This document shows positions 1 through 64,000 of a stretch of DNA of 64,000 bases, piece after piece. The DNA lies in contig DATHJH010000042.1 in the NCBI GenBank assembly GCA_035489815.1, positions 1,581-65,580 of the forward strand. The letters are read 5' to 3'. Made by a program: the position numbers and the translations under genes. The notes beneath the pieces were generated by a model. It was not told the DNA's origin. It made no database searches and saw only the letters and a list, made by a program, of their open reading frames with translations. This DNA comes from Candidatus Limnocylindria bacterium. GTDB taxonomy: Bacteria; Patescibacteriota; Saccharimonadia; Saccharimonadales; JAGQNK01. Every line of letters starts with the position of its first letter. The stretch's first letter is position 1.

Positions 1-92
1 TGCAGAACAACAGGTGATTGGCCTTGGGCCTGCCGGTCCGCCAAGTAGGTAGACTTACCAACACCATCCGGGCCAAACAATATTTCGAGCAT
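1..92 (-). CDS. P-loop NTPase, N-terminal fragment (gene runs off the window edge)
   Basis: Reverse complement of 1-92 reads MLEILFGPDGVGKSTYLADRQAQGQSPVVL. GPDGVGKST fits the Walker A pattern GxxxxGK[ST]. It is absent from the ORF track because the window edge truncates it. Confidence 0.4.
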   Translation of the reverse strand, partial: MLEILFGPDGVGKSTYLADRQAQGQSPVVL

Positions 93-230
93 AGTGCTAC
101 TATAGAACATTTTAAGATATGAAGCACAACCGGGGTTCATCATTTGCTCCTATAGATGGCGGGTCCAGAGATCGGTGCATCGCAATACAATCAGCGATGC
201 GAACGGCAGGATCCTGCTGGGCGGCTTTAT

Positions 231-1046
231 CTACCCCGCAAAAGCCATCTCCTCTGTTGGCTTGAAATCGTATGCACCCATGCCGTCGTAAAACCTTTTA
301 GCCGTTTCCTGCATATCCACCCCACCTACACCCCTGGGGCCATCCAACCTGGCAGCCATGCCACTCAGGACTTCCAGGCATGTTGCTGGATGGGTTATGG
401 TTGCTCTGCCATATGAAAAATGGGGCATCTTATTTATGCCCGCCATCGCTAACAATAAACCTCCGCCCGTGAGTTCTACCAGGGTTGGCAAACCGTCGGC
501 GTCCAGCTTCATGACGAGTCGGCTGGTGTCAAGGCTAAGATTCATTTCACCAGCTACCCCATCTTGGTTTTGCCAGATATCTACCTGCGTGGTTGCACCC
601 CACAGCTCTTCTGAAACTCCTTTTGCAGATACGGCTAATTCCTGGGCGTCCGGGGTGATCCTAGCGTATGTTGCCAACCGTTGGTGATAGCGGGGGTCAC
701 TTTCTTCCACCCTGGCCGGCTGTATAGTGGTTTGGGTGCCAGCCGGGAGTTTTCGGACGCTGCTTAGTTCGCGGTCCTTGCTAAGAGGAAGCGGCTGACC
801 GGGCAAGATGCAATCTTCTATGTCTTTTCCTTGAACTGGATCAAACCTGCGGCCAGGATCGGCGTCGGGCGGTACTTCATAGCTTCTAAAATCACGTACT
901 TCCGTAGCCAAGTACTCTTCACGGAATTCTCGTCCCTCAAGATATAATTCGCGGCCGCCAGGGCCTGCCCATTGGCTTCCCTTAATCATACTTGGTCTTG
1001 AAAACTCACCCCACGTCACGAGTGTTGGTGCTATTTCTGGACTCAT
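231..1046 (-). CDS. hypothetical protein (271 aa)
   Basis: Longest ORF in this region. The plus-strand ORFs 156-416 and 358-687 are shorter shadows. No motif recognised by eye. Confidence 0.5.
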   Translation of the reverse strand: MSPEIAPTLVTWGEFSRPSMIKGSQWAGPGGRELYLEGREFREEYLATEVRDFRSYEVPPDADPGRRFDPVQGKDIEDCILPGQPLPLSKDRELSSVRKLPAGTQTTIQPARVEESDPRYHQRLATYARITPDAQELAVSAKGVSEELWGATTQVDIWQNQDGVAGEMNLSLDTSRLVMKLDADGLPTLVELTGGGLLLAMAGINKMPHFSYGRATITHPATCLEVLSGMAARLDGPRGVGGVDMQETAKRFYDGMGAYDFKPTEEMAFAG

Positions 1047-1199
1047 CTTCTTGCCTTGTTTACCTTTTTAGACCTTAGAGTATCATATTGGTCACACTTA
1101 GAACCAACTCCGAATCTTTTCCTCTTACTCCGACCAGTTATCGGATGATAAAAGTGCAGTATTTCGGTGCCTATACACATCGTGCTAGTATCACATATC

Positions 1200-1661
1200 A
1201 TGAGGAAATCCGAAGACCAGGCCCCTGAAGGGAATCTTTATAGCCAACTAGAAGCCATGCTACAGCCTGGCACCGACATACCTGGTGCTGTTCAAGAGCA
1301 CGACAGACCTATGTCTGCCGCAAACGCCAAGATAGATACGCTGCGTTTTACCCTGGAGGGGTTAACTGTTAGCATACGGCGATATGTCGATCGGGTAGTG
1401 GGCGGCGTACCCGACAACGATATGAAGGTCATGATTATGGCAGCGAGTCCAGGTACAAACTTACCCCTAGGCTACGCGGATGGCTTTGAGGAAGATGCTG
1501 TCGGGGGAGCCTTTGCCGTAAAGCCCGATGGAGAATTTTCTAATAGCCTTTCGCTTAGCTGGTCCTGCCGCGAGCATGGCCCGCTTACCCACGCGTCACA
1601 GGACATGCTTATTCAACTGGCTCTCGGCAATACCGTGCCCCCGAATCCAGCTCCGCGCTAA
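1200..1661 (+). CDS. hypothetical protein (about 153 aa)
   Basis: The ORF track gives 1167-1661 with a GTG start; the first ATG is at 1200 (MRKSEDQ...). No motif recognised. Confidence 0.35.
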   Translation: MRKSEDQAPEGNLYSQLEAMLQPGTDIPGAVQEHDRPMSAANAKIDTLRFTLEGLTVSIRRYVDRVVGGVPDNDMKVMIMAASPGTNLPLGYADGFEEDAVGGAFAVKPDGEFSNSLSLSWSCREHGPLTHASQDMLIQLALGNTVPPNPAPR

Positions 1662-2345
1662 GGCTAACTGCCAATTTATTCGCTGGGGTTATAGGTCCGT
1701 GCCAAACACCAACTCCTCCGGCAAATCAATTCTTTGCTTTTTCATGGCGGCATAGATCCCGGAAGCCGTTAGCCGAAGATCCAACCTTTTGCCACCTTCG
1801 TGACCCAACACGTTTGCCAATTCCCCTGAAATCTCCTGACGCTGCTCCGTGGCAGTAAGCGCAGCCCCGCCGGAAGCATATGGATCGATGTCAAGATCTA
1901 CGCCCAGGACATTCAGCAACCGATCACCCTCTGCACTCAGCCAAGTTACGTACCCCTTCGTCTAACACAATCCTCACTGCATTCTCCCCAGACCACAGCA
2001 AGACTCTGGCTCCGGGAGGGCGATCACCAGTTCCTTGGATCGTGACCGACAGATTCGTGTCCGGTCTCGCACCCATAGGGCCAGATGCATGCATAAATAG
2101 CTCTTTTGCCAGGGGCTATAAACATATTGGGCACTTCTGGGTCTTTCGACACTTTTCTAATAGAGGTTATCGTTTTCCCTCCCAGATTTTGGATACCATG
2201 CACCTCCCGGCCATCACCCATAAAGACAAAAAAATTTGTACTCTAAAAGTGTCCGGCCGGACACTTTTAGAGTACAGCGAAAGGTATCAAACTTGAAAAG
2301 TGACGCACAGTGGGCTGTAATGAGGATGTAAAAAGGAGGCCATGG

Positions 2346-2672
2346 ATGCTACTCACCACCACACACACTGTTCAGGACACAAAAGTCAGGGAATATGTTG
2401 GGATTGTCTCTGGCCAAGCAATATTGGGCGCAAATATTTTGAAGGACCTTTTGGCCGGTATACGGGATGTAGTTGGCGGACGCTCAACTGCCTACGAGAA
2501 GGAGCTCACCAAAGCCCGGGAAATTGCCCTCAAAGAGCTTGAGGAGCAGGCTAAAAAACTGAATGCAAATGGCGTGATTGGAATAGAGCTGGATTACCAA
2601 ACCCTTGGCCAAGGCAGCATGCTGATGGTTACAGCCAGCGGGACAGCAGTAAGGTTCGCGACTAAGAGCTAA
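2346..2672 (+). CDS. YbjQ/UPF0145-family protein (DUF74, heavy-metal-binding-like)
   Basis: Lies within ORF 2310-2672. AAGGAGG at 2333-2339 sits 6 nt before ATG 2346. [41 protein letters not shown]...[11 protein letters not shown] matches the YbjQ-type pattern as I know it. Confidence 0.8.
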
Positions 2673-2763
2673 TCCAATTCTCCCTGTTATAAGCAAAACT
2701 GAAGCAGCTGCCTTGATTTTGGTAGACCTTCAGTTTTGGCCGACAGGGAGGATTGGGTTAGCT

Positions 2764-2933
2764 CTAAGAACCCATTCCGAATCTCGCTTCTGATACCAAA
2801 AGTGATCCATTTCGAGCGACAATTTGTTTTGATTTCACTGGCGTAGCCATAGTTACGGCCGTGAAATTAGGGCGAATTGACGCCGGAATGGGCGGTTTTG
2901 GGACAGAATTGGAGATTTGGAATGGGTTCTAAG
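2764..2933. mobile_element. MITE-like element with 22-nt terminal inverted repeats
   Basis: ctaagaacccattccgaatctc (2764-2785) pairs with gagatttggaatgggttctaag (2912-2933) at 20 of 22 positions, one of them a G.U pair. The 126-nt interior has no ORF and contains a further hairpin (ttcactggcg...cggccgtgaa). Confidence 0.35.
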
Positions 2934-2962
2934 GCCTAAGCTCCCATCCTGACGGACATGGG

Positions 2963-3122
2963 CTGACCCACGTGCACTTTGTCATCCTGGGCCATGTGCT
3001 CAGCTTGACTGGGTATTGATTCAGAATCCAGTGGCAAAAATTGACTCCTTAAATGGACTGGATGCCGCATCTAGTGCGGCATGACAGGAACGGGGGTGAA
3101 TTTTAAAGTGCATGTGGGTCAG
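2963..3122. repeat. Inverted-repeat element, copy A of a 3-copy family (arm core TGACCCAC-N3-CACTTT)
   Basis: ctgacccacgtgcacttt (2963-2980) is the reverse complement of aaagtgcatgtgggtcag (3105-3122) with one G.U position. An inner gtcat/atgac pair lies at 2981-85 and 3081-85. The element is flanked by the 13-nt direct repeat cggacRtgggctg (2953-65 and 3123-35). Confidence 0.55.
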
Positions 3123-3164
3123 CGGACGTGGGCTGGCGAGTGCTAAACCTGTTACAATAACCTT

Positions 3165-3521
3165 ATGATTATCGAGCTGCTGCGCTGGTGGTATGGCCCA
3201 GGGTGGATTCTGGCGTTCAAGCGGATAAACACCCGCACGGCGAACGTCGCCCACGCCTTTTCAGCAGGTACTTTGCTCAAAACACTTTTTGCCCCGTGGA
3301 AACGCATCCAGTACACCGGCAAATCTTTTGACGCCAAGATGCATGCCATGATGGACAACCTTGTGTCCCGCACCGTTGGCTTTGTTGTCCGCCTGTTTGT
3401 GCTGATTGCGGCGCTGGTGATGATTGCCGGCAGCGTACTGCTTAGTACCGCCATTGTTGTAGCCTGGCCACTGGTGCCGCTGTTGATTATATTCAGCCTT
3501 TTCAGGGGAATTGCCGGATGA
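3165..3521 (+). CDS. small membrane protein (118 aa)
   Basis: The ORF has two long hydrophobic segments (VGFVVRLFVLIAALVMIAGSVLL, IVVAWPLVPLLIIFSLF). TACAAT at 3153-3158 lies 6 nt upstream of the ATG. The gene is directly followed by the Clp-like ATPase gene. Confidence 0.6.
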   Translation: MIIELLRWWYGPGWILAFKRINTRTANVAHAFSAGTLLKTLFAPWKRIQYTGKSFDAKMHAMMDNLVSRTVGFVVRLFVLIAALVMIAGSVLLSTAIVVAWPLVPLLIIFSLFRGIAG

Positions 3522-6060
3522 ATCCCGTTACAACCCAAAAGACCTACAAACTGTATCTATACATACGAACCATGCAGGCGTGTTCAACCGTTATTCAATG
3601 GCTGGAAGGGAAGTGGGTTGTAACGGGATGAACGGCACGTCCTTAAACCTTGGCAGCGTACGGGCTAAAAAGGCCCGGTTGGCTCTGCGCCTTAAAAAGG
3701 CCGGATACCTGGCGTATGCATCCGTTGGAGTCTTAGGCGGCCTGACTGCTCTGTATCTGTTGCTCCTGGAAAAGAACAAGCTTGGGTATCTGACGCTGGC
3801 CGCAGCGCTGTATGCACTCATGTGGGTGGTGTGGTTCAAGACTGAACTGGTCAAATTACCGCCAAAGAACCCCGGCAACAGCGTAGACGACCTGTTGGAC
3901 GCTGACTTTCTGGCCAAGCTCAAAAACCCGGTGACACCGCGCAGTGCCTGGGGTGGCCTGACTGGCCACTGGCAAGAGATATTCATCACCAACCGCTTGC
4001 AGCTGGATCCAAAGCTGGTTGAAACAGTGCTAAGTGACCGTGAAGCAGACATGGACCAGGTCTGGCAGCTGGCCCGCAAATTGCAATCTGCCCATGACCC
4101 CAATTCGCTCAGTGCCGGGACCGTTACGACCGCCCTGATTCTGTCGTCACCCGAGCTCACTGAGTTCCTTACCACACAAAACATCCGGCCGGAGGATACC
4201 CTCCAGGTCTTTGATTGGCTCAGCCGCGTGTTGGCCTACCAACAGCTGCCCAAACCGTATTTTGGCGGGATTGGTCGGGATTGGGCCTTTGGCTTTACGC
4301 CCAACCTGGAACGCTTCAGCACTAATATAAGCGCGCAAGTACAGGGCGGCGCTGGCCATGCCCACTTTATGTCGCGCAGCAGCTCCATAGACGCCATGAT
4401 CAACAGCCTCAACCAGGCGAGCGGAGGCATAGCTATAGTTGGTAACACCGGTATAGGCAAAACCTCTGCAGTCTATGCCCTGGCTGAACGGCTGCTGCAG
4501 GATAAATCCGTTGGCAGCATTCAAGACCACCAGGTCGTAGCGCTGAATGCGTCAGTTATATTGTCCGCTGCCAAGCAGGATCTGGAACGGACTATGCTGA
4601 TGCTGTTTGGCGAGGCTATGCAGGCCGGCAATATGATTGTCTTTTTGGACGAGGCCCAGCTGTTTTTCCAGCAAGGCGTCGGATCCTTTGATCTGTCGCA
4701 AATCCTGTTGCCGGTGCTGCAGAACCGCCGGCTGAAGCTGATCTGCGCCTTTAATACGACCGACTTCCAGCGGCTCAAAGTTTCTAATCCCGCATTAGCA
4801 GCAGCACTCACACCCGTCGTCCTGCCAGAGCCACCCCAGGCAGAAGTCCTTAAAATCGTAGAAGACAGCGCCCTAGGGATAGAACACCGCACCAGGACAG
4901 TCATCACCTACGAGGCCGTCCGCGAAGCCTACCGGTTAAGCGGACAGTATGTGCAGAATATGGCTTATCCAGGCAAGGCCATCAGCCTGTTAGAGCAAGC
5001 CACCTCCTACGCCGACAATACGGTCCTCACCGCCGTGAGCGTGCAACGTACTGTCGAAAGCACGCTGGGCGTAAAAGTCGGCGGCGTCCAGGGCGAGGAA
5101 GCCGATACACTCCTGCACCTGGAGGACCGTATACATGAACGCATGATCAACCAAACTAGGGCAGTTACCGTTGTGGCAAGTGCCCTCAGGCGGGCCAGGG
5201 CAGGGGTGGGCAACACTAAACGGCCGATCGGTAGCTTTCTGTTTCTCGGGCCTACCGGCGTGGGAAAAACAGAGCTAGCCAAGTCCCTGGCCGCAACCTA
5301 CTTTGGCGATGAAAAGAACATGATCCGCCTGGACATGAGCGAGTACCAGCAGCCAGGCGATGTCAGCCGCATGCTGTCGGACGGCAGCCAATCGGAAAGC
5401 CTGTTGTTGGCCATCCGCAAACAACCTTTCTCTGTGGTACTGTTGGACGAGATTGAAAAGGCGCACAGTAGCGTGCTTAACCTGCTGCTACAGCTGCTGG
5501 ACGAAGGGCAATTAACTGACATCAACGGCCAACCAGCCAGTTTCCGCAACGCGATTATCATTGTGACCTCCAATGCCGGAGCCAATGACATCATTGAACG
5601 CATTACCAAAAACCAGCCGCTGGAGGAGTTTGAACGGCCGCTTATCGACAAACTCATAGCCAGCGGCGTCTTTCGTCCGGAACTGGTCAACCGTTTTGAT
5701 GAAGTCGTACTGTTCAGGCCGCTCAATCAGCAAGAATTAGGACAGGTAGCGCTGCTGATGCTGGCAGAGGTTAACCGTAACCTGGCTAACCAAAACGTCA
5801 GTGTACAACTGACCCAGGCCGCGCTGGATAGTCTGGTCCGGCAGGGCTATGACCCGCAGTTTGGCTCCCGCCCCATGCGCCGTGTCATTCAGCGCACCGT
5901 AGAAGACGCCGTGGCCCAAAAAATCCTCAGCGGCCAGGCCGGCCCCGGAACAAAAATTCTGCTGGATTTACCAGACCTGCAAGATCAGCCGGCTCCCACC
6001 CCGCCTCCGCAGCAACAACCACCAATTTCATTCCCACCGTCGACACCACCTAAAACATAG
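3511..6060 (+). CDS. double AAA+ Clp/Hsp100-family ATPase with N-terminal transmembrane segments and a Pro-rich tail
   Basis: Two Walker A motifs (GNTGIGKTS, GPTGVGKTE) and Walker B-like IVFLDEAQ and VVLLDEIEKAH. RPELVNRFDEVVLFRPL is typical of the ClpA/B/C D2 module. The start is uncertain: TTG 3511, ATG 3598 or ATG 3628. Confidence 0.85.
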   Translation: MPDESRYNPKDLQTVSIHTNHAGVFNRYSMAGREVGCNGMNGTSLNLGSVRAKKARLALRLKKAGYLAYASVGVLGGLTALYLLLLEKNKLGYLTLAAALYALMWVVWFKTELVKLPPKNPGNSVDDLLDADFLAKLKNPVTPRSAWGGLTGHWQEIFITNRLQLDPKLVETVLSDREADMDQVWQLARKLQSAHDPNSLSAGTVTTALILSSPELTEFLTTQNIRPEDTLQVFDWLSRVLAYQQLPKPYFGGIGRDWAFGFTPNLERFSTNISAQVQGGAGHAHFMSRSSSIDAMINSLNQASGGIAIVGNTGIGKTSAVYALAERLLQDKSVGSIQDHQVVALNASVILSAAKQDLERTMLMLFGEAMQAGNMIVFLDEAQLFFQQGVGSFDLSQILLPVLQNRRLKLICAFNTTDFQRLKVSNPALAAALTPVVLPEPPQAEVLKIVEDSALGIEHRTRTVITYEAVREAYRLSGQYVQNMAYPGKAISLLEQATSYADNTVLTAVSVQRTVESTLGVKVGGVQGEEADTLLHLEDRIHERMINQTRAVTVVASALRRARAGVGNTKRPIGSFLFLGPTGVGKTELAKSLAATYFGDEKNMIRLDMSEYQQPGDVSRMLSDGSQSESLLLAIRKQPFSVVLLDEIEKAHSSVLNLLLQLLDEGQLTDINGQPASFRNAIIIVTSNAGANDIIERITKNQPLEEFERPLIDKLIASGVFRPELVNRFDEVVLFRPLNQQELGQVALLMLAEVNRNLANQNVSVQLTQAALDSLVRQGYDPQFGSRPMRRVIQRTVEDAVAQKILSGQAGPGTKILLDLPDLQDQPAPTPPPQQQPPISFPPSTPPKT

Positions 6061-6143
6061 GGATTGGTATTTGTTTAAAAGCAATGAGCTGAATGTAAAA
6101 TTACTTACAAACAAACATCGCTTCATGATGCTAAACTCTGCGC

Positions 6144-7427
6144 ATGCCTTTAGTAGAGCGTTTGAGAGCTAATGATTTTTTGCGGCACAATGCCATCTAT
6201 TTTTCGGGCTCTTTACTGATTGGAGCCCTGAATTATCTGTACTATCCGGTGCTGGGCCGGTTAATGCAGCCTACGGCTTTTGGCGAGGTACAGACCCTTG
6301 TTTCCCTGTTCCTGCAAATTGGAATATTTCTGTCGGTGCTGGCACTGGTGTCAATCAACATTATTGCCAACATGAAGGATGAGGTTCAGCGCAACCGGAT
6401 TAACCTGGAGCTGGAAAAGCTGGCGCTTTTAATCAGCGGCGTGCTGCTGGCAGCTTCTGTTATTTTAGGCCCGTGGCTGCAGAGCTACTTCCAGTTTGGT
6501 TCGCCGCTGCCGTTCAGCCTGCTGGCGCTGGCCGTTGTAGTAACGGTACCATTTACTTTTCGTACCGCCTATCTGCGGGGTAAGAAGCAGTTTAGCCGCA
6601 ATTCTTTGGCCTTTATCGTAGGGGCGGGCAGTAAGCTTATTTTGTCAGTGGCATTGGTAGCAATTGGGCTGAGCACGGCTGGCGCGCTTTTTGGGATAGT
6701 ACTTGCTCAACTGCTTGCCTTTACTTATGCGGCGCGCTATGCCCGGCGCTATGGTTTCACCGAATCCCTGCGCGGCCGGCTGTGGCGCATGCCGGATATG
6801 CGGCTGATTCGGCCAGAGCTTAAATACGCACTGTTAGTGTTAGCCGGGTCGTTGGCCGTAACAGTGCTGTATAGCGTGGATATTGTGGTAGTTAAGCATT
6901 ATTTTGATGTTCAGACTGCCGGGCTGTATGCCGGCGTTGCGACCGTAGCCCGCATTTTGTTTTTTTTGACAGCGTCTATTGCCCAGGTGCTGATGCCGTC
7001 CATTCGCTTGCAGCAATCGGCGGCAGAGAATCGACGAATACTGATCAAGTCACTTGTACTTCTGCTGGCCATCGGCGGCAGCGTTCTGGCCGTTTTTTGT
7101 GCGGTGCCAAAAATGGTAGTTGGTATTTTAATGGGTGAGTCGTACCAAACCTACGCCCACTTACTGCCCCGGCTGAGCGTGGCGATCTTTATTATATCGG
7201 TGCTGAATCTCATCGTCACCTACTATATGGCCCTTCGGTATTACCCTGCAGGAATCGTTATGGTCGCGGGTACGGCCATCACTTATATCTGGATGCACTA
7301 TTCGCATCACTCACTCCAAGCTGTTGTTGATAGCCTGCTGTATGGCAGCCTAACTATTCTGGTCCTGCTCAGCCTGTGGCTGGCCTGGACCCGCCGTAAT
7401 GTTTTAAGAGTGGGAGTCCTCCAATGA
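6144..7427 (+). CDS. MOP/Wzx-type polysaccharide flippase-like membrane protein
   Basis: 427-aa polytopic protein with roughly 12 hydrophobic helices. It is the first gene of a glycosyltransferase cluster, and its stop overlaps the next start. Confidence 0.6.
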   Translation: MPLVERLRANDFLRHNAIYFSGSLLIGALNYLYYPVLGRLMQPTAFGEVQTLVSLFLQIGIFLSVLALVSINIIANMKDEVQRNRINLELEKLALLISGVLLAASVILGPWLQSYFQFGSPLPFSLLALAVVVTVPFTFRTAYLRGKKQFSRNSLAFIVGAGSKLILSVALVAIGLSTAGALFGIVLAQLLAFTYAARYARRYGFTESLRGRLWRMPDMRLIRPELKYALLVLAGSLAVTVLYSVDIVVVKHYFDVQTAGLYAGVATVARILFFLTASIAQVLMPSIRLQQSAAENRRILIKSLVLLLAIGGSVLAVFCAVPKMVVGILMGESYQTYAHLLPRLSVAIFIISVLNLIVTYYMALRYYPAGIVMVAGTAITYIWMHYSHHSLQAVVDSLLYGSLTILVLLSLWLAWTRRNVLRVGVLQ

Positions 7428-8464
7428 ATCAACAGTTAATTTCAATCATCGTGCCGGTATATAACGAGGCGGCCAATCTGCCGCTGCTTTACAAAGAACT
7501 GACCAAGCATACCAACCTGTTGCCGTATCGGTTTGAACTGATCTTTGTAGACGACGGAAGCAGCGACGATTCACCGCGCGTACTGGCCCGACTGGCTAAG
7601 GCCCATAAAAACGTGCGTTTAATTCAGCTGGCCCGCAACTTTGGCAAGGAGGCTGCTATGGCAGCCGGGCTGCATGCCTCCAGGGGCGATGCCGTCACCC
7701 TTATGGATGCCGACCTGCAAATGCCGCCCAGCATTTTGGGACAGTTCCTGGAAAAGTGGCGCGATGGCGCGGAGGTTGTAGTGGGCGTTTTTGCCTCGCG
7801 CAAGATGAGCCGGCTGCGCAGTTTTGGCGCACATTGCTTTTACCGGATTATGCAGACCATTGGCCATACCAAGATCACACCTCACGCCACCGACTACCGG
7901 CTATTGGACCGCAAGGTCGTAGACAAGTACAATCACCTGACCGAACGCAACCGCATTACCCGCGGGCTGATTGACTGGCTGGGGTTTCAGCGCGACTATG
8001 TCTACTTCGATCAGGCAGAACGCTTAAACGGCACACCCACCTACAGCTTTCGCAAGCTTATCGCACTGGCCATGAACAGTTTTACCGCCTACAGCCTGGT
8101 GCCGCTCAAGATGGCGGGATACTTAGGAATCCTCATTCTGACTATTACCATTCCGGCAAGTATTTTTATGTTCGCGGAACGATTCCTCCTGGGTGATCCG
8201 CTTCACTTGTACCCAACAGGCACAGCCTTTCTGGCGATGATGATCATTTTTTTGGTTGGCGTCGTGTTGGCCTGTCTGGGTCTGATGTCGCTGTACATTG
8301 CACACATCCATGCCGAGGTTATCAACCGGCCGCTTTACGTTGTACGGACTGAAAATGCAGATGAAGTGCAGTTAATTCCCCGGTCCCAGCAAGACACCTC
8401 TGAACCACTTTCTGAGCCGGAGCGACTTGGAAAGCTTGGCGAAGCGGTGGAGGGAATAGAGTAA
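7424..8464 (+). CDS. GT2 glycosyltransferase, polyprenol-phosphate sugar transferase type (DPM1/ArnC/GtrB-like)
   Basis: ISIIVPVYNEAANL, FVDDGSSDDS and the DxD-type DADLQMPP are present, together with two C-terminal TM helices typical of this subgroup. Confidence 0.8.
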   Translation: MNQQLISIIVPVYNEAANLPLLYKELTKHTNLLPYRFELIFVDDGSSDDSPRVLARLAKAHKNVRLIQLARNFGKEAAMAAGLHASRGDAVTLMDADLQMPPSILGQFLEKWRDGAEVVVGVFASRKMSRLRSFGAHCFYRIMQTIGHTKITPHATDYRLLDRKVVDKYNHLTERNRITRGLIDWLGFQRDYVYFDQAERLNGTPTYSFRKLIALAMNSFTAYSLVPLKMAGYLGILILTITIPASIFMFAERFLLGDPLHLYPTGTAFLAMMIIFLVGVVLACLGLMSLYIAHIHAEVINRPLYVVRTENADEVQLIPRSQQDTSEPLSEPERLGKLGEAVEGIE

Positions 8465-8475
8465 AACTGGATGAA

Positions 8476-9603
8476 ATGGGTTCAATGAAAATCCTGTGGC
8501 TCACCTGGAAAGACCAGTTTCATCCGGAGGCAGGCGGGGCAGAAGTGGTTTGCCGCGAACTCACCAAACGGCTGGTGGCTGACGGGCACCAGGTCACCAT
8601 GCTGACTTGCGGTTACGGCGATGCTCTTGCCCGGGAAGATGTCGAAGGTGTCACTACCGTCCGGATTGGCAACAACCGCTACCTGCACCCTCTTCAGGCT
8701 GCCCGGTACTTCTGGCGTCATTTGCGCGGCCAGTTTGACGTCATCATAGAGGAAGTCAATGCGGCGCCGTATTTTAGTGTCCTTATGGAATCGAAAGCCC
8801 AACGCTTTTTGTTCTACCACCAACTGGAGCGCAAAGTCTGGTTTTATGAAAGTAAAGCACCGCTTAGTTACCTGGGCCACTATGTACTGGAACCTGCCGC
8901 CAGCCGGCTGCTAAGCCTGGCACGTGTACCGGTTCTGACCGTGTCGGAGAGTACTCGCGCGGACCTGGCCCGCCATGGGTTTAACCCTGATCGCACACAT
9001 ATCATTTCCGAGGGGCTGGAGATTGAACCGCTGCCAGACATTGCGGGTATACAAAAATACACCAGGCCAACTGTCCTGTCCTTGGGCGCTATGCGGGCCA
9101 TGAAGCGCACCCTGCACCAAATCGAAGCTTTTGAACATGCTAAAAAAATATTGCCGGATCTACAGATGAAGATTGCCGGACTTTCTACCGGCCCGTACGG
9201 CCAGAAAGTACTGCGACGCATTGCTGCCAGCCCCTTTGCGGCTGATATTGCATACCTCGGCCGCGTCAGCCGGGCAGAAAAAAAGGAACTGATGCAACGC
9301 AGCCACCTCATCACCGTAACTTCCGTTAAAGAAGGGTGGGGGTTGATTGTGACCGAGGCTGCCAGCCAGGGTACGCCAGCTGTGGTCTATGACGTTGATG
9401 GGCTGCGCGACAGTGTTCGCCATAATCAGACAGGCCTGGTGACTATGGCCGCGCCCAAGGCGCTGGCCCAGGGCATCATTGAGCTCCTGGCCGACCCCAA
9501 ACACTACCAACGACTGCAGAAAGCCGCCTGGGATTGGAGTAAGTCCATCACCTTTGATCAAAGCTACAAAGACTTTATGCATGTCGTAGGAGCAACCATA
9601 TGA
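8476..9603 (+). CDS. GT4-type (GT-B fold) glycosyltransferase
   Basis: C-terminal EGWGLIVTEAASQGTPAVVYDVDGLRDSV resembles the E-x7-E region of retaining GT4 enzymes. The length (375 aa) fits. Confidence 0.75.
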   Translation: MGSMKILWLTWKDQFHPEAGGAEVVCRELTKRLVADGHQVTMLTCGYGDALAREDVEGVTTVRIGNNRYLHPLQAARYFWRHLRGQFDVIIEEVNAAPYFSVLMESKAQRFLFYHQLERKVWFYESKAPLSYLGHYVLEPAASRLLSLARVPVLTVSESTRADLARHGFNPDRTHIISEGLEIEPLPDIAGIQKYTRPTVLSLGAMRAMKRTLHQIEAFEHAKKILPDLQMKIAGLSTGPYGQKVLRRIAASPFAADIAYLGRVSRAEKKELMQRSHLITVTSVKEGWGLIVTEAASQGTPAVVYDVDGLRDSVRHNQTGLVTMAAPKALAQGIIELLADPKHYQRLQKAAWDWSKSITFDQSYKDFMHVVGATI

Positions 9604-10433
9604 ACTTATCGAAACACCCCCTTGTTTCCGTCATTGTTACCACCCGCAACAATCAGGCCACGCTCAACGCATGCCTGCGCTCCATCACAGAACAAACCTA
9701 CAAACTCGTTGAACTTATCACAATAGACAACCAGTCCACTGACGAAACCAAAACCATTGCCCGCACCTATACGCCGCACGTTTTTGACAGGGGGCCAGAA
9801 CGTTCTGCCCAGCGCAACTACGCTGTAGCCAAAGCCAAAGGCCAGTATGTACTGATCATTGACTCTGACATGGAACTGGAGGCCAAAGTTGTCGCCCAGT
9901 GCGTCGAAGCCGTTCAGCTCAACCCGGATACACAAGCTGCTATTATTCCAGAAGAGTCTTTTGGGCAGGGATTCTGGGCACAGTGTAAGCGGCTGGAAAG
10001 GTCATTTTATGTTGGAGTCGACAGCATAGAAGCGGCCCGTTTCTTTGACAAAAAACTGTTTGAGCAGGCAGGGGGCTACAACGAATCTCAAACCGGGGCC
10101 GAGGACTGGGACCTTACCAACCGTATAGCTGCCCTGACCAGCATTGCCCGCATTCCGGAATATATCTTCCATAACGAGGGCCGGATCCGGCTGCGCACCG
10201 CACTCAAAAAAAGGTTTTACTATAACAAAGGCTTTTTACAGTATTACCGGTCCAGCCCGACTCATCAAAAACCAGCAGCCAGTGTTTTGAACTACTACAA
10301 ACTGTATTTGTCCCGCCCGGCCAAGCTCTTTCGTAACCCAATCCAAGGCATGGGCATGCTGTTCATGAAAACCTGCGAGTTCGGGACGGGTGCACTCAGC
10401 ATGCTGGCCGCCAAAAGGGAGGATGCCCGATGA
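9600..10433 (+). CDS. GT2 glycosyltransferase
   Basis: VSVIVTTRNNQATL...IDNQSTDET...IDSDMEL is the GT-A/GT2 signature. There are ATGA overlaps at both ends. Confidence 0.75.
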   Translation: MNLSKHPLVSVIVTTRNNQATLNACLRSITEQTYKLVELITIDNQSTDETKTIARTYTPHVFDRGPERSAQRNYAVAKAKGQYVLIIDSDMELEAKVVAQCVEAVQLNPDTQAAIIPEESFGQGFWAQCKRLERSFYVGVDSIEAARFFDKKLFEQAGGYNESQTGAEDWDLTNRIAALTSIARIPEYIFHNEGRIRLRTALKKRFYYNKGFLQYYRSSPTHQKPAASVLNYYKLYLSRPAKLFRNPIQGMGMLFMKTCEFGTGALSMLAAKREDAR

Positions 10434-11599
10434 AGATCCTTTTCCTGGGCACCCACGGACAAAAAAACTGGGGTGATGAACTCATGCTGCATGTCTTTGT
10501 GCACCAGCTTAGTCCGGTTGTAGATAAGTTTTATATAAATTCCTACGAACCAAAACTGACCGCCGAATATTTAAAACGAAAAGACGTCCAGGTGTTTAAC
10601 ACCAGGACCGACAAACTCAAACTCCTGGGCTACCTTTTTCGGGCCGATGCCGTGGTGTTTGGCGGCGGTAATATTTTGAAGGAGCTCTACACCGCCTACG
10701 GCGGCAGCCGCTACGCCACGCTAGGTATGATAGATACCATCACCAAAGCCGCCAAGCTGCTGGGCAAGCCAATCTACCTGTGCAATATAGGCATCGGCCC
10801 GCTGGAATCCAGCCAGGGCAAGCAGCTGACAAAAGCTATTGTTCAGCGGGCACGGCTGACCACCGTACGCGATAGCGGATCGTTTCAGACGTTAGGTGAA
10901 ATACAGGTAACTACTCCGCACTTACTATCCAGCGACGCTGTTTTTTCGGTTGATCGCCCGTACTTTGGCCTGTCTAAAACCCGCCAGCGGCGATCCATAA
11001 AGGACGTCACAGATTTGCAAAAAGTCGGCATCAGCCTGTGCCGCAACATCAGCAACAACGACAACTGGCACTATTTTATGAACAGCCTCGCTGCCGATGT
11101 CCTCCGCTTGTATAAGGCACATCCACGGCTCCAGTTTATTGGCCTGCCTATGCAGTTTGATGTCAGCAATAATAACGACCAGCAAGCCCTTCAGGAACTC
11201 CGCAGCCTGGTGCGCCAATCAGCACCGGATGTTTTGTTCGAGCTTGCCAAGCCCGAATCCATCAAGGATCTGGCCAGTGTCATTGACCAGACAGACCTTT
11301 TTATTGGCGAGCGTCTTCATGCGCTTATCCTCTCTGTAATCCTGGGTATTCCGGTGGTAGCGCTGGAATACGACGTCAAAGTCACTGGCGTGATGCAGGA
11401 TCTTGGGCTGAGCCGGTTCGGTATAAATATCAGTGAAAAGTTTGGCGCGGGCAGCATCTTCCGGGCCGCCCGGACTATAGCCAAAAACTACGGTCAAACT
11501 ACAGCCGATATAGCCGCCGCCTACCAAACCAGCCATGCGAATGCCGCCCAATCTTTGCAAGAAGTAACACAAGCGTTGAAAGAAGGTAGGTACGAGTGA
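10430..11599 (+). CDS. polysaccharide pyruvyl transferase family protein (CsaB/WcaK-like)
   Basis: GTHGQKNWGDELML, FGGGNIL and IGERLHALIL fit the PS_pyruv_trans pattern as I know it. Confidence 0.7.
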   Translation: MKILFLGTHGQKNWGDELMLHVFVHQLSPVVDKFYINSYEPKLTAEYLKRKDVQVFNTRTDKLKLLGYLFRADAVVFGGGNILKELYTAYGGSRYATLGMIDTITKAAKLLGKPIYLCNIGIGPLESSQGKQLTKAIVQRARLTTVRDSGSFQTLGEIQVTTPHLLSSDAVFSVDRPYFGLSKTRQRRSIKDVTDLQKVGISLCRNISNNDNWHYFMNSLAADVLRLYKAHPRLQFIGLPMQFDVSNNNDQQALQELRSLVRQSAPDVLFELAKPESIKDLASVIDQTDLFIGERLHALILSVILGIPVVALEYDVKVTGVMQDLGLSRFGINISEKFGAGSIFRAARTIAKNYGQTTADIAAAYQTSHANAAQSLQEVTQALKEGRYE

Positions 11600-12651
11600 C
11601 AGAACTGACCGACCTCCTTGATAAGCTACATAATCAGCGCAAACTAGACCACAGCCTGCTACTGGGTTACTACGGCGGTGGGAACTATGGCGATGAGTTT
11701 CTGATGGAGGTGTTAGCAAATTTACTCACAGCACGTGACGTCCAGGAGGTCACGATTACCTACCAGGATCCTAAAACCTATAAGACTTTCCACCATGATT
11801 TTGGCTACACGCTTTGCAACATGCACGACAAAAAAACACTGCTTCGGGCTGTCCTGAAAAGTAAAAACATTCTGGTTGGCGGCGGCGGACTGTGGGGCAG
11901 GGATTTTAACTTTAATGTGCTGCTCATGAGCATCCTCCTGTTTGTGAGCCGCTGGTTTTTGGGCAAAAAGGTTTACCTGCTGGGCATCGGCTATTATCAG
12001 TCCACGTCGCGACTTGGCCATGTCGGAGCCTGGTTGGCGGGCAGGGCAGCCAACGTCGTTTTGGCGCGGGACAAAGAAACGCTGGCTAACTTCCAGAAAG
12101 TCAATAAAAAAAACACGCACCTCAGCCGGGATATAGCCTGGTATGCAGACCGGATAGATGAAGCCGCCTACGCCAAAGATGTGGACAGACTGAATACAAA
12201 ATTTCCGGTACGGGGCAAAACGCTCTTTTATACGCTGAGAAAACTAGAAGGATACTACGACCTGATTGGGCGCTGCCTGAGTCAAAATCAGGATAAACCC
12301 AGCATAGCCGGACTGCTCGTACCGCGCCAGGTCCGCCCGGATGGGTTCCAGCTGCTTACAAATTGGCAAAAAGAATCTCCTGATCTGCAGATTTTTGACC
12401 TGGATTTCAACCCAATGGCGTTGTTTTACTTTTTCCGCAGGCACCGTAAAAACCTGGCGCTCATTGGCCCCCAGTATCACATCATCATTACCGCGCACCT
12501 CAACGACGTACCCTTTCTGCCGATTGTCTATGACAACAAAGTAGCCGAACTACTGAAGCAGATCAAGGACCCGCGCAAAGCCTTGCCGGCAGTAGGCTTA
12601 CAACAAGCCGACATCCAAAAGTTCATAGATGCCTTTTACAGGAGCAACTAG
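11596..12651 (+). CDS. polysaccharide pyruvyl transferase family protein (second copy)
   Basis: GYYGGGNYGDEFLMEVL and VGGGGLWG match the same family. GTG start overlaps the preceding stop. Confidence 0.65.
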   Translation: MTELTDLLDKLHNQRKLDHSLLLGYYGGGNYGDEFLMEVLANLLTARDVQEVTITYQDPKTYKTFHHDFGYTLCNMHDKKTLLRAVLKSKNILVGGGGLWGRDFNFNVLLMSILLFVSRWFLGKKVYLLGIGYYQSTSRLGHVGAWLAGRAANVVLARDKETLANFQKVNKKNTHLSRDIAWYADRIDEAAYAKDVDRLNTKFPVRGKTLFYTLRKLEGYYDLIGRCLSQNQDKPSIAGLLVPRQVRPDGFQLLTNWQKESPDLQIFDLDFNPMALFYFFRRHRKNLALIGPQYHIIITAHLNDVPFLPIVYDNKVAELLKQIKDPRKALPAVGLQQADIQKFIDAFYRSN

Positions 12652-15551
12652 TGAGTTTATTCCTATCTCACGGTGACTTCAGCTTTCCATTCACCTGGCC
12701 GTACTATTTCTACAAACAGTTGTTCATGTGGTCGTTCCGTACGGGCACACCCAATCCTGACGGCATTATAAAAATGCCGGGGCGGCTGCCGGAACTGGTC
12801 GTCTTTATGCTGGGAGGCAACAACTTAGTCGTAAGCTACTTCTTTATTTTTTCTTCGTTAGCCTTACTATTTGCGGCCTTCTATTTCTTTGCGGCCAGGT
12901 TTTTGCGCATACAAAACAAAGCTATCAGATGTCTGGGAGCATTGTTTTACACCCTTAACCCGGTAACGCTGGGCAACCTTGCCAAGACCGGGCTCATCGT
13001 GGCCGCCGCCATGCTGCCCGTTAGTCTGGTTGCTGTGCGCTACATTTTTATGAAGAAAAAGCTGCGCTACCTTTTGCTTTGGATCATCTGCCTGAACATT
13101 TCGCTTATTCACCCGTTTACCTTTATTGTGAATGGCGCAGCATCCGGCGGCTACTTCCTCTACCTGGCCTGGGAAAACAAACCCTGGCTGTGGGCCAGGC
13201 GGTGGACTTTTGTAGCGTTTGGCGTCATTGGACTGTTGCTAAGCGCCTACTTTTTATTGCCTATGGCCAGCATGCGCACGCTGAGTAAAGACATCATCAA
13301 CGACAGTGCCGCCGCCTCACCAACCGATTATACGGCCATGGTGGAAATACTCAGCACGCGGGACCTGCTGACCGGTTTTTCGCTGTCCAAGGACGTGGTG
13401 ATAGATTTTGCTTATTACGGCGGGCTGTATACCGGCATCTACTTTGCGGGGATTATTGCCTTTTATATGTTGCTGTTTGGCGTCTATCTGCTGGTGGAAA
13501 AGAAGTTGAGCGATGCCGACCGGCGGCGGGTCACCTTGTCGCTCACCGCCTTTTTGGCGCTTATTTTACTAGCCACCGTGACTGTGTGGAATGTTGACCG
13601 GCTTATAAAATTCCTCATCAAACTGCCAGGCGGCTGGGCCTTCAGGTCGCCGCTGAAATGGCAGCTGTACATCCCCTTGACCCTGGTCACGATGCTTGTA
13701 ATCCTACTGTCATATCTGGAAATCAAACGTACCCGGCGATTGCTGTATGGCGGGCTGATCATCGTATTCTTGCTCATGAACGCCTACTTACTGGCAGAAG
13801 TCGGGGCCAAGCTGCTGGTACCGCGCCGTGTCACGCATTTTGCGGGCCTGCAGCAAAAACCGTTCAATCACGAAAACATTTTACTCATCAGCAATGACAA
13901 ATGTGCCTCTACCGACATGGCTAACCGGCGCATCCGGACCGAGCTCAAACAAGTGCTGGTATCCAAGGACGTTCAGCTGAAACAAATCAGGCCTGACAAC
14001 GTTTCCACCATCAACCTGGACAGTTATAACTACGTGCTGGATTGTCAAAATTCCCTGCGGGAGCTGCTCAAGCAGAGCTATGACTTTCAGCTGGAAGATA
14101 CCTATGCCGACAATATGTTCCAGCTGTACGCCAATCGCCAGCCGCGCACCTACATATACACTTCGCGGTCACTTTTTTCCACGCCAGCAGAGCAGTTGGA
14201 GCACAAACAGGCTTTTGCCCAAAACGCGTTTGGGGAACCTTTCGACTTCATAGACGACCCGACGGAAAAAGAGGCACAGAATCCTCCCGTTACGAGCCCC
14301 ATTATCAAGCTCATTGACCCCTACCAGAAACTTGCACCGGGCAACATCCAGGAAAAGACACTAACCGCCTCTGCCGGGCTGACAGCCGGTGATCGCACCC
14401 AGGTATACATCCGTGGCACGAATCAGCCGCTTTATTTCCGTTATGATCCGGGCGGGCGGCAGCTGTCATTCAATGCCGCGCCCCAGAATGGCTACAAGGC
14501 CTTACCGGCCGGCAACACTTTCCAGCCAATCCCCATAAATATTCCTTCCGGTGAGGACACGATTAGTGTTACCTATACCGACAGCACTTACACCTACCAG
14601 AACCTCCTCCCCAATCCGTCGCTGGAGGAGGGGGCCTGGCAGCGGGAGGTCGGGGATTGCTATGCTGTCGACGACAAAGCGGACATTGGAATGGGCACGG
14701 ACCAGTCAGCCAAAAGCGACGGAAACCAGTCCTTGCAGCTGTGGTCCAAAAACCACATAGCCTGCAGCGGCCCTGCGGCTGTACCTGTCAAACCTGGTAA
14801 TTATTTGCTGGATTTTGACTACCAGAGCGACAGCGGCCAGCACGCCGGATACGCCCTGATGCTCAACAAACCAAATCGCACCATCCTCAGCAGTCGGCTA
14901 AAAGGCCCGCCCAAACAGTGGCTGCCATTCACCAGCACCTTTGCAGTGCCCAAATCCAGCACAGCGCTGCGGCTGCTTGTCCAGGCCTATCCGGACACCC
15001 CCGGCGTAGTCGCCGGCACAGCTCATTACGACAACTTCCGGTTACTGGCTGTTCCAGACGTCCAAAACAGATTCTATTTTGTCCAGCGGCCAGCCGCGGA
15101 GATGCAAAAACCTTCACACGTAGCCTACCGGGTCCTTAACCCTACCAAAAGTACCGTACACATACGCGGCGCCACGACGCCTTTTTACCTGGTTACCAAA
15201 GAATCTTACAGCACCAAGTGGCGCCTGGCCCTGGCGGACAAAGCAGCCTCCTGGCTGCCGTTTAGTCCAGTCAGGGCCGTGGCAGAAAAAAACCACCTGC
15301 GCGTCAACGGATCCATGAACGCCTGGTACGTCGACCCGGCTGAAGTATGCGGGCAGCAGGGCAGGGCAGGCTGCACCAAAAATGCTGACGGGTCATATGA
15401 CATGGAACTGGTAAGTGAATTCACCCCCCAGCGTTGGTTCTACCTTGGACTCCTGATCAGCGGCCTCACCTTTGCCGGCTGCCTGATTTACGTCGTGTTT
15501 GCCCTCTGGGGTACCCTGCAGCAGAGAGGCTATCACTTCAGACGGCCATGA
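12651..15551 (+). CDS. 966-aa polytopic membrane protein (GT-C-like) with a C-terminal jelly-roll/CBM-like domain and terminal TM anchor
   Basis: The N-terminal ~400 aa form many hydrophobic helices. The C-terminal part contains NLLPNPSLEEGAWQ...YDNFRLLAVP, which resembles CBM4/9-type sugar-binding modules. The final helix is WFYLGLLISGLTFAGCLIYVVFAL. Confidence 0.55.
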   Translation: MSLFLSHGDFSFPFTWPYYFYKQLFMWSFRTGTPNPDGIIKMPGRLPELVVFMLGGNNLVVSYFFIFSSLALLFAAFYFFAARFLRIQNKAIRCLGALFYTLNPVTLGNLAKTGLIVAAAMLPVSLVAVRYIFMKKKLRYLLLWIICLNISLIHPFTFIVNGAASGGYFLYLAWENKPWLWARRWTFVAFGVIGLLLSAYFLLPMASMRTLSKDIINDSAAASPTDYTAMVEILSTRDLLTGFSLSKDVVIDFAYYGGLYTGIYFAGIIAFYMLLFGVYLLVEKKLSDADRRRVTLSLTAFLALILLATVTVWNVDRLIKFLIKLPGGWAFRSPLKWQLYIPLTLVTMLVILLSYLEIKRTRRLLYGGLIIVFLLMNAYLLAEVGAKLLVPRRVTHFAGLQQKPFNHENILLISNDKCASTDMANRRIRTELKQVLVSKDVQLKQIRPDNVSTINLDSYNYVLDCQNSLRELLKQSYDFQLEDTYADNMFQLYANRQPRTYIYTSRSLFSTPAEQLEHKQAFAQNAFGEPFDFIDDPTEKEAQNPPVTSPIIKLIDPYQKLAPGNIQEKTLTASAGLTAGDRTQVYIRGTNQPLYFRYDPGGRQLSFNAAPQNGYKALPAGNTFQPIPINIPSGEDTISVTYTDSTYTYQNLLPNPSLEEGAWQREVGDCYAVDDKADIGMGTDQSAKSDGNQSLQLWSKNHIACSGPAAVPVKPGNYLLDFDYQSDSGQHAGYALMLNKPNRTILSSRLKGPPKQWLPFTSTFAVPKSSTALRLLVQAYPDTPGVVAGTAHYDNFRLLAVPDVQNRFYFVQRPAAEMQKPSHVAYRVLNPTKSTVHIRGATTPFYLVTKESYSTKWRLALADKAASWLPFSPVRAVAEKNHLRVNGSMNAWYVDPAEVCGQQGRAGCTKNADGSYDMELVSEFTPQRWFYLGLLISGLTFAGCLIYVVFALWGTLQQRGYHFRRP

Positions 15552-17206
15552 GACATGTAAAAAAGTCAACACTCATCATCTATAGCCTGGTTGCTCTGGT
15601 CATCTTGCTGCCGCTACTGGACAGGGGATATATCCTAACCTTGGATATGGTTTTTGTGCCTGACCTGCAAGTGCCAGGTAGCGTAAGCAGCAGCTATCTT
15701 TTGCACACCGGCCTGGCCATCCTGGGCAAGCTAGTACCAAGCGACATCGTTCAAAAACTGATGCTTTTCAGTATTCTGGTCTTTTCCGGATTTGGTGCCC
15801 ACCGGCTGTTTGAGCTCATCCATGCAAAAGTCCGTACAGAGGTCCGTACAGAAGCAGCAAACAGTGCGGCCGCATATTTTGCCGGTATCTTTTACATGAT
15901 TAACCCGTACACTTATTCGCGGTTTATGGCCGGGCAATATTCGGTACTGTTGGGCTATGCACTTTTGCCCTTTTTCGCAAACGCCTGGCTGCAGTTTTTA
16001 ACAAATCCGGCTAAAAAAACTACGTTGACAGTCGTGCTCTGGGCAGTGCTGATAAGTATAGTTTCCGTGCATAGCGTCGGCCTTATCGCCCTCCTGGGCT
16101 GTATTGGTCTGGGCGGGGCGTTATGGCAGAATCGTCAGCATAGCGCGACAGTGAAAAAGCTCTGCATGTACAGTCTGGGCGGGTTGGGGGTAGCTATGAT
16201 TCTCAGTAGCTACTGGCTCGTGCCGCTCGTGCTCGGCCATAACCAGACCGCGCGGACTATAGAAGGCTTTGGAACAGGGGATCATCAGGCTTTTGTCACT
16301 GCCGGCGGTCATGCCATCGGCCGGCTGGGAAATGCCGTGCGGCTGCAGGGTTTTTGGGCCGAGGATCGCGCCCTCTATGACTTGCCGCAAGAACGCATGC
16401 CTGCCTGGGGGCTTCTTATACTTGTACTCTGGGTGCTGGCTATCACCGGCGGCATCAGGTTTTGGCGCCAGGGCCAGCACCTGGAAACAGCCGTACTGGG
16501 CGCTGGTGCAGCCATCGCGGTCTTCCTGGCCGTCGGCGGCCTGAGTGGCTGGTTGGCTGGTCTGCCGCTGCTTGGCGGGTATCGTGAACCACACAAGTTT
16601 ACCGGTCTCCTTGCTTTGGCTTACGCTATTTTTGGGGGCGCTGGTGTGGCTGCTCTTTTGCAGCGGACCGAAAAACGGTTTGGCGGGACAGCCGCCAGCG
16701 CCATCATGGGCGCAGTCCTCGTCTTACCGCTTGCCATTACTCCCACCATGGTGTGGGGGTTTGCGGGGCAGCTGGCTCCCCGTCACTACCCCAAAGACTG
16801 GTTTGTCGTAAACCAAAGGCTGAACCAGGATACCAGCAATTTTCAGGTACTTTTTGTGCCGTGGCACCTGTATATGCCGTTCAATTTTTCTGGACGCACC
16901 ATTGCCAACCCGGCCATGAAGTTTTTTGACAAGCCCATTTTAAGCAGTGACGATCCAGAATTTCGCGGTGCTTCTACTACCTCGTCTACAGCCAGCATAA
17001 GGAGTGTTGGCAGGGTTCTGGCAGACGCATCAGGTCGTCAGGACCTTGGGCGGCAGCTGGCCGCCCATAACATTAAATACATCTTATTGGCGAATGAATC
17101 CGATGCTGAAAAATATCACTATATGGATGATCAGAAAGACCTGTATGTCATATCCCAAACTACTACGCTAAAATTATATCGGAATAAACTATGGGATAAA
17201 TTCTGA
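15548..17206 (+). CDS. polytopic membrane protein (GT-C/polymerase-like), about 552 aa
   Basis: The ORF track gives 15434-17206. ATG 15548 (MRHVKKSTLIIYSLVALVILL) overlaps the preceding stop as ATGA and is the likelier start. About 11 hydrophobic helices precede a soluble C-terminus. Confidence 0.5.
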   Translation: MRHVKKSTLIIYSLVALVILLPLLDRGYILTLDMVFVPDLQVPGSVSSSYLLHTGLAILGKLVPSDIVQKLMLFSILVFSGFGAHRLFELIHAKVRTEVRTEAANSAAAYFAGIFYMINPYTYSRFMAGQYSVLLGYALLPFFANAWLQFLTNPAKKTTLTVVLWAVLISIVSVHSVGLIALLGCIGLGGALWQNRQHSATVKKLCMYSLGGLGVAMILSSYWLVPLVLGHNQTARTIEGFGTGDHQAFVTAGGHAIGRLGNAVRLQGFWAEDRALYDLPQERMPAWGLLILVLWVLAITGGIRFWRQGQHLETAVLGAGAAIAVFLAVGGLSGWLAGLPLLGGYREPHKFTGLLALAYAIFGGAGVAALLQRTEKRFGGTAASAIMGAVLVLPLAITPTMVWGFAGQLAPRHYPKDWFVVNQRLNQDTSNFQVLFVPWHLYMPFNFSGRTIANPAMKFFDKPILSSDDPEFRGASTTSSTASIRSVGRVLADASGRQDLGRQLAAHNIKYILLANESDAEKYHYMDDQKDLYVISQTTTLKLYRNKLWDKF

Positions 17207-17218
17207 GGAAAGAGCACG

Positions 17219-17758
17219 ATGTCAAATATACACCCCGGGACACCGCAACCACGACCACGTGCATCAGTAGATGGTATTTTACGGCCGCGTACCGGAACCC
17301 GCCCAAAGCAAAGGCGGACTCCGCCGCTTCCTCACCTCCAACCGCTCGGATCACAACGGTCCTGGCCCGTTGAGACACCGGCCCCACCCGTTCACGCCAA
17401 GCCGCAACCCCAGGCTCCCGCCCGGCACAAAGCCAAGCCAAGCCGCAAGCGACATTCTTTTCGCACTGTCCTGCGCCTCATGCTGCAGGCAACAGCCGTG
17501 ATTGTGCTGCTGCTTCTGGGCCTCTTTTCCAGGTACGCTGTTATTGGCCAGGTTGTTATTGGCCTGTACGGTGTGGCTGCGCTGGTTATGCGCCTAGAAA
17601 GCCGGACAAGCTTTACGTTGGCCGTCATGGCGCTGGCCGTCGTGCTGGTTGCCAGTCTTCGTGCCGACACCGTACTGGCAGGGGCTTTTGCGATATACGC
17701 GTTCCTGTTACTGGCCATTGGCGCAATTTCTTTGGGCCGTGAAATTCACAATGCCTAA
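17219..17758 (+). CDS. Pro/Arg-rich protein with C-terminal TM helices
   Basis: The N-terminal half is P/R/K-rich and low in complexity. The C-terminal 90 aa form three hydrophobic helices. No family recognised. Confidence 0.45.
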   Translation: MSNIHPGTPQPRPRASVDGILRPRTGTRPKQRRTPPLPHLQPLGSQRSWPVETPAPPVHAKPQPQAPARHKAKPSRKRHSFRTVLRLMLQATAVIVLLLLGLFSRYAVIGQVVIGLYGVAALVMRLESRTSFTLAVMALAVVLVASLRADTVLAGAFAIYAFLLLAIGAISLGREIHNA

Positions 17759-17931
17759 GAACCTCTTATCCTTAGATGGAATCTCATAGAACCCATTTCA
17801 TAAAGTTTAAGAATTGTAAAATATCTCCTATTAGCTCCCTTAACTGAGGTGAGATAGAGGTATAACAGAGGTCCGTCAGAGAAAACCCCTTTGATAAAAT
17901 GATACGGTCACTAAAAGTATAAGGAGGGCCA

Positions 17932-18183
17932 ATGCGTCTAATGTCTGGAAAAGTACCTAAAGAAAAGCGATCCAAGAAAATAGTTCTAGGATTCGCTGGC
18001 CTCGCATCGGCAGCCGTGGTGAGCGCAGTCGGCTTTGCCGGTGCAACATCCGCCAAACCAGTAGCTACTCCCGGCTATGGCGGCAACAATAACAACCATC
18101 AGGAGATAAACACCGAAGTAGATCTGGACGTCAACGGTGACAACAATGTCATCAATGTCGTCATTAACTATTTCTTCGGGTAA
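17932..18183 (+). CDS. small secreted Asn-rich peptide precursor (83 aa)
   Basis: AAGGAGGG lies 4 nt before the ATG. A signal-peptide-like segment (IVLGFAGLASAAVVSAVGFAGATSA) is followed by a ~42-aa tail ending NVINVVINYFFG. A strong terminator follows immediately. Confidence 0.6.
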   Translation: MRLMSGKVPKEKRSKKIVLGFAGLASAAVVSAVGFAGATSAKPVATPGYGGNNNNHQEINTEVDLDVNGDNNVINVVINYFFG

Positions 18184-18203
18184 GCCCTGATAACCCAACC
18201 CCT

Positions 18204-18233
18204 AAGCTCCCTCTGCAAAGAGGGAGCTTTTTT
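18204..18233 (+). terminator. rho-independent terminator
   Basis: aagctccctct gcaa agagggagctt forms an 11-bp stem with a 4-nt loop and is followed by a T-run. Confidence 0.8.
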
Positions 18234-18333
18234 AAAGAGCATAATCTGGCCGTCATTCTGACAGACACGCAGGCGCAGAGATAGAGACGCCGCCTTGAAA
18301 AAGCATAAGGGGTACTCTACAGTACTACTATAA

Positions 18334-18882
18334 ATGGCCAGAAAACGCAGCCCGCAACCTCCTATTGTCCAACTTGCCCTTATTCACTTCCTGCTTATCC
18401 TGCTGTTTGCGGGAACTATTGTTGTGCATGACGCCTCGCAACTGATTGCACCGGCAGCTGTATTGCAGCGCTGGAAGCTTACCGCCGCCATGACCGTCCT
18501 GGTTACCGCGGTTTGGTATTTTGCCCGCATCAAACAGGATAGTTCTGCTTTTCAGAAATGGTTGATCGCCGCACTCGTTTTTGGAGATATCATTTTTACC
18601 TCACTCCTGGTGTATAGCGACCGTGGCATGGCCAGCCCTGCAGTCGCCCTTTACAGCCTGCCGATTGCCGTTTCTGCAGCTCTTCGCAGTCGCAGCGCTT
18701 TGTGGGCTACGGCAGTACTCAGTGCGACCGGCTATTCGCTGGCGGCAATAAAATACTTTGTTGATTACTTCAACGAAGGCTACAAGGTCCAGCTGTACGC
18801 GACAATAGGCTTGTACGGTACGGCGCTTTTCCTGCTTGTGCTTCTGCTGACAGTGGCGCTCCATACCAAAGCCGATACCTAA
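18334..18882 (+). CDS. integral membrane protein (182 aa, about 5 TM helices)
   Basis: The ORF is hydrophobic throughout. No family recognised. Confidence 0.5.
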   Translation: MARKRSPQPPIVQLALIHFLLILLFAGTIVVHDASQLIAPAAVLQRWKLTAAMTVLVTAVWYFARIKQDSSAFQKWLIAALVFGDIIFTSLLVYSDRGMASPAVALYSLPIAVSAALRSRSALWATAVLSATGYSLAAIKYFVDYFNEGYKVQLYATIGLYGTALFLLVLLLTVALHTKADT

Positions 18883-19052
18883 CCAGTATTGATACGGCAG
18901 CACACTTTAACTTATAGACATCACACCCTGAAAAAGGCACTCATCCCATGAGTGTGGGTAATGATGCCCACCTCTGAAACCATAAGCCGTTTGCGGTTAA
19001 TTACTTGTGGCAAAGGGATAGTCGCCTATACTAGTAATCGGGGCAATCATAC

Positions 19053-19247
19053 ATGAGTACACAAGAACAAGAAAAAATTATCAAAGAACTACGTGGCAAG
19101 GCAATTAAGATCACCATTGCTGATGGGGTTAAAGTCACCGATAAAGTTACCAAGATTGATAAAAAGACAGTGTGGGAAAAAGCCAAGCGAGCCGGAGAGA
19201 CCATAAATGACGACACTCTACCCACCCCTCATACGGCAGGAGCTTAA
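19053..19247 (+). CDS. putative antitoxin partner of the PIN protein (64 aa)
   Basis: Small charged ORF immediately upstream of the PIN-like gene and overlapping it by 41 nt. The assignment rests on position only. Confidence 0.35.
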   Translation: MSTQEQEKIIKELRGKAIKITIADGVKVTDKVTKIDKKTVWEKAKRAGETINDDTLPTPHTAGA

Positions 19248-19749
19248 AGACTACCATATCTTTTTAGATACGAACGTTTTTATCTATGCCTCAAAAAACG
19301 AGAGCTTCTTCAACTTTCTGGTCGACCTAAACAACCAGGCAGACTGTGCGTTTACAACCATTCCCTCGGTTTTGTTCGAGTATACACGGGGTTCAAATAG
19401 TGCTACTGAGTATGCCAAGCGAACTGACTTTCTGAAAAATATGGTGGAATCAGTAAACTCCATGAATTTTCTTAACTCTATACCGGACTTTCATATAGTA
19501 ATGGCGAAGGCCGACTCAAATAATAAGTCCTATACTGATTTCTTGCTTGCTGCTTGCCTGTACCAGTATCGTCACGTCAAGGTCGGGTTGCTCACTACCG
19601 ACCTTAAAGCATGCCCGTCATTCTTTCCGCGCAGTCACCTTGTAACCGTAGAGCACACCAACGAAGTCGTGAACTTTGGAGTCTACCAACTCAACCCTGA
19701 AGCGTACTCACAGGCCGCAGCTAAAGCCCTCGAAGAAGTCACCGAATAG
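19207..19749 (+). CDS. PIN-domain-like nuclease (putative toxin)
   Basis: N-terminal YHIFLDTNVFIYA is the typical first acidic motif of PIN domains. At 180 aa it is longer than VapC. Confidence 0.5.
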   Translation: MTTLYPPLIRQELKDYHIFLDTNVFIYASKNESFFNFLVDLNNQADCAFTTIPSVLFEYTRGSNSATEYAKRTDFLKNMVESVNSMNFLNSIPDFHIVMAKADSNNKSYTDFLLAACLYQYRHVKVGLLTTDLKACPSFFPRSHLVTVEHTNEVVNFGVYQLNPEAYSQAAAKALEEVTE

Positions 19750-20074
19750 CTATACTGAAGGCATGAACAAGCCTAAAAAGCCTGCCAGTGCCATGACCAG
19801 GGACGAGTTTTAGCAGTACTCAAGGAAAGTCAGCCGTAAAAAGAAAAAGATAAACATTCTACAACAATCTGTGGACAGTTTAAGCTTTTAAAGTAAATGT
19901 TCCGATCACACGCGACCCCCCCAAAAAAAACGCATGAATTCTTAAATAGCTCGTTCGCTCGAAGGATATCTTGAACAGGCTCTAAGGCTTCGCCAAGTGA
20001 AAAAACTTACAGCTTTCGCCCGGGTTTGGCGGCTACCATGGGTCTGCAGTCAAGTATAAGGAGGAAGTGCGGAT

Positions 20075-20221
20075 ATGAAAAAGTCCAAAGTTCTATCAAC
20101 ACCAACAAGGCTCAGGGACCTAAGCTTTGACGACCTCTACCCGGACGACGGCACCCAGCTAAAAGCCGAACTGCTAAATGCACGCAAGTGGCGGCAGTTC
20201 AAAAAAGAAATGACTACCTAG
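20075..20221 (+). CDS. small protein (48 aa), not in the ORF track
   Basis: TAAGGAGGA (20057-20065) lies 9 nt before ATG 20075. The ORF reads MKKSKVLSTPTRLRDLSFDDLYPDDGTQLKAELLNARKWRQFKKEMTT and stops at 20219-20221. Confidence 0.4.
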   Translation: MKKSKVLSTPTRLRDLSFDDLYPDDGTQLKAELLNARKWRQFKKEMTT

Positions 20222-20224
20222 AAA

Positions 20225-20929
20225 TCAAGGTGACTTTTTAGGCGACCCTACTATTTGTATGGCTGCCTTTTTAAAAACAATGCCCAGCCCATAATCTTCA
20301 TCCAGCAAACCATCCAGCTTGTCTGTACGCACGACATAGTTTTGTTTTTTGTAGCTTAAAACACCTTTTTGGTGGAGTTTTTTTAGTTCGATACCCGTTG
20401 TTTCACGCGTCAGGCCTATAAAGTTAGCCAGATCCTGCTGTGTAAGGGGCAGGCGTATCTGAACGACGTTCTTCCGCTGCTCTACTCCGAATCGAAGACA
20501 AAGGAAATGTATGGTGTTGAGGACCTTCTGTGAGGCTTTTGATTGTTCCAGGGCATTAATGCGCAGTTGCGTGTGCATGTGGGCACTGATTAACTGGTCC
20601 AGCAGAAAGGCCCGCGCTCTGCCGTGGGAAGCAAAGAACTTCTGGAGCTCTGCCGTCGGTATGCAGTAGACAGCTGTTTCCGTAAATGCCTCGTAATAGA
20701 ACTGTACGTGGTTGACCTTGCCAAAGGCCCACGCCAAGGGGAAGATTTCTGTGTCCAGGTCAAAGCCTATGGGCTTTTCCTCGCCAGCCAGGGTCAGGTT
20801 ATATGTTTTGACAATGCCGCTCTTGACGGCGTAGGCACATTCTGGCACTTCTCCTTGTACCAGAATAATCTCGCCTTTTTTGAAACGTTTGGTCCGGAAA
20901 TTCTTTAAGAAATTAAGATAATCATCCAT
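20225..20929 (-). CDS. Crp/Fnr-family transcriptional regulator
   Basis: The N-terminal cNMP-binding-like beta-barrel (FKKGEIILVQGEVPECAYAVKSGIVK) and the C-terminal HTH (LTQQDLANFIGLTRETTGIELKKL) are both present. Confidence 0.8.
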   Translation of the reverse strand: MDDYLNFLKNFRTKRFKKGEIILVQGEVPECAYAVKSGIVKTYNLTLAGEEKPIGFDLDTEIFPLAWAFGKVNHVQFYYEAFTETAVYCIPTAELQKFFASHGRARAFLLDQLISAHMHTQLRINALEQSKASQKVLNTIHFLCLRFGVEQRKNVVQIRLPLTQQDLANFIGLTRETTGIELKKLHQKGVLSYKKQNYVVRTDKLDGLLDEDYGLGIVFKKAAIQIVGSPKKSP

Positions 20930-21051
20930 AGAATATAGGTTACTGTGTTTGCGCCGTACTATTGTAAGCTATTTTATATTAGTTTAGATACAAAAATATT
21001 CCAACCCCCAAAGTTTCCCTGGGTCTCTCCAAAAGCATAAGACTACTCTGT

Positions 21052-21579
21052 TCAGGTCTTCTTGCCCCTGGAGGTCCTTGAAGACTTCACTGAACCGTAC
21101 TTCCCGCGAACCTGAAAGAGCAAATAAAACCCTACTGCTGAACCAATCAGACTAAAAACAAACGTACCCGCCCCGCGACCATGGATAAAGAGACTAAGTA
21201 CAGAGTAGGCGGCATTAATCAGCGCCCCCAGAAACAGCAGGTGCCAGCCACGCCTGCTTCGCTTCTTCAGTTCCGGGTAGGCCATCAGCAGGATAACGGC
21301 GTCCGCCACCAGCACCCCTATACCTACATAAATGATCGATTTGTCCGAACTGCTGACCGCCGCAGGGTAATTAACGTAAAACGAACCGTACTCAAACACA
21401 GATTCTGCGGCCCGCACCAGGTTCCAAAGCGCCCAGGCACCAAAAAGCTGCAACATGCCAAAGACCAGCGCAATCCAGGGCCAGACGCCCGCTAACGCCT
21501 CCCGGCTGCTGTCCGGCAGGGGCGGCGCACCCTTAAAAAACGCCTCCAGCTTATCCTCCAGCTTTTTAACCGTACCCAT
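21052..21579 (-). CDS. membrane protein (175 aa, 4 TM helices)
   Basis: ORF with four hydrophobic segments and a basic tail. No family recognised. Confidence 0.5.
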   Translation of the reverse strand: MGTVKKLEDKLEAFFKGAPPLPDSSREALAGVWPWIALVFGMLQLFGAWALWNLVRAAESVFEYGSFYVNYPAAVSSSDKSIIYVGIGVLVADAVILLMAYPELKKRSRRGWHLLFLGALINAAYSVLSLFIHGRGAGTFVFSLIGSAVGFYLLFQVRGKYGSVKSSRTSRGKKT

Positions 21580-21672
21580 CTTCTGGACCCCCTGTTAATA
21601 TGTTATATATGTTATCTAAAGCATAACCCCTGGAAGCGTCCTGTGCAATAAGTCCTGCCGGCAGGGTTCGGG

Positions 21673-21800
21673 TTTGACCCACCCTCACTTTTTGCCTCCA
21701 AAGAGGCTGACGTAACGTGAAGCCGGAGTCCGCCCCAAAAAAAGTGGGAGCGGTTTCCGCGCGGAACGTCTCTTTGGGGCGGAAAGTGAGGTGGGTCAAA
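21673..21800. repeat. Inverted-repeat element, copy B (about 31-bp arms, 64-nt loop)
   Basis: tttgacccaccctcactttttgcctccaaagag (21673-21705) pairs with ctctttggggcggaaagtgaggtgggtcaaa (21770-21800). The loop contains the palindrome ttccgcgcggaa. The element lies in the divergent spacer between the membrane-protein gene and the helicase gene. Confidence 0.6.
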
Positions 21801-21839
21801 CTCAGAGCTGGCACAAACGGGTAATAGGGTACAATAAGC

Positions 21840-24800
21840 GTGATGTCAGATTTTGCCAGGGAGTACAAACGGCTCAACGCCATGCAGAAAAAAGCCGTGG
21901 ACGCCACGGAGGGTCCGCTATTGGTCATTGCCGGTCCCGGCACAGGAAAAACACAGCTGCTCAGTGCCCGCGTAGCCAACATTTTGAAGCTGACAGACTC
22001 GTTACCCAGCAGCATACTCTGCCTTACTTTCACCGAAGCGGCGGCGCTGAACATGCGCGAACGCCTGCGGAGCATGATCGGTGAAGACGCCTACGGTGTA
22101 CATATAAATACATACCACAGCTTCGCCAGCGACATCATCCGCGCCAATCCTGATTTTTTTGAAACCGTCGACCTCCTGACAGGAGCAGATACTCGCATGG
22201 AGCGGCCAATCAACGACCTGGGCCAACTGGAAATCGTCAAAAGCATAGTTTACGGACTACCATTCACCGACCCGCTGCGCGGAGCACGGTATTACCTGAA
22301 AAGTGTCGTATCGACCATATCGGATCTGAAGCAGGCCAACATAGACCCAGAGAAGATGCGTGCCATCGCCAAGGATAACGCCCGGGTTTGCCTGGAACTG
22401 TCGCCGCGCATCCATGACCTGATGTCGCCTCATACACGCATGCCCGGCAAAGCCGGGGCGGCGCAGCAACTGTTTACGGGCTTCCGGAATGAGCTGGCAT
22501 CGGCCCAGGGCGAACTGGCCGACGCGGCCCTGAAAGAGCTGGACCGTGCGCTGGAATCTTCTGCCGAAGCCAACTCCACAAAACCGTTGACCGCCTGGAA
22601 GAACAGCTGGCTGCAAAAGGACGATACTGACCGGTGGTGCTTCACCAATCCGGCCGTCAACGATCGACTGCTGTCGCTGGCGACGATTTATGAAAAGTAC
22701 CAGGAAATACTTGAATCAACCGGCCAATATGATTTCAACGATATGATTCTGCGCACATTAAAAGCCCTGCAGGAAAAGCCGGAGCTCAAGTTCAACCTGC
22801 AGGAACAGTACCAGTACATCCTGCTGGACGAATTCCAGGACACTAATGCCGTCCAATTTGAACTCGTGCGGACGCTGGCCGACCATCCGGTTCACGAAGG
22901 CCGCCCGAACATCATGGCCGTCGGCGACGACGACCAGGGTATCTTTGCTTTTCAGGGTGCCGACATCGGCAATATGATCCAGTTTTTAGCCGCTTTCCGG
23001 GACGTAGAGGTCATAAATCTGGTCCAGAACTACCGCTCGCACCACGACATCCTGCACGTCGCCCACAACATTGCGGAGCAGATAGAATCGCGCATACATC
23101 ATTCGCTTGACGGTGTCACCAAAAACATTGAAGCCGCAGCAAGCGACCTGCCTGACAACGCGACTATAGCCCGGCACGAGTTCACTTCGGCCGCTGCTGA
23201 AAACGGCTGGATCGCCGATCAGATCGCAGAGCAGATTGAGAATGGCGTGCCAGCGCACGAAATCGCCGTACTGGCGCCTAAGCATGCCGTCCTGGAAACG
23301 CTCGTACCGTTTTTAAACAAACGGGGCATCCCGGTCACCTACGAAAAGCGCGAAAACATCTTTGAAACACCCGTCGTGCAGACAATCCTGCTGATGTGCG
23401 AGCTTTTGCGCGCCACAGCCAGAGGCGACCACTCCCTTATGGACCAGCTGCTGCCGAGGGTTCTGAGCCTGGATTTCTGGCAGATTCCGATCGAAACAAT
23501 CTGGCAGCTAAACTGGGACCACGCCCGCCAGCACCAGGAAGATACCAAACGCTGGGTCGAACGCACAGTATCGCTGCCGCGCACGGCCGAGCAAGTCAAG
23601 TTCCTGTTGCGTCTGGGCACCAACAACGAAACTTACGGTTTAGAATTGACACTCGATTATCTTACCGGTGCAAAACCGCTGCAGTACGACCACGCCAGCT
23701 ACACCTCGCCGTTGAAGCAGTTTTATTTTTCCGATTCAGCACTTAAGGATTCGTCGCTTCAGTTTTACGAGGCTATTTCGCACCTTTCCGTCATCCGCGC
23801 CCAGCTGCGCGAACAGCAGGCAAGGGAAGATCACCGCCTTGATATAGACAGTCTGCTGGATTTGTATGAGACTTACCAGGAAGCCGAGCAGCCGCTCATC
23901 AACACCCACCCGATCGCTCAGGCCGAATCGTCCGTGCAGCTGCAAACCGTTTACAAGGCCAAGGGCCTGGAATACGAGCACGTATACCTTACCAATTTGC
24001 AGGACGATGTGTGGGGCAGCACCGCCAAGGGCGGTAGCAACAAGCTGTCCATCCCAGCCAATCTGAAGCACATCCGGCACGATGCCTCCACCGAGGACAC
24101 GCTGCGCCGGCTGCTGTTCGTGGCTGTAACCCGCGCCAAACACGGTCTTGTACTGACCAGCCACGCCCAGTCCGAGTCAGGCAAAAAGACCCAAGCCGTC
24201 AAATACCTGCAGGAATTCGAAGAAAACGACCAGCATTACAGCGGCGTATTGCCGGATGGCGCAAACCGCATATTCATGACCGACCGCGAGCCCGAACAGC
24301 TGCAGAACGACGTCGACACACTGTGGCATAGCCGCCACACCGAACTGACGCCGACGCTCAAGAGCCTGCTGGGCGAACGGCTTGAGCGCTACGTCATGAG
24401 CCCGACCCACTTGAATACGTTCACTAACGTTGAATATTCCGGACCAATGGACTTCCTGCTTGGTCCGCTGCTACGCTTTCCGAAAGCCCCGACCGCCGAC
24501 AGCGTTTACGGCGACGCCGTGCACCGGGCGCTGGAGCAGTACCAAAAATCCTGGAAGGATGGCCGGGGAATCAGCATAGACCAAGCCATTGGCATTTTTG
24601 AAGCCCGGATGGAGCGCGGCTTTTTGTCAGACGTTGATAGAAAAGCTTTCACTGAGCGGGGCAAACGCGCCCTGCGGACTTATCTTGCCAAAAACGGCGA
24701 AAGACTGCGCCGCCCTGCCGAGGTAGAATTTGATTTCCGCCGTGAAGGCTGCGTGTTCGACCAGGCAGTATTGACCGGCAAAATGGACCGCCTGGAAGTC

Positions 24801-25169
24801 AACCAGGCCGACAAAACCGTGCGCATCATCGATTTCAAAAGCGGAAGCCCAAGCGCCAAATGGGGCAGCGACGGCAAGCATATCAACTACAAACAGCAGC
24901 TATATTTTTACAACCTGCTGATCGAAACGTCGCGGACATTCAAGGGTTATAAGGTCAACAGCGCGGCGCTGGAATTCATCGAACCGCTGCCGAACGGTGA
25001 ATCCGCGCCACCACTGGAGCTAAGGTTCGACCAAAAAGAATATGACGACTTCAAAAGACTGCTGCTGAACGTCTGGCAGCGCATTCATAACCTGGACCTG
25101 CCGGATATCTCTGGCTACCCGGCCAGTGCAACCGGCGTTCGGGCATTCATAAAATACCTGCTGGCCTAA
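21840..25169 (+). CDS. UvrD/PcrA/AddA-type SF1 helicase fused to a C-terminal PD-(D/E)xK (RecB/Cas4-like) nuclease domain
   Basis: LVIAGPGTGKTQ (Walker A), ILLDEFQDTN (motif II), VGDDDQGIFAFQGA, NYRS and VYKAKGLEYEHVYL are SF1 helicase motifs. The C-terminal MDRLE...RIIDFKSG...YKQQLYFY resembles the RecB-family nuclease motif. Confidence 0.85.
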   Translation: MMSDFAREYKRLNAMQKKAVDATEGPLLVIAGPGTGKTQLLSARVANILKLTDSLPSSILCLTFTEAAALNMRERLRSMIGEDAYGVHINTYHSFASDIIRANPDFFETVDLLTGADTRMERPINDLGQLEIVKSIVYGLPFTDPLRGARYYLKSVVSTISDLKQANIDPEKMRAIAKDNARVCLELSPRIHDLMSPHTRMPGKAGAAQQLFTGFRNELASAQGELADAALKELDRALESSAEANSTKPLTAWKNSWLQKDDTDRWCFTNPAVNDRLLSLATIYEKYQEILESTGQYDFNDMILRTLKALQEKPELKFNLQEQYQYILLDEFQDTNAVQFELVRTLADHPVHEGRPNIMAVGDDDQGIFAFQGADIGNMIQFLAAFRDVEVINLVQNYRSHHDILHVAHNIAEQIESRIHHSLDGVTKNIEAAASDLPDNATIARHEFTSAAAENGWIADQIAEQIENGVPAHEIAVLAPKHAVLETLVPFLNKRGIPVTYEKRENIFETPVVQTILLMCELLRATARGDHSLMDQLLPRVLSLDFWQIPIETIWQLNWDHARQHQEDTKRWVERTVSLPRTAEQVKFLLRLGTNNETYGLELTLDYLTGAKPLQYDHASYTSPLKQFYFSDSALKDSSLQFYEAISHLSVIRAQLREQQAREDHRLDIDSLLDLYETYQEAEQPLINTHPIAQAESSVQLQTVYKAKGLEYEHVYLTNLQDDVWGSTAKGGSNKLSIPANLKHIRHDASTEDTLRRLLFVAVTRAKHGLVLTSHAQSESGKKTQAVKYLQEFEENDQHYSGVLPDGANRIFMTDREPEQLQNDVDTLWHSRHTELTPTLKSLLGERLERYVMSPTHLNTFTNVEYSGPMDFLLGPLLRFPKAPTADSVYGDAVHRALEQYQKSWKDGRGISIDQAIGIFEARMERGFLSDVDRKAFTERGKRALRTYLAKNGERLRRPAEVEFDFRREGCVFDQAVLTGKMDRLEVNQADKTVRIIDFKSGSPSAKWGSDGKHINYKQQLYFYNLLIETSRTFKGYKVNSAALEFIEPLPNGESAPPLELRFDQKEYDDFKRLLLNVWQRIHNLDLPDISGYPASATGVRAFIKYLLA

Positions 25170-25226
25170 GTTTCTAAAAAACCGGCATCCCACTGGAAAT
25201 TTGTAGAACCTACCCGGGGATGAACT

Positions 25227-26594
25227 TCACAAGAAAGAACCAAAGAATTTTTTTGCCAAAGCCTTTGATTTAGTGCCAATACGAGCCGGCTCAACCAAAT
25301 CTTCCTGGTCATCAGCAAAGTCAGATACCAGCGCCCGGCGGGATTCAGCCAGTCTGTGGAAAACAACCCGGCGCAGCACATAGGCAGCCACTCCCACGCT
25401 CACACCAATTGTCAGATCAGTTATTACAGTTAGTACCAAAGTGACAAGCAAGGTTATATCAAAGTCTGCGGCATGACTCTTGATAGCACGTGATACTTCC
25501 TTGTATTCGCTGATGCGGATTGCAGTGACCAGCAGGACCGCGCTGAGAGCCGTCAGCGGTATGGTGTTAGCCACCGGCGCAAGCAACGCCAAAAAGACCA
25601 GTACCGTCAGGGCGTGGATAATGGTTGTAACTCTGGAAACAGCGTGACTCTTGATTGCCGTACCCGTGCGGGCAATGACTGCAGTGGCAGGGATGCCACC
25701 AAATAAAAAGGAACCGATATTTGCGATTCCTTGCGCCGTAAGTTCCTGGCCGGGGCGGTGCTTTGTCTTGGTTATTCTATCGGCCACCAGGGCACACAAA
25801 AGACTCTCAATGGCGATCAAAAACGCAATTTTGAGAGCAGGCACAATAAAAGCACCTTCAAACGTCGGCAGGTTGCTCACAAGCCGCGGCAATCCCTCGG
25901 CAATAGGACCGTAGGCGTTAGAAAGCGTTTTGACAGGCTGAAAATACGGAACAAATTTGCACAGCAGCGTCGCTACCGCCACTGCCAGCAGTGTAGACGG
26001 AATTTTAGCAATTGGTTTGAGCTTGTTTGCGCTCACAATAATACCAACCGACAACACGCCAAGCACCAGGGTCGGCAGGTGCAAAACACCGACGTGCTTG
26101 AGCGTTTCCAGGGTTTTTTCATGAAAGTGGGTGTGCGCTTCCAGCCCCGACAGGCCAAAAAAGGCATTAAGCTGACCAAAAAATATCACTATGGCCACAC
26201 CGGCCGTAAAGCCCAGCACTACGCTCTCCGGTATCCTGACGATCAGCTTTCCGACGCCAATGAGGCCGAATAGGATCAAAAAGAGCCCGGCAAGCATAGT
26301 AATCATCGGCAGGTTTTTCGCGCCGAACTGATTCACGGTTGCCACAAGGACCGGCACCATAGCAGCGGCAGGGCCCGAAACGCTGTAAGCCGAACCTGCA
26401 AAAAGGCCGGCCAAAAGGCCGGCTATTCCTGCGGTGTACAGACCGATAACCGGCTCTACACCTGCTGCGATTGCGAGGGCAAGCGAAAGCGGCAGGGCTA
26501 CTATGCCCACCGTTAAGCCTGCGCTGAGGTCCTTAATAAGTTTCGGTTTTGAATACCCGACTAGATCAGGAAAAAAATTCTGAACAACTCGCAT
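25227..26594 (-). CDS. SulP-family anion transporter (no STAS domain visible)
   Basis: 455-aa polytopic protein. The N-terminal LIKDLSAGLTVGIVALPLSLALAIAAGV is typical of SulP. The C-terminus is short and charged rather than a STAS domain. Confidence 0.75.
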   Translation of the reverse strand: MRVVQNFFPDLVGYSKPKLIKDLSAGLTVGIVALPLSLALAIAAGVEPVIGLYTAGIAGLLAGLFAGSAYSVSGPAAAMVPVLVATVNQFGAKNLPMITMLAGLFLILFGLIGVGKLIVRIPESVVLGFTAGVAIVIFFGQLNAFFGLSGLEAHTHFHEKTLETLKHVGVLHLPTLVLGVLSVGIIVSANKLKPIAKIPSTLLAVAVATLLCKFVPYFQPVKTLSNAYGPIAEGLPRLVSNLPTFEGAFIVPALKIAFLIAIESLLCALVADRITKTKHRPGQELTAQGIANIGSFLFGGIPATAVIARTGTAIKSHAVSRVTTIIHALTVLVFLALLAPVANTIPLTALSAVLLVTAIRISEYKEVSRAIKSHAADFDITLLVTLVLTVITDLTIGVSVGVAAYVLRRVVFHRLAESRRALVSDFADDQEDLVEPARIGTKSKALAKKFFGSFL

Positions 26595-26693
26595 GCTTAG
26601 CTTGCTCCTTAGTGGTTCGCACTCTGTACTGTACCGGTCGCAAAAAGAAAAACGCCCGGCAAAAACTTTATATTTTGCAGCGTTCCGAAACAG

Positions 26694-26722
26694 AGTATAC
26701 GCCTACGCAAACGCTGATGCAA
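26694..26722 (-). promoter_or_regulatory. sigma-70-type promoter candidate for the SulP gene
   Basis: The minus strand reads TTGCAT (26722-26717), a 17-nt spacer, then TATACT (26699-26694). This lies about 95 nt upstream of the start codon. Confidence 0.45.
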
Positions 26723-26822
26723 GCCGCGATTTTTATATTCCGCGGCGGCGGCGCCTGAGCCAAGAAAGCTGATGTCTATGTTTTGGCTTTTTCGTTGACG
26801 CTAGGAAGCGTCCTCCAGTTCA

Positions 26823-27248
26823 CTATCTTCGATGTCTGCGTTTCAAACCGGCTACCTGTAAGCGGACGGCTTGGCGGTCCATCAGGCTTTGGGCGTGTTC
26901 CAGGGACACCTGGTCTTTGGCCTCGGCTTTCATTTTTTGGGCTAGTTCGTAAGCTTTTTTGGCCTCTGCTTCATCAATATCCGTTTCATGGTCGGCTTCG
27001 TCCACCAGTACAGACAAAATATTATCGGATACCTCTATGACCCCGCCGTTGGTGGCAAACAGTTCCATGAAGTCATCCGGGTCAGTAGCCTTGCGACGAA
27101 CTTTTATAACCCCATGCGTGGCCACACTAATCAGCGGCATATGGCCGGGCAATACACCAATCTGGCCGGCCATAGTAGGCAGCTGCACCTCGTAGACATC
27201 ATCGTCAAATTTAGTACCACTGATAGTCTCTAATTTTAAACGAATCAC
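26823..27248 (-). CDS. atpC: F1 ATP synthase subunit epsilon
   Basis: GTG start. MIRLKLETISGTKFDDDVYEVQLPTMAGQIGVLPGHMPLIS is a typical epsilon N-terminus. Last gene of the operon. Confidence 0.9.
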   Translation of the reverse strand: MIRLKLETISGTKFDDDVYEVQLPTMAGQIGVLPGHMPLISVATHGVIKVRRKATDPDDFMELFATNGGVIEVSDNILSVLVDEADHETDIDEAEAKKAYELAQKMKAEAKDQVSLEHAQSLMDRQAVRLQVAGLKRRHRR

Positions 27249-27271
27249 TTTGTGATTCCTTTAAAATTAGG

Positions 27272-27299
27272 AAGTGAGGAGTGAGGAGTGAGGAGTGCG
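27272..27299. repeat. four tandem heptamers (R)AGTG(A/C)G
   Basis: aagtgag gagtgag gagtgag gagtgcg lies directly downstream of the four-helix-bundle ORF stop. The last copy forms the 3' half of the stem enclosing that ORF. Confidence 0.7.
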
Positions 27300-27300
27300 A

Positions 27301-27696
27301 TCATTTGCGATTCCTTGTAGATTTTATGAGACCGATTAATAATTTATGACCTTTTACGCTTTGACTATATAGGAGAAGCCTTGCATCTTCGTTTATATAG
27401 CCCACGTCAAGGGCAATGTACATAAAGCTCTGAAGTTCAGTTAGCGATCCGGCGGCAATGGTATAAAAATGAAGTTTATCAGCAATGGTTTGCCGGCTAA
27501 AACCTTCTGCTATATTGGCCGATACGGAGCTGGCTGCACGACGCATTTGGTTTGTCAGCGCGAACTGCTCGTCTTTAGGAAATTGACGAGTCAATATATA
27601 GGTTTGCTTCGCCAGCTCCCGGGCAGCCTGCCAGGCAAGTAGCTTTTCAAACGAATCCAGCTTACCGGGTTTTTCTTCTGACTCCACTCTTCGCAC
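27301..27696 (-). CDS. four-helix-bundle protein (23S rRNA intervening-sequence protein family, TIGR02436/PF05635-like)
   Basis: FEKLLAWQAARELAKQTY...FPKDEQFALTNQMRRAASSVSANIAEGFSR...AAGSLTELQS matches the family pattern. It is inserted between atpD and atpC. The start is GTG 27696 or GTG 27687. Confidence 0.85.
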   Translation of the reverse strand: MRRVESEEKPGKLDSFEKLLAWQAARELAKQTYILTRQFPKDEQFALTNQMRRAASSVSANIAEGFSRQTIADKLHFYTIAAGSLTELQSFMYIALDVGYINEDARLLLYSQSVKGHKLLIGLIKSTRNRK

Positions 27697-27713
27697 TCCT
27701 AACTTCGTTAAAG

Positions 27714-29433
<1,720 letters not shown>

Positions 29434-29599
29434 TTTTGAATTGCCTCCATACTCATCGCATTCATCTTAATCATTGATCACCATCCTCTCGCCCCAAGTT
29501 GTCAAGGGACCTCTCTTTCAAGCGGCGGCCAAGATCCAGCTCAAATTCGCTTTGCTGAGTCCATAGTTTGAAAGGGTTTTTCCATTCCATTATTTTTTC

Positions 29600-29941
29600 C
29601 TATCCACCCCAGTTACCAGTAAAATTGCGCATTACTCTCTCGGCCTCAACATCTGTTCTATTCTCTACCGCCATCTGAATGCCTTGTTCGTATGAAACTA
29701 CAATCTCACGGGCAATTTGCAAGGCTGCCCAGTCTAATGCCTCGGGCGTCATTACTCGATCTTCAGCTAAGGCATTCTCAAGGATACTGGTAGCATCAAC
29801 TCTGTGTTCTTCAAACCTCGCCACCATAGCACCTTCGTAGGCTGCCCGATCGTCCGAACCAAAAGCCTCTATCCAGGGCTGGACTTCACGATCGCCAATA
29901 GGACTTTGGCCTAAATTCAGTCCATCAGTTCCTTCGGTCAT
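29600..29941 (-). CDS. acidic ORFan (113 aa) embedded in the atp operon
   Basis: The ATG overlaps (ATGA) the stop of a relic copy of the atpG 3' end. The GGAGG inside that relic lies 7 nt upstream. Confidence 0.55.
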   Translation of the reverse strand: MTEGTDGLNLGQSPIGDREVQPWIEAFGSDDRAAYEGAMVARFEEHRVDATSILENALAEDRVMTPEALDWAALQIAREIVVSYEQGIQMAVENRTDVEAERVMRNFTGNWGG

Positions 29942-29947
29942 TTTATA

Positions 29948-29980
29948 GCCTCCGCGCCGCCGGTTATTTCTGCTACTTCC
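29948..29980 (-). repeat. relic duplicate of the atpG 3' end (encodes EVAEITGGAEAIK*)
   Basis: 31 of 33 nt are identical to 30552-30584, the real atpG C-terminus (ELAEITGGAEAIK*). Confidence 0.85.
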
Positions 29981-29984
29981 GGCA

Positions 29985-30545
29985 TCATGGATACAATAAC
30001 TCCTCTTTGATTTTTGCTATATCCCTGCCAACATAAATGACGTGCTTGATTTCGAACAATTCTCTAATGGCTGGAGTCATTGCAACACGCCGACTAGGAT
30101 TAGGGTGGGCAGTTTCAAAAGACTTGACCTGCAACGGGTCTGTTTGGGTAAACACTGGCTTCTCGCCTACTTCTCTGACGTGACTAATGTTGCCCACATC
30201 CCATGGGAGGGGGGAGTCGTATCGTGGGGTGTGCGGACCTACTGTAGATAACTCCGGGAAACGATCGACGACCCTCTGCTGTCTGTCGTTAAGTTTTTCA
30301 CGGCGTACTATAGGGTTGGCGTTGTACACTGCAACCACCAGAGCATGTATATCATCTCCCTCCATGACCTCATGCCATAGGCGAAGATCGTCCGAGGTGG
30401 GGTACGGAGGATTGTCAAGTGGCATGACGTCGATACCAAAGCGATTCGGTACATAGCCCGTCCAGCTCTCCATGACACTCCCATCATCTGAACGGGGGAC
30501 AGATAACGCCACGGTTACTCTTTCTGAGTCTGGAATCTTATTCAC
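29985..30545 (-). CDS. ORFan (186 aa) embedded in the atp operon, bracketed by the atpG 3'-end duplication
   Basis: GTG 30545 overlaps the atpG stop (GTGA), with GGAGG 7 nt upstream. No motif recognised. Confidence 0.55.
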   Translation of the reverse strand: MNKIPDSERVTVALSVPRSDDGSVMESWTGYVPNRFGIDVMPLDNPPYPTSDDLRLWHEVMEGDDIHALVVAVYNANPIVRREKLNDRQQRVVDRFPELSTVGPHTPRYDSPLPWDVGNISHVREVGEKPVFTQTDPLQVKSFETAHPNPSRRVAMTPAIRELFEIKHVIYVGRDIAKIKEELLYP

Positions 30546-31411
30546 TTGATGGCCTCCGCGCCGCCGGTTATTTCTGCCAGTTCCTGGGTGATTGCTGCCT
30601 GGCGGGCGGTGTTAAAGGCCAGGGTCAGGTCGTCTATCAAATCGGATGCGTTGTCGGTGGCATTTTTCATGGCCATCATGCGCATGGATTGTTCTGATGC
30701 AAAGCTCTCCAGGATAGCCTGCCAGATCTGGACCTCAATCAGCCGCAGTGCCACGCTGTCCAGCACTTCTTTGGGCGAAGGTTCCAGCGTGACATTATCC
30801 AGGCTATGGGCGTCTTCGTCGGTTTCCTCAAAACTGGCCGGCAACACCTGCAGGGCAGAAGCAATCTGGACAAGGTTGGACTTGAACTCGGTATAAAGCA
30901 GCTTGACCTCGTCCACGAATCCTTCAGCATACTGTTCTGTAATGGTATTCAGCAGTGGCCGCAGGTCATTGGCATCCGGCTGATCGCCAATGTCGTTGTA
31001 AACAGCCAATAGCTCTACGCCCTCCAGGGTGCGGACAAAGTTGGCACCTTTTTTGCCGATGGTTATGACCTTGGCGCTCACACCTTTGGCCTGGTCCTCA
31101 CGGATGGCTCGGGTTAGGCTTTTTAAAACATTGGTGTCATATGCGCCGGCCAAACCCTGGTTACTGGTGACAACCACATACAAAGCACGCTGTATGTCAC
31201 GCCTGGTAAACAGCGGATGGTCTTCTACATCTGTAATCTTGCTGAGGCGGGTCAGCAGGGAATAGGCTGCAATGCGATAATTCCGTGAACGCTGAGCAAA
31301 TTCCTGCGCCCGGCGCATTTTACTAGCCGCCACCAATTCCATGGCCTTAGTAATCTGCCGAGTGTTCTTGACTGAACCAATTCGTCGCTTCAGCGTAATC
31401 GTATTAGCCAT
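30542..31411 (-). CDS. atpG: F1 ATP synthase subunit gamma
   Basis: The ORF track gives 30542-31477. ATG 31411 yields MANTITLKRRIGSVKNTRQITKAMELVAASKMRRAQ, the canonical gamma N-terminus. The C-terminus is ...ITQELAEITGGAEAIK. Confidence 0.92.
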   Translation of the reverse strand: MANTITLKRRIGSVKNTRQITKAMELVAASKMRRAQEFAQRSRNYRIAAYSLLTRLSKITDVEDHPLFTRRDIQRALYVVVTSNQGLAGAYDTNVLKSLTRAIREDQAKGVSAKVITIGKKGANFVRTLEGVELLAVYNDIGDQPDANDLRPLLNTITEQYAEGFVDEVKLLYTEFKSNLVQIASALQVLPASFEETDEDAHSLDNVTLEPSPKEVLDSVALRLIEVQIWQAILESFASEQSMRMMAMKNATDNASDLIDDLTLAFNTARQAAITQELAEITGGAEAIK

Positions 31412-31754
31412 CAATATCTCCAGCCTGGCCGTCGATAATTCGCTGCATAAACTCAGCCAGACAGACCTCTCTGCCAATCAGAGTTCTGGTAGAAGTAAGC
31501 GTTGGGTCTGGGTCAGATGTCAAACTCCCGTCAAGCAACAGCCCGAGTACATGGCCGACATTACCCTGATTATGCGTAAGATCGTTTTCTATTGCGCCCG
31601 ACTCCACCAAGCTTACCTCAAGGATGGCCCCGAGCTGCGTGGCTAATTTGTCGTCCGGCATAACGGCAAAGTATTCTTCCATACCCGCTCTGTAAGTCTG
31701 AATGCGAGGATCTTCCCGCCAATTTTCAGCTGGTGGTTGCATGGGACTTGTCAC
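31404..31754 (-). CDS. acidic ORFan (116 aa) between atpA and atpG
   Basis: GTG 31754 lies 2 nt after the atpA stop (an internal ATG is at 31742). Its stop overlaps the atpG start by 8 nt. No motif recognised. Confidence 0.5.
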   Translation of the reverse strand: MTSPMQPPAENWREDPRIQTYRAGMEEYFAVMPDDKLATQLGAILEVSLVESGAIENDLTHNQGNVGHVLGLLLDGSLTSDPDPTLTSTRTLIGREVCLAEFMQRIIDGQAGDIDG

Positions 31755-31756
31755 GA

Positions 31757-33334
31757 TTACTTATTTGCCTTTGCTTTCATATCCTTAACTGGTTCTTCAT
31801 GAATATAGCTGGCGGCTACTTTTTGGGCGGTGTCCAGGATGGTTTTCTTACCTTCGTCGTCAGGAGCGTCACCTTTGTTCAGATTAGCAACCAGTTTCTT
31901 TTGTTCGTTCTTGAGTTCGCGCAGCAGGTTGGCCTCTGCTGTTTTGACCTTATCGAGTGGTACTTTGTCGAATGCCCCTTCGATAGCTGCGTACAGTACC
32001 GCGTACATTTCCCAGACGCTGAGGGGGCTGAACTGCGGTTGTTTGAGCAGTTCGGTCAACCGCTGGCCGCGTTCAATGCGCTGGCGGGTGTCAGCATCCA
32101 AGTCGGTAGAGAACTGGCTAAAGGCAGCTAGTTCGCGGAACTGGGCCAGGTCTACACGCAGACCCTTGGACACGCTTTTGACAGCCCTGGTCTGGGCATT
32201 GCCACCCACACGGGACACAGACAGGCCAACAGAAATAGCTGGGCGAATACCCTGGTAGAACAGGTTAGTCTCGAAGAAAATCTGACCGTCGGTAATGGAA
32301 ATCACGTTGGTCGGGATGTAGGCACTAATATCACCCGCCTGGGTTTCGATGATTGGCAGGGCAGTCAGGGAACCGGCCCCCAGGTCGTCAGACAATTTGG
32401 CTGCCCGTTCCAGCAGGCGTGAGTGCAGGTAAAAGACATCACCCGGATAGGCCTCTCGCCCGGGTGGGCGGCGCAGCAGGAGGGACATTTGTCGATAGGC
32501 GGCGGCATGCTTGGACAGATCGTCATAGATGATCAGGGAGTGTTGTTTGTTATCGCGGAAATATTCACCCATGGCTGAACCGGCATAGGGGGCCAGGTAC
32601 TGTAAACTGGCCGGGTCGGCGGCAGACGTCGCAACCACAATGGTCTGGTCCATGACGCCTTCGCGCTTGAGGCGCTCTACCAAACGTGCGACTTTGCTCA
32701 GTTTCTGGCCAATGGCTACATATATATTAATGACGCCGGTTTCCTGGCGGTGCTGGTTGATCATGGTATCTACCGCCACGGCTGTTTTACCGGTCTGACG
32801 GTCACCAATCAGCAACTCTCGCTGGCCGCGGCCAATCGGCACCATGGCGTCTATGGCAGTGATGCCTGTCATAAGTGGTTCATGCACGCTCTTGCGGTCC
32901 AGCACGCCGGGGGCGGGGCGTTCCACACGGCTGGTCCGGGTGGTTTTGATTGCACCCTTGCCGTCCAACGGCTGGCCAAGCGGGTTGACCACACGGCCGA
33001 CGAGCTCTGGACCTACTGGCACTTCCAGCACCTTGCCAGTCAGCTTTGCCTTGGCACCGGCTTTGACGACAACGTCATCACCCAGCAGCACCGCGCCGAT
33101 CTCGTCCTCACCCAGATTAAAGGCAAAAGCCGTTACTGCTACGCCGTCAGTAGCCTCTAGCTCTATCATTTCCGAGTAGCCGCAGGTGGTCAGGCCGTAA
33201 ATCCAGGCCACGCCGTCACCAACACGCGTTACCACACCAACGTTTTCTATTTCCGGCCGGGACTTTAGCTGGGTAATAGCCGCGCGGATGTCTTCTGATA
33301 ATTCTTTGATGGAGATATTGTCCATGGAGCTCAT
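31757..33334 (-). CDS. atpA: F1 ATP synthase subunit alpha
   Basis: GDRQTGKTA (Walker A) is present, and the sequence looks alpha-subunit-like along its full length (525 aa). Confidence 0.97.
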
Positions 33335-33345
33335 AATTTTGTACT

Positions 33346-33747
33346 TTATTCCTTAATGTTCGCCGTCAGGCGCTTAAACGCATCCAGTCTATCCTTGATC
33401 GTCAAATCCAGCTGTTCATTGGCCATCTGCAACCGGACACCGCCGACCACCGATGGATCCTTGCGGCTAATAATATGCACTGACTTGGCCTTGGGGTGTT
33501 CCTTCTTTAGGATTGCCTCCAGATCGCGGATGACATCATCACTCAGGTCATGAGCGCTAACCGCCACTGCCTCAACCACCCCATGCTGAGCCCGGTACTC
33601 CATGATGTCACGGATGAGGGACTCCAGATCGTCAGTGTCGTGAGTATCCAACAGGTAAGCCGCCACGGCTTTGGCCAATTTCTTAGAATCGTGCACCTGC
33701 AAGGTGCGTTCTCCAATAACTTCGGCCAGGTGGCGACGGGATATCAT
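33346..33747 (-). CDS. atpH: F1 ATP synthase subunit delta (OSCP-like, short)
   Basis: Lies between the b and alpha genes. C-terminal [25 protein letters not shown] is typical of delta. At 133 aa it is shorter than usual. Confidence 0.75.
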
Positions 33748-33750
33748 ATG

Positions 33751-34317
33751 TTACGACTTGCGCTTTCGGATGACTTTTTCAATAATTTCTGCGTCTTTTT
33801 TGGGGTCGACCTTTTCCCCAACGATCGCTTCAGTGGCTTCTGACACCAGACTCACTATATCTTTTTCAAGCTTGCGCTTGGCAGCTTCGGTTTCTTCGTG
33901 AATGCGGGCTTCTGCATCTGCCAGCATGGCCTCTGCTTTGCGATTAGAAGCCTTTTCGGCGTCACGCAGGACTTCCCGGGCTTCTTTGTGGCCGCCTGCG
34001 ATGATGCGGTCGGCCTCGTGACGGGCCTCGCGGGTAATCCGGGCGGCCTCCTGGTCCATCTTTTCTCGCTGACGCTCCAATTTCTGGCCCAAGCGCACGC
34101 CGTCATCAATGGTCTGGCGGCGCTTCTCCAGCATGGCGCCGATGGGCTTGAAAGCAAATTTCTTCAGCAGCAGAAAGACAAAGACAAAGGTAATCAACTG
34201 GATCAGAAAAGCCGAGCCGCTGACGCCCAAGGCACCAAGCCCGGTGGCTTCTTCGGTGTGACCCGCCGCCTCTTCAGCCGCGTGGGCCGCTTCTGCTGCA
34301 AATAGTGCTAAATACAT
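33751..34317 (-). CDS. atpF: Fo ATP synthase subunit b
   Basis: A single N-terminal TM helix (FLIQLITFVFVFLLL) is followed by a long, highly charged helix. The position in the operon fits. Confidence 0.85.
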   Translation of the reverse strand: MYLALFAAEAAHAAEEAAGHTEEATGLGALGVSGSAFLIQLITFVFVFLLLKKFAFKPIGAMLEKRRQTIDDGVRLGQKLERQREKMDQEAARITREARHEADRIIAGGHKEAREVLRDAEKASNRKAEAMLADAEARIHEETEAAKRKLEKDIVSLVSEATEAIVGEKVDPKKDAEIIEKVIRKRKS

Positions 34318-34337
34318 GTACTACTATTGTTCCTTGC

Positions 34338-34544
34338 TTAGATGATAAATAGAGAGGCGAATACCAGCAGCGCCATCAGCTCGACGATACCAATGATGAC
34401 CAAAATCTGGCCCAAATATTTGCTGGCCTCCGGGTTGCGGCCAACAGCATTCATGAATGACGAACCAATCAGGCCAATGCCAATAGCCGGGCCCAGCATT
34501 CCAAAACCCATCATAATGCCTTTGGCGAGTACTTCTGTATCCAT
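34338..34544 (-). CDS. atpE: Fo ATP synthase subunit c
   Basis: 68-aa helical hairpin with a GRNPE loop and the conserved carboxylate in GIVELMAL. Confidence 0.92.
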   Translation of the reverse strand: MDTEVLAKGIMMGFGMLGPAIGIGLIGSSFMNAVGRNPEASKYLGQILVIIGIVELMALLVFASLFII

Positions 34545-34598
34545 TTTGTTATATCTCCTTCGTTGATTACTTACTTAAACTTATGATTGCTATCTTCT

Positions 34599-35420
34599 TC
34601 AGGCTGCGACTGCCGCAGGCTCTTCATGATCCTCGGCGGCGTGGTCCTCACCGTGTTTAATGGCAACAGAGAGATAGGTCATACTCAGCATTACAAATAT
34701 ATAGGCCTGCAGTCCGCCTACCGCCAGTTCCAGCATGACGAACGGCAGGGAAGTGATCGGCGCCGCAAAGCTGCCCAGGTAGGTGAACACCGAAATGATG
34801 ACTTCGCCAATAGTGACATTCAAAAAGAGTCGTAGCGCCAGGCTGAATACCCGGATAAGTTCAGACAGCATTTCAAAGACGCCCAAAAAAAGCGTCAGCG
34901 GATTTTTCAGACTGCCGTTGAAATAGTGGCTGAGGTGTTTGAAGAACCCGGACTCTTTGATGGCAAAGTACTGTACCAGGGTCATAACAACCGCTGCCGC
35001 GGCCAGGGTGCCGTTCAAATCAGCAGTAAAGGGACGGAAAACCGGACTGCCATCTTTAGTCAATGCCTCACCCACGCCGGGCAACAATCCCAGCCAGTTA
35101 GAAAACATAATAAAGAAAAAGAAGGTCACAAAATACGGCGCGTACTGCAGGGCTTTTTTGCGCGAACCAAGCGAAGAAGTCATTTGATTCGTGATAAAAT
35201 CGCTGCCAATTTCCAAAAACTGTGTAAAGCCCCTCTTGGGGTGCAAGCTCACCCTGCGGACAACCAGGATAAAAACCACCAAAATGACAAACGAGCTTAT
35301 CCAGCCGTACAGCATAGAGTTGGTGATAGTGAAACCGCCAACCTCAAACAGAGTGCCAGGCGTAATGTGGACCGTCGGGCCCGAACTTTCTGCAGCAAAT
35401 TGTCTCATTAAACTAAACAC
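34599..35420 (-). CDS. atpB: Fo ATP synthase subunit a
   Basis: Polytopic protein. LALRLFLNVTIGE contains the conserved stator arginine. Confidence 0.9.
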   Translation of the reverse strand: MFSLMRQFAAESSGPTVHITPGTLFEVGGFTITNSMLYGWISSFVILVVFILVVRRVSLHPKRGFTQFLEIGSDFITNQMTSSLGSRKKALQYAPYFVTFFFFIMFSNWLGLLPGVGEALTKDGSPVFRPFTADLNGTLAAAAVVMTLVQYFAIKESGFFKHLSHYFNGSLKNPLTLFLGVFEMLSELIRVFSLALRLFLNVTIGEVIISVFTYLGSFAAPITSLPFVMLELAVGGLQAYIFVMLSMTYLSVAIKHGEDHAAEDHEEPAAVAA

Positions 35421-35739
35421 GTTTTCTTTTGCTTCCTTTCGCGTCCTCTTCGGCTTGGAGTTTATTCACGCCTTTGACAGTGTTCCATACCACAGTACAA
35501 GCTGCAAATGCCGCCAGAAAAAACCCTGCCAGGGTAAGCGACGGGGAAGTATCAAGCTTTTGGTCCAACTTCACCCCGGCCACCACCGGAATCACTACGG
35601 TCAAGGCAAGCTGCCAGCTCATAGTAAGCGCTGCAGTAAAAAACTGTTGCCTTGCATTAAAAGTATCTAAAGCCTGCTGAATGTCATCTCCAGGCTTATT
35701 CGATCTAGTCGTCGTCTTCCTGGCGGCGGCTTTTCCCAT
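35413..35739 (-). CDS. AtpZ/AtpI-like small membrane protein
   Basis: 108 aa with two hydrophobic helices. It is the first gene of the atp operon and overlaps the atpB start by 8 nt. Confidence 0.5.
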   Translation of the reverse strand: MGKAAARKTTTRSNKPGDDIQQALDTFNARQQFFTAALTMSWQLALTVVIPVVAGVKLDQKLDTSPSLTLAGFFLAAFAACTVVWNTVKGVNKLQAEEDAKGSKRKRV

Positions 35740-35802
35740 ATAGTGCGGATTATAACAGGGAAGCTAAGGTGTCGCAACAGTAAAATGGTATAATTCAGTT
35801 AT

Positions 35803-35991
35803 ATGCTTCTGCGCCTTTTTGCACACAACGGGATTGACCATGCAACCCATATGGAAGCCGCTGCTCACCAATCTAACCCCACCCTGGTGTGGGTGACTGT
35901 GGTAGTCGGTATAACTGCGGCCCTGGTATACACCATCAAAAGATCCCGGGGCAGTCGACAGGCCGAAGAAGTAGAAGAGGATGAAGAATGA
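35803..35991 (+). CDS. small membrane protein (62 aa) with an acidic tail
   Basis: One TM helix (LVWVTVVVGITAALVYTI). The stop overlaps the next start (ATGA). Confidence 0.4.
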   Translation: MLLRLFAHNGIDHATHMEAAAHQSNPTLVWVTVVVGITAALVYTIKRSRGSRQAEEVEEDEE

Positions 35992-36230
35992 AAGTTATCA
36001 TCTACACAACTACCTGGTGTGGTTTTTGCCAGATGGCCAAAAAGTACATGAGTCAACTGGGCATCGACTATGAGGAAAAAGACGTAGAGCGTGATCCGGC
36101 GGCCGCCAATGAGGCTGTCCAGAAATCCGGCCAAATGGGCGTTCCGATCATTGATGTCAACGGCACCATAATTATCGGCTTTGACAAACCCCGCCTGGAT
36201 CAAGCCTTTACTGCAAATAACCTGGCATAG
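35988..36230 (+). CDS. glutaredoxin-like (NrdH/Grx family) protein
   Basis: The CGFC redox motif sits in KVIIYTTTWCGFCQMAKKYM, and VPIIDVNGTIIIGF supplies the cis-Pro region. Confidence 0.85.
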   Translation: MKVIIYTTTWCGFCQMAKKYMSQLGIDYEEKDVERDPAAANEAVQKSGQMGVPIIDVNGTIIIGFDKPRLDQAFTANNLA

Positions 36231-36296
36231 TAATTGCATCTAGCGTATTGCGCTGGTGCCTATACACTATATATACTGTACCCAGGGGACAATTCT

Positions 36297-36953
36297 ATGG
36301 AACAGAATGAAGAGTTACCAGAGCAAGGTGCTGCGGGGGTGCTGGACACTCAAACGCCACATGACGAAACAGAAGGGCCACAAGGGCCTTTTTTTGACCC
36401 TGCGGCCATACTAAGCGAGGTGGTAGTCCAGGCCGTAGCGCACCGGGGACCTTGGAGTGGAGTCCCCTTCAGGTTTCAGGAAACAAATCAGAACTTTGTA
36501 GATAATGGCGTCGTAACGCCAACCCGGGAAACCCGGGTCCGTGCCGTGGTAAATGCCGTCAGAGCACTTGCCCCGGACAGCGTTGAGGCCCCGCCCGGGT
36601 CAAGTTCTGCGGCAGTTCGTGATAAAACTGCAAAGTTTCTGGCAGCCCTGGTTTCCGTAGACGGAGAGCCGGTACCTCGTCCGAGCTTACTCGACCCCGC
36701 TCTTGCCATTGAGCGAACATGGCAAGAGCTTAAGTTGCAGTTTGACCCGGTTACCCAAGCCTTCAGAGATGTTGCGTACACCTACCAGGACAGGCTAACC
36801 CCCTTAGAATTAGATCAGCTTAGGATGGATCTGGTGCTGACTACCAAAGGTGAAACCTTAAGGACCGTATACAATGAATTCGTCAAAAGGTATCGGCAGC
36901 AGCACGTCATCATAGACTTAAGAGAGACAAAAGGACCAGACCCTTCCGGGTAG
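36297..36953 (+). CDS. hypothetical protein (218 aa)
   Basis: The ORF track gives 36234-36953. ATG 36297 (MEQNEELPEQG) is preceded by AGGGGA. No motif recognised. Confidence 0.45.
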   Translation: MEQNEELPEQGAAGVLDTQTPHDETEGPQGPFFDPAAILSEVVVQAVAHRGPWSGVPFRFQETNQNFVDNGVVTPTRETRVRAVVNAVRALAPDSVEAPPGSSSAAVRDKTAKFLAALVSVDGEPVPRPSLLDPALAIERTWQELKLQFDPVTQAFRDVAYTYQDRLTPLELDQLRMDLVLTTKGETLRTVYNEFVKRYRQQHVIIDLRETKGPDPSG

Positions 36954-36984
36954 GGACATGGGTTTATGCTAGGGTGAATATACT

Positions 36985-37554
36985 ATGGCGTTTGAAGACT
37001 ACAAAACCAAAGATTCCGTGGTGATTGTCTATACGGGGGAGGGCAAAGGCAAAACCAGCGCTGCCGTGGGGCTCATGGCCCGAGCCCTGGGTAACCGCTG
37101 GAAGGTAGCATTTATTCAGTTCATCAAATACTGGGGCGTGGGGGAACACGTTTTCATCCGAGACATTATGCCTATGTATGAAGATGACTTGTTTTTTTAC
37201 AAAGGCGGCAAAGGCTTTTACCAGGCTGGCGATCTGAGCGAACAGCACATCACCGAAGATCAACACAAACAGGCAGCACAAGACACCTACGACATAGCGC
37301 TGGAATGTGTCAGCAGCGGCAATTACAACCTGGTCATTTGCGACGAGATCAACAATGCCGTGCACGACGGCCTGTTGGCAGAAAAACAGCTGGAAAAACT
37401 ATTTGCCAAACGTCACAAAAACACCAGCCTCTGCCTGACCGGCCGCGACTTCCCGGAAAAGTTGCTAAAACATGTAGATATAGCCACCGACATGACCAAA
37501 ATTAAACACCACTTCGACGACAAGTTCTTGGCTAATAAAGGTATCGATTTCTAA
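36985..37554 (+). CDS. CobA/BtuR-type ATP:corrinoid adenosyltransferase-like P-loop protein
   Basis: VYTGEGKGKTSAAVGLMARALG and LVICDEINNAV match the CobA/CobO family pattern. Confidence 0.75.
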   Translation: MAFEDYKTKDSVVIVYTGEGKGKTSAAVGLMARALGNRWKVAFIQFIKYWGVGEHVFIRDIMPMYEDDLFFYKGGKGFYQAGDLSEQHITEDQHKQAAQDTYDIALECVSSGNYNLVICDEINNAVHDGLLAEKQLEKLFAKRHKNTSLCLTGRDFPEKLLKHVDIATDMTKIKHHFDDKFLANKGIDF

Positions 37555-37570
37555 AAAATCACCCTAAAAC

Positions 37571-37597
37571 CTGCTATAGGGTACGACCCTATAGCAG
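37571..37597 (+). terminator. perfect 11-bp hairpin after the adenosyltransferase-like gene (no T-tract)
   Basis: ctgctataggg tacga ccctatagcag lies 17 nt after the stop. Because a U-tract is missing, its terminator function is uncertain. Confidence 0.3.
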
Positions 37598-37605
37598 AGA
37601 AGGGC

Positions 37606-37635
37606 TTGACGGGCTAAAGCCTGATTTTTTATATT
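37606..37635 (+). promoter_or_regulatory. sigma-70-type promoter candidate for hsp20
   Basis: TTGACG (37606-11), an 18-nt spacer, then TATATT (37630-35). This lies about 55 nt upstream of ATG 37690. Confidence 0.45.
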
Positions 37636-37689
37636 TTTTATGGGGGATTACCCTTATGATTAAAAAGGTAAGTGGTAAGGAGGTATTTT

Positions 37690-38142
37690 ATGAATGGACT
37701 TACAAATTTTGATCCTTTTGGCCAAATGCGGGCGTTACAAAAACAATTTTTTGACGATGACCGGGACAGCTGGTTTACACCTATCAAAGGCCTGCAGTTG
37801 GCCACCACAGATGTATATACCAAGGGCAACCAACTGCTGATTGAGGCGCACTTGCCCAACTTTGCAGACAAAGACGTGGAAGTCAGTGTAGACAACGGTG
37901 TCCTGGAAATCCGTGCCGAAAAGCGCGAAAAAGAAGAGGACAAGGACAAAAAGTACGTTATGCGCGAAAGTTCATCCAGCTTCTACCGCCGGCTGCGGTT
38001 GCCTGATCGGGCTGATGCCGGCAAAGTGGAAGCCCATATGGAAAACGGCATATTGAAAGTTACTGTACCACTGAAAGAATTGCCAGAACCCAAGCGTATT
38101 CAAATTAAAGCCGGCAGCAAGGGTAAGAACGGCAAAAAGTAA
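37690..38142 (+). CDS. Hsp20/alpha-crystallin small heat-shock protein
   Basis: TAAGGAGG precedes ATG 37690. The alpha-crystallin core is visible (DVYTKGNQLLIEAHLPNFADKDVEVSVDNGVLEIRAEK...SFYRRLRLP...GILKVTVP). Confidence 0.9.
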   Translation: MNGLTNFDPFGQMRALQKQFFDDDRDSWFTPIKGLQLATTDVYTKGNQLLIEAHLPNFADKDVEVSVDNGVLEIRAEKREKEEDKDKKYVMRESSSSFYRRLRLPDRADAGKVEAHMENGILKVTVPLKELPEPKRIQIKAGSKGKNGKK

Positions 38143-38167
38143 TCCGGCGGCGTGCTAGACTGGGCTT

Positions 38168-38680
38168 ATGCCACAAAAGCCCAGTCTATATATGCTGTTT
38201 GGCTATCCGGGAGCGGGGAAGACGACTGCCGCTGAGGTTATCAGCCAACTGACCGGCGCAGTGCTCTTGTCGTCAGACAAAGTCCGGCTGGAGCTATTTC
38301 CGCAGCCCACCTTCAGCCAGCTGGAACATGACGCCTTGTACTTAACCCTTGACGCCCGCACCGAGGAGCTCCTCAGAGCCGGCAAAAGCGTTATCTACGA
38401 CGCCAACCTTAACCGCTACCAGCATCGCAAGGACAAGTACGACATCTGTCGCCGGACCAGGGCGGTACCCCAACTACTCTGGGTACAAGCCAGACGGGAC
38501 CTGGCAAAGGACCGGGCCGTGCACGAAAGCCGTCAGCGCCTCTGGCCGGCAGGCGAAACACCGGACAAAATGTTTGACCGTATTGCCGACATCATTGAAG
38601 AGCCGGGTCCCGGCGAACCGTATATAGCCATAGACGGCACAAAAGTAACGTCCGCCTACTTACAACCCCTTTTAGTTTAG
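38168..38680 (+). CDS. P-loop kinase-like ATPase (AAA_33-like)
   Basis: The Walker A motif lies in MLFGYPGAGKTTAAE. The size (170 aa) fits small nucleotide or sugar kinases. Confidence 0.6.
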   Translation: MPQKPSLYMLFGYPGAGKTTAAEVISQLTGAVLLSSDKVRLELFPQPTFSQLEHDALYLTLDARTEELLRAGKSVIYDANLNRYQHRKDKYDICRRTRAVPQLLWVQARRDLAKDRAVHESRQRLWPAGETPDKMFDRIADIIEEPGPGEPYIAIDGTKVTSAYLQPLLV

Positions 38681-39142
38681 AGGGTCGTCTTGGAAAGAAG
38701 CCGAGACATTGGCCCGATCTGTGTGTGCTTTTCTTGCCATAATCGCCGCTGCGCCGACACCCAGAAGCAGGATGCCTCCTCCTAACCAGGAAAGAGTATT
38801 TGTGTCCTTTGCACTGTCCGGCAATTCCGGGCCGTCCGACGGAACAACTGCGTGCGAATCCAAATAGGCTTGGGAGTAATAATCTTCACACTCGCGTAAT
38901 GGCAGCTCTCTTTGCTCGCACACTTCCCGAGGAACGGGTCCGCCCGCCAGTTCTGCGGACTCAGTCGCGGAAATAAAGGTAAGGCTTGCAAGACTATCCG
39001 GGCTGTCTGGATCCGTACCTACGTCCGTGACGGTATTAGTGTAAATGTTTAGAACTTTTATGCAGTCTCCGGTATCCGCTAGTCCAATACACATTTCCGC
39101 GGGATCAGGGAAGGTTGCGTTATATGGAGTATGAGCTGACAT
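38672..39142 (-). CDS. hypothetical protein with a C-terminal TM anchor
   Basis: The ORF has an acidic ectodomain-like body followed by LGGGILLLGVGAAAIMA. No family recognised. Confidence 0.4.
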   Translation of the reverse strand: MSAHTPYNATFPDPAEMCIGLADTGDCIKVLNIYTNTVTDVGTDPDSPDSLASLTFISATESAELAGGPVPREVCEQRELPLRECEDYYSQAYLDSHAVVPSDGPELPDSAKDTNTLSWLGGGILLLGVGAAAIMARKAHTDRANVSASFQDDPLN

Positions 39143-39254
39143 ATTTTTGCCTTCTTGTTATTTTCTGATTTTATTATACCGCAATTTGCTTCACATAGTA
39201 AACTGCTTCATCCTTTCGCCAAACAAATGAGCTTGTTGCTGTAAAATACTGCTT

Positions 39255-39827
39255 ATGCTGAGTAAACGCCAAAAAAGAAAGCTGTTCAGCCTGCTGATAG
39301 GACTCGTCCTGGCAGGAGCCGGCTACATGCTGAGCCAGAACCCACCGCCGCCGGAGGTAATGGGGACTGTTTCGCCTGGATACTACAGAGTGGCAAGCGT
39401 GGAAGACGGCGACACCATCAGCGTAGACATGGACGGTAAAAAAGAACGCATTCGCATGATCGGCGTGGATACACCAGAGACCAAAGACCCCCGCAAGCCA
39501 GTGCAATGTTTTGGTCAGGCAGCTAGCGCTTTTACCAAGCAGCTCATAGGCAGCCAGTCTGTCCGGTTAGAGGCCGATGCCCTGAGCGACAACCGTGACC
39601 GCTACAGCCGTTTGCTCCGGTATGTCTACCTCCCAGATGGCAGGCTGGTTCAGGCAGAGATTATTCGTGGTGGCTACGGTTTTGCCTACACCAGCTTTCC
39701 ATTTACCAAGCTGGAAGAATTCAAAGGCCACGCCCAAGAAGCTCGCAACCAAAACCTTGGCCTTTGGAGCACCTGTGAGCCTACCCCTAATAAATACGGC
39801 GGTTTTACTTCAAATCCCGAAAACTAG
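39255..39827 (+). CDS. thermonuclease (staphylococcal nuclease/SNase-like), membrane-anchored or secreted
   Basis: An N-terminal hydrophobic anchor is followed by VEDGDTISVDMDGKKERIRMIGVDTPETKDP and RLLRYVYLPDG, both characteristic of SNase. Confidence 0.85.
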   Translation: MLSKRQKRKLFSLLIGLVLAGAGYMLSQNPPPPEVMGTVSPGYYRVASVEDGDTISVDMDGKKERIRMIGVDTPETKDPRKPVQCFGQAASAFTKQLIGSQSVRLEADALSDNRDRYSRLLRYVYLPDGRLVQAEIIRGGYGFAYTSFPFTKLEEFKGHAQEARNQNLGLWSTCEPTPNKYGGFTSNPEN

Positions 39828-40669
39828 GTATTCGAGTTGGGACGCGGGGCGAAAGGTTGTTTGGCTTTCTTCAGGGAAAACCTTTGAGATTGGGGGTCAT
39901 AAAACCTTCGGATGAGCTTGCCAGGGAAATAAAAAAGGATGTAGAGATACCTACAGACCGAGGCAAAAAGCCTCCGCTGCCCATGGCGGGCAAAGGTTTT
40001 TGTATGAAAGCTCATGTTATGCAGAAACTCGCGGGGTGAATCGTCCAGCCGGCGGGCAGAAACACCAGCCTTTAGACGCGGGTCATAGACAAGCTTGTAC
40101 CCCTTTTCCTCCAAATGTATGGTCAGGTCATAATCCTCAAAAAATTCACCTTCTACGCACAGACTGCTCCGTACATCCTCCCAGGCTGATCGACGAAAGA
40201 GCATATTACTGCCAAACAGCACTGCTGAACGATTGATAGCAAAGAGTGCTGATCTGATCCATCTGTCCCAAAAGTAAAAGAAGCGCTTGAAAGGCATGTC
40301 ATGATAATAGGCTGGACCAACGGCCCCCATAATTTCTGGATCAGCAAAAAGCCGGCGGGCAGTTGCCGACCACTCTGGTCCAAGGTAGGTGTCGGCGTCA
40401 ATCCGGCCGATGATGTCACCCCTGGCCGCATTTACCCCCCGGCTGCGGGTGGCCCGAAGTCCCTGTTTTTTTTCAGTCATAAGCCGTACGAAAGGAAAGG
40501 ATTTGGTTATTGCTGCTGTTTTGTCGGTAGAGTTGTTGTCCACTACTATCACCTCGTCTGGCGGTTCGGTCTGCTTGGCGATAGCTTGCAGGCAGTCGCC
40601 AATATGGGCTTCTTCGTTGTAGGCTGGTATAATTATTGATAGTGTTAATGGTTTTTTAGCTGTCCGCAT
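39824..40669 (-). CDS. GT2 glycosyltransferase
   Basis: The ORF track gives 39824-40714. ATG 40669 yields MRTAKKPLTLSIIIPAYNEEAHI, and VVDNNSTDKT and RIDADT motifs follow. Confidence 0.8.
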   Translation of the reverse strand: MRTAKKPLTLSIIIPAYNEEAHIGDCLQAIAKQTEPPDEVIVVDNNSTDKTAAITKSFPFVRLMTEKKQGLRATRSRGVNAARGDIIGRIDADTYLGPEWSATARRLFADPEIMGAVGPAYYHDMPFKRFFYFWDRWIRSALFAINRSAVLFGSNMLFRRSAWEDVRSSLCVEGEFFEDYDLTIHLEEKGYKLVYDPRLKAGVSARRLDDSPREFLHNMSFHTKTFARHGQRRLFASVCRYLYILFYFPGKLIRRFYDPQSQRFSLKKAKQPFAPRPNSNT

Positions 40670-40695
40670 CAACCTGAATAGTAACAAAAAGAAGA

Positions 40696-41814
40696 ATGAA
40701 GAAGAAAGACTCACGGATAAAAAGCCCGGATAAGGCGCATCCCTTTGTGCTTGTTCCTGTATTTTTGCTTCTAAAAAAGTGGTGGAACAAGAACATATGG
40801 CATAAGCTGCTGGGTGTCTTTATAGCCCTGGTAATCATTGTCATCGGCGGTGCCTATGGCATATCCCGCTGGTACGCCCTCCGGCACGACGGCGAACCGC
40901 TGCAGTTTGGGGTAACTTTTGTTGCCAATTACACCAGATATCTAGGTATAGACCCCAAGGAAACCTTCCATGCCATCCTCTACGACCTGGGTGCCAAACG
41001 CGTGCGGCTGGTCAGTTATTGGCGGGAAGGCGAACCTAAGCCCGGCCAGTACGATTTTAAAGAACTGGACTGGCAGTTCCGCATGGCAGAACAGGCCGGG
41101 GCCAAGGTCAGCCTGGCCATTGGCCTGCGCCAGCCGCGTTGGCCGGAATGCCACATGCCAAAGTGGGCAGAGGACAAACCCATGTCCGAATGGGCACCCA
41201 AACTCAAAGACTACATGCGTGAAGTCATCAACCGCTACAAAGACAGCCCGGCGCTGGAAAGCTGGCAGCTGGAAAACGAGTTCTTTATGAAGATCTTTGG
41301 CGATTGCCCGGACCACACCCGCGAACGGCTGGTAGATGAGTATAATTTTGTGAAATCCCTGGATTCAAAACACCCGGTTATTATTACCCGCAGCAACAAC
41401 TGGGGCGGGGTACCTATTCATGAACCCACGCCGGACCAGTTTGGCATAGCCGTCTACAAGCGCGTCTGGGACCAGAACCTTACCCACCGCTACTTTGAAT
41501 ACCCGTATCCGCCCTGGTTCTATGGCTTTTTGGGCGGGCTGGGGGAAATCATCTCCGGCAAGTCGCTGATTATTCATGAAATGCAGGCCGAACCGTGGAT
41601 TCCGGATGGCATGCAACTAAAGACTGCCTCGCTAGAAGAACAGGACAAATCCGTAAATGCCAAACGCCTGGCCAAGCGATTTGAATATGCCAAGGACACG
41701 GGCATCCGCACCATAGATACCTGGGGTGTAGAGTGGTGGTACTGGCGCATGGTAAAACACGGCGACCCCAGCCTCTGGAACGTTGCCAAAGAAGCCTTCG
41801 CAAACCATGAATAA
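40696..41814 (+). CDS. clan GH-A (GH5-like) glycoside hydrolase with an N-terminal TM anchor
   Basis: A TM helix (LLGVFIALVIIVIGG) is present. RLVSYW and ESWQLENE (candidate acid/base NE) and IHEMQAEPW (candidate nucleophile E) fit a (beta/alpha)8 retaining hydrolase. Confidence 0.6.
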   Translation: MKKKDSRIKSPDKAHPFVLVPVFLLLKKWWNKNIWHKLLGVFIALVIIVIGGAYGISRWYALRHDGEPLQFGVTFVANYTRYLGIDPKETFHAILYDLGAKRVRLVSYWREGEPKPGQYDFKELDWQFRMAEQAGAKVSLAIGLRQPRWPECHMPKWAEDKPMSEWAPKLKDYMREVINRYKDSPALESWQLENEFFMKIFGDCPDHTRERLVDEYNFVKSLDSKHPVIITRSNNWGGVPIHEPTPDQFGIAVYKRVWDQNLTHRYFEYPYPPWFYGFLGGLGEIISGKSLIIHEMQAEPWIPDGMQLKTASLEEQDKSVNAKRLAKRFEYAKDTGIRTIDTWGVEWWYWRMVKHGDPSLWNVAKEAFANHE

Positions 41815-42727
41815 CACCATCGATCCAAAAAAGTTCGGTGTCAGCTTTTCCGTCAAGCAGTGCCGCAAATTTGGGGTTGATCCAGTTCGTGCGCTGGACT
41901 GGTTAGTGCAAGACGCCGGATTCCGCCGCGTACGGCTAATGTCCTACTGGAACGAACATGAAAAAGAGCAGGGGAGGTTTGACTTTGCCGCCCTGGATAA
42001 GCAGGTTGAACAAGTACAAAAAGCGGGCGGTGTCATTACCATGTGCCTCGGTGCCCGGCAGCCCCGCTATCCGGAGTTTCACTGGCCGGACTGGGCCTGG
42101 AGTGCCTCCAAAGAAGAACGCGATAAAGCCTTGCTCAACTATGTCCAGGTAGTAGTTGAGCGTTACAAAGGTAATCCGGCTATCATCAGCTGGCAGCTCG
42201 AAAATGAGGCATTACTGACCAGCTTTGGCGAAAAAATTGAAATTGATCGAAAGCGTCTTCGCCAAGAGCTAGCAGTTGTCAAACAGCTTGACCCGTCGCG
42301 ACCGGTCATCATGAGCACCAGCGCCTCATGGGGCGTGCCAATCATTGGGCCAATTCCGGACATGTCGGCCTTTTCGTTCTACCTGATTCGATTTCACAAG
42401 GGCAAGTACACAACTACCTATCACGCCGCCTGGATCCACCGGTTGCGAGCCCTATTTATCCGTATTGTGTGGCGCAAACATAGTTCCATCCACGAACTGC
42501 AAATGGAACCGTGGGGACCAAAAGACATCTGGGAAATGACCCCAGAGCAGCAGGACGAATCCATGGGCCCAAAACAAATCCAGAAGAACTTTGCGGCAGG
42601 AAAGGCCACGCACCTCTACCCCTTGGACCTCTGGGGCGGAGAATGGTGGTACTGGCGCCTCAAAACCCTAAACGACCCCAGCACTTGGGAAGCCGTAAGA
42701 CAGAACCTGGATACTAACGCGGAGTAA
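41807..42727 (+). CDS. clan GH-A (GH5-like) glycoside hydrolase, paralog of the preceding gene
   Basis: The ORF track gives 41783-42727. ATG 41807 overlaps the upstream gene by 8 nt. It shares RLMSYW, ISWQLENE, IHELQMEPW and GGEWWYWR with its neighbour. Confidence 0.6.
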   Translation: MNNTIDPKKFGVSFSVKQCRKFGVDPVRALDWLVQDAGFRRVRLMSYWNEHEKEQGRFDFAALDKQVEQVQKAGGVITMCLGARQPRYPEFHWPDWAWSASKEERDKALLNYVQVVVERYKGNPAIISWQLENEALLTSFGEKIEIDRKRLRQELAVVKQLDPSRPVIMSTSASWGVPIIGPIPDMSAFSFYLIRFHKGKYTTTYHAAWIHRLRALFIRIVWRKHSSIHELQMEPWGPKDIWEMTPEQQDESMGPKQIQKNFAAGKATHLYPLDLWGGEWWYWRLKTLNDPSTWEAVRQNLDTNAE

Positions 42728-43760
42728 CCGACCGGAGAAAGTGGTTTACAGCCACAATTCCTGCAGCCGTAACCCCAAAATGCCCCAAGAAGTCGCCGTA
42801 GCTGTGATTGGCGCCCAGGATTTCTACAAAACTTACGGGATGCAAGCCAAACACCTGACTATTCGCGGCCTCCACCGCATCCACCGTAGGTTGGTGAGGT
42901 GTGATGAGGCTGTCACCTGCTCGAACAACAGTCGTTGGTATGTTAGCTTCACGCAATGCTTTTAGATCTTCAGTGAGTAAGCCTTGGGTGAAGCCTCCCG
43001 TAATTGCCCTATTTTCCGCTCTCTCCGTCCATATGCCACGCACAAACTTTGGGCTATGAATCAGCTCTTTTAAGATATCTATGCCGGCGCCCTTTATGCT
43101 TTTATTAAAACGCATACCCTCACGGACAAATTTAACAACACGCTCACCAGCAGAACTTGGCTCAGCGTGTGGCGGGTCACCCAACAGCACACCGCCCTCA
43201 ATATCAAAGTTTCGACTGGCATCTGTCATACGAACAGCCGCATGAGCGCTTGGCTGAGACCAGTTCACATCACCATATATTTTTCCAAAACCCATTCGGG
43301 ATGCTGCATCATTCTGTACACGAACAATAGGTGAAGCGTCTCCATCAGCCACTGCCATCAGACCGCTCTCTTCTAGGCCAAAGCTACTTGTTGCACTGGG
43401 TGCGGCTCGCAGGAACACGGGTACGGGTTTGCCTTCGTCGTCACGCAGGCCCTCTCGAAAGGCCAGTTCAGATACTACTTCAGCCCTGGCAACCAAATGC
43501 GGCCAAGGACCATTTCCAAAAGGAGCGTCCAAAGTTATAATCGCCTCACCAACACCTTCGGAGAGTGCTCTATGGCCGACAACGACTCCCTGCAAACCGG
43601 ATCTATCCTTTTCTGCAGTGTCAGCAACATCCACGAAGTACTGGGCGCCAAGTCGATTCAAGTGTTCATTGACGAGTTCAGTACCTTCGGTGAGCAATGG
43701 GTCGTCAATGCCGATCACCGTCTCAGGAGCAAAGAAGACGCTAGATGTAAGTTTAGTCAT
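42714..43760 (-). CDS. hypothetical protein (348 aa)
   Basis: Long ORF with no convincing competing frame. No motif recognised by eye. Confidence 0.5.
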   Translation of the reverse strand: MTKLTSSVFFAPETVIGIDDPLLTEGTELVNEHLNRLGAQYFVDVADTAEKDRSGLQGVVVGHRALSEGVGEAIITLDAPFGNGPWPHLVARAEVVSELAFREGLRDDEGKPVPVFLRAAPSATSSFGLEESGLMAVADGDASPIVRVQNDAASRMGFGKIYGDVNWSQPSAHAAVRMTDASRNFDIEGGVLLGDPPHAEPSSAGERVVKFVREGMRFNKSIKGAGIDILKELIHSPKFVRGIWTERAENRAITGGFTQGLLTEDLKALREANIPTTVVRAGDSLITPHQPTVDAVEAANSQVFGLHPVSFVEILGANHSYGDFLGHFGVTAAGIVAVNHFLRSVTPR

Positions 43761-43838
43761 AATTTTTATAAACTATACCATAAGTATAAAGTTTAGTCTA
43801 TAGCCATAAGTGTTTTTTTGCGCTAGAATGGCTGTATT

Positions 43839-44303
43839 ATGGGCAAAAAGAAACCCAACCAGACCAAACGCATCAGCAACAGGAGAGCCCGGTTTGATTA
43901 TGACCTGGGCGATGGGTTGCTGGTGGGAATTTCTTTGACCGGGGCAGAGACCAAATCTTTGCGGCGCGGGCATGGCCACATCCGCGGCGCATATGTGGTA
44001 GTAAAAGACGGCGAGCTGTGGCTTTTAAACGCCACCATTACCGGCGACAACGCCGTTCGGATTCCAGAGGAAGAACATACCCGCAGCCGCAAACTGCTTG
44101 CCAAAAGAAAAGAGATTGCTGAACTTATGGCTGCCAAACAACAAGGCCAGACCATCGTCCCGCTGGAAGTCCTGACCGGCGGCCGCTACATAAAAGTCCG
44201 CATATCAGCCGGCCGGGGCAAAAAACTTTACGACAAGCGTCAAACCCTCAAAAAGCGCGACGAACAACGCACCATCCAAGCCGCCATCAAGAAACATTTA
44301 TGA
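43839..44303 (+). CDS. smpB: SsrA-binding protein SmpB
   Basis: ISNRRARFDYDLGDGLLVGISLTGAETKSLR...GAYVVVKDGELWLLNATI and the basic C-terminal tail are typical of SmpB. Confidence 0.92.
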   Translation: MGKKKPNQTKRISNRRARFDYDLGDGLLVGISLTGAETKSLRRGHGHIRGAYVVVKDGELWLLNATITGDNAVRIPEEEHTRSRKLLAKRKEIAELMAAKQQGQTIVPLEVLTGGRYIKVRISAGRGKKLYDKRQTLKKRDEQRTIQAAIKKHL

Positions 44304-44369
44304 AACTGTAATTACATATTACGAAGCAATTGTAGTCCCTGTTACCCGGGCGTACAATGCATAAGCTAA

Positions 44370-45371
44370 ATGGCTGCGATGCTATATGGGGTAGACATGA
44401 GTAGACTTGCCAGAATTATTGCACTCCTTCGACTGACGACTCTGAGCGTCATTCTTTTTATAATGAGCAGCGCTATTGGGGCGGCATTGTATGTAAACGG
44501 CAATGTACAGCAGCTTTCGGGAGAACGCTTTAATCAGACGGTTGACCGGCTGGACACGCACATCCTGGAACGGATGGGCAACTATGCCGACCTGCTGTAC
44601 AGCAGCCGTTCCTACGCAGTCAGTACCACTCAGGTGACCCAGGAACAATGGAATGCCTTTTTCCGTAACCAAAGCACCTTTGACCGGCACCCGGGCATTA
44701 GTACCGTGAGTTATCTGCGGTTTTTCAACAACGCCCAGAAGTCGGACTTTCTACGGCAGATGCAGGCCCAACCGTACTTTGGCGGTAAAAAGTTTGCCAT
44801 TCGCCCGGCCGGTACCCGCGACCGCTATGCAGTTATCCAGTATGTCAGCACCAATAACGACGTCAAGGGCACGTTTGGTATTGACTCCTACGCCGGTCGG
44901 CCGCAGCGACAGGCCATGGACACAGCGGTAGGGACCGGTTTGCCCCAGGCCACTGAACTGTTTACCCTGGGCAGCGGAAAAAAGGGCTTTGCTATTTTTT
45001 TGCCGGCTTATAAAAACGATGCTGTGGACGGGTTTAGCATGATCAGCTTTCGAACCGAGGACTTTATAAAAGCCCTGTTTACCTACCCCGAACCGCATAT
45101 GCGCTATAAAATTGCCGATGTATCCGATCGTAGTGCACCGCAGGTGTTGCACCACTCAGCCAATTGGCAGGACGGGCTTGATCTGGAGCGAAAAGACACC
45201 ATAGACATCATGGGCCGCCAATGGGAAGTTACTTTTGCTGCCGACAGCAGCTATAACGTCAGTATGCATGCCCGGATTTTGCCGGTGCTGATTGTGCTGG
45301 TCGGCGTACTGCTGATCGCTCCAGTCCTGATTGCCTTTCGCAAACTTACCGGGGCAGGATCAAGTTCTTAA
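44370..45371 (+). CDS. CHASE-domain membrane protein without an output domain
   Basis: An N-terminal TM helix is followed by a ~230-aa periplasmic-type domain fitting the CHASE pattern (WNAFF...HPGISTVSYLRFF...YAVIQYVS...GIDSY...PQATELFTL...FAIFLPAY). A second TM helix follows and the protein then ends after about 15 aa. Confidence 0.6.
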   Translation: MAAMLYGVDMSRLARIIALLRLTTLSVILFIMSSAIGAALYVNGNVQQLSGERFNQTVDRLDTHILERMGNYADLLYSSRSYAVSTTQVTQEQWNAFFRNQSTFDRHPGISTVSYLRFFNNAQKSDFLRQMQAQPYFGGKKFAIRPAGTRDRYAVIQYVSTNNDVKGTFGIDSYAGRPQRQAMDTAVGTGLPQATELFTLGSGKKGFAIFLPAYKNDAVDGFSMISFRTEDFIKALFTYPEPHMRYKIADVSDRSAPQVLHHSANWQDGLDLERKDTIDIMGRQWEVTFAADSSYNVSMHARILPVLIVLVGVLLIAPVLIAFRKLTGAGSSS

Positions 45372-45834
45372 CCCGCAGCAGCCTGCGAAGGAACCGAAAG
45401 CGCAGGGTAGGCACTGCGGCTGTGATAACCACCGGAGCAACAATAATAGCAGTTACCGATGAATACGCCGGATTGCTGACAAAGGCCCGCCCCGCCCGGG
45501 TCATACGGACCAGAGGATTGTTGGCGTTCCGGCTGTCAGTATCCGGCCGTACCTGCGTTTGAGTGAGACGGGCACCAGACGGCACTGCAGCCGCCACCGT
45601 GGTGGGCACCCGGACGAGGGGGTCTGAACCTGCATGCGGTACCTCACCAATCACCGGACCGCACTCTGCCGGAGAAAGATAGGTAAGGTCGCTGCTGCCA
45701 TCACTGACCTGTTCGAACAAACAGCTCAGAGGCGCAACCTCCAGCCGTGCCTCTGAATCAACAGCACCGACCACAGGCGCAGTCACCACGCCCAAGCAAA
45801 CCAGCAGCCCGGTGATCACAAGGAGACTTTTCAT
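45346..45834 (-). CDS. small surface protein (162 aa): signal peptide plus C-terminal hydrophobic/basic anchor
   Basis: MKSLLVITGLLVCLGVVTAPVVGA forms the signal. The C-terminal VTAIIVAPVVITAAVPTLRFRFLRR looks like a membrane anchor or sorting signal. Its ATGA overlaps the stop of the 852-aa gene. Confidence 0.55.
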   Translation of the reverse strand: MKSLLVITGLLVCLGVVTAPVVGAVDSEARLEVAPLSCLFEQVSDGSSDLTYLSPAECGPVIGEVPHAGSDPLVRVPTTVAAAVPSGARLTQTQVRPDTDSRNANNPLVRMTRAGRAFVSNPAYSSVTAIIVAPVVITAAVPTLRFRFLRRLLRVKNLILPR

Positions 45835-48392
45835 CAGTTTGCCGTTACCGTCACCGTTAAGTTGAGGTTATAGGTCCCGGCTGGCTGCTCCGGCGGCACC
45901 TTTTGGGACGCGCCAACGCCTACGATATCCCAGTAGCAGTTGGTATTCGCACCAGAGGCAGAAGCAAGAGTCAGAGAATTGAGTGTGCCCTGAGCAAATG
46001 CCGCCAAACCGCCCAGGGAAATACCAGTGGCCGAACAACCGCTCTTTGGCGTAATAGTGGCAGTCGAGGGGTTTAGACTCAATTGGCCGGCCTCTCCGCT
46101 GTCTGCGTCTACGCCGTCACTACACCCGGCCGGGGAACCGGCGGCATCGTTGAAGTCGTAGTTGACACTGCCGGTACTCCACAAGGATGTATCGCCGCCG
46201 GTTGCCGCAACGGTCAACGACCAGTTGGGGCTGCCGGTGGTATTCGTGACCCGCACTTTCTGGCTGGAAGTACCTAACGTACCGGTGGGGGTAGTGCAGG
46301 CAAAGCTCAGCCCGCTGGACGACATGCTGACACCAGGGCTACTCACCCCGCAGCCGCTGCTGTCCACAATGTCCACGCCCAAAATACCCGTGCCGGGCGA
46401 CCGCCAGGCGGCATAGCGGTAGGTACTGCCGCTGACGTTTGTCTCCGCCGATGTCGTGGTGACTGAAAAGCCGTTGCAGATCAGGGCCGTGATCCGGTTG
46501 GTGGTGTTAGCCGTGTTGGCAAAATGCTGCGTCGCATTGCCAGCCAGCGAAGCCCCCCTGTGGACTCCGGTAGAGTTGGTAGTGCGTTTTACCCACACCA
46601 GATCCGGCTGGAAGCCCGCAGTTGTAATGTTTTGGGCTGCACCGGTGCCGCTGTAGCTGCCAACAGCAAAGTTGTCGCCGTTTTTAAACGCAAACCAGTG
46701 ATACAGATTGGCAGCGGCGTTGACAGTAGCGTCCGTTCCAACCTGGTAGCCGTCAGTCGTGAGGGCTTGCACACGATTAGCCCCCTCGGCCGTTGCTCCA
46801 AAGAACCCGGACAAATCACCGGCCATGGCCGAGGTCCGAAAGGTGCCGGCCGATGCCCCGCTCCTTTTGGCAGTCACCATATTTGGCTGGAAGGGCAGGC
46901 GGGTAATGTTGCGGCTGTCTATGCCGTTGCCATAGTAGGCGCCAATGGCAAAGTCGGCCGCGCCGGTGTTGGTGTAGGGGTCAAAGCCGCCAGCAAAGGC
47001 TTGCCACTGGTAGGTGTTGGCAGAGGTATTCACAATGGTGCTGGCACCCACCGTAAAGCCACCAGCGTCCAGAGAAGTAATCCCCCCGGTAAAATTGGCT
47101 GCTGCGTTAGAAAAATAGGCTGTACTGTTGCCGGCCATCAACCCCGTCCGAAACACCGAATAATTAGCAGCATTGTCTTTTATAATCACCAGTTCCGGCT
47201 GAAAGCCAAGTCCGGCAACAGACTGACCTGTACCGTTGCCGGTATAGGTGCCTGTTTCCATCTGAAAACCGCCGCTGACCGAATAGGCGGCAGCACCCCC
47301 AAAAGCCACCCAGTAAAATGTTGCCCCCGTTTCGTTCGTTTGGGCAGCCGTGCCCACCTGAAACCCATCGCTTTGCAAAGCCTGAACGGCATTTACCAGA
47401 TTGGCCGTTGCCGCACCTACAAAAGAAGAGCTATCGCCATAAGACTCCGGCCGGTTCATAACCGGGTCGCGGCTGGCAACGGTCGCCGAGGTAGCGTTTT
47501 TGACCATCACCAGGCTGGCCTGGAATCCCACGCCCGTAATGTTCCGGTTATCGGTGGCGTTGCCAGTGTAGGTGCCCTGGCTCATGCCTCCGGCCGTAGC
47601 CTTGAAGGCCACATAATAAAAGACGCCGGTGCTGGCGTTGTCCGTCGCCCCCACGTCAAAGCTGGTGGCCGCAAACGATCGAATATAGTTACCGGCCGTA
47701 TCCCTGGCTGCTGTAGTCAAAAACAACGTTTCGTTAGCCGGCTGGGACGCCACCCGGAAATGCCCGGCCACGGCAGTGGAGCGTTTGACCATCACAAAAC
47801 TGGGCTGAAACCCAGTCGTAATGGTCCGTGTGGCCGCTGCATTACCGGTGTAGCTACCAACGCAGTAATTGCCGGTGGCACTACAGTCAGAACCGGTGAA
47901 GGCCGTCCAGTAGTACAGCGCGTTGGCGGTATTTACGTTCGCCAGTGTGCCTACCGTAAAACCATCGGCCGTAAAAGTGATGTTCGTACCAGTATTGTCT
48001 GCTGCGGCACTGCTAAACGCCGTGGCGTTAGCAGGCATGGCCGACGTTTTAAAGACCATCACCCCGGCGTTGGTACTGGATTTGATCATCACCGTACTTG
48101 GTTGAAAACCAAGCCCCGTAATGGTCCGCCCAGCCACGCCCGTACCCACGTAGTACCCGCTTTGCATGGAAAAGTTAGCTGCCTGGGCTTTGTTGGTCAG
48201 GGTCGGTACCGTCGGTGCATCATTGGCACCCTCATCCACTACCCGTGAATCATGCAGCGACAGGTACAGGTTGTCGACAATCTTTGACTCATTCCATTTG
48301 GTAATCAGCATGTCGGCGGGGAAACCAAACAACAGGTTACTGACGACAATCAGTGCCGCCAGGCCTACTCTCAGAAGAGTGCTATTTTTCAT
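45834..48392 (-). CDS. 852-aa surface protein: N-terminal anchor, six ~95-aa repeats, C-terminal WxL-like domain
   Basis: Six repeats are marked by GFQP-x-(L/F)V-x-(I/V)K (GLGFQPSTVMIK, TGFQPSFVMVK, GVGFQASLVMVK, GLGFQPELVIIK, LPFQPNMVTAK, AGFQPDLVWVK). The last ~190 aa are paralogous to the 237-aa protein (NWSLTVAATGG...YNLNLTVTVTAN). Confidence 0.8.
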   Translation of the reverse strand: MKNSTLLRVGLAALIVVSNLLFGFPADMLITKWNESKIVDNLYLSLHDSRVVDEGANDAPTVPTLTNKAQAANFSMQSGYYVGTGVAGRTITGLGFQPSTVMIKSSTNAGVMVFKTSAMPANATAFSSAAADNTGTNITFTADGFTVGTLANVNTANALYYWTAFTGSDCSATGNYCVGSYTGNAAATRTITTGFQPSFVMVKRSTAVAGHFRVASQPANETLFLTTAARDTAGNYIRSFAATSFDVGATDNASTGVFYYVAFKATAGGMSQGTYTGNATDNRNITGVGFQASLVMVKNATSATVASRDPVMNRPESYGDSSSFVGAATANLVNAVQALQSDGFQVGTAAQTNETGATFYWVAFGGAAAYSVSGGFQMETGTYTGNGTGQSVAGLGFQPELVIIKDNAANYSVFRTGLMAGNSTAYFSNAAANFTGGITSLDAGGFTVGASTIVNTSANTYQWQAFAGGFDPYTNTGAADFAIGAYYGNGIDSRNITRLPFQPNMVTAKRSGASAGTFRTSAMAGDLSGFFGATAEGANRVQALTTDGYQVGTDATVNAAANLYHWFAFKNGDNFAVGSYSGTGAAQNITTAGFQPDLVWVKRTTNSTGVHRGASLAGNATQHFANTANTTNRITALICNGFSVTTTSAETNVSGSTYRYAAWRSPGTGILGVDIVDSSGCGVSSPGVSMSSSGLSFACTTPTGTLGTSSQKVRVTNTTGSPNWSLTVAATGGDTSLWSTGSVNYDFNDAAGSPAGCSDGVDADSGEAGQLSLNPSTATITPKSGCSATGISLGGLAAFAQGTLNSLTLASASGANTNCYWDIVGVGASQKVPPEQPAGTYNLNLTVTVTAN

Positions 48393-49353
48393 AACCTTCT
48401 ACGTAGGTATGCGCTTCCTGGGAAATCTGCTTCATGATGGCCTGGGCTTTGGCTTGATCATGCTTTTTGATCATGACGGTTAGCAGGTAAGGGCGATCGA
48501 GCAGGTAGACAATGCCGGAGTCCAGATAGTTTTTCTCCACGTTGTCTTCGCCGATCTTGTGCGAAAAGGCTGTGCCCTGCGGCAAACCAGCCGGTAACAT
48601 CCGGTTGAAAGGTGTTTGATTGAGCTGGTCCAAAATATACTGCGACCCGCTTCTTTTGAGGAAGCTGGAATTATACAGAGCGCGGAAGAGCCGGGAATAT
48701 TCCTTGGCAGAAACCTCGCTTTTTTCATCAAACAAGTCGTCCAGGCCTAGAGCGTCCTTTAACTCGCCCAGCTCTGTTTCTGACAAATTGCGCATGAGCA
48801 TCCGGTGAGCAGTGTTGTCGGACTGCGTTAGAAGCGCCTGCACTAGTTCCTGAATGGAAAAGCTGGTACCGACCGGTTTTTGATAGAGGGAACCGTAGCG
48901 CTGGTCCTTGTCCTGTTCAAACAGCACCAACCGGCTGTCCATGTGCCATTCGCCCTTTTCCACTTTTTTCATGGCTACCAGAGCGCTGGGCAGCTTGACC
49001 AAACTGGCGGGGTAAAACCTGGCTGTGTTGTTGATCTGAATGTTGGCACCGGTATTGAGGAACTCAAAGTACACGGAAATCGTATCGGCACCATCTTTTT
49101 CCACGATTTGGTTCAGCTTTTCGCGCAAGGGCTGGATGTTGACGATGAAGTGTTCTTGTGGAATGTAGTTCCGGGCAATATCAATAAAAGGGTATTTTTC
49201 GGCGGCCTTTTTTGCACTGTCGTCCCCGGACCCGCGTATCAGAAAACCCGCCGTCACGATGTTTGTTAGCAGCAACACGGCAAAAGCGGTGATAAACACC
49301 TTGGGACGAACGATACGCCGCTTGCGTGAAGCTGGTGGGTTATCGGCAGCCAT
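48382..49353 (-). CDS. class-A beta-lactamase-fold serine hydrolase (membrane-anchored)
   Basis: Contains S-x-x-K (PASLVKL), SDN (LTQSDNTAH) and a KxG-like HKIGE motif, plus an N-terminal TM helix. Confidence 0.7.
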   Translation of the reverse strand: MAADNPPASRKRRIVRPKVFITAFAVLLLTNIVTAGFLIRGSGDDSAKKAAEKYPFIDIARNYIPQEHFIVNIQPLREKLNQIVEKDGADTISVYFEFLNTGANIQINNTARFYPASLVKLPSALVAMKKVEKGEWHMDSRLVLFEQDKDQRYGSLYQKPVGTSFSIQELVQALLTQSDNTAHRMLMRNLSETELGELKDALGLDDLFDEKSEVSAKEYSRLFRALYNSSFLKRSGSQYILDQLNQTPFNRMLPAGLPQGTAFSHKIGEDNVEKNYLDSGIVYLLDRPYLLTVMIKKHDQAKAQAIMKQISQEAHTYVEGYEK

Positions 49354-49361
49354 GCACTGGC

Positions 49362-50537
49362 CTACTTTTTAGTTCTATTTTTAGTTCTAGAGGCCGACGG
49401 CTTGTCCTTTAGAATCTTGAGACGATAGCCTGGCTTGACGTGGTAGGGTGCCTTTAGGTGATTGACCCGTACGATAGTCTTCCAGGGCAGTCCGTAGGCT
49501 TCGGCAATGGCCTGAATATTTTCTCCTTCTTTTGCCACGTGCAGAGCGCCGTGCTTATGCCAGTGGTTCCGTGTTCGATGCCTGCGAATAAAAATACCTG
49601 CGCCAGCAACAACCAGGGCCAGGGAAGCCAGTTCAATGACTGCCGCCAAAGGTTTTGGACTAACAAGTAGCAAGCGCTTTTTACCAACGCTAGCCTTTTG
49701 GCCATCCCGGCCGATGCCTGCCGCCGGGTCAGGGTTGTAGGTTGCCTTTGCGCTGATCATATAGACACCGCCCCAGAAGGGTTCAGTCATATCAAAATTA
49801 AATTCGCTTTCGCCGCCAGCCAAGATGGGGAATTCGCCGCCGCTTTTGCGGACCGTGGTACCTAAGATAGTCTTGAGCCGGACATCTACGTCAGTATCCA
49901 GGGACACGTTACCGCTGTTTTTCAGTTGTGCGGAGACTATGTATTTGCCTGCGTCCCGCCGGCTATCCAGCCTACTAAAAAACAACCCCTTTTTGATGTC
50001 GCCCTTTACAGTTACCGCCACCCGGATGGCCGAACGAAAGGACAGGGCAATGCCGTTACCTGCAGCGGTCGGTGTCTGATTAGCCTCTTGGATAACTATG
50101 CAGCCGTTATGTTCGCCGCCCGCCGTACCGCCAGGCACTGCCAGCGTAAAAGGCACCTCCCGTTCACCGCCAGCCGGCAATGTGACCTTGCCAGTGCTCA
50201 AGCGAATCCACGCACCAACAGAACCGGGTTCATCCACTTTTTGAGCGCAGGCAAAGGCTCCGCCGCTTGATGCCTGCGAGTCAACACCGTAGACGTCTAT
50301 AGTTTTTTGTTTGTCGCTGTTGTTGTAGATCTTTACAGCATTGGTGGCTACTTGGCCAGCATCTACATCAAAGACAAATATAGATTTGGTGCGTGAATTG
50401 TTGGCATCCGGACGAGCAGGCTTGCCGCCAATCCCGCCAGATTCCACTGCGCCCGCCGAAGGCACCCCAAGCACCAGGGGAGCTAGAAAGACAACCCCCA
50501 CCAGTAGCCGAGAAAATTTGTAGCGTATGGCAGGCAT
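49362..50537 (-). CDS. DUF916/DUF3324-like cell-surface protein with a TM anchor and C-terminal LysM domain
   Basis: The ORF track gives 49362-50651. ATG 50537 yields a signal peptide (MPAIRYKFSRLLVGVVFLAPLVL). IFVFDVDAGQVATNAVKIYNNSDKQKTIDVYGVD fits the DUF916 pattern I know from WxL clusters. It also has the TM helix LAAVIELASLALVVAGAGIFI and the LysM-like segment HVAKEGENIQAIAEAYGLPWKTIVRVNHL. Confidence 0.6.
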   Translation of the reverse strand: MPAIRYKFSRLLVGVVFLAPLVLGVPSAGAVESGGIGGKPARPDANNSRTKSIFVFDVDAGQVATNAVKIYNNSDKQKTIDVYGVDSQASSGGAFACAQKVDEPGSVGAWIRLSTGKVTLPAGGEREVPFTLAVPGGTAGGEHNGCIVIQEANQTPTAAGNGIALSFRSAIRVAVTVKGDIKKGLFFSRLDSRRDAGKYIVSAQLKNSGNVSLDTDVDVRLKTILGTTVRKSGGEFPILAGGESEFNFDMTEPFWGGVYMISAKATYNPDPAAGIGRDGQKASVGKKRLLLVSPKPLAAVIELASLALVVAGAGIFIRRHRTRNHWHKHGALHVAKEGENIQAIAEAYGLPWKTIVRVNHLKAPYHVKPGYRLKILKDKPSASRTKNRTKK

Positions 50538-50545
50538 GGCCAATC

Positions 50546-51247
50546 CTACTGTGCAGTTGCCGTCAATGTCAGGTTGAGGGTATAAGAATCTGCAGCCTGT
50601 TCGGCCGGAATTGTCTGTGAAGCAGTGACGCCCGTGAGGTATCCGCGCCATATGTCATTTGAGGTACCGCCAGCATTAACCAAAGTGATACTGTCCAATG
50701 TGCCTTGGTTAAACCCGGCGCTAGAACCAACACTAACGCCAGTCGTATTACAAGACGCACAGTCCGTCGTAATAGCACCGACCGAAGGGTTGACGGTGAG
50801 CTGGCCAGGTGTGGCATCGGCGTCACCGGCAACATCAGTACAGCCAGCTGTCGTACCAGTCGGGTCGTTAAAGTCAATGTTCTGCGTTGCACCACCGTTT
50901 GCCCACCGTGCAGTGGCGCCTCCGGTGGCGGCCAAGGCCAGCGTCCAGCCGTTGTCCGCACCATCCGTGTTTGTAACATACACGCGTTCCGTGCCAGTTC
51001 CGAGGGTTCCGGTAGAAGCACTACCGCCTGCCTGACATTCAAAGGAAAAGCTCTTAGCAGACATTGCCACTGCCGGACTGGCAACCGGCACACGACTGGC
51101 GTCCATAATATCCGTAGCCAAGGTGTTACCGCCGCTAATAACCTGGCTAAAGGTAGAGTTAGATGCCGCGTATACCGCACTGCTACCAGCAAACACCATA
51201 ACCACCGCCAATGCGATCGCCTGTTTTAATAAAGCAGTTTTTTTCAT
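50546..51247 (-). CDS. WxL-like secreted surface protein (233 aa)
   Basis: GAGGGGG precedes ATG 51247, and a signal peptide is present. NGWTLALAATGG (a WxL motif) and the C-terminal YTLNLTLTATAQ resemble the two-motif WxL domain of Firmicutes. It is paralogous to the C-terminus of the 852-aa protein. Confidence 0.6.
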   Translation of the reverse strand: MKKTALLKQAIALAVVMVFAGSSAVYAASNSTFSQVISGGNTLATDIMDASRVPVASPAVAMSAKSFSFECQAGGSASTGTLGTGTERVYVTNTDGADNGWTLALAATGGATARWANGGATQNIDFNDPTGTTAGCTDVAGDADATPGQLTVNPSVGAITTDCASCNTTGVSVGSSAGFNQGTLDSITLVNAGGTSNDIWRGYLTGVTASQTIPAEQAADSYTLNLTLTATAQ

Positions 51248-51466
51248 GTTCCCCCTCAAATCCCCTTCATACCACTAATTACTCTAGATAGTAGCAGTCG
51301 CGCTTATGTTTGTAAATTAACTTACAGATTTTTCTGTTTTTTTGTGCATTTCCCGCCAGTTTACAGATACACAACTAGCAAGCTAGAGCAGCGGAGTTCT
51401 TTCCCTCAGTTAGCAAGCCAAGCTTAGCATAAGCAAAAAAGAAAGAGCAGATCTAAAATTACATAA

Positions 51467-51484
51467 TCCCGGGTAGCTCAATGG
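51467..51484 (+). repeat. duplicate of the tRNA-Asn 5' end
   Basis: tcccgggtagctcaatgg matches tccggagtagctcaatgg at 51907-51924 in 16 of 18 positions. Confidence 0.6.
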
Positions 51485-51554
51485 GTTCTCTGCACCTAAA
51501 AGGACATACTCAGCCCGCTTGCGGTAGAGTAAAGAATACTCTACCGCAACGATT

Positions 51555-51836
51555 ATGCCCAAAGAAAAGCGTACATATGCAGACAGAAGAGAGTACTTTA
51601 TTATGGCGGTTTCAAAACGCCGCCGCAGGATTAAAGAAAAAGCGATCGAACTCCTAGGCAGCAGGTGTCAAGTGTGCAGATATGACCGCTATCAGGGAGC
51701 CTTGATTTTCATCACGTTGACCCAAGCACAAAAGAGCTTCGGCATTAGCGGCAATGGGCACTCCCGGTCATGGGAGCGAGTAAAAGAAGAACTAGCCAAG
51801 TGTGTACTGGTTTGCGCCAACTGTCACGGGAGATAG
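51555..51836 (+). pseudogene. decayed small HNH endonuclease gene
   Basis: The ORF stays open but reads ALIFITLTQAQKS where an alternative frame of 51704-51736 reads DFHHVDPSTKE, the expected HNH block. After CANCH the expected REI.AGL tail is again in another frame (stop at 51881-83). Confidence 0.65.
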
Positions 51837-51906
51837 GGGCAGGTTTGGTGGAGATTGACCGACCATTTACTCTAAAAGACTGATACGATACAATATACGG
51901 TGTTGT

Positions 51907-52246
51907 TCCGGAGTAGCTCAATGGTAGAGCGATTGGCTGTCAGTTGGCAGCGCACCTGAGTAATCAGGTGATGAAAACAGGGTGAATTGCAGGAAACCTA
52001 CATCCTCGCAGAGGACACGGCAATCTGCAGCCAAGCTAGAAAGAGCAAAAGTTCATTAATGAACTGAGGTTTTCTAGAAGGTTCAGAGACTAGGGAGTGA
52101 GACTCAACGATAATCTCCCCGCGAGCGCCCTGCATCCTACGTAGCTTTATGCGAAGGAGGATGATGAAATAGTCCACGCTCCTGCGAAAGCAGAAGGTCT
52201 AAGTGTAACCAATAGGTTGCCGGTTCGAGTCCGGCCTCCGGAGCCA
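51907..52246 (+). tRNA. tRNA-Asn(GUU) interrupted by a group I intron (exon 1 51907-51940, exon 2 52206-52246, CCA encoded)
   Basis: The joined exons give a canonical cloverleaf: acceptor UCCGGAG/CUCCGGA, D arm GCUC-AAUGGUA-GAGC, anticodon arm AUUGG-CUGUUAA-CCAAU, T arm GCCGG-UUCGAGU-CCGGC, discriminator G73 and CCA. Confidence 0.8.
51941..52205 (+). ncRNA. group I intron (265 nt, no ORF), probably of the tRNA-intron (IC3-like) type
   Basis: P1 forms between exon GCUGU and intron GCAGC with a U.G pair at the splice site. P10 forms between intron GUUG and exon-2 UAAC. Other marks are a P2 hairpin with a GUAA loop (51953-70), AGAGACUA at 52085-92, a GAAA-capped hairpin at 52182-93 and a terminal G at 52205. 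Confidence 0.75.
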
Positions 52247-52353
52247 AAGCAAGCAGTCAAATAGTGAGACCGAGTTCTGTGACCGGTTTCTTCGTTTGAC
52301 TCCTTGGTGCCAGGAAGTTATTCATCAATGCAAAAACAGCCAGTTTTGGTTGG

Positions 52354-52377
52354 AACCGTCCGGAAGGGCGGTTTTTT
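52354..52377 (+). terminator. rho-independent terminator downstream of the tRNA
   Basis: aaccgtcc ggaa gggcggtt forms an 8-bp stem and is followed by TTTTTT. Confidence 0.7.
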
Positions 52378-52502
52378 GTTATTTACTTCAGTTATTTGGT
52401 TCCGAAGGCGACCCGTTCCTGTTGCGGGAACCAAGCAGGCGATAAGGAGACCGAGTTCCTAGATCGGTTTACTCAAATCCACATAATTCCAAGAAAATAA
52501 TC

Positions 52503-53144
52503 CTATTCTAGGTATAGCTTAGAGAATTTTTTGCCATCAATAACTTGCAGCACCGATCCATCGCCAATAGGGCTGCCGTCTGGCATGGTAGAAAATGTAT
52601 CGATACACCACACTCCATGTTTAACTTCATAACAGGTATCGGAAGGGGTATGCCCGAATACTTGAGGTATATTTTTGTATGTAATACTGCCGCCAGGTCG
52701 TGCCCAAAGAGGGCTTGTGTCATTCCATAGGCCAGTCACATCTTCTGCGCCAGACCATTCGTTTGCTATGCCAGCGTGAGAATAGGTAACGCCATCAATT
52801 TCGATAATAACAGGCAGGCCAGCCAGCCACTCCTTCAGTTTTTTATTTTCGGGCGCATTTATTAAAGTGTGTGTTATTGGGTTATAGCCGGTTTGAAATG
52901 ATGGTGTATCGTAAACATAGATATAATCATGATTGCCGAGTACTAAGCCAACTTTATTCTTATGCTTAATCTGCAGATCTCTTAGTGACTTCCAGGTGTT
53001 TAGAGTATTTTGCGGGCTAGCACTAAAGTCATCTGCAAAATCACCACAGAAAACAACCTTATCATAATCGTTAATGACTTTGGAGACTTTCTCAATAATC
53101 CAGATCTTCGTGTGGATGTCGCCAATTGCCAGTATTTTTCCCAT
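52503..53144 (-). CDS. calcineurin-like metallophosphoesterase (PrpE/ApaH-like)
   Basis: The motifs GDIHTK, GDFADD, GNHD and GH(T)P appear in the canonical order. Confidence 0.8.
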   Translation of the reverse strand: MGKILAIGDIHTKIWIIEKVSKVINDYDKVVFCGDFADDFSASPQNTLNTWKSLRDLQIKHKNKVGLVLGNHDYIYVYDTPSFQTGYNPITHTLINAPENKKLKEWLAGLPVIIEIDGVTYSHAGIANEWSGAEDVTGLWNDTSPLWARPGGSITYKNIPQVFGHTPSDTCYEVKHGVWCIDTFSTMPDGSPIGDGSVLQVIDGKKFSKLYLE

Positions 53145-53172
53145 GCCTACAGTATATCCCGTGGATCACTAG

Positions 53173-53526
53173 TTACGCCTGCTTGTGCAGTCTACGTATG
53201 CGCTCACGTACAGATTCTTGATATTGTGCAGGGTTTTGCATCTGGTGATAGGCACGAACAGCAATCACCTCAAAACGATCGTCATCTACAAGATACACAA
53301 TTGCTACTTTATGATTTTGCATCTGAACTTTGCGCACATCCGGATCGCCTTTGAATACGGCATTGGCTCGTGGCAAGTTTCCCAAGTTAGCTACGGTTTC
53401 CATAGCTTCATCAAAAAACCTCACCGCCGATTCAGCATCCACCAGCTCTTCATAAAATGCCATTAGCTCTGCAATATCGTTCTCGGCATCTTCTGTAAGA
53501 TTGACGCTATACTTTTGCACCAGCAA
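53173..53526 (-). CDS. ParE/RelE-family type II toxin
   Basis: 117 aa. YSVNLTEDAENDIAELMAFY...NLPRANAVF...VAIVYLVDDDRFEVIAVRAYHQ fits the ParE pattern. It overlaps the upstream small ORF by 20 nt. Confidence 0.7.
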   Translation of the reverse strand: MLVQKYSVNLTEDAENDIAELMAFYEELVDAESAVRFFDEAMETVANLGNLPRANAVFKGDPDVRKVQMQNHKVAIVYLVDDDRFEVIAVRAYHQMQNPAQYQESVRERIRRLHKQA

Positions 53527-53716
53527 GTTCCTGATATTTCTTTAAAATATCTTTCTTGGCCTGACTGAGCGGTATACGGTTTTTAGGATTTTTAGCAAGT
53601 TTAATGCGTCGTTCCAACTCAAGCCGAAACTCTTGGCTATTTTCGTCTACATTAATAACTTTGCTATTACTCATAGCTTTTATTTTATCACATTCCATGC
53701 ATAAAATATACGCCAA
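53507..53716 (-). CDS. putative antitoxin of the ParE-like toxin
   Basis: Small ORF directly upstream of and overlapping the toxin gene. The likely start is ATG 53674 (MSNSKVINVDENSQEF...), giving 55 aa. Confidence 0.5.
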   Translation of the reverse strand: MAYILCMECDKIKAMSNSKVINVDENSQEFRLELERRIKLAKNPKNRIPLSQAKKDILKKYQELAGAKV

Positions 53717-53732
53717 GATTTGACAATTAAAA

Positions 53733-53806
53733 GGGGTAAGCTAAAGTAAAACGAGCCTAAAATCAGGCGGTAATATTCGCTGGTTCGAATCCCGCCCCCG
53801 GAGCCA
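53733..53806 (+). repeat. degenerate tRNA-like relic ending in ...GGTTCGAATCC...CCGGAGCCA (copy 2 of the tRNA 3' end)
   Basis: 74 nt with a T-arm (one mismatch), a 3' acceptor strand and CCA, but only 4 bp of acceptor stem and no canonical anticodon arm. 53779-53832 is about 80% identical to 52219-52272. Confidence 0.6.
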
Positions 53807-53963
53807 GACCAAGCAGTGAAAAAGGTAGACCGTGCCTATGACTGGTTTCCCGATCCCGGGTTCTGTGAGTGTTCTAGCTTTACGTGACTCTCGTTTTTCA
53901 TTGGCTCAGCAGCCATAAACGGCTCGCTACCTCACTGGGGTTGCCGTGCTATCATTGGTAACT

Positions 53964-54478
53964 ATGCAAAAGTTCAGCCAAAAATACGCCGTCATACAAT
54001 TACTCGAAGACATGGAGGAAGGAGCCGAGTTTTCTGGTGACCGTTGGCCGCTCCACGTTACGATCGCTGATACACTTGCCGTTGATTGGAACAAAAACGA
54101 TTTACGCAAAAAGCTGGAGGGGCTGCTCGCCAGCCTGAAACCGGCTACAGCAACCAGCGACCATGACGAGTTCTTCGGGCCGGAGAAACAGACCCAGGTC
54201 ACAATATTGGACATGAGCAAAGAATTAGTCGACCTGCACTATAAAGTTATCAAACTACTGGAAAGCGCCGGAGCCGTGTTTAATGACCCGCAGTACGCAA
54301 GGAAGGCTTTCGGGCTCACGCAACCGTCCAGCCGCATGCACGCGTTAACAAAGGTGATGTGGTTACCTTCAAGGCACTCACTATAGTCGATATGTTTCCA
54401 AACAGCGATCCTTACCAGCGGAAGATACTTAAAACCATGAAGATCGGCCGCGGCCACTTGCGTCCTGAAGAGAAGTAA
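53964..54478 (+). pseudogene. 2H-phosphoesterase (LigT/2'-5' RNA ligase-like) gene with a frameshift
   Basis: The first H-x-T-x motif (RWPLHVTIAD) is in ORF 53946-54386. The second (FRAHATVQ) appears only in another frame, which is open from 54287 to the stop at 54476-78. Confidence 0.55.
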
Positions 54479-54496
54479 GTTTTGGAAACCCGTACC

Positions 54497-55258
54497 TCAA
54501 GCCTCCCAAAGCCGCCTGGGATTGTTACCATAGGAGGTGTCTATACATATGCCAAGCTCAGCAAGCTTGGCGTCCGCAATTTCAACCGGATGGAAGGCAT
54601 CTGTAGGCAACCTGTAGTGCTGTGCCCTGGAGACATAAAAGTCAAAATAACTATTGCGTTCGGGCGGCCCTGCAAAGTAAAGGCCGGCTTTATCAAGATT
54701 ACCCAAAACTGTCTTGGCCAACCCCTTAACCGGTACAAACGTCTTGTATACGTTGTCCCAATATTCCCGCCCTTGGCTTGGTTCATCAAGCAGCTTCTGA
54801 GTCCGGTCATCCGTGGTGCCCTGGCTGTCTTCACCATATATAGGCCCTGTCACAAAAACCACAAATTCAGGATTGGTAAGCACCATGGTTTGTTCGGCAT
54901 GCTTACGCCTGGCATAGTCTCCCAGCGAAGTGGCGGCAGCTAATGATCTGTTGCAGAATGCCGCGTCCGACGAAATATATACAAACTTCGTTTCATGCAG
55001 TTCGTCCAGCAAATCTGCAAAAGGATCGTCTGACACAGGGTATTCCTTTCCTGGCCAGGCCGTCCATATAACAGCATCCGGTTTTTGATCGGTAAGCGTA
55101 TTCCAGGTAGTTCTATCTTCAAGCTTGAACCTGGCAAGGCCGGCGCTTTCCTGCGAATGAAACGTCCCAAGCGCCTCATAGCCCATGGCGCGTGTTTGAT
55201 GCAGTATTTCTGATCCCAAGTAACCAGTCGCGCCGACAGTCAAAACTTTCATGTCCAT
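54497..55258 (-). CDS. NAD(P)-binding atypical SDR (NmrA/epimerase-like)
   Basis: ATG 55258 yields MDMKVLTVGATGYLGSEIL, a Rossmann GxxGxxG motif. The ORF track extends it to 55318. Confidence 0.7.
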   Translation of the reverse strand: MDMKVLTVGATGYLGSEILHQTRAMGYEALGTFHSQESAGLARFKLEDRTTWNTLTDQKPDAVIWTAWPGKEYPVSDDPFADLLDELHETKFVYISSDAAFCNRSLAAATSLGDYARRKHAEQTMVLTNPEFVVFVTGPIYGEDSQGTTDDRTQKLLDEPSQGREYWDNVYKTFVPVKGLAKTVLGNLDKAGLYFAGPPERNSYFDFYVSRAQHYRLPTDAFHPVEIADAKLAELGICIDTSYGNNPRRLWEA

Positions 55259-55324
55259 AGCATAGCAGCATTCTATTGCCTCTTGAGCAATTTCAAACAA
55301 ACGGCAACCTGCTATCATAGCATC

Positions 55325-56080
55325 ATGAAACAGAAACTATTGGCATTTAAAAACCGATGCAATCGGCTTACGGCGCGACTAAAAAATATTGACGTCTCAA
55401 ACAGACGGCACCAAAAAATGCTGCTAGGTACCGGGTTTGGAGTTCTTGTAGCGATTGCTTTGCTCACTGCGGGCATAGTACGTCTTAACAAAAGCCCGGC
55501 ACCGGAATCCGTGCCTTCACCCGGCACCACTGCTACAAACACAGGGCAACAAGCTGCTGAACCGCCCAGCCCATCGTCAGACACAGGCGGTACCAGCAAC
55601 CCAAGCAAGCCTCCTGCTCAACCCGGGTCCAAATCGGTCCCGGCCGGCCTCAACAACTCTTATAAGATAGCCCTGCCTGCTGGCTGGAGCGAAGTTTCGG
55701 GACCGACATATGGCGGGTGGCACGCTGCACTCAACACCTTTAGCGACGGGACCAGAAGCCTGGCCGTAATTGTAAACCTTGAATTCTTTGACCCGGCAGG
55801 ACCGCCAAGGCTAGATGCCAATTCAAAAGGAGAGGTTGGTGTACTAACGAGGGCAGGGGACAAAGTTGCCTTTGACCCGTCAAGTATTGTCTTCTGTGAC
55901 CCAGACCCAAAAAGCAACTGCGGAACGGGGGACGGTGAAACACAGCTCATATTGGGCCTCAGTACTATTTATGGCAACTCCTATTCCTTCATACTGCTCA
56001 GCGATGAACCGGAATCAATCAGCGAACTACACAATTTCGACGCTATTCTCAATTCAGTCACGTTAATAAAACCAAACTAA
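55325..56080 (+). CDS. membrane-anchored extracytoplasmic protein with a Pro/Ser/Thr-rich linker
   Basis: From ATG 55325, the TM helix LLGTGFGVLVAIALLTAGIV is followed by a low-complexity linker and a ~150-aa domain. No family recognised. Confidence 0.5.
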   Translation: MKQKLLAFKNRCNRLTARLKNIDVSNRRHQKMLLGTGFGVLVAIALLTAGIVRLNKSPAPESVPSPGTTATNTGQQAAEPPSPSSDTGGTSNPSKPPAQPGSKSVPAGLNNSYKIALPAGWSEVSGPTYGGWHAALNTFSDGTRSLAVIVNLEFFDPAGPPRLDANSKGEVGVLTRAGDKVAFDPSSIVFCDPDPKSNCGTGDGETQLILGLSTIYGNSYSFILLSDEPESISELHNFDAILNSVTLIKPN

Positions 56081-56135
56081 AAGAGGGTCTGTCGGTAAAA
56101 TCCCCCCCAGAGTAGGAAATTACTATAAAGAGCCG

Positions 56136-56209
56136 TGAGACACCAGAAATAAAGTGAGCCTAAAATCAGGCGGTATTTGAGTGTAGCTCGAATCCAGTCC
56201 CCGGAGCCA
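56136..56209 (+). repeat. degenerate tRNA-like relic (copy 3 of the tRNA 3' end)
   Basis: 56156-56175 is identical to 53753-53772 (gagcctaaaatcaggcggta). The last 22 nt (...tcgaatccagtccccggagcca) match copy 2 closely. A strong terminator follows directly. Confidence 0.55.
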
Positions 56210-56224
56210 AGCCACGATAGAGGA

Positions 56225-56256
56225 AATCAGAACTGTTAACGCAGTTCTGATTTTTT
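56225..56256 (+). terminator. rho-independent terminator
   Basis: aatcagaactg ttaacg cagttctgatt forms an 11-bp stem and is followed by a T-run. Confidence 0.8.
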
Positions 56257-56401
56257 GTATAGGCAGGCTAGCATTGAAACCAATCAATCATTTTATCTCT
56301 GTATACTTTTCAAATCCTGTCTAATCAAAATTACGACTTGCTCTATTGTTGTGAGCCAACCATGTCTTTAATTGCTTCACGATATACTGCATACTATTTG
56401 T

Positions 56402-57592
56402 ATGGATAAAAACGATATAAATGCGTTGCGTATAGCGAACTTTGTGAATACCACAAAACCTAATGGCAATAGATTAGCCACAACGGTCTACCTTGGCAAA
56501 ACAATTAAAGACAAGACTCACAGTAAGGTAAATGATTTCCTGCTACGGTGGCTAGACAAAGATGAAAAAATTATTGCCGTGGTTCAAGCAAATCGTTTCA
56601 AACCACAGGTGGGTGGTCTTATACTGACTAACCGCCGCTTACTTACATTGAATAGTCTAATCATAAAAATTGATAAAATAGTTGATGAAGTGCTTGCTGA
56701 TGATGCTTTGAATTTCATCCACGAGAAGGGTTTTGGCAAAGCCACGAAGCTTTATGTAATTAAAAAAGATGAAACAAAGGTATTCATAGGTTCAATAAGC
56801 AAAGAAGATGCAGAAGTATTACCTAGCTTCTTGCCTCAAATGTCAGGCGCACCCCAGTCCATTGTAGAGAAGATAAGCTCCGCGAAAACAGTCGAGTCTG
56901 ATGCTAAAATGCAGGCTTCAGTTGAAAAGGCACATGAAAAGGAGACGCAACAAGCGCACAAGAAAGAAGAGCGTTTAGCGGGAAAAGCTGATAAGCAAGT
57001 TGTTAAGCAAGAGCGTAAAGCAGCAGAACTTGCGGCGATTAAAGCTCGCGGCAGACAGCTTGGTTGGGCTCAACTTACATATAATGGTGGTTTCGGTAGC
57101 GATTACAAGTCCAATAAAACCGCCAATTTGGAATGTTATGAAAATGAAGTTTTGTTCAAACACCGTAAGGCACCAATTACCATTCCTGCAAACCAGATTA
57201 CGGGTTTTGAAATTACAGGTCAGAAACAGACCACTACAAATAGTCGTATCTCCGTTACTCGCATGGTAACGCTAGGCGTATTTTCACTAGCAGCACCAAA
57301 GCGTAATACTGTTACAACAAAAGAAGCGCATGTCCGTATTACACTCAAGGATGGGCGACAGTTATTCTTCCATACAACTACTGCTGCACAGGAAAAAATA
57401 CATCGCAAGCTGGCTGATGCCATATCACATTACAGTAGGCTACAGTCAACAGAGGGCGGCAAGCAACAACCACAATCCATGCACTCAGTGGATGCAGCCG
57501 GTGAGATTCTAAAATTTGCAGAACTAAGAAAGCAGGGGTTATTGACCGATGATGAATTTGAGGCAAAGAAAAAGCAGTTACTAGGGCTTTAG
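56402..57592 (+). CDS. PH-like-domain protein with a coiled-coil and C-terminal SHOCT domain
   Basis: The C-terminal AGEILKFAELRKQGLLTDDEFEAKKKQLLGL is a SHOCT motif. A central Lys/Glu-rich coil is present. The ORF track starts at TTG 56372; the first ATG is at 56402. Confidence 0.7.
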   Translation: MDKNDINALRIANFVNTTKPNGNRLATTVYLGKTIKDKTHSKVNDFLLRWLDKDEKIIAVVQANRFKPQVGGLILTNRRLLTLNSLIIKIDKIVDEVLADDALNFIHEKGFGKATKLYVIKKDETKVFIGSISKEDAEVLPSFLPQMSGAPQSIVEKISSAKTVESDAKMQASVEKAHEKETQQAHKKEERLAGKADKQVVKQERKAAELAAIKARGRQLGWAQLTYNGGFGSDYKSNKTANLECYENEVLFKHRKAPITIPANQITGFEITGQKQTTTNSRISVTRMVTLGVFSLAAPKRNTVTTKEAHVRITLKDGRQLFFHTTTAAQEKIHRKLADAISHYSRLQSTEGGKQQPQSMHSVDAAGEILKFAELRKQGLLTDDEFEAKKKQLLGL

Positions 57593-57792
57593 TAGGCAGA
57601 ATCTCGCTTAATTGCGATTATAACTTCATCTATCGTGGTGAGCCAATAAAAGAGTCCCTCATTGAGGTTCAACTTTTAAGTGCTTTCGTGAAACTATTTG
57701 CAAGGCTGGTGATTGCTCTCTTGGAACCCGTTCTAAGCACAGACGCCTTGTTGCAACTAGAGTAGTCCGCAAACAAACTGGTATACTAGCAG

Positions 57793-58521
57793 TTGCTATT
57801 CATCGGCTGGAGGGAGGGAATTATTTCTAAAAAACGGACCACAATATACTGGCCCAAGAAACTGGCGGCGCACAGAGTAAACCTGCGCCGTAGTTTGCGG
57901 CGGCTTGGCCGGGATCGCAGGCAGCTTGTGAGAGTGGGGCCTCTGGTTGTAGCACTGGTCCTCTTTAGCGCAACTATAGCGCAAAGGCACTTTACCTCAA
58001 CCGAATTCCGGATTGACCCCGCTGCTTATGGACCACTCCTCAATACCATTGCCAAAGGGGAAAGCAGGGGAAACTATAATGCACACTTTGGCAATGCCGC
58101 TAACAAAAGAATTCGTTTTACAGAAATGCCCGTCGGCGAGGTATTGCAGTGGCAAAAGGACTTTGTACGCAAAGGAAGTGTCAGCAGCGCGGTTGGAAAA
58201 TACCAGTTTATCAGACCAACCCTGCAGGGTTTGGTGCAGCAGCTCAGCCTAGACCCCCGCGTCGAGTTTGATGAAAAACTACAGGACAAGCTAGCCATAA
58301 AACTACTGGAAAGAAGGGGTGCGCACGCTTTCGTCCAGAAAAAGCTAACCCGCGAACAATTTGCAACCAACTTGGCCAAAGAATGGGCGGCCTTGCCGAA
58401 GGTAAAGGGGTCAAATCCCGGTGAAAGCTACTACGCCGGCGATGGCATCAACAAAGCTCACATCAGCATAGATGAAGTTTTCAAAGCACTTACAACGCTC
58501 CAAACCCAAGCGGCAATTTAA
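57793..58521 (+). CDS. lysozyme-like (lytic transglycosylase/GH104-like) protein with an N-terminal anchor
   Basis: IAKGESRGNYNA (candidate catalytic Glu) and SSAVGKYQFIRPTL resemble lambda-lysozyme/SLT-type domains. The start is uncertain: TTG 57793 or a GTG near 57930, just before the TM helix. Confidence 0.6.
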   Translation: MLFIGWREGIISKKRTTIYWPKKLAAHRVNLRRSLRRLGRDRRQLVRVGPLVVALVLFSATIAQRHFTSTEFRIDPAAYGPLLNTIAKGESRGNYNAHFGNAANKRIRFTEMPVGEVLQWQKDFVRKGSVSSAVGKYQFIRPTLQGLVQQLSLDPRVEFDEKLQDKLAIKLLERRGAHAFVQKKLTREQFATNLAKEWAALPKVKGSNPGESYYAGDGINKAHISIDEVFKALTTLQTQAAI

Positions 58522-58597
58522 GTGCTTTAGCGCAGAATAGGGGAAACCTTAGAACTAACCCATTCTCAGGAGAATCCGTTCGGTTTGCTATAATTAC

Positions 58598-59320
58598 TTG
58601 ATGACCGTGAAACATACTTTTTCTGCCATGCTCCAGCCAACTAACCACGCTTGTACGCAAGCCGCAACAGCAATGCTGCTCAGCCACTACGACCCCAGCG
58701 TAACAGTTGCGCAAGTTATGCGGGAATCTCCTACCCAAAAGAAGGACGATGGTAACGAGGCGGGATCAAGTATGCAGCGGCTGGCTACCTACTGCCTGGA
58801 CAAGGGGTATGAGGTCGAACTCTACAGCTTTGATGCGATAATCCTGGACCTAAGCTGGAGAAACCTATCCGATCAAGAACTGCTCAAAAAACTGGAAAAG
58901 ATCAAAGAGAGCCGTGAAGTAAAAAACTTGGGCAAAGGATCTACAAGGCAACTCATCGAAGAGTACATTGCTTTTATAAAAAAGGGCGGGAAGCTTATAA
59001 TCAAACCGTATCCAGATACTCAGCTACTTTCTGATCTAATCAAGCAAGGGCCTTTGTGTGTTGCAATCAGCCATCCCACCATGACCGGTGCCGGCCACAC
59101 CAAAAGCTTAGGAGTACGAGAAGACGTTCAGGACGACCTAGAAAACGGCATTAGCACTCACGCCGTATTAGCCTACGGCCAAGACAAGGCTGGCAACTAC
59201 TTGATCTCAGATCCTTGGGGAGATCCTCAAGACTATACCGCCACCCCAGATCAACTCATTGCTTCTATCATGGCCGCACAGTGGCTATGTGACAATATAA
59301 TTTTCAGAATCAGCTCTTAG
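58598..59320 (+). CDS. C39-like (papain-fold) cysteine peptidase domain protein
   Basis: LQPTNHACTQAATAMLLSHY supplies the Q...C motif and STHAVLAYGQDKAGNYLISDPWG supplies the His and Asp, in the order expected for Peptidase_C39-like domains. Confidence 0.55.
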   Translation: MMTVKHTFSAMLQPTNHACTQAATAMLLSHYDPSVTVAQVMRESPTQKKDDGNEAGSSMQRLATYCLDKGYEVELYSFDAIILDLSWRNLSDQELLKKLEKIKESREVKNLGKGSTRQLIEEYIAFIKKGGKLIIKPYPDTQLLSDLIKQGPLCVAISHPTMTGAGHTKSLGVREDVQDDLENGISTHAVLAYGQDKAGNYLISDPWGDPQDYTATPDQLIASIMAAQWLCDNIIFRISS

Positions 59321-59418
59321 CCTACGTATCCAGACATCTCATCAAAGTCTGGAGTATGTCCGCTAAGCCAAACCACAAAAATACCGTCAGTAGTTGCTGG
59401 CGGTATTTTATTTCGAAC

Positions 59419-59805
59419 TTACTTCAGGCGTTCAAGTACACCGCGGCGCTTCACGATGTTTTTGTAGTCCCATTGGATTTTTTTGGACTTTTCCAACCAG
59501 CGTTGCACATCTTTTGTGTTTACTTGATCTACGCTGGTGTAGCGAGCCTCGGCAGCCTTGAAACTGCCCTCTGGCTGGAGGTTCTCATCAAACGACTGGC
59601 CACTCCAAAAGAGTATTCTGACAGAGTCTTTGAGTACGTGATAGCCAACAATAGGGTTGCCATCCAGAAACCAAACCGGCGAGCCGTGCCACAATTTATT
59701 TTTTGCCCCGGGTAGGCTGCGCTGGATTTCTTTAGCCAGTGACTCGCAGATTACTCTCCGATCATCTTCCTGGGCGTCGTTGTAAGCCCCGATGTCCTTG
59801 TTCAT
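59419..59805 (-). CDS. DUF1801 (YdhG-like) domain protein
   Basis: ICESLAKEIQRSLPGAKNKLWHGSPVWFLDGNPIVGY...RILFWSG fits the DUF1801 pattern as I know it. Confidence 0.6.
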   Translation of the reverse strand: MNKDIGAYNDAQEDDRRVICESLAKEIQRSLPGAKNKLWHGSPVWFLDGNPIVGYHVLKDSVRILFWSGQSFDENLQPEGSFKAAEARYTSVDQVNTKDVQRWLEKSKKIQWDYKNIVKRRGVLERLK

Positions 59806-59865
59806 AACAGGTATTGTACGAGCCTGAACAGGTCATATCAAGCACAATCAGCCTATCGAGCCAGG

Positions 59866-60036
59866 CCCCATACTCACTTTTTCTCCACCCCCGTCATTCC
59901 GGCCTTGAGCCGGCCTGCAGGCAGGCCGGAGTCCAAGATAATGGGTTATTCCTCTGGACGGCTGGGTCATTCATCCTTCGCAGTCTTGCTACAGAGAACC
60001 GGGGCCTGGCATGACGGAAAAGTGAGAGTGGGTCAG
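59866..60036. repeat. Inverted-repeat element, copy C
   Basis: The right arm atgacggaaaagtgagagtgggtcag (60011-36) carries the family core. The degenerate left arm is ccccatactcactttttctccacccccgtcat (59866-97). A perfect 10-mer pair, gccaggcccc (59860-69) and ggggcctggc (60001-10), is also present. Confidence 0.5.
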
Positions 60037-60256
60037 ATTAAGTCCTACATAAATCGATACTCAGCATTTAAACCAACCTTTGCATCTGATAGCAGCGGGA
60101 TTAATCCCCATACAGTAGCTTCCTTCTGATTAACTTCAATTTTCTTGATTACTCCTCTTGTAATATCTTTCTTATCTGTAAAGTCCAAGTCCTTCGAGAG
60201 TATCCCCTCACAACATGGAAATATAATCGTAAGGACAATTACTGGGTTATGGGGCT

Positions 60257-61438
60257 TTACGCCTTACTGAAAGAAAGTATCGCCTCTGTGCGCATACGGT
60301 TTGTTAACGTTGAAGTGTTTTTCGAAGACGGGGGAGGTAAATAGCGCCTATTTGCGGGCAACTCACGCTCATTCTCAGATACCAGCCGTAAGCAGGCAAT
60401 CTCCGCTGCTGCTGTTACTGCCATAGTGTTTTTGATAAAAACTCCTTTTAGACATGAATTGCCGACCACCAGTAGGGCACGTCCGCCAGGCTTCAGGACG
60501 CGTTCAATTTCCCTCATCAAAGCCACCATATCTAATAAATACCTATTGAACATACCCTTCTCTTTAGAGCCAAGCTGCTCGTAAAACTCCATCTTTTGTG
60601 TCATGGCCTCTATTGTTCCGTCAGAGACATCTGAGTCGGGGCGCCTTTCTGCACCAATGCTTGTACTGCGGATTGTACGCAAATTAGCCAAACTGTGCCC
60701 TAACCACACTAGAGCCAATTTGTGCCCCCTCATATAATCAATTGCATTGAGGTAGGGAGGTGAAGTTATTACCATATCTACTTCAGCGTCAGATACGCCG
60801 AGATTGCGCGCGTCAGCCCTGCTGACCCTGGCAAGTGCAGTACTAGCTTGTGGTAATCTCGACGCCAATAGCTTTGCTGACTTTACGAAATTCGGAAGAA
60901 CTTCGTACTCATTGGTAAGCGTTACACGATGTGGGCGGCTATGTGAAGTATCCCTAGCCAAAGATGCTCCTCGTTCCTTAGTGATAATCAATCTACTGAC
61001 GGCAACTTTAAGAAATGCTTGCAATGAGCCACCATAGTTACTATTTATAAGCATCATGAGCCTGCGTAGATCATCGATTTGTTTTTGGGCAAACCAAAAG
61101 TCTATGAATTTTTGCGTCTCTGCGTCGTCATCGATCCAGGGTAAGTAGGTGTCTTCAAGAGGTAAGTTCCGAGCTTCTTCGGCCACTTTTATTGCTGCGC
61201 TCATTGCTTCTTCGATGTCTATCGGAGTAGTGTTGACTCCTGCAATAAGTACCGCCATAGGGTCAAGGTCACTCCCTATAGCCTCTATGCCGCATTCAAT
61301 TGCCATACGAAGTGTGGTGCCAGAACCGCACATAGGGTCAAGCACAATTGAAGTAGCAGGCAGTTTTTCACACTCGGCCAATGCTATTTCTGGTGCCATT
61401 CTGGCGGGGAACGGATGGATAGGTTTTAGTTTCTTCAT
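60257..61438 (-). CDS. SAM-dependent DNA amino-methyltransferase (N6-adenine or N4-cytosine), motif order X/I ... IV
   Basis: HPFPARMAPEIA...VLDPMCGSGTTLRMAIECGIEAIGSDLDP (AdoMet motif) is at residues 8-60 and ITSPPY (catalytic motif IV) at residues 224-229. The spacer between them is about 185 aa. Confidence 0.8.
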   Translation of the reverse strand: MKKLKPIHPFPARMAPEIALAECEKLPATSIVLDPMCGSGTTLRMAIECGIEAIGSDLDPMAVLIAGVNTTPIDIEEAMSAAIKVAEEARNLPLEDTYLPWIDDDAETQKFIDFWFAQKQIDDLRRLMMLINSNYGGSLQAFLKVAVSRLIITKERGASLARDTSHSRPHRVTLTNEYEVLPNFVKSAKLLASRLPQASTALARVSRADARNLGVSDAEVDMVITSPPYLNAIDYMRGHKLALVWLGHSLANLRTIRSTSIGAERRPDSDVSDGTIEAMTQKMEFYEQLGSKEKGMFNRYLLDMVALMREIERVLKPGGRALLVVGNSCLKGVFIKNTMAVTAAAEIACLRLVSENERELPANRRYLPPPSSKNTSTLTNRMRTEAILSFSKA

Positions 61439-61558
61439 TTAGTCCAAGTATACTTATGCTTGCCGGCGATTGACATACCTTATCTTTGAATACTGAAGGA
61501 TGCTGGTATATAGTGCAAGAAGTAAGCATCAATTAAGCTAAACAGAGAGCGTATTGAG

Positions 61559-63439
61559 ATGTCAGAGTTTGATATTAACAAGTTCAAGGGTGCAGCCGTT
61601 GAACATGCAAGTTTCCGATACGAGGACAACCTGAAAGCCCTTAAGGGTAGGGGTCTTTGGACTCAAGGCCTTGAGCAGGCAGTCGAAGGCTCGATCAAAA
61701 ATATCTCACATGAAGCAACACGCTCATTCGTAATCTACGGCGAGCCACAGAGTGGTAAGACCGGCATGATGATCGCATTGACCGCACGACTTTTAGACGA
61801 CGGCCACAAAATGATCATCGTGTTACTAAACGATTCTGTGCAGCTTCTTGAGCAGAACCTTGAGCGATTTGCGCGCTCTGGTCTCGATCCCGCTCCAAAG
61901 CGTTTTGCAGAGATAATGGATCCGAGCGTGGAGCCGCATAAGGGCAACTGGGTCATCTTCAGTAAAAAGAACGCCAGTGATCTAAAGAAGTTATTGTCGA
62001 GAATTGATACAATCCCCGCCCGAGTGGTTATAGATGATGAAGCAGACTATGCATCGCCCAACGCTAAGATAAATCAAAACGAAAAAACGAAAATCAACGC
62101 TCTTGTTGAAAAATTAATAGGCAAAGACGGAATCTACATTGGCGTAACTGCAACGCCGGCTCGTCTCGACTTAAACAATACGTTTGAGAATGACAACGAA
62201 AAATGGGTAGACTTTCCGCCCCATCCGCTATATACAGGGCAAGATGCGTTCTTCCCCACTGATAAAGCACACTCCGGCGATATCGATAGTCTAGACTATC
62301 ATCTCGTACTGCTACCTGAGGATCATGACGAGCCTAAGTTTTTACGCAAAGCCCTGCTTAGCTTTTTGGTCAACGTTGCCTACCTGAACCTCTACGAGAA
62401 CGAGAAAGAAGAAAATTACAGTATGCTCGTACACACAAGCGGCAAGAAAGTAGATCACTCCGAAGACTACAAACAGATCGTAAAGGCGCTCAATGCGCTC
62501 AAAGATGAGGATAACTCAAAATACGAAACCTACTTGAAAAGCCTGTGGGAAATAGCACGGGGTCGCTATGAGGGCAAGGAAGACTCAATAACAAAATATG
62601 TCAGGAACAATATCGGCCGAAACAATATTGTAGTCATGAACAGTAACACTGCTAAGGCCGCCGCAGAGTACAAGTCCGCCACCAGCCCTGCGTCTCTATT
62701 CACTATTGCCATTGGAGGTAACATTGTTTCTCGTGGCGTGACCTTCGACAACTTATTGTCGATGTTCTTCACTCGCGATGTGAAGCATAAAATACAGCAG
62801 GATACATACATCCAGCGGGCAAGGATGTTTGGGACGAGGGGCAGCTATCTTAAATACTTCGAGCTTCATATTCCTGACCAGCTCTACCTGAATTGGCAAA
62901 AATGCTTTGTCTTTCATCGACTTGCACTATCAGCAATCCGTTCAGGCCAAGGAAGCCCAGTATGGCTTGAGGATCGCAAGGTCTCTGCCGCCTCCTCTTC
63001 TAGCATTAACAAAACAACTGTAGTACTTGAAAGCGGCGAAATGAGCTGGCAAATCTTCTCTTATGCTCCAGGGATTGACGAAGGGCTAAAAAAGGACTTG
63101 AGCTCCACTCAAAAGCTGGCGCTGCTTAAATCACTAGTAGATGATAGTTGTCTGCCTGAGTACGTTATCGATTTCATTAGGGATTTCAGCCCCTACGGCG
63201 CAGAATCGTTGGCTATCCATTCTACCCAGACAATAGACAAGTATGAAAGTGCTGATGTAGAGAACATCCAACGTAGAAAAGGTTTCATATCTAGTGAGTA
63301 CCTAGAACGACAAAAATATCCGCGAGCTATACATCACATCAAGGTGATCAAAAACAATCAGGGGCGTGCGAGATTCTTCTATAAATATGCACCTGACGTC
63401 GGCAATATAAGGTTCCTTAGAAACCGACGTGCAAGGTAA
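61559..63439 (+). CDS. Z1-domain P-loop ATPase (putative restriction/defence component)
   Basis: GEPQSGKTG (Walker A), VIDDEADYAS (Walker B/DEAD-like), YIGVTATP, SMLVHTS and IGGNIVSRGVTF...QDTYIQRARMFGTRG match the Z1-domain family (PF10593) as I remember it. Confidence 0.7.
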   Translation: MSEFDINKFKGAAVEHASFRYEDNLKALKGRGLWTQGLEQAVEGSIKNISHEATRSFVIYGEPQSGKTGMMIALTARLLDDGHKMIIVLLNDSVQLLEQNLERFARSGLDPAPKRFAEIMDPSVEPHKGNWVIFSKKNASDLKKLLSRIDTIPARVVIDDEADYASPNAKINQNEKTKINALVEKLIGKDGIYIGVTATPARLDLNNTFENDNEKWVDFPPHPLYTGQDAFFPTDKAHSGDIDSLDYHLVLLPEDHDEPKFLRKALLSFLVNVAYLNLYENEKEENYSMLVHTSGKKVDHSEDYKQIVKALNALKDEDNSKYETYLKSLWEIARGRYEGKEDSITKYVRNNIGRNNIVVMNSNTAKAAAEYKSATSPASLFTIAIGGNIVSRGVTFDNLLSMFFTRDVKHKIQQDTYIQRARMFGTRGSYLKYFELHIPDQLYLNWQKCFVFHRLALSAIRSGQGSPVWLEDRKVSAASSSSINKTTVVLESGEMSWQIFSYAPGIDEGLKKDLSSTQKLALLKSLVDDSCLPEYVIDFIRDFSPYGAESLAIHSTQTIDKYESADVENIQRRKGFISSEYLERQKYPRAIHHIKVIKNNQGRARFFYKYAPDVGNIRFLRNRRAR

Positions 63440-63441
63440 AT

Positions 63442-63924
63442 ATGGTACGGGAATTTGAGTTTTATCATGGTGCGGCTCTTACTCGTCTTATTCACGGCCA
63501 CAAGAACATTAGTATCGAGCAATACTCAGCCGCTACCAGTAACGCATCCTATGTAATCAATGAGCAAGTTGGCCTTTACCTAAAGCATTCTACTAGCAGA
63601 CTTTCACCCTGGGTTTTCACCTTCAAGAAAGAGCATCAGGACGAAGTTCGAAAGATGAAAGATGGATTCGGAGAAGTATTTATTATACTAATTTGCGGCA
63701 AGGATGGCATGGTCTGCTTGAGCTACAAGGAACTGAGGCTTGCCCTAGATGACGATCACGGCCCAGCAGAGTGGCTAAAAGCCGCTAGGCGCACCCGAGA
63801 GAAGTACGCTATTTCAGGCACCGATGGCAAACTGAAGACGAAGATTGGTGAAAATGAGTTCCCATCGAAGATTATATCTTGTCTGGAAGACCAGGAATCC
63901 GACGGTGCTACACTAGCTACATGA
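63442..63924 (+). CDS. ORFan (160 aa) coupled to the Z1 ATPase
   Basis: It starts 2 nt after the Z1 stop, and its own stop overlaps the next start (ATGA). No motif recognised. Confidence 0.55.
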   Translation: MVREFEFYHGAALTRLIHGHKNISIEQYSAATSNASYVINEQVGLYLKHSTSRLSPWVFTFKKEHQDEVRKMKDGFGEVFIILICGKDGMVCLSYKELRLALDDDHGPAEWLKAARRTREKYAISGTDGKLKTKIGENEFPSKIISCLEDQESDGATLAT

Positions 63925-64000
63925 AAATCGTTGCCAAAGTCCTGCTTATTGACAGTGACGGGAGGATCCTCTTACTGCGCCGGAGCAATACCCACCCGCG
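63921..64000 (+). CDS. NUDIX hydrolase, N-terminal fragment (runs off the window)
   Basis: MKIVAKVLLIDSDGRILLLRRSNTHP is a typical NUDIX N-terminal beta-strand region. The NUDIX box itself would lie beyond the window. Confidence 0.45.
   Translation, partial: MKIVAKVLLIDSDGRILLLRRSNTHP

Follow-up and report, generated by a model that had tools for sequence, protein, structure and literature searches.

What is the long hairpin that stands between the divergent genes for a 175-aa membrane protein and a helicase-nuclease, and does it regulate them? An earlier note on this DNA had offered three kinds of answer: a miniature mobile element of MITE/REP type, a structured small RNA or 5' leader, or a paired operator for one protein. 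We examined the hairpin in the whole 64-kb stretch of DNA that was analyzed (the window) and in related genomes. We conclude, with a probability of roughly 0.88, that it is one copy of a MITE family that uses an IS10-like transposase of the IS4 family. We favor the MITE reading because the terminal inverted repeats (TIRs) are common to short and full-length elements, because 9-bp duplications flank both, and because the family is multi-copy in many genomes.

The hairpin is an imperfect palindrome throughout

We refer to the flagged hairpin as copy B. Its left arm begins at 21674/21675 and its right arm finishes at 21798/21799, and it reads T-TGACCCAC-CCT-CACTTTTT ... GGAAAGTG-AG-GTGGGTCA-A. 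It takes up 126 nt of the 260-nt spacer (21580 to 21839), which agrees with the earlier estimate of about half. The earlier note had described a near-perfect hairpin with one bulged C, one more bulge, and G.U pairs around a 64-nt loop. We confirmed the hairpin both in the sequence and in the fold: the outer stem has ~28 pairs, with one bulged C, one further single-base bulge, and 4 G.U pairs. The bulged C is the extra base of the left N3, because the 3-nt spacer of the right TIR is short by one base. The interior does contain the reported palindrome TTCCGCGCGGAA. The 64-nt "loop," however, is not a loop, as the imperfect palindrome continues through it.

RNA folding of positions 21660 to 21815 gave a minimum free energy of -94.1 kcal/mol, compared with -55.2 +/- 4.6 kcal/mol for dinucleotide shuffles (z = -8.4), and 0 of 200 shuffles folded as well. 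In this fold the flanks 21664-21673 and 21800-21812 pair for ~15 nt more. We rejected the pairing beyond the tips as a part of the element, as it is rich in G.U pairs and absent from other copies. The sole open reading frame across copy B is an antisense run-on of the helicase start, and the element is therefore non-coding. Covariance model R1 gave copy B a score of 82.6 bits, but copy B was itself a training sequence of R1.

Three copies lie in the window, and copy B is probably decayed

We found five exact matches to TGACCCAC-N2-3-CACTTT in the window, where 0.00 were expected, and three MITE copies (Table 1). The motif had been reported in the arms of all three copies. This held for both arms of copies A and B and for the right arm of copy C, but the left arm of copy C (59864-59880; GGCCCCATACTCACTTT) has 3 mismatches. 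Copy A scored 41.4 bits with R1 and retains a 10-bp duplication in which 9 of 10 positions are equal. Copy C is a decayed copy, with its left tip and its duplication lost; two further assemblies of this population have it in identical form. As had been noted, copies B and C have the 10-mer GCCGGAGTCC in common (21722-21731 and 59925-59934). Neither R1 nor an nhmmer profile of 80 arms detected further family members in the window. A match of R1 at 2669-2761 (19.9 bits) was set aside as an unrelated hairpin without TGACCCAC ends.

Table 1. Positions of the elements, genes, and promoter-like sites (window coordinates, except for the autonomous element)
Feature	Position	Strand	Description
MITE copy A	2963..3122		160 bp; intact TIRs (N3 GTG/ATG); "GTCAT...ATGAC" type interior
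Left target-site duplication of copy A	2953..2962		CGGACATGGG; 9/10 identical to 3123-3132
Right target-site duplication of copy A	3123..3132		CGGACGTGGG
MITE copy B	21674..21799		126-bp imperfect palindrome; "type II" interior
Left TIR of copy B	21674..21693	+	T-TGACCCAC-CCT-CACTTTTT
Palindromic interior of copy B	21694..21780		subfamily motifs GTGAAGCCGGAG (21717-21728) and TTCCGCGCGGAA (21755-21766)
Right TIR of copy B	21781..21799	-	reverse complement T-TGACCCAC-CT-CACTTTCC
MITE copy C	59863..60036		right TIR intact, left TIR degenerate, no target-site duplication
Exact arm-motif matches	2964-2980, 3105-3121, 21675-21691, 21783-21798, 60019-60035	+, -, +, -, -	pattern count
175-aa predicted membrane protein gene	21052..21579	-	no Pfam family; outside the element
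Putative promoter, 175-aa gene	~21622-21650	-	TTGCAC-N17-TATGCT; between gene and MITE; inferred
Promoter-like site, helicase gene	21808..21835	+	CTGGCA-N16-TACAAT; wholly downstream of the MITE right end
UvrD-type helicase / PD-(D/E)XK nuclease gene	21843..25169	+	outside the element
Autonomous element	L132 5077-6218		1142 bp; perfect 21-bp ends CTGACCCACACTCACTTTTTT / AAAAAAGTGAGTGTGGGTCAG; duplication GGTGTAGGG

Copy B differs from an intact element at several places. With the 9-mer model applied directly outside it, no target-site duplication is recognizable. We rejected its flanks GGTTCGGG and AACTCAGA as a duplication, since 3 identities and 5 transitions, found with several offsets tried, are too weak. 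Its tip bases are T/A instead of C/G, and it is the sole copy with T.A among 18 aligned type II copies. The arms otherwise fit the TIR consensus drawn from 80 arms of other genomes, except for this tip base and the 1-nt deletion in the right arm. The tip and spacer positions are where IS4-type transposases cleave and bind. Because the changes touch these positions, copy B is probably immobile, and its sequence reads as that of a probably decayed copy, most likely a fixed, inert remnant. We infer the transposition of copy B itself from its membership in the family. A tblastn search found no transposase homologue in the 64-kb window or at the other MITE loci, except at L132 itself.

The family recurs in CPR genomes with 9-bp duplications

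For a wider search we took one genome from each of 185,579 species (596 Gb) and applied the two-arm pattern TGACCCACNNNCACTTT-N(91-151)-GTGGGTCA, which had been checked beforehand and recovers copies A and B of the window. Two arms were used because a single arm holds too little information; a single-arm scan of viral contigs had returned at least 120 loci, one on each contig, and we took these for chance noise and discarded loci L002 to L121. The two-arm scan returned 47 loci, compared with ~4 expected by chance (estimated as 2 x 596e9 x 61 / 4^22). The claim that the window copies belong to a family is therefore borne out by further copies in related genomes as well as by the motif count in the window. 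Forty-four of the 47 loci are in 18 assemblies, frequently in multiple copies; by the exact pattern there are 10 in CALLJT01, 7 in JBGAVA01, and 4 each in JBASZU01 and CAYZZH01. These assemblies are labeled Saccharimonadia/Saccharibacteria, "Patescibacteria group," Parcubacteria, Roizmanbacteria, CPR2, or "bacterium" (JAJYQQ, JAKPIL). The non-CPR loci (L135, L145, and L148, from two WOR-3 MAGs and one gammaproteobacterial MAG) are without the second CACTTT box and coding-like, and they look like the expected chance matches.

Across the family, the elements are 105 to 175 bp long and non-coding. On a crude ORF map they are mostly intergenic, 20 to 100 bp from gene ends, and their neighbors are arranged in tandem, divergently, or convergently. 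We then scored target-site duplications under a fixed model, the 9 bases directly outside C-TGACCC...GGGTCA-G. Among 53 elements, the two flanking 9-mers were identical at 9/9 positions in 16, at 8/9 in 11, and at 7/9 in 8. Thus, 35/53 reached at least 7/9, a level that flank pairs from different elements reached in 0.1% of cases. Several of the remaining elements have a duplication that is 10 bp long or displaced by one base. Perfect duplications also flank the copies in Roizmanbacteria (L165) and CPR2 (L166).

A short-read assembly of the same population as the window (L001) ends inside hairpin B, as is expected where an assembly meets a repeated palindrome. Separately, a Logan contig of this population ends inside the palindrome at 2237-2276. 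The proteins at the window ends led to only ~1.5 kb and ~0.7 kb of further sequence from this genome.

An insertion sequence with the same ends encodes a DDE transposase

Four elements of ~1.15 kb have C-TGACCCAC-N3-CACTTTTT TIRs and perfect 9-bp duplications (4/4), and each encodes a DDE transposase of 343 to 350 aa. At L132, a short element (4943-5066) adjoins the 1142-bp element listed in Table 1. The long element has a single 349-aa ORF with no frameshift, and the stop codon sits within the right TIR. The product matches Pfam DDE_Tnp_1 (PF01609; E = 5e-8). Among NCBIfam models it matches IS4 family transposase best (NF033591; E = 8e-25), below the curated cut-off, and its scores are under the cut-offs of every IS4 model (87.7 versus 152 bits). 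The IS is therefore a divergent lineage. A comparison with the Tn5 transposase structure gave only a weak, non-significant sequence match (E = 0.15). The L132 translation contains YAERFEIEEAFKDMK, which has the spacing Y-(2)-R-(3)-E-(6)-K; the signature was read in the L132 copy.

Three homologues of this transposase on long contigs (L169, L170, and L171/L172) are 74 to 80% identical and have the same TIRs, with perfect 9-bp duplications TATAACAAT, TTCCAGCAG, and GCTTGACAG. The ends of all four full-length copies begin with CTGACCC. The protein collection holds at least 500 relatives of the transposase, mostly on contigs of 1.1 to 2 kb, as commonly happens when short reads are assembled across a repeated IS. 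Saccharibacteria carry the IS widely, and it is also present in other CPR bacteria.

The Y-(2)-R-(3)-E-(6)-K signature defines the IS4 family (PMC2266710). Within this family, 5'-CT ends and a 9-bp direct repeat, together with a complete YREK motif, characterize subgroup IS10, and IS50 is close to it (PMC2266710, Table 1). Judged by its sequence, our IS fits an IS10-like member of the IS4 family. It resembles the IS10 subgroup in its one ORF without a frameshift, its DDE_Tnp_1 domain, its signature, and its 9-bp repeats, and it shares 5'-CT ends (CTGA...) with both IS10 and IS50. Unlike the subgroup, it is ~1.14 to 1.15 kb long rather than 1.2 to 1.35 kb, and its transposase is small (343 to 350 aa). 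In their ends and their duplication length the short elements agree with this IS, but they have none of its interior. Because the ends and the duplication length are equal, we regard the short elements as MITEs mobilized in trans.

Conserved ends enclose modular interiors

The TIR consensus of 80 non-redundant arms is C(79/80)-TGACCCAC-[A/G]NN-CACTTTTT, 20 bp long and inverted at the opposite end; both of its conserved boxes are partly fixed by the search pattern, so that the tip base, the T-run, and the variability of N3 are its unbiased parts. The interiors are modular, with at least three unrelated types between identical ends. One group has nested palindromes of the GTCATCC...GGATGAC type, and copies A and C of the window resemble it. 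The type II interior consists of AGTGCAGCCrGAG, a variable hairpin, and CyGCGCGnAACGC, and copy B belongs here along with 17 copies from 9 other assemblies (alignment A2). Every element is an imperfect palindrome over its whole length. The N3 triplet occurs in 14 variants and is equal in both arms in 37/51 elements, compared with 7.9 expected when arms are re-paired at random (maximum 16 in 2000 shuffles).

These properties bear on the possibility that the element, or the type II subfamily, is a MITE-derived structured RNA that is transcribed and acts as a hairpin. It could serve as an RNase III target, as a stabilizer or insulator of neighboring transcripts, or as a small RNA, and RNA-level roles have been proposed for Correia, ERIC, and similar elements. 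The very stable fold of copy B speaks for such a role. Compensatory changes occur in 15/31 consensus pairs of the type II alignment (10 assemblies), and the strand with AGTGCAGCC folds better in 13/16 copies, by a mean of 8.5 kcal/mol, with 44 G.U pairs versus 14 on the other strand; however, many of the 16 copies compared share ancestry and 9 of them come from one assembly, so that neither the asymmetry nor the covariation represents independent events. The strand asymmetry is thus only a hint, and a palindromic origin of the DNA would likewise make the arms complementary. In addition, type II copies show no consistent bias toward the sense or the antisense orientation relative to neighboring genes. 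The putative promoters flanking copy B are outside the element and directed away from it. Rfam has no match to the element at the gathering threshold, and at E <= 10 it gives one 10-bit chance match to a snoRNA. On these grounds the earlier idea of a structured small RNA or 5' leader is not sustained, and we consider an RNA role quite unlikely.

The palindromy would instead be a property of the DNA, of its origin or its maintenance, and not a need of an RNA. Still, the matched N3 triplets, the compensatory changes, and the strand bias go beyond transposase binding alone, and they would be compatible with selection on a single-stranded form. Type II may be kept by selection as a single-stranded hairpin, that is, as an exapted MITE-borne RNA or ssDNA element such as a processing or insulator signal between genes. 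We think this unlikely; if true, it would explain the G.U strand asymmetry and the matched N3 triplets.

Copy B lies between two putative promoters that it leaves intact

Copy B is between back-to-back putative promoters, both left intact. Among relatives that keep this divergent gene pair, the closest (L174; helicase 71% identical, 173-aa gene 50% identical, E = 2e-50) has an 80-nt spacer without the element. The comparison of orthologous spacers suggested in the earlier note thus gave the result expected of an insertion. Similar TATGCT and TACACT hexamers stand back to back in that spacer, and the orthologue of the 175-aa gene has a similar ATTGTG...TATGCT arrangement. Spacers upstream of three orthologous helicase loci measure 80, 62, and 24 nt, and the element is absent from all three; these relatives have helicases 71 to 73% identical and belong to other genera or species. 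All of the named helicase relatives at 50 to 73% identity are Saccharibacteria/Saccharimonadales. The helicase is also 100% identical to an NCBI protein on a 91-kb contig that bears the label "Candidatus Limnocylindria"; this label probably reflects a binning error, and the window looks like the genome of one of the Saccharibacteria (CPR/Patescibacteria). A search of metagenome_contigs with the helicase N-terminus gave no empty-site allele of the same species, and its best match was 44% identical. The sole effect of copy B is most likely that the putative promoters are ~125 bp further apart. In a gene-dense genome, sites of this kind between promoters can allow an element like this one to persist.

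A Crp/Fnr-family regulator is encoded at 20225-20929, two genes away. We asked whether the hairpin could be a paired operator through which a cellular transcription factor, for example this regulator, controls both divergent genes. Two identical inverted half-sites do lie within the shared promoter region, and the gene for a candidate protein is near. However, the same 20-bp sequence terminates a transposase-encoding IS at four loci, and in 18 assemblies it recurs, with flanking 9-bp duplications, beside genes that are unrelated. Moreover, the half-sites are ~100 bp apart, unlike the spacing of a dimeric operator, and the orthologous promoter region works without the element. An operator for a cellular regulator is therefore very unlikely. 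The paired-operator proposal keeps a trivial truth, in that the two arms would be sites for one protein, the transposase.

Of the MITE/REP-like proposal, the MITE part stands on the 9-bp duplications and the IS with the same ends, whereas a REP/BIME- or REPIN-like element moved by a RAYT (an IS200/IS605-type tyrosine transposase) is almost certainly the wrong description: such elements are likewise short intergenic repeats whose inverted pairs form hairpins, but RAYT/IS200-type single-strand transposition produces no target duplications, the arms of our family are not themselves palindromic, and the element that shares its ends encodes a DDE transposase, not a RAYT or other Y1/HUH enzyme.

Discussion

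Several families of bacterial MITEs have the ends of a resident IS, among them Correia in Neisseria, RUP in Streptococcus pneumoniae, ERIC/IRU in enterobacteria, and Nezha in cyanobacteria. The family described here is like them in being small (105 to 175 bp), non-coding, multi-copy, and mostly intergenic, with TIRs and target-site duplications. It is also like them in that the whole element forms a long imperfect hairpin, and in that its TIRs and duplication length match those of an autonomous IS. It is unlike the named families in its own TIR sequence and in its hosts, Saccharibacteria and other CPR bacteria. Its interiors are also highly modular, and its 3-nt TIR spacer is usually equal in both arms.

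By analogy with IS4-family elements of the Tn5/Tn10 type, a transposase supplied in trans would bind and pair both ends, and the element would then be moved by cut-and-paste, the new site being cut with a 9-bp stagger. The palindrome may arise or be kept at the DNA level, for example by fold-back of one end or by correction of one arm to the other. Copy B would have inserted between the two promoters and later lost its hallmarks of mobility, namely, the duplication, the terminal C/G, and one base of the right TIR.

MITEs and IS4-family elements are textbook kinds, and this is an ordinary kind of element. The particular TIR sequence and the IS and MITE subfamilies that carry it seem not to have been described, in that they are absent from the searched literature. 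In that literature we found no paper on MITEs in Saccharibacteria or Patescibacteria, and the string TGACCCAC led to irrelevant papers only.

For this locus, a tempting false lead is removed: the hairpin at the promoters is best read as a transposon remnant and not as a regulator. For the annotation of MAGs from Saccharibacteria and other CPR bacteria, inverted C-TGACCCAC-N3-CACTTTTT with a 9-bp duplication provides a signature for masking. This is of practical use because the repeats break contigs in those MAGs, as seen in L001 and in the many transposase contigs of ~1.1 to 2 kb. Strains could also be tracked by using the insertions as polymorphic markers. More broadly, an IS4-type element and its MITEs are active and multi-copy in the strongly reduced, ~1-Mb genomes of episymbionts. 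Their near-identical ends in Saccharibacteria, Roizmanbacteria, CPR2, and a Parcubacteria-labeled genome point to gene flow among CPR lineages.

Transposase gene end and target sites

The right terminal inverted repeat (TIR) of the full-length IS4-family insertion sequence (IS) contains the end of the transposase open reading frame, which we observed on two contigs (L132, 5087-5110; L169, 3040-3063). Read codon by codon, the L132 transposase ends on the TGA of AAAAAG-TGA-GTGTGGGTCAG, and the called transposase gene of L169 stops at position 3053, inside the TIR. Part of the conserved AAAGTG box thus doubles as the codons for the C-terminal lysines and the stop.

On L132 (JAKPIL010000186.1), the full-length IS and a MITE lie adjacent to each other (4943-6218), and their duplicated targets are almost alike (GTGTAGGGT/C and GGTGTAGGG). 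This near identity suggests that one target site was used repeatedly or that sequence beside an existing end is preferred. GGG also terminates the target of copy A (CGGACRTGGG) and the left flank of copy B (GGTTCGGGT). A further contig, L160 (CALLJT010000010.1), carries two MITEs of type II, the interior subfamily that includes copy B. They are 120 bp each, lie 2.4 kb apart (2955-3074 and 5371-5490), and are identical in sequence and orientation. This pair may have arisen by a recent transposition or by segmental duplication, or it may form a composite element.

Other repeats

Many MITE interiors are nested palindromes that start with GTCAT(C/T)C and end with G(A/G)ATGAC; the example from contig L165 reads GTCATTGCGAGCGA...CTCGCAATGAC. 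These palindromes may constitute a second repeat family, independent of the TGACCCAC-type elements and inserting into them or recombining with them.

Copy A is adjoined by two further hairpin or inverted-repeat elements (2672-2939), and TGACCCAC ends are absent from both. These may be other repeat families clustered in the spacer of copy A. A perfect palindrome, TGTACTCTAAAAGTGTCCGG followed by CCGGACACTTTTAGAGTACA, precedes a small gene (about 2346-2672), and a Logan contig from the same population (L179) terminates exactly within the palindrome. The start codon of the 175-aa gene, which is on the opposite strand, is preceded at about 20 nt by the short tandem direct repeat ATGTTATAT-ATGTTATC, close to the likely ribosome-binding or leader region of that gene.

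Repeats and interrupted tRNA gene (window positions unless a contig is named)
Feature	Position	Strand	Remark
Nested-palindrome interior	2981-3088
Nested-palindrome interior	59892-60013
Nested-palindrome interior	L126 7762-7840
Nested-palindrome interior	L165 1126-1226
40-bp palindrome	2237-2276
Hairpin/inverted repeat AATCCAATTCTCCCTGT...ACAGGGAGGATTGGGTT	2672-2761		directly after stop codon
28-nt inverted repeat	2758-2785 / 2912-2939		86% complementary
Tandem direct repeat	21600-21617
tRNA exons	about 51907-51930 and 52197-52246	+	flank intron
Group I intron	51931-52196	+	Rfam RF00028

Interrupted tRNA gene

The window also contains a tRNA gene split by a group I intron (81 bits, E 4e-19), with GTTCCGGAGTAGCTCAATGGTAGAGCG on one side of the intron and ...AGGTTGCCGGTTCGAGTCCGGCCTCCGGAGCCA on the other. 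ARAGORN found no tRNA in the unspliced window. After removal of the intron, one tRNA was detected, and its anticodon varies with the exact splice points chosen.

Taxonomic label

The NCBI protein identical to the helicase (21843-25169) is labeled "MAG TPA: Candidatus Limnocylindria bacterium" (Chloroflexota). The named relatives of the helicase, at 50-73% identity, are Saccharibacteria/Saccharimonadales. The MITE family is CPR specific. The contig is probably mis-binned or mislabeled.

Follow-up and report, generated by a model that had tools for sequence, protein, structure and literature searches.

An IVS-like cassette with an IVP gene between inverted heptamer arrays at the atpD–atpC junction

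The IVP gene and its neighbors

The window, that is, the whole stretch of 64,000 nucleotides of DNA that was analyzed, carries on its minus strand atpG, three ORFs without a Pfam match, atpD, an IVP ORF, and atpC, in this order (Table 1). Judged by related loci, the organism belongs to the Saccharimonadales (Patescibacteria). A first-pass annotation made from the sequence had placed the IVP gene between atpD and atpC, and the Pfam matches of both neighbors agreed with that placement. The stop codon of atpD is TAG at 27716–27714 and that of the IVP ORF is TGA at 27303–27301. Next to the insert, atpC has its own SD, and its stop/start overlap with atpD is gone. Between atpD and atpC, the coding strand had no promoter- or terminator-like site.

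Table 1. Features of the atp locus in the window
Feature	Position	Strand	Evidence
atpG	30542–31477	-	ORF list and Pfam
Three ORFs between atpG and atpD	29101–30545	-	Without Pfam match
atpD (F1 beta subunit), upstream host cistron	27714–29096	-	Pfam ATP-synt_ab, E 3e-72
H1, 8-bp hairpin GUUAAAGC-AUA-GCUUUAAC across the atpD stop codon	27707–27725	-	Inverted repeat I21
Whole insert, 465 nt	27249–27713	-	Comparison with related genomes whose atpD/atpC junction is empty
5′ arm, purine-rich degenerate heptamers AGGAGUG, CGAAGAGUG, GAGU	27681–27706	-	Inverted repeats I1, I4, I5; ortholog flanks
IVP/S23p four-helix-bundle gene	27301–27687 (to 27696 with the alternative start)	-	Profile matches
3′ arm, UCG + three CACUCCU + CACUUCCU	27269–27300	-	TRF, pattern search, inverted repeats
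H3, 19-bp hairpin with one mismatch and AAA loop	27230–27270	-	Inverted repeat I2
atpC (F1 epsilon subunit), downstream host cistron	26823–27248	-	Pfam ATP-synt_DE_N

The IVP ORF matched Pfam PF05635 (23S_rRNA_IVP) with an E of 3.1e-33 and 114.6 bits against a cut-off of 33.8, the match spanning profile positions 1–104 of 106, and it matched TIGR02436 with 107 bits against a cut-off of 24. The PDB entries matched by sequence were 2GSC (XCC0516; E 5.8e-18) and 2RLD (E 4.4e-07). The gene had been assigned to the four-helix-bundle family of the 23S rRNA IVS, and PF05635, TIGR02436, and 2GSC all agreed with this assignment. By sequence, the IVP is a relative of the solved pentameric four-helix-bundle proteins. 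A fold kinship with Avd, also suggested earlier, holds as a distant relation, seen in weak matches to bAvd (19.9 bits) and DivGenRetAVD (23 bits), but both scores were below the respective cut-offs of 40 and 80, and identification of the IVP as an Avd was rejected. It was also rejected as a DGR component, since it is flanked by atpD and atpC and has no adjacent reverse transcriptase. A phmmer search of all ORFs of the window found no second IVP gene.

The gene had been annotated at 27301–27696; its ORF and stop codon stood, but the start is probably GTG at 27687, which is preceded by AGGAG with an 8-nt spacer and gives a protein of 128 aa, the same length as that of the best database match, P0001. 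The alternative GTG at 27696 would give 131 aa and falls within the SD, and in the closest ortholog (L163) the upstream start position is obligatory. In the orthogroup, IVP had a median dN of 0.24, below the 0.34 of atpC and above the 0.13 of atpD, and dS was saturated; IVP is therefore under purifying selection.

Two further features of the window were recorded. The three ORFs between atpG and atpD encode 186, 113, and 110 aa and have no match in Pfam or NCBIfam. The last 26 nt of atpG, including GGAGG (30577–30552), are duplicated exactly after the first of these ORFs (29973–29948), so that the next ORF again has this SD and stop/start setting; this insertion, with its junction duplication, is of a different kind from the IVP cassette. 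On the plus strand, a group I intron (Rfam RF00028, 81 bits, 51931–52196) interrupts the anticodon loop of a tRNA (region 51907–52246) whose 5′ and 3′ exons lie at approximately 51907–51938 and 52205–52246 and which was not reported by ARAGORN. Just upstream of this split tRNA are an HNH-like ORF (51528–51833) with CxxC...CxxCH motifs and a tRNA-like fragment near 51470.

Inverted arrays and border hairpins of the insert

In the mRNA sense, AGGAGUGCGA (27700–27691) is the exact complement of UCGCACUCCU (27300–27291), giving a stem of 10 bp. Beyond one U–C mismatch the stem gains three pairs, the arms then being 14 nt long (27287–27300 and 27691–27704) and 93% complementary; the 10 bp were as first described, but the extension had been counted as two pairs. 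The inverted-repeat search also found a slipped register of 26 nt at 81% (27271–27296 and 27681–27706). The 5′ arm consists of degenerate inverted copies of the 3′ heptamer (AGGAGUG, AAGAGUG, GAGU) and holds both candidate GTG starts (27696 and 27687) as well as the IVP SD AGGAG at 27700–27696, in agreement with the earlier placement of the SD within the 5′ strand of the stem. The 3′ arm opens at the first base past the IVP stop. Tandem heptamers had been noticed downstream of the ORF, and TRF reported them at 27273–27297 with period 7, 3.6 copies, and 100% match, the top tandem-repeat score in the window; a 14-mer pattern of the heptamer had three matches versus 0.29 expected.

When the whole region was folded, the MFE structure contained a long-range helix that joins the purine-rich 5′ arm with the 3′ array and that was absent from the centroid structure (z -2.9). 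In the ensemble approximately 16 long-range pairs were expected, compared with 5.8 when the 3′ arm was shuffled. Together with the inverted repeats of 14 and 26 nt, these pairs bear out the claim that the ORF is enclosed by a stem, and the observation in the window itself is real. No Rfam family matched the cassette, no rRNA was found in the window, and a search of the 64-kb window for an RNase III signature motif was negative.

Each border of the insert has a hairpin of its own. In H1, the final codons of atpD form the 5′ arm and the first bases of the insert form the 3′ arm. H1 was found in six of the 11 orthologous loci, where 48 of 48 cells were paired and four of the eight pairs had compensatory double changes; none of 500 shuffles was as good, in a test of six loci picked for having the hairpin. 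H3 encloses the atpC SD (AAGGAA, 27261–27256) and the GTG start (27248–27246), has a dG of -19.9 (z -7.3), and occurs with compensating changes also in L003 (z -6.1). Five other orthologs have, in place of H3, a GCUCC-NNN-GGAGC over the atpC SD, the GCUCC being supplied by the last CUCC of the 3′ array.

Orthologous junctions and related cassettes

The orthogroup comprised the window, L001–L004, and L163–L168 (11 loci with DNA), as well as the P0006 contig, for which the gene table alone was used; the IVPs were 68–87% identical. All 12 examined orthologs were arranged atpD–IVP–atpC, and all 11 loci with DNA had (GGAG+NNN)n before or over the start and (NNN+CUCC)n past the stop. Comparison of native with cross-locus arms gave a permutation p of 0.034 by score and of 0.16 by dG, with incomplete 5′-arm windows for L004 and L164. 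The native arms beat the cross-locus arms weakly because all have GGAG/CUCC cores, and the covariation of the long stem in the orthogroup was weak.

We surveyed the junction in the loci of the 80 closest atpC relatives from metagenomes, of which 74 had both atpD and atpC. In approximately 55 of the 74 the junction was empty, with an overlapping stop/start (TAATG or TAGTG) or a gap of at most 15 nt. L083 and L084 carried an ORF-less hairpin of 111 nt made from GTAGCAA/CTTGCTA arrays (dG -54.5, z -4.4); L084 is the closest relative, at 94% aa identity across atpC and the last ~300 aa of atpD. Other ORF-less heptamer pairs were present at the junction in L119 and L110, and L147 had a different IVP (54% identical) with TAATATG/ATTACAT arrays. 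Every insert, with or without an ORF, gives atpC an SD, which the empty sites do not have. At this ATP synthase locus, the insertion would have rewired the link between beta and epsilon expression. In an NJ tree of atpD+atpC the orthogroup fell in one clade, intermixed with empty sites; the tree is compatible with a single old gain followed by several losses as well as with gain on repeated occasions.

About a dozen of the 74 junctions contained unrelated small ORFs (L089, L090, L093, L102/L105, L133, L143, L155, L157/L158, L160/L161). These have roughly 45–90 codons, and several begin at the atpD stop; the pair in L157/L158 looks, by eye, like a small membrane protein. The atpD–atpC junction in related Saccharimonadales is a hot spot of small-gene insertion.

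Cassettes were also found at other junctions. L169 has IVP cassettes at atpG–atpD (GAGTCGC; 1440–1990) and after atpD (AGTAGTA; 3300–3447), and the P0006 contig has another IVP gene upstream of atpG. In two related Nostoc plasmids, unrelated cassettes (43% identical) occupy neighboring junctions of one operon; where one plasmid has its cassette, the other has a spacer of 3 nt, which is direct evidence for independent insertion exactly between stop and start codon, with no target duplication. Comparison of filled with empty sites, at atpD–atpC and in the Nostoc plasmids, revealed no target-site duplication. Two direct repeats of the window were considered as such duplications and rejected: D2 (27249–27268 and 27304–27323) was not convincingly repeated in the orthologs, and D5 (27700–27711 and 27722–27733) overlaps H1, which does not explain the repeat. 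The first-pass annotation had held that absence of the cassette from relatives, with no trace of mobility, would count against its reading; the occupied and empty atpD–atpC junctions and the Nostoc plasmids are such traces.

The same architecture was examined in 83 related IVP genes with both flanks, 38–87% identical, from Patescibacteria, Verrucomicrobiota, Bacteroidota, and others. Nearly all had short tandem repeats just 5′ of the start, which return as the reverse complement just 3′ of the stop, with a repeat unit that varies by locus (GGATTTT/AAAATCC, GTATTTC/GAAATAC, GTTGAGA/TCTCAAC, TTTTTGG/CCAAAAA). The mean energy of the native flank duplex was -29.6 kcal/mol, compared with -17.7 (S.D. 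7.6) for cross-locus duplexes, and the native partner was the best of 82 in 27 of the 83 genes and in the top 5% in 44. Period 7 was best in 68 of the 83 upstream and 64.5 of the 83 downstream flanks, compared with ~10% in controls. The best ungapped arm segment had a median length of 17 nt and was at least 20 nt in 34 of 83. Thus the flanking complementarity, named earlier as a point on which the reading could fail, is kept by all 11 orthologous loci and by most of the 83 genes. The description of the heptamers as anti-SD-like applies to this orthogroup (GGAG+NNN/NNN+CUCC) but not elsewhere, where the units are unrelated to the SD (GGAUUUU, GUAUUUC, GUUGAGA, and others).

The arms are polar: G exceeded C in the 5′ arm of 48 of 52 cassettes (p 1e-10; 372 G and 87 C in all), and the 3′ arm was the reverse. 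This polarity may come from avoidance of start codons and SDs before the downstream gene or from a requirement on the sense RNA. Sense-strand mismatches in the arms showed no excess of G·U (25 G·U vs. 34 A·C), and complementarity may therefore be kept up at the DNA level. The neighbors were co-directional upstream in 71 of 79 and downstream in 68 of 81 cases, the gap having a median of 41 nt on the upstream and 48 nt on the downstream side. The cassettes were placed between cistrons of one operon or pathway, the hosts by Pfam matches of the neighbors being pheS–pheT, carA–carB, porD–porA, livH–livM, thyA–folA, pilB–pilC (twice), ssb–efp, and valS–tyrS. An Rfam scan of 20 related loci found no IVP gene inside rRNA, a tblastn search of 50,697 phage records gave no match, and the plasmid matches were nearly all cyanobacterial.

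Some individual loci deserve mention. In two Patescibacteria (L030, 747–1589, and L061, 2501–3358) the IVP cassette lies immediately 5′ of a tmRNA gene (Rfam RF00023), and in an Oribacterium contig (L056, 695–1099) it lies just 3′ of a tRNA; the cassettes therefore also adjoin structured-RNA genes. Where several cassettes occur in one operon or locus the units mostly differ, as in L021 with GGATTTT and GGACGTT, and such differing units look like private pairing addresses. Counter to this, the three tandem cassette copies of L029 all have GTATTTC.

Proposed role and relation to known elements

We consider the best explanation, at a probability of roughly 60%, to be that the insert is an IVS-type cassette in the co-transcribed atpD–atpC junction, whose stem would pair and be cut by RNase III, leaving atpC decoupled. 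Transcription of the operon would run through the cassette, and the 3′ array, once made, would pair with the 5′ arm, burying the IVP SD and start in an imperfect duplex of 14–26 bp. RNase III may then cleave the duplex as in the rRNA IVS of Coxiella and Leptospira, by which the IVP message would be inactivated or the IVP segment released. The cut would yield a piece that ends with atpD and is capped by H1 and a piece that starts with atpC and is headed by H3. Ribosomes starting or stopping on IVP would overlap the arms and keep the stem open, and we therefore propose that translation of IVP and cleavage are mutually exclusive. Having lost its ancestral stop/start coupling to atpD, atpC would use the SD at the 3′ edge of the cassette, damped by H3. 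As the first-pass annotation had proposed, RNase III may cut the stem and the stem may gate translation. Against cleavage stands the perfect stem of 10 bp (14 with one mismatch), which is shorter than the 28 bp of Coxiella and than typical RNase III substrates; against the explanation in general stand the centroid fold without the long stem, the lack of a G·U excess among the arm mismatches, the weak covariation of the arms in the orthogroup, the negative search for RNase III in the window, the 20 Rfam-scanned loci with no IVP gene inside rRNA, and the finding of H1 in only six of 11 orthologous loci.

The arrays could alternatively act at the DNA level, as the ends of a mobile or recombinogenic cassette or as sites for its insertion or maintenance, perhaps bound by pentameric IVP; template-switch or slippage repair would keep them complementary, and the RNA stem would be a by-product. 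This would suit the G·U mismatches, which do not exceed A·C in the arms, the unrelated occupants of atpD–atpC (the 54% identical IVP with TAATATG in L147 and the ORF-less L083/84, L119, and L110), the filled and empty sites at 3-nt spacers of the Nostoc plasmids, the MITE-like nature of the ORF-less derivatives, and the varying heptamer copy number across Coxiella strains. We nevertheless regard it as rather unlikely, as neither a transposase nor a recombinase is present, filled sites set against empty ones have no target-site duplication, the orthogroup is fixed at one site through deep divergence, and a purely DNA-level palindrome would need neither the transcription-related polarity of the arms nor the co-orientation with the host genes. 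It is also conceivable that the stem is a translational device without cleavage, in which the 3′ CUCC repeats mask the IVP RBS with its GGAG repeats and also, in some orthologs, the SD of atpC, so tuning the synthesis of IVP and the epsilon subunit after the loss of atpD/atpC coupling. The position of the IVP SD and start within the 5′ arm, the GGAG+NNN/NNN+CUCC units in 11 of 11 orthologs, the GCUCC-NNN-GGAGC with the atpC SD in five orthologs, the burial of the atpC RBS by H3 in the window and L003, and the stop/start overlap of the empty sites are consistent with such a device. The heptamers of most other family members, however, are without SD or anti-SD content, which means that mimicry of the SD cannot be what they do in general, and the studied IVS relative, that of Coxiella, is cleaved; we find this account slightly less likely than the DNA-level one. 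Both a DNA-level role and a purely translational role of the arrays are live possibilities, and both are compatible with the IVS-type explanation.

Another reading is that the F1Fo ATP synthase of this clade has recruited IVP as an accessory protein or regulator, which would account for the conservation and the fixed position of IVP; the location of 12 of 12 orthologs between atpD and atpC, the dN of IVP below that of atpC, and the other IVP genes at atpG–atpD (L169) and upstream of atpG (P0006 contig) agree with it. On the other hand, the closest atpD/atpC relatives (L084–L088) have no IVP or the hairpin alone, the family is spread over many unrelated operons, and no link to ATP synthase is found in Pfam, NCBIfam, or PDB, which makes recruitment very improbable. 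As for chance complementarity combined with a biologically meaningless simple repeat made by slippage, short inverted repeats are common and the inverted-repeat search found many weak ones in the window, but period 7 and the complementarity of native pairs extend across 83 genes and are retained in all orthologs; the comparative data refute this reading, to which we give next to no probability.

The IVS elements and the S23p/IVP protein family were known already. A full-text literature search, which covered few of the subscription journals, found neither a cassette of this anatomy in a protein-coding operon nor, within the same scope, its conservation in the atp operon or inverted period-7 arrays at intercistronic junctions generally; what it did find were the Coxiella heptamers and the unexplained GGGAATC/GGGGAYT repeats. 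Tentatively, and at a little under even odds, we suggest that S23p cassettes with inverted 7-nt arrays form a widespread class, undescribed in the literature covered, that inserts exactly between stop and start codon of genes transcribed together, of which the 23S IVS would be the special case noticed first, and which would also explain the STRR/Xanthomonas repeats. If so, the cassettes bring their own RNA-processing stem together with an SD for the downstream host gene, and they decay to ORF-less heptamer hairpins. The origin, function, and conserved ORF of the rRNA IVS have been a puzzle since about 1990, as have the heptameric intergenic repeats; were the IVS one habitat of a general intercistronic cassette, the question would become testable on mRNAs. 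For Patescibacteria, Verrucomicrobiota, Bacteroidota, and cyanobacteria, the annotation of operons would then gain a recurrent element able to split transcripts and reset translational coupling. Why the period is strictly 7 nt while the units are specific to lineages would need a mechanistic explanation.

Among known systems, intercistronic RNase III sites and REP/BIME-type palindromes, such as those of phage T7 early mRNA and rpsO–pnp, are stems that split or stabilize parts of polycistronic mRNAs. The cassette resembles them in having a stem between cistrons, but they are local hairpins with no enclosed gene, 7-nt period, or patchy cassette-like spread. With transposons and MITEs it shares inverted ends, but it lacks a transposase and target-site duplication, and to the Avd proteins of DGRs it is connected solely by a distant four-helix-bundle fold kinship, the IVP of the window not being an Avd.

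The cyanobacterial heptameric repeats called STRR were reportedly described in 1990 from Calothrix. The STRR and GGGAATC arrays are, like those of the window, tandem 7-nt units in intergenic spacers, whereas the arrays of the window form an inverted pair around an IVP gene. In Calothrix and Nostoc plasmids (L170–L172), G-rich heptamers of the STRR/GGGGAYT type (GGGTGTA, CAGGAGT, GGGAAAA) flank IVP genes that bear the annotation ‘S23 ribosomal protein’ or ‘four helix bundle protein’. The GGGAATC/GGGGA(C/T)T heptamer arrays of Xanthomonas and Nostoc are intergenic, some of them within operons (pecE–pecF) and some in inverted pairs, and they have been described as unexplained and without an associated gene or function (PMC4692102). 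We infer that the IVP-flanking arrays and the STRR/GGGAATC repeats may have a common origin.

The rRNA IVS with an S23p ORF (Coxiella, Leptospira) share with the cassette the protein family and the terminal inverted repeats around the ORF. In the 23S IVS of Coxiella burnetii (helix 45), the S23p ORF follows an AG-rich SD and three tandem GACAGAT heptamers, the copy number of which differs among strains (PMC4990558). The terminal stem has 28 bp, and RACE-mapped RNase III cuts lie within it, the 5′ cut being at the first repeat, whereby the SD is removed (PMC4990558). As in Coxiella, the tandem heptamers in the arm beside the S23p start make up one strand of the stem, and the SD lies in or near the stem. 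Unlike the rRNA IVS, the cassette has the atpD–atpC operon as its host, Rfam having found no rRNA in the window; its stem is shorter (14–26 imperfect bp vs. 28), it has extra hairpins at the borders of the host genes, and its ORF, which has a good SD, evolves under purifying selection, in contrast with the decaying and apparently untranslated ORF of Coxiella. The reading of the insert as an IVS-like cassette within an mRNA is upheld by this comparison, as an S23p/IVP ORF lies within heptamer-built terminal inverted repeats in both, and the cassette of the window and the Coxiella IVS consist of the same parts in the same order.

Follow-up and report, generated by a model that had tools for sequence, protein, structure and literature searches.

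Prophages and islands that integrate at the 3' end of a gene carry a replacement for that end, as phage 21 and e14 do in icd and as islands do at tRNA or tmRNA genes. The target stays intact through its regenerated last codons, direct repeats flank the insert, an integrase is encoded beside the att site, and the elements are kilobases long. The atp locus described here, in a window of 64,000 nucleotides (the whole stretch of DNA analysed) from the genome of an uncultured Saccharibacterium, resembles them in that atpG is full length and its end is repeated (43 nt, 38/43 positions identical) on either side of an insert. It differs in that the unit measures 604 bp and holds one gene without known relatives (ORF186) and no recombinase, and in that relic boundaries vary among genomes; in addition, the next gene has its translation start signals within the duplicated end. 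No recombinase gene adjoins the repeats, the neighbours being atp genes and ORFs without known relatives. The original prediction had likened the insertion to elements that target tRNA 3' ends or to homing-type cassettes. The 604-bp unit encodes ORF186 only, in which Pfam, NCBIfam, PHROGs and PADLOC showed no recombinase or nuclease domain, and with no integrase, nuclease or transposase recognisable by sequence, membership of either group is not supported. The tRNA-Asn 5' end, cited as a second case of the same logic, does have an 18-nt repeat.

Integron arrays are comparable in other respects. They too consist of single promoterless ORFs added serially at one end and expressed from upstream, with highly diverse contents that have no assigned function. 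However, neither IntI nor attI nor attC hairpins were found at this locus, there is no inverted repeat at either boundary of the unit, and the platform or 'site' consists of the coding end of atpG, which is essential. Expression here would depend on translational coupling within an essential operon.

Free-standing homing endonuclease genes (seg and mob of T-even phages) and phage 'morons' are, like ORF186, sporadic genes between conserved, syntenic and highly expressed ones. Homing, however, leaves its target unduplicated, and ORF186 has no LAGLIDADG, GIY-YIG, HNH, His-Cys box or PD-(D/E)XK domain detectable by sequence; its single-sequence structure model has a mean pLDDT of 29.9, too low to be of use. 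Morons bring a promoter and a terminator, whereas no promoter-like or terminator-like site was seen on the minus strand at 29100-30600, so the insert is read as part of the operon. We found neither the terminal inverted repeats nor the transposase domain of insertion sequences, transposons or MITEs, and a 43-nt duplication greatly exceeds the target-site duplications known (2-14 bp).

The duplicated atpG end and its coupling signals

The features between atpG and atpD are listed in Table 1. The copies of the repeat, 88% identical and spaced by 604 nt, were the top direct repeat in a search of positions 26000-36000. Their exact 26-nt core, GCAGAAATAACCGGCGGCGCGGAGGC, was found at these two places only in the 64-kb window with up to 3 mismatches allowed; none of 100 shuffles matched it, none is expected by chance, and the 43-nt repeat as a whole has a z of about 20 against shuffled spacer sequence. 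The five differences between the copies sit at both edges and leave the identical core between them, an outcome with a chance of 0.04 given five differences in 43 nt. Four of the five fall at third-codon positions in the atpG frame, a weak bias (p ~0.045) that is also possible if the functional copy, being constrained, took most changes after an intragenomic duplication.

Table 1. Features of the atpG-atpD region (window coordinates)
Feature	Coordinates	Strand	Remarks
atpG (F1 gamma subunit), intact, 289 codons + stop	30542..31411	-	PF00231 E=3.2e-90, full length
Repeat copy 1, functional atpG 3' end (..QELAEITGGAEAIK*)	30542..30584	-	exact core 30552-30577
ORF186, 186 codons, GTG start	29985..30545	-	self-matches only; putative inserted gene
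Repeat copy 2, relic of atpG 3' end (EVAEITGGAEAIK*)	29938..29980	-	exact core 29948-29973
16-codon relay mini-ORF MMPEVAEITGGAEAIK*	29938..29988	-	ATGA overlap at both ends; translation putative
ORF113	29600..29941	-	self-matches only
39-codon ORF	29471..29590	-	public gene calls on L082 and L001
Second relay mini-ORF	29430..29474	-	ATGA overlaps at both ends; translation putative
Older atpG-end relic ATGGAGGCAATTCAAAAATGA, ..AEAIQK* type	29430-29450	-	last 21 nt of second mini-ORF
ORF110, ORF nearest atpD	29101..29433	-	self-matches only
atpD (F1 beta subunit), next conserved gene	27714..29096	-	start 4 nt past ORF110 end

The duplication had originally been described as a 33-nt stretch (29948-29980 and 30552-30584, 2 mismatches). 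It is real and forms the inner part of the 43-nt repeat; only the coordinates given for the encoded peptides needed correction, ELAEITGGAEAIK lying at 30542-30583 rather than 30552-30584 and EVAEITGGAEAIK at 29938-29979. An assembly artefact, which had been named as a concern, is excluded by further contigs that reproduce the locus. Across it, two Logan contigs (SRR7026476 and SRR7026477) match the window with 100% identity, and the same genes are present on a JGI contig 91,310 bp long. The k-mer lengths used in such assemblies exceed 26 nt, the length of the exact core, so that a false join through the repeat could not arise. The Logan contigs break inside atpA and atpD; strain polymorphism in the spacer was considered as the cause, and a further break at ~27984 argues otherwise. 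The breaks suggest k-mers common to co-occurring relatives in conserved genes.

As first proposed, each copy gives the gene that follows it a Shine-Dalgarno sequence and an overlapping stop and start. In copy 1, GGAGG (30553-30557) is followed after 7 nt by the GTG of ORF186 (30543-30545), which overlaps the TGA of atpG as GTGA; in copy 2, GGAGG (29949-29953) stands at the same distance from the ATG of ORF113 (29939-29941) in an ATGA. ORF186 does lie between the copies. Its own TGA, 4 nt upstream of the relic, overlaps the ATG of a 16-codon mini-ORF (ATGA), the TGA of which overlaps the ATG of ORF113 (again ATGA) and so links ORF186 to ORF113. Termination-reinitiation at ATGA or GTGA likewise has the Shine-Dalgarno sequence in the last codons of the upstream gene and a 4-nt overlap of stop and start. 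Such overlaps are found here from atpG to ORF186, from ORF186 to the mini-ORF and from the mini-ORF to ORF113, and at the first and last of them the 7 nt between GGAGG and the overlapping start fall within the 5-10 nt expected of reinitiation sites, so that coupling is predicted. In contrast to ordinary termination-reinitiation, the coupling module is here a fragment of a gene, duplicated and put to use as a short relay ORF.

Relics of atpG ends and the genes beside them

The downstream copy is a relic of the atpG 3' end and the upstream copy is the true end. When the 1445-nt atpG-atpD spacer was compared by blastn with ~160 Saccharibacteria atp loci, all 90 hits aligned the relic (spacer positions 559-614) with the true atpG end of the relatives, and the rest of the spacer had no other match. 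Scored against the atpG end, the relic reached 30.5, while none of 595 control gene upstreams reached 11. The atpG ending met most often in relatives is that of its right-hand part (GGAGGCTATAAAATGA), and in them the ending (ATAAAATGA) is joined by ATGA to a variable downstream ORF; the functional copy in the window has the rarer ATCAAGTGA. This fits the original proposal that ORF113 was once coupled directly to atpG, and ORF113 was probably the gene in that position before ORF186 arrived.

A second, older relic stands before ORF110. Its best score against 158 atpG ends was 16.5, compared with a maximum of 13 for 609 control gene upstreams, and its AEAIQK* type is that of L083, the closest relative by atpG (88% identity); 19 of its 21 positions, counted by eye on the alignment, equal those of the L083 atpG end. 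L083 has just one small ORF between atpG and atpD.

None of the three larger ORFs of the spacer has recognisable relatives. A word-indexed search of 5.8e9 proteins returned only self-matches for ORF186, the second member of its cluster being the JGI copy of the same contig, and a full HMMER search of 1.8e9 representatives gave no accepted homologue. ORF186 also had no match in Pfam, NCBIfam, PHROGs or PADLOC, nor in phage records (tblastn) or IMG/VR. The only additional match of the HMMER search, P0003, was rejected, the similarity (E=4e-5) being confined to 20-residue stretches of a 528-aa protein. The codon-usage score of ORF186 (0.19) is inside the range of the genome's genes (0.26 +/- 0.09), its annotated frame clearly does better than the other two, and its translation contains no cysteine and no HNH-type motif. 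ORF186 is most likely a fast-evolving passenger gene on a highly expressed essential operon. ORF113 and ORF110 likewise matched only themselves among the 5.8e9 proteins. We rejected the first ORFs of L003 and L004 as homologues of ORF113 (hhalign probability 5.6%), and also that of L046, with which it has the start MTEG in common and no homology was found. ORF110 has only a DDPEF motif in common with the atpD-proximal ORFs of L083 and L002-L005 (P=0.09).

The empty site was sought in the same way. No relative with ORF113 and without ORF186 was found in the collections searched, and ORF186 was not found in another context among the 5.8e9 proteins. Exact-protein look-ups with ORF186, ORF113, atpG, atpC and atpH returned the same arrangement only, and atpG-based scans of genomes and metagenomes yielded relatives at no more than 88% identity, none with ORF186, ORF113 or ORF110. 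The direction of the event and its donor are, for this reason, inferred.

Very diverse, fast-evolving genes without known relatives occupy the alpha|gamma, gamma|beta and beta|epsilon junctions of the ~160 related atp loci, and stop/start overlaps join most of them. Our search of the full-text literature returned no description of diverse genes in the ATP synthase operon junctions of Saccharibacteria. Relics of atpG ends, defined by a score of at least 9 against the locus's own atpG end, precede 5 of the 19 internal gamma|beta ORFs and 5 of 595 control ORFs (Fisher p=4e-6); with the window left out, the count is 4 of 17 (p=5e-5). The relic-bearing loci are the window, L098, L042, L011 and L004. 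Matches in L090, L128 and L019 were discarded since their ORFs start less than 60 nt from the true atpG end and the upstream stretch that was scored overlaps it. Fourteen of the 19 internal ORFs have no recognisable relic, and at occupied atp junctions a duplicate of the gene end before the terminal conserved gene is rare, with sporadic cases only (L149 and L080).

The nearest clade shows how the arrays differ from one another. The order is atpG-ORF59-atpD in L002, atpG-ORF159-ORF51-atpD in L003 and atpG-ORF155-ORF166-ORF56-atpD in L004, the common genes being on the atpD side and the variable gene next to atpG. Between L003 and L004, and again between L009 and L011, the difference is a single additional ORF adjoining atpG, followed by a short relic of the atpG end. 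The distant L066 has, in the corresponding place, a homolog of the first L004 ORF. Relic lengths differ by locus (43, 31, ~20 and 15 nt). Several related genomes carry similar, though weaker, traces of such an insertion.

Origin of the repeat

We consider it reasonably likely that the repeat was left by a gene insertion on the atpG side, by host-mediated recombination within the conserved atpG end. Before the event, atpG would have ended in ...GCGGAGGCTATAAAATGA, with the Shine-Dalgarno sequence and ATG of ORF113 inside its last codons. At such a 4-nt overlap of stop and start, an insertion would truncate atpG or uncouple the downstream genes unless the atpG end were duplicated. The incoming 'atpG end + ORF186' would most likely have come from the atp operon of another Saccharibacterium and, within the conserved atpG end, have recombined with the operon already present; the presumed crossover site is the exact 26-nt core between its diverged arms. 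The location of the differences at the edges and their third-codon bias agree with a crossover between two atpG ends that had diverged but were both functional. With no recombinase gene in the unit, the likeliest agent is homologous recombination by the host following DNA uptake; for RecA-type recombination, a homology of 26-43 nt is near the lower limit, which counts against the mechanism. Genetic manipulation of Saccharibacteria has reportedly made use of natural transformation and homologous recombination. As a result of the event, copy 1 would complete atpG and start ORF186, and copy 2 would be kept as the 16-codon mini-ORF, which would hand terminating ribosomes from ORF186 to ORF113 and supply the Shine-Dalgarno sequence of ORF113. 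The insertion may be one step in a repeated addition of genes next to atpG, as the older and more decayed relic before ORF110 and the similar relics before internal ORFs of other Saccharibacteria suggest.

The opposite polarity is unlikely but is the best of the alternatives. ORF186 would already have been coupled to atpG, and a segment consisting of a donor's atpG end, ORF113 and ORF110, possibly with the 5' part of atpD, would have arrived later by homology-facilitated illegitimate recombination, anchored in atpD and joined illegitimately just after ORF186; the relic would then be a passenger fragment of the donor's atpG. Such a route needs no recombinase, and the varying relic lengths are what arbitrary illegitimate joins would be expected to give. 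The atpD gene is moreover mosaic, its first 420 nt being nearer L002 (56 vs 37 informative sites) and nt 421-990 nearer L083 (58 vs 36; Fisher p=0.003), so that a recombination with a breakpoint in atpD did occur somewhere in the clade; this signal, however, is not assignable to the window's lineage. The nearest-clade arrays, with their common genes towards atpD and the variable gene by atpG, also speak against this polarity, as does the absence of ORF186 from L083. Decay is furthest advanced in the relic nearest atpD, the end type of which is that of this closest relative; this fits vertical descent of the atpD-side genes.

Site-specific integration, with the atpG end serving as attachment site for a recombinase of the tyrosine or Xer type acting in trans, is decidedly improbable. 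ORF186 and one repeat would be the minimal cassette, like an integron cassette or an Xer-exploiting element, and direct repeats with an identical core and diverged arms do resemble attL and attR. Many lineages have an ORF at this position, and these ORFs differ; the first ORFs of L004 and L066, two distant genomes, are homologous and equally placed. However, no recombinase lies within or adjoining the unit, its boundaries have neither inverted repeats nor an attC-like hairpin, and relic lengths and boundaries change from locus to locus, which those of a fixed att core would not do. Occupied junctions also include ones besides gamma|beta, which have no site in common with it.

A tandem duplication of the 3' part of atpG, the second copy of which diverged or was overprinted into ORF186 while its end was conserved for its role as a ribosome-binding region, is very hard to sustain. 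In L011 and L042, the inserted ORF does read through the relic in the atpG frame (...DSEAIQ* and ...ETGDAESIQ*). The body of ORF186, however, has no residual similarity to atpG, either as DNA (Smith-Waterman 12 vs 11.5 +/- 1.3 in shuffles) or as protein in any frame, which contradicts such an origin, and the similarity ends abruptly past the perfect core, which includes bases outside the Shine-Dalgarno sequence; gradual decay would not leave this pattern. There is next to no probability left for chance, for convergence of two ribosome-binding regions or for an assembly artefact: GGAGG, a spacer and ATGA are required wherever genes are coupled, and some similarity is expected from this, but the perfect identity reaches 20 nt upstream of the Shine-Dalgarno sequence, and the shuffles, the control scores and the three agreeing assemblies contradict all three.

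Possible gene addition at the atp junctions

With insertion within the atpG end as the preferred reading, the repeat would be a dated footprint, at the level of single bases, of a new gene entering a tightly coupled essential operon without breaking it, by way of a duplicated stop/start overlap. The junction genes of Saccharibacteria atp operons are highly diverse and rapidly evolving, and judging from their overlaps they appear to be translationally chained to the ATP synthase genes. Saccharibacteria have been genetically manipulated (PMC10633639). If the process is general, it would let these reduced, naturally transformable genomes acquire and turn over such genes in a simple way, and the genes themselves would be candidate lineage-specific partners of ATP synthase.

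Tentatively, the F1 part of the atp region might be a gene-capture platform that operates without a recombinase, the ~40-nt atpG end serving both as recombination anchor and as portable initiation module. It is equally conjectural that genes are added singly next to atpG, each leaving behind a decaying copy of the atpG end that then serves as a relay mini-ORF. Rather than being mere passengers, the fast-evolving proteins so captured could modulate ATP synthase in a lineage-specific way or be host-interaction factors. In the window itself, the 39-codon ORF between ORF113 and the second relay mini-ORF may be the remnant of an older cassette.

Organization of the repeated atpG end

The locus is part of a minus-strand F-type ATP synthase operon that has extra ORFs at three atp junctions. 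Within 10 kb the top direct repeat pairs 29938-29980 with 30542-30584 (43 nt, 38/43 identical, 604 nt apart), and the 33-nt, two-mismatch duplication of the original prediction proved to be real, forming the inner part of this repeat. Even with three mismatches allowed, the 64-kb window contains the 26-nt core of the repeat, GCAGAAATAACCGGCGGCGCGGAGGC, only at these two places, and 0/100 shuffled sequences contained a match. The upstream copy comprises the last 13 atpG codons and the stop, and the downstream copy, the relic, translates as EVAEITGGAEAIK followed by a stop. In line with the predicted Shine-Dalgarno sequence and overlapping stop/start of both copies, GGAGG lies 7 nt ahead of a TGA-overlapping start in each (GTGA for ORF186, ATGA for ORF113). 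The relic also belongs to a 16-codon mini-ORF absent from that prediction (MMPEVAEITGGAEAIK and a stop, 29938-29988), whose ATG overlaps the ORF186 TGA. The predicted reading frames are chained without gap by 4-nt overlaps from atpG through ORF186 and the mini-ORF to ORF113.

Genes of the ATP synthase operon and its junctions
Feature	Position	Strand	Remark
atpI-like gene	35413-35739	-	
atpB	34599-35420	-	
atpE	34338-34544	-	
atpF	33751-34317	-	
atpH	33346-33747	-	
atpA	31757-33334	-	
ORF116	31404-31754	-	between atpA and atpG
atpG	30542-31411	-	
ORF186	29985-30545	-	between atpG and atpD
ORF113	29600-29941	-	between atpG and atpD
39-codon ORF	29471-29590	-	between atpG and atpD
ORF110	29101-29433	-	between atpG and atpD
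atpD	27714-29096	-	
ORF131	27301-27696	-	between atpD and atpC; PF05635, E=3e-33
atpC	26823-27248	-	

Over the locus, two Logan contigs (SRR7026476, SRR7026477) match the window at 100% identity and a JGI contig holds the same genes, so the assembly artefact named beforehand as a possible refutation is very unlikely. The whole 1445-nt atpG-atpD spacer was used as a blastn query against approximately 160 Saccharibacteria atp loci, fetched via the atpG protein. All 90 of the 90 matches pair spacer positions 559-614, the relic, with the true atpG 3' end of a relative. These alignments identify the relic as an atpG end and leave the rest of the spacer without recognisable similarity.

A second, older relic lies directly upstream of ORF110, where ATGGAGGCAATTCAAAAATGA (29430-29450) reads MEAIQK and a stop in its TGA frame. 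The atpG end of the closest relative, L083 (atpG 88% identical), is GCGGAGGCGATTCAGAAATGA (AEAIQK and a stop); a visual count on their alignment gives 19/21 identical positions, with two synonymous differences. Among 158 atpG ends, the best match to the older relic scores 16.5, compared with a control maximum of 13 (609 gene upstreams). This relic sits in a mini-ORF (29430-29474) with an ATGA overlap at each end, between the 39-codon ORF and ORF110. In L083 the atpA-atpG spacer is 9 nt and the atpG-atpD spacer holds one 61-codon ORF, which has only a DDPEF motif in common with ORF110 (hhalign P=0.09). In this relative (Ga0193752_1004909, 4619-6018) a frameshift, due either to sequencing error or to pseudogenisation, breaks atpD into two ORFs that overlap (4619-5617 and 5410-6018).

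ORF186, ORF113 and ORF110 matched only themselves among 5.8 billion proteins. Pfam, PHROGs, NCBIfam and PADLOC likewise gave no match for any of the three. For ORF186, a full HMMER search of 1.8 billion representatives added nothing credible, phage records and IMG/VR gave no match, and the single-sequence AlphaFold model (pLDDT 30) was too poor for use. Its codon score is 0.19 in the annotated frame and -0.32 and -0.60 in the others, where this genome's genes score 0.26 ± 0.09 and spurious ORFs overlapping real genes 0.075 ± 0.135. These codon statistics, with GC by codon position of 0.60/0.39/0.51, are compatible with a real gene.

Variable junctions in related operons

In 80 reference genomes, spacers measure approximately 0-637 nt (atpA-atpG), 8-1752 nt (atpG-atpD) and 3-490 nt (atpD-atpC). 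In the approximately 160 loci these junctions are often occupied by very diverse ORFs, and the atpH-atpA junction was never found expanded or occupied. The 169 spacer ORFs of the 80 genomes fall into 158 blastp clusters, and the 10 tested from related loci have no Pfam domain. Most have a start that overlaps the preceding stop codon by 4 nt (ATGA) or 1 nt. Homologous pairs have far fewer non-synonymous than synonymous differences (dN/dS 0.08-0.34 where measurable), and by this measure behave like proteins under purifying selection. They diverge much faster than atpG (e.g. 46% versus 90% identity between L003 and L004), which explains part of the missing detectable relatives. The ORF adjoining atpG is not the same in the sister genomes L066 and L068, whose atpG sequences are 89% identical. 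In the literature searched in full text, we found no account of such variable genes in the atp operons of Saccharibacteria, nor of gene-end relics at junctions where genes are coupled.

Nested arrays were found in the nearest clade: atpG-ORF59-atpD (L002), atpG-ORF159-ORF51-atpD (L003) and atpG-ORF155-ORF166-ORF56-atpD (L004), where ORF59, ORF51 and ORF56 are homologous. Homology also links ORF159 with ORF166, and the additional leading ORF of L004 with the leading ORF of the distant L066. Elsewhere, L009 has atpG-ORF155-atpD and L011 has atpG-ORF93-ORF155', with GAGGCTATACAATGA ahead of ORF155' compared with GAGGCAATAAAATGA at its own atpG end. A 31-nt relic (24/31) precedes the second ORF of L042, and L098 has GGCAATGAAATGA plus flanking matches as its relic.

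Relics were scored by comparing the 45 nt ahead of every internal atpG-atpD ORF with the same genome's atpG end, leaving out three ORFs whose upstream stretch overlaps the true atpG end. A score of at least 9 was reached by 5/19 internal ORFs and 5/595 control ORFs (Fisher p=4e-6), or by 4/17 internal ORFs without the window (p=5e-5); the window's relic is by far the best preserved. Of approximately 85 expanded junctions, no other has a comparable duplicate, and relics ahead of the terminal conserved gene are sporadic only (L149, L080).

Proposed insertion route and alternatives

Since the atpG stop overlaps the next start and the next Shine-Dalgarno sequence lies inside the last atpG codons, a viable insertion at this point must duplicate the atpG end. 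The anatomy of the repeat would fit a crossover between two diverged atpG ends. All five differences lie at the edges of the identical 26-nt core (probability 0.04 with 5 differences among 43 nt), and four of the five are at third-codon positions. The stop-proximal part is ATCAAGTGA in the functional copy versus ATAAAATGA in the relic, the latter the common atpG-end type in relatives. On the proposed route ATCAAGTGA would have been natively coupled to ORF186 and ATAAAATGA to ORF113, one end stemming from the resident operon and the other arriving with ORF186, and host recombination would carry out the insertion. Sequence searches found no recombinase, nuclease or transposase in the unit, which has no terminal inverted repeats, and the genetic manipulation of Saccharibacteria has reportedly relied on natural transformation and homologous recombination, so that host recombination would be the most economical agent. 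Such manipulation is described in PMC10633639.

Three observations suggest that genes are added on the atpG side, with ORF186 the newest: relics grade from well preserved beside atpG to decayed beside atpD; the older of the two is of the same type as the L083 atpG end; and the nested arrays of the nearest clade have their atpD-side genes in common. We infer direction and mechanism from these patterns, and regard an atpG-end crossover by host recombination, with genes added on the atpG side and ORF186 the newest, as moderately probable.

Reverse polarity, in which a relic-ORF113-ORF110 block arrived with a donor atpG end and was anchored in atpD, is unlikely. It draws some support from a mosaic atpD, of which nt 1-420 agree more with L002 than with L083 (56 versus 37 informative sites) and nt 421-990 more with L083 (58 versus 36; Fisher p=0.003), but it fits the nested arrays and the older relic less well. 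The mosaic indicates that recombination between Saccharibacteria atp operons has occurred somewhere in this clade. Nothing supports a site-specific recombinase acting in trans, which we consider improbable. Tandem duplication of atpG is highly improbable: the body of ORF186 retains no similarity to atpG in its DNA (Smith-Waterman 12 versus 11.5 ± 1.3 for shuffles) or, in any frame, as protein, so it is not a decayed atpG duplicate. Chance, convergence or artefact can practically be dismissed in view of the identical assemblies, the upstream scores of control genes and the shuffles.

As with islands at tRNA/tmRNA genes and phage 21/e14 in icd, insertion regenerates a gene 3' end, but the unit has no integrase; as in an integron, single promoterless ORFs are added at one array end, but integrase and attC site are absent. 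No nuclease domain of the kind expected in homing cassettes was found by sequence. Unlike transposons the unit has no transposase or terminal inverted repeats, and unlike morons no promoter-like or terminator-like site of its own on the coding strand of the insert. The proposed kinship with tRNA-3'-end elements or homing-type cassettes was not borne out, as neither integrase nor nuclease domain was found by sequence.

Source and other elements

The source bin's NCBI label, 'Candidatus Limnocylindria bacterium' (Chloroflexota), is probably wrong, since almost all of the nearest atp loci in the genome collection carry Saccharibacteria, Saccharimonadales or Patescibacteria labels (a few have other bin labels) and a tRNA-Asn group I intron is a Patescibacteria trait. 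Metagenome contigs supply additional atp-locus relatives. Here a group I intron (51931-52196; RF00028, 81 bits) splits the anticodon loop of tRNA-Asn(GUU) (51907-52247, plus strand), and ARAGORN, which misses this tRNA because of the interruption, reported no tRNA in the whole window. Such an interrupted tRNA-Asn(GUU) is described for Patescibacteria in PMC13011429. The predicted duplication of the tRNA 5' end was also recovered (51467-51484 versus 51907-51924, plus strand, 16/18 identical). It brackets a 93-codon ORF (51555-51836, plus strand) with CxxC...CxxCH motifs, which has no Pfam match and to the eye looks like an HNH endonuclease; a DFHHVDP-like motif there is out of frame. This parallel but separate case is the genome's second duplicated gene end beside an insertion.

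The ORF116 stop overlaps atpG codons 2-3. ORF116 matches no family and is without counterpart in related atp loci, and no atpA-end relic precedes atpG. ORF131, a member of the 23S rRNA intervening-sequence protein family (four-helix bundle), is enclosed by a 26-nt imperfect inverted repeat (27271-27296 and 27681-27706, minus strand). The distant L053 (3951-4366) has a 68%-identical homologue at the same junction with its own 23-28-nt inverted repeat, and L102 has a partial match downstream of atpG. ORF131 looks like an intervening-sequence-type element that moves between atp junctions, and the stem that closes it might act as an RNase III site in the operon mRNA. A 19-nt near-perfect hairpin (27230-27270; 95% complementary, 3-nt loop) spans the atpC GTG start.

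Follow-up and report, generated by a model that had tools for sequence, protein, structure and literature searches.

Five tightly packed genes, all on the minus strand at positions 45346-51247 of the window (the whole stretch of 64,000 nucleotides that was analysed), look like a new form of the WxL/Csc surface-display cluster that has diverged strongly from the known ones. They are read here, with a probability of roughly 0.6, as a Saccharibacterial surface-display system built on the WxL/Csc plan. The operon probably displays an adhesin, and we infer a role in host attachment. The gene order is p1-p2-p3-p4-p5, encoding a small protein, a WxLIP-like/LysM protein, a serine hydrolase, a large protein and a small anchored protein, with a possible promoter upstream:

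50546-51247, minus strand: p1, small protein, 233 aa
49362-50537, minus strand: p2, WxLIP homologue (CscA/DUF916-like), pI 10, 391 aa counted from the ATG of the public record; from Pfam, hhalign and a survey of homologues
48382-49353, minus strand: p3, membrane-anchored serine hydrolase with class-A beta-lactamase fold, PBP-A type, 323 aa; from PF13354 and a PDB match
45834-48392, minus strand: p4, large protein, 852 aa
45346-45834, minus strand: p5, small anchored protein, 162 aa; from sequence features and the position of a CscD-like protein
51288-51316, minus strand: promoter-like site TTTACA-17-TACTAT, extended by TG and preceding p1 by about 40 nt; consensus match only

The p1/p2 and p2/p3 junctions are gaps of 8 nt each, p3 and p4 overlap by 11 nt, and p4 and p5 by 1 nt. 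These coordinates and junctions bear out the earlier note's description of five co-directional genes with overlapping or near-abutting ends; all five genes had been placed correctly, in a listing order that differs from the real one. The p2 reading frame could be followed back to position 50651, giving 429 aa. A GGGGG ribosome-binding site stands directly before the ATG of p1, and promoter-like sites are no more numerous in the region than in shuffled sequence. The relatives found were nearly all Saccharibacteria or other Patescibacteria, which backs the previous assignment to the CPR, and the operon probably comes from a Saccharibacterium. The identical five-gene set and order were observed in the related loci L201 and L202 and in one 82-kb contig. 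The surroundings beyond the cluster are not conserved.

Three proteins make up a minimal WxL cluster: one that is small, secreted and has nothing but the domain, one that is large and ends in this domain, and a WxLIP (Hassan & Williamson, PMC9772566, PMC10599100). [quoted passage not shown] The parts are known as small WxL (CscB/Swp), large WxL (CscC/Lwp), DUF916-DUF3324 protein (CscA/WxLIP) and LPxTG protein (CscD) (PMC1534035, PMC9772566, PMC10599100), the last being present in most WxL clusters. The cluster described here resembles those of Lactobacillales, Listeria and Enterococcus in one WxLIP gene adjoining those of a small and a large domain protein, in an acidic small protein and a basic WxLIP (as for Swp and the L. 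plantarum WxLIP), in the variable, adhesin-like N-termini of the large proteins, in the small anchored protein (with LANTG in oral Saccharibacteria) and in the conserved GWxL of motif 1 with its flanks. It differs in its host, Patescibacteria instead of Bacillota, in the LysM tail on the WxLIP and the PBP-A-like hydrolase inserted in the operon, and in having one domain type in small and large proteins instead of two subtypes. The shared-domain proteins also have no Pro-rich linker after the N-terminal strand, and the domain itself fails the PF13731 and profile-profile tests and carries LTL/LTV as its second motif. A WxLIP and two shared-domain proteins are encoded within five genes, but following PMC10599100 this would count as a WxL cluster only on the assumption that the shared domain is WxL, for which the sequence tests gave no proof.

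Exactly two ORFs with the shared domain plus a WxLIP-like gene were found in 62 of 81 loci, nearly all loci with this triad belonging to Saccharibacteria or other Patescibacteria; the triad is conserved across Saccharibacteria. The csc clusters of L. plantarum were proposed to serve the use of complex carbohydrates (Siezen 2006, PMC1534035). An extracellular complex capturing or using such carbohydrates, as in the proposal of Siezen et al. 2006, could be imagined here from the Csc-like composition, with counterparts of CscA, B, C and D, and from the glycosyl-hydrolase-like and glycosyltransferase genes near the operon in L201. It is a very improbable reading, since glycoside hydrolases, sugar transporters and regulators were not found inside the operon and the neighbourhood beyond the cluster is not conserved.

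A C-terminal domain is shared by p1 and p4, in which the following features were located:

50927-50977, minus strand: first WxL-like motif of p1 (VYVTNTDGADNGWTLALA), from alignments; the sole stretch that hhalign aligns to canonical WxL
45837-46433, minus strand: C-terminal shared domain of p4, aa 654-852, from the p1/p4 comparison and the locus survey
46434-48191, minus strand: N-terminal region of p4, six DUF7483 repeats of about 100 aa, from Pfam and PHROG matches

Between p1 and the end of p4 (aa 654-852) the identity is 46% over 216 aa (E 2e-38), which confirms the C-terminal domain of about 190 aa that had been noticed in the 233-aa and 852-aa proteins. The motifs named for it could be located as well: p1 has GWTL followed by SYTLNLTLTATAQ, and p4 has NWSL followed by TYNLNLTVTVTAN. 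p1, a hypothetical protein in the public record (HTE22814.1), is secreted and acidic (pI 4.1). Behind its signal peptide come a conserved N-terminal segment (aa 28-41) and then the shared domain of about 195 aa. p1 is the counterpart of the 'small WxL' (CscB-like) protein of WxL/Csc clusters, and the C-terminal domain of p4 that of the C-terminal WxL domain in the 'large WxL' (CscC-like) protein. The AF2 model of p1 is an all-beta sandwich with a pLDDT of 92.8, in which the post-signal segment (N-x-x-L-x-Q-x-I) is unstructured; this segment is conserved in the small proteins and missing from the domains of the large ones. No Pfam match was obtained for p1 or p5.

The shared-domain family comprises 693 clusters at 50% identity; its members measure about 215-260 aa or are large, with up to 1961 aa, and the domain is C-terminal in every one of them. 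The p4 domain is 50-61% identical to large proteins of other genomes and 46% identical to its own p1; being closer to the foreign large proteins, it indicates that the split between small and large proteins is old and maintained. The N-terminal region of p4 matched DUF7483 in Pfam (E 2e-37), with the repeat core Y(T/S)GNG...GFQP...V.(V/I)K, and six stretches of it matched both the tail fibre family phrog_24898 (E 2e-48) and the virion structural protein family phrog_19943 (E 8e-37) of PHROG. Ligand binding by p4 is probably the task of this repeat region. From lineage to lineage, the large proteins differ in their N-terminal parts (DUF7483, RCC1, fn3), as would be expected for ligand-binding modules.

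The identity of the shared domain as WxL, claimed by the earlier note, found no support from profile searches beyond motif 1. PF13731 (gathering score 25 bits), which had been named as the check, had no match at E<=1 in p1 or p4 in the Pfam search, and none even at E<=10 in about 100 members of the shared-domain family (sets of 37, 54 and 10); as a positive control, it matched 23 of 23 canonical WxL proteins, up to E 1e-72. When the shared domain was compared by hhalign with profiles from 23 verified WxL proteins, just 13-21 columns were aligned, around motif 1. The Prob values against canonical WxL were 1.5-10.8%, with P 0.003-0.03 for small WxL and 0.08-0.25 for large WxL. Unrelated control pairs gave P 0.05-0.11, and canonical small against large WxL domains, which are unlike in length and topology, gave Prob 97.8% and E 8e-13. 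The profile similarity at motif 1 is barely above that of unrelated controls. The second WxL motif is absent from the shared domain, being replaced by L-T-L or L-T-V, and neither sequence nor fold search found a WxL structure in the PDB. From these comparisons, the shared domain cannot be counted as a proven homologue of WxL.

Likeness to WxL was observed at the level of motifs. The pattern V-x-[DN]-x-[RD]-G-x3-G-W-x-L is kept with identical spacing. In p1 a hydrophobic residue ten positions before the Trp (W-10) and an Asn eight before it (W-8) stand at the distances known from canonical WxL (V-x-D-x-R-G-T-x-x-G-W-x-L); among aligned family sequences, W101 and N93 are each kept in 90% or more. 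Further WxL-like blocks are (V/I)P...Y...L-x-[WL] and an N-terminal strand G-x-L-S-x-D, and around the replaced second motif Y222 and P214 are conserved at a spacing equivalent to that of canonical WxL. With an HMM of canonical small WxL, 19 of the 29 best weak matches among 1920 ORFs were family members (hypergeometric 1.8e-15; these are related sequences and not independent). Real sequences scored above shuffled (Mann-Whitney 6e-27) and reversed ones (6e-10), with colinear alignments, and the reverse test with a signal-peptide-free HMM gave 7 of 24 (p 0.003). The domain is also always C-terminal, occurring in one cluster as a small domain-only and a large multidomain protein.

The shared domain might instead be a Patescibacteria-specific retention domain, unrelated to WxL and paired with a WxLIP independently, its GWxL being convergent or due to chance. 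The negative Pfam and profile-profile tests, the absent second motif, the single domain type in both small and large protein and the lack of a significant PDB match for the p1 model would all suit this explanation. It is considered unlikely, because the domain agrees fully with WxL in position, partner and cluster composition, the flanks of motif 1 are identically spaced with the conserved blocks colinear, and the weak matches are enriched over shuffled and reversed controls.

The partner protein p2 ('LysM peptidoglycan-binding domain-containing protein' in the public record, HTE22813.1) begins with a signal peptide, continues with two Ig-like domains and a TM helix, and ends in a LysM tail:

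50088-50420, minus strand: domain 1 of p2, WxLIP_PGBD (DUF916), Pfam PF06030, 32.3 bits against a cut-off of 27.3
49728-50087, minus strand: domain 2 of p2, counterpart of WxLIP_HBD (DUF3324), from the hhalign alignment and without a Pfam match
49587-49652, minus strand: TM helix of p2 (PLAAVIELASLALVVAGAGIFI), then RRHRTRNHWHKH; from sequence features and a charge survey of homologues
49413-49541, minus strand: LysM domain of p2, Pfam PF01476, E 3.6e-8, 33.6 bits

Compared by hhalign with 10 canonical WxLIP, p2 gave Prob 97.6% and E 3.2e-12 over 230 columns; the alignment spans canonical WxLIP residues 25-278 and therefore covers both PGBD and HBD. Most of the 120 p2 homologues listed also have a precomputed PF06030 match, and p2 is a genuine WxLIP (DUF916) homologue. 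Of the DUF916/DUF3324 pattern reported before, the DUF916 part stands, with PF06030 above its cut-off and the hhalign result, and the other part was not matched by Pfam, PF11797 (DUF3324) having no match in p2 at E<=1. p2 shares with WxLIP (PF06030, PF11797 and TM helix) the signal peptide, the tandem Ig-like domains and the single C-terminal TM helix, and its N-terminal motif region aligns (canonical P..NQxDK..YFDL, in p2 P..NNSRTKSIFVFDV), although the NQIDKxxxYFDLK motif is kept loosely. The TM helix, taken before for an extension, is a canonical WxLIP feature, and the true addition is the tail of about 75 aa with LysM after it, in which the proposed PF01476 search did find its domain (33.6 bits). 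Around the helix the mean net charge in 61 p2 homologues is +5.6 in the 15 aa after it and +0.9 before it, and by the positive-inside rule the LysM is predicted on the cytoplasmic side, which makes a simple wall-binding role for it a poor fit.

With its two Ig-like domains p2 could also be viewed as a membrane-tethered, PapD-like partner that caps or anchors the base of a donor-strand-complemented surface fibre, comparable, in a monoderm, to chaperone-usher pili or archaeal cannulae. In such a fibre p1 would polymerise via its conserved N-terminal segment and p4, without this segment, would be the tip adhesin, as FimH or CsuE. The parts resemble those of pili and cannulae in the domain-only subunit, the two-part adhesin with a C-terminal subunit domain and the two-Ig partner. 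The best PDB matches of the p1 model in Foldseek were donor-strand fibre subunits, namely CanA cannulae 9h8b (E 0.046, prob 0.89), CsuA/B 6fqa_B, the ETEC type I pilus 9iug and the Csu pilus 7zl4. Two ECOD domains would point to the same systems, e6fjyB1, which we take to be the CsuE chain of the CsuC-CsuE complex, and e4b0mM4, presumably the Caf1M chaperone. For Southlakia epibionticum, DPAM assigned SEML1_0627 to e6fjyB1 and domain 1 of SEML1_0626 to e4b0mM4 (Wang et al.). The restriction of the post-signal segment to small proteins would agree with a fibre, as would the WxLIP strand that completes the WxL sandwich in AF2 predictions for Enterococcus.

A fibre is improbable all the same, for the Foldseek matches of the p1 model are all non-significant (E >= 0.046, TM 0.3-0.48), the AF2 monomer of p1 is confident with no obviously missing strand, an usher or other assembly platform was not found among the cluster genes, and there is just one small-subunit gene. 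Differences from pili and cannulae are the absent usher, the monoderm organism and the membrane anchor of the partner. The broader claim that the Saccharibacterial cluster and, by extension, the WxL/WxLIP clusters of Gram-positive bacteria form a monoderm donor-strand fibre system is equally improbable; if true, it would mean an unrecognised class of surface filament by which episymbionts reach their hosts.

In the preferred surface-display reading, p2 would be exported and held in the membrane of its own cell by the C-terminal helix, with the two Ig-like domains exposed in the wall zone. p1 and p4 would be secreted and kept at the surface by their common beta-sandwich domain of about 195 aa, standing in for WxL. 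By analogy with the AlphaFold prediction of WxLIP-WxL in Enterococcus, this domain may dock on p2 by beta-strand complementation and/or bind the wall non-covalently. The p4 repeats would face outward and bind a ligand; the most plausible candidate is one presented by the host bacterium, either a glycan or a surface structure. In this subclade p3, tethered to the membrane, could trim peptidoglycan stem peptides locally, and p5 would take the place of the LPxTG protein CscD as a small accessory protein anchored in the membrane.

The class-A beta-lactamase-fold, membrane-anchored hydrolase described earlier could be recognised in p3 from Beta-lactamase2 PF13354 (E 4.8e-39, 134 bits), the motifs SLVK (SxxK), SDN and KIG and an N-terminal membrane anchor. 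Its best solved relative is PBP-A Tll2115 (2j7v, E 5.7e-18 over aa 63-315). With this PBP-A of Thermosynechococcus elongatus, p3 shares SxxK, SDN and the short equivalent of the omega-loop, and differs from it in KIG for KTG and in the N-terminal membrane anchor. PBP-A is a DD-carboxy/endopeptidase (PMC11189452), and p3 is by its sequence a probable DD-peptidase. A true, antibiotic-hydrolysing class A beta-lactamase was rejected, NCBIfam bla_class_A giving 88.9 bits against a cut-off of 200 and the omega-loop region being shortened, gapped and without ExxLN (Glu166) in the PBP-A alignment. The p3 gene has the identical operon position in close relatives and was not in the cluster in any of 80 GTDB representative loci; missing from 80 of 80, it is not a core part.

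Counterparts of the cluster, in part putative, occur in other Saccharibacteria. In Southlakia epibionticum ML1, SEML1_0626 was listed as DUF916-like (Wang et al. 2023, Cell, Table S2), the top Foldseek match of SEML1_0627 was named 'WxL domain-containing protein' (0.854), maybe a language-model label and the one indirect hint at a WxL fold, and the adjoining large protein is an RCC1/FN3 protein (Wang et al. 2023). From annotation, order and size, these SEML1 genes are putative orthologues of p1 and p2. SEML1_0623-0628 were all non-essential by Tn-seq in S. epibionticum/Actinomyces co-culture (Wang et al. 2023), and S. epibionticum thus does not depend on the cluster for growing as an epibiont there; insertion in SEML1_0625 gave a growth advantage in this co-culture. 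In Nanosynbacter (locus L064), homology could be demonstrated for three proteins: the small one with p1 (41% identity), the large one, at its C-terminus, with the p4 C-terminal domain, and the WxLIP-like one (34 bits with PF06030) with p2. SEML1_0625-0628 and L064 have in common with the present cluster a large RCC1/fn3 protein, a small protein of about 190-220 aa, a DUF916-like protein with two Ig domains and a further small protein that looks like an LPXTG-anchored one. They differ in lacking the LysM tail and the PBP-A-like gene, in RCC1 instead of DUF7483 repeats, in the LANTG signal and in the order large, LANTG, small, WxLIP. A LiaF-like gene adjoins the cluster in L064.

Dispensability of these putative orthologues for epibiotic growth would agree with an operon that is mainly a module for cell-wall maintenance or remodelling, its secreted proteins being wall or S-layer-like components and not adhesins. 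LysM and WxLIP_PGBD in p2, the PBP-A-like hydrolase p3 and the LiaF-like neighbour in L064 would also be in line with it. This is quite improbable, as most lineages have no p3 in the cluster, the LysM is predicted to be cytoplasmic and is absent from oral lineages, and the highly variable N-termini of the large proteins, of tail-fibre, RCC1 or fn3-like type, are what one expects of binding proteins rather than wall enzymes.

For p5, the signal peptide and the C-terminal hydrophobic stretch followed by a basic tail, as noted before for this 162-aa protein, were both found, and an LPxTG-like motif was not. Homologues of p5 follow the large gene in L201, L202 and L030. Where oral Saccharibacteria are concerned, the protein encoded next to the large one has a LANTG sorting signal and is a sortase substrate, as in Csc clusters.

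The operon comprised five minus-strand genes, p1 to p5, corresponding in order to HTE22814 to HTE22810 on the public 91-kb (91,338 bp) MAG contig, where the products are named hypothetical, LysM peptidoglycan-binding, serine hydrolase, hypothetical and hypothetical. With a probability of about 0.6, it is a surface-display complex built on the plan of the WxL clusters of lactic acid bacteria (Csc).

Genes of the operon (window positions)
50546-51247, minus strand: p1, small secreted protein, 233 aa
49362-50537, minus strand: p2, WxLIP-like protein with LysM, 391 aa from the public-record start (ORF open back to 50651)
48382-49353, minus strand: p3, serine hydrolase, 323 aa
45834-48392, minus strand: p4, large protein, 852 aa
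45346-45834, minus strand: p5, small anchored protein, 162 aa

Gaps of 8 nt separated p1 from p2 and p2 from p3, while p3 and p4 overlapped by 11 nt and p4 and p5 by 1 nt. These coordinates and junctions agreed with the earlier note, which had described five tightly packed, same-strand genes at 45346-51247, and corrected its gene order, the actual one being p1-p2-p3-p4-p5. Consensus matches immediately 5' of p1 gave a promoter-like site and a ribosome-binding site rich in G, such sites being no commoner here than in shuffled sequence. A gene for a CHASE-domain membrane protein (44370-45371, plus strand) converged on the operon and overlapped the 3' end of p5 by 26 nt; the association recurred in the metagenomic relative L204, where the CHASE gene directly followed the large protein on the same strand.

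A WxL cluster encodes a small WxL protein (the domain only), a large one in which adhesin-like domains precede the WxL domain at the C-terminus, and a WxL-interacting protein (WxLIP) composed of DUF916, DUF3324 and a transmembrane (TM) helix; an LPxTG protein is also present in most clusters, and one WxLIP with two WxL proteins is the commonest form (Hassan & Williamson, PMC9772566, PMC10599100). p2 was basic (pI 10), carried a signal peptide, had its TM helix at residues 296-317 and matched WxLIP_PGBD (PF06030, formerly DUF916; 32.3 bits, cut-off 27.3) and LysM (33.6 bits) in Pfam. Scanned as an exact pattern, the WxLIP motif had no match in viral contigs; in relaxed form, it retrieved from metagenome contigs the canonical clusters that served as references, among them 10 canonical WxLIP proteins. 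In hhalign, the p2 family aligned with canonical WxLIP (Prob 97.6%, E 3.2e-12, 230 columns) over both Ig-like domains, with the conserved N-terminal motif aligned; thus p2 is, on sequence evidence, a WxLIP homologue, and the DUF916-type protein expected in the operon was found.

p2 had also been described as extended by a TM helix and a LysM domain; the LysM tail is indeed new, but the helix is a trait of canonical WxLIP and no addition. In the tail (49413-49652, minus strand), the TM helix was followed by a strongly basic stretch and then by LysM. The same arrangement was found in all 61 p2-family members examined, with a mean net charge of +5.6 after the helix and +0.9 before it, so that by the positive-inside rule the LysM of p2 is predicted to lie in the cytoplasm, which is odd for a peptidoglycan-binding module. 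The p2 homologues of oral Saccharibacteria had no LysM and only a short basic tail. Two more ORFs lay 5' of the operon in the close relative L201 (2-982 and 948-2051, minus strand); they were weakly p2-like (E 1e-6 and 8e-6; PGBD region and TM helix) and may encode WxLIP-like paralogues, of which the window had none.

The domain thought to be common to the 233-aa and 852-aa proteins was confirmed by BLASTP between p1 and residues 654-852 of p4 (p4C), with 46% identity over 216 aa (E 2e-38). p1 was acidic (pI 4.1), carried a signal peptide and had no Pfam match, and none of its 558 relatives in a 90%-identity collection carried a Pfam domain. A profile search of 1.84 billion representatives gave 693 clusters at 50% identity, in every case with the domain at the C-terminus, either of proteins of ~215-260 aa or of large ones, the longest with 1961 aa. 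Ultrasmall episymbionts thus have a large, unannotated family of such C-terminal domains in their surface proteins, too divergent for annotation in any database. The identity of p4C to large proteins encoded in other genomes (50-61%) exceeded that to p1 of the same operon (46%); the pairing of small and large protein is therefore old and has been maintained.

The WxL family PF13731 matched all 23 non-redundant small WxL proteins collected from metagenome contigs as references. It gave no match in p1, p4 and ~100 relatives even at E<=10, so the WxL domains claimed at first reading were not recovered by this search, and the NCBIfam scan had no WxL match either. In hhalign, the shared-domain family aligned with small WxL over 13-21 columns at the first motif (Prob 1.5-10.8%, P 0.003-0.03) and with large WxL at P 0.08-0.25, whereas among the controls canonical small versus large WxL gave Prob 97.8% (E 8e-13) and unrelated pairs P 0.05-0.11. 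Local, low-mact and global modes, with three family alignments against small and large WxL, returned motif 1 only or nothing. Thus the sequence statistics do not place the shared domain in the WxL family.

Spacing was identical in motif 1 and the residues around it, V-x-V-T-D-x-R-G-T-x-x-G-W-x-L in canonical WxL and V-Y-V-x-N-x-D-G-A-D-N-G-W-T-L in the shared-domain family, which further had an N-terminal G-x-L-S-x-D strand and a C-terminal (V/I)-P...Y...L-T-[W/L] block; the second Trp of WxL, a motif that the earlier note had called degenerate, was replaced by Leu. When the canonical small-WxL HMM was run against 1920 six-frame ORFs, family members made up 19 of its 29 best weak matches (hypergeometric 1.8e-15), and the reverse test with a signal-free HMM gave 7/24 (p 0.003), both probabilities overstating the evidence because the members are mutually related. 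The small-WxL HMM alignments were colinear, and real sequences outscored shuffled and reversed copies. The reverse enrichment with the A1 HMM (57/81) was discounted since A1 includes the signal peptide. The shared domain is either an extremely divergent WxL domain or an analogue, so the earlier interpretation as a WxL-type cluster was supported in part: by the WxLIP and the small/large architecture, and not by the tests of WxL identity.

A first AlphaFold2 model of p1 from a shallow alignment had a pLDDT of 61.5 and meaningless Foldseek matches, and an 85-sequence alignment gave a confident all-beta model (pLDDT 92.8, pTM 0.82). Foldseek found no significant match of the latter in PDB or BFVD (viral); its best, non-significant PDB matches (E 0.05-0.3, TM 0.3-0.48) were donor-strand fibre subunits, namely CanA cannulae, CsuA/B, ETEC pili and the type 1 pilus. 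The operon might accordingly encode a donor-strand-complemented fibre, for which speak a conserved post-signal segment of the small proteins (N-x-x-L-x-Q-x-I), unstructured in the model and absent from the domains of the large proteins, and a parts list mirroring fibre subunit, tip adhesin and PapD-like partner. Such a fibre appears improbable, and a display complex on the WxL/Csc plan is preferred. No relevant paper joining WxL and donor strand was found. Run against PDB sequences, the family profile had no match, and no WxL structure came up in the PDB.

p3 matched Beta-lactamase2 in Pfam (E 4.8e-39) and had an N-terminal membrane anchor with SLVK, SDN and KIG motifs, as anticipated for a membrane-anchored class-A beta-lactamase-fold hydrolase (SxxK, SDN). 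It scored 88.9 bits against the NCBIfam class-A beta-lactamase, far under the cut-off of 200, and its nearest solved relative was Tll2115/PBP-A (E 5.7e-18), a DD-carboxy/endopeptidase with the class-A beta-lactamase fold (PMC11189452). p3 was found in the cluster in 0 of 80 GTDB loci, which had suggested a chance insertion; this was dropped, since the close metagenomic relatives (L201, L202 and an 82-kb contig) had the same five genes with the same order and overlaps. In L204, a p3-p4 unit lay beside a divergent p1-p2 unit. Judged from gene order and overlaps, p3 is a subclade-specific addition, translationally coupled to the large protein. In the more distant Patescibacteria locus L205 (8001-13470), a p3-like serine hydrolase overlapped the start of a 1490-aa fn3-containing protein without the shared domain; the pairing of PBP-A-like enzymes with large surface proteins may be a more general one.

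p4 matched DUF7483 (E 2e-37) and contained six repeats of ~100 aa (46434-48191, minus strand), which matched phrog_24898 (phage tail fibre protein, E 2e-48) and phrog_19943 (virion structural protein, E 8e-37), so that phage fibres and a protein of the cell surface have this repeat module in common. Large proteins differed in their N-terminal regions, with DUF7483 in a few, RCC1 repeats in oral lineages and fn3 elsewhere. p5 had the signal peptide and C-terminal hydrophobic stretch with basic tail already recognized in the 162-aa protein, and neither an LPxTG motif nor a Pfam match. p5-like genes came after the large gene in some loci; among 62 loci, 32 encoded in the next position a protein with a signal peptide as well as a C-terminal anchor, and in oral Saccharibacteria the gene there had a clear LANTG sorting signal.

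Cluster conservation was examined by tblastn and HMM searches in 80 loci and the window. ORFs with the shared domain were present in 81 loci, exactly two (one small, one large) in 65 and more than two in none; a p2-family gene was found in 73 and the full triad in 62 of 81, most of the others being truncated contigs. Among one-genome-per-species GTDB contigs, 144 loci encoded a p1 relative, nearly all labelled Saccharibacteria/Saccharimonadales, including cultivated-type Nanosynbacter, and a few with other Patescibacteria labels; p2 and p3 relatives belonged to Saccharimonadales, Dojkabacteria, Pacebacteria and 'Patescibacteria group'. Candidatus Limnocylindria (Chloroflexota), the name under which the 91-kb contig is public, therefore probably reflects a binning error, and these relatives support the CPR-like assignment of the earlier note. 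A 646-kb contig carried a close relative of the operon as well as a TrbL_3 gene. Outside the cluster, synteny with Saccharibacterial loci was almost nil.

No paper mentioning both WxL and Saccharibacteria was found in the library searched. In Southlakia epibionticum, SEML1_0626 is 'DUF916 domain-containing' with two Ig-like domains, and SEML1_0627 (188 aa; ECOD e6fjyB1) has as top Foldseek match a protein named 'WxL domain-containing protein' (0.854); a 1284-aa RCC1/fn3 protein and a small protein with an LPXTG-anchor protein as best match flank them (Wang et al. 2023, Cell, supplementary tables). The composition matches the cluster of Nanosynbacter sp. TM7-075 (L064), in which homology to p4C, p1 and p2 is demonstrable. 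In L064 (4739-10467) and other oral loci (L053-L080), the order was large RCC1-repeat protein, 237-aa LANTG protein, small p1 homologue, WxLIP-like protein without LysM and LiaF-like membrane protein, which corresponds to SEML1_0625-0628. By Tn-seq, the six genes SEML1_0623-0628 were all non-essential, and insertions in SEML1_0625 gave a growth advantage (Wang et al. 2023, Cell).

From the observed anatomy, homologies and conservation we infer docking, wall binding and adhesion. The membrane-anchored p2 would hold p1 and p4 at the surface via their shared C-terminal domain, possibly with a WxLIP strand completing the sandwich by analogy with Enterococcus, where AlphaFold2 predicts this for the WxL sandwich. 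p4 would present its tail-fibre-like repeats to a ligand, p3 could trim peptidoglycan locally, and p5 would be an anchored accessory protein. WxL clusters count as typical of Bacillota, from which >91% of known WxL sequences come (PMC9772566); here the cluster plan recurred across Saccharibacteria and in other Patescibacteria, with 144 species-level genomes and, at 50% identity, 693 clusters. WxL/WxLIP systems may be ancient in monoderm-type envelopes, or have been exchanged between epibionts and Gram-positive hosts. Candidate adhesins with lineage-variable N-terminal regions (tail-fibre-like, RCC1 or fn3) could contribute to host range, and Saccharibacteria that can be cultivated and transformed (Nanosynbacter, Southlakia) have putative orthologous clusters. 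The interest is tempered by the dispensability of putative orthologues in one Tn-seq data set and by a function that is entirely inferred.

Elsewhere in the window, F1F0 ATP synthase alpha and beta subunits (27714-33334, minus strand), a ClpB/ClpA-like ATPase (3511-6060, plus strand) and a PcrA/UvrD-type helicase (21840-25169, plus strand) were encoded, which would be usable as phylogenetic markers for the contig. With default settings, ARAGORN reported no tRNA for the window. A tRNA gene with a group I intron in the anticodon loop was located at 51907-52246 (plus strand; Rfam RF00028, 81.2 bits at 51931-52196), which the intron option of ARAGORN gave as tRNA-Thr(TGT) with a 265-nt intron, Leu(TAA) being also possible depending on the splice sites. 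Just 5' of it, a 93-aa ORF (51555-51836, plus strand) ended in a CANCH motif resembling an HNH nuclease.
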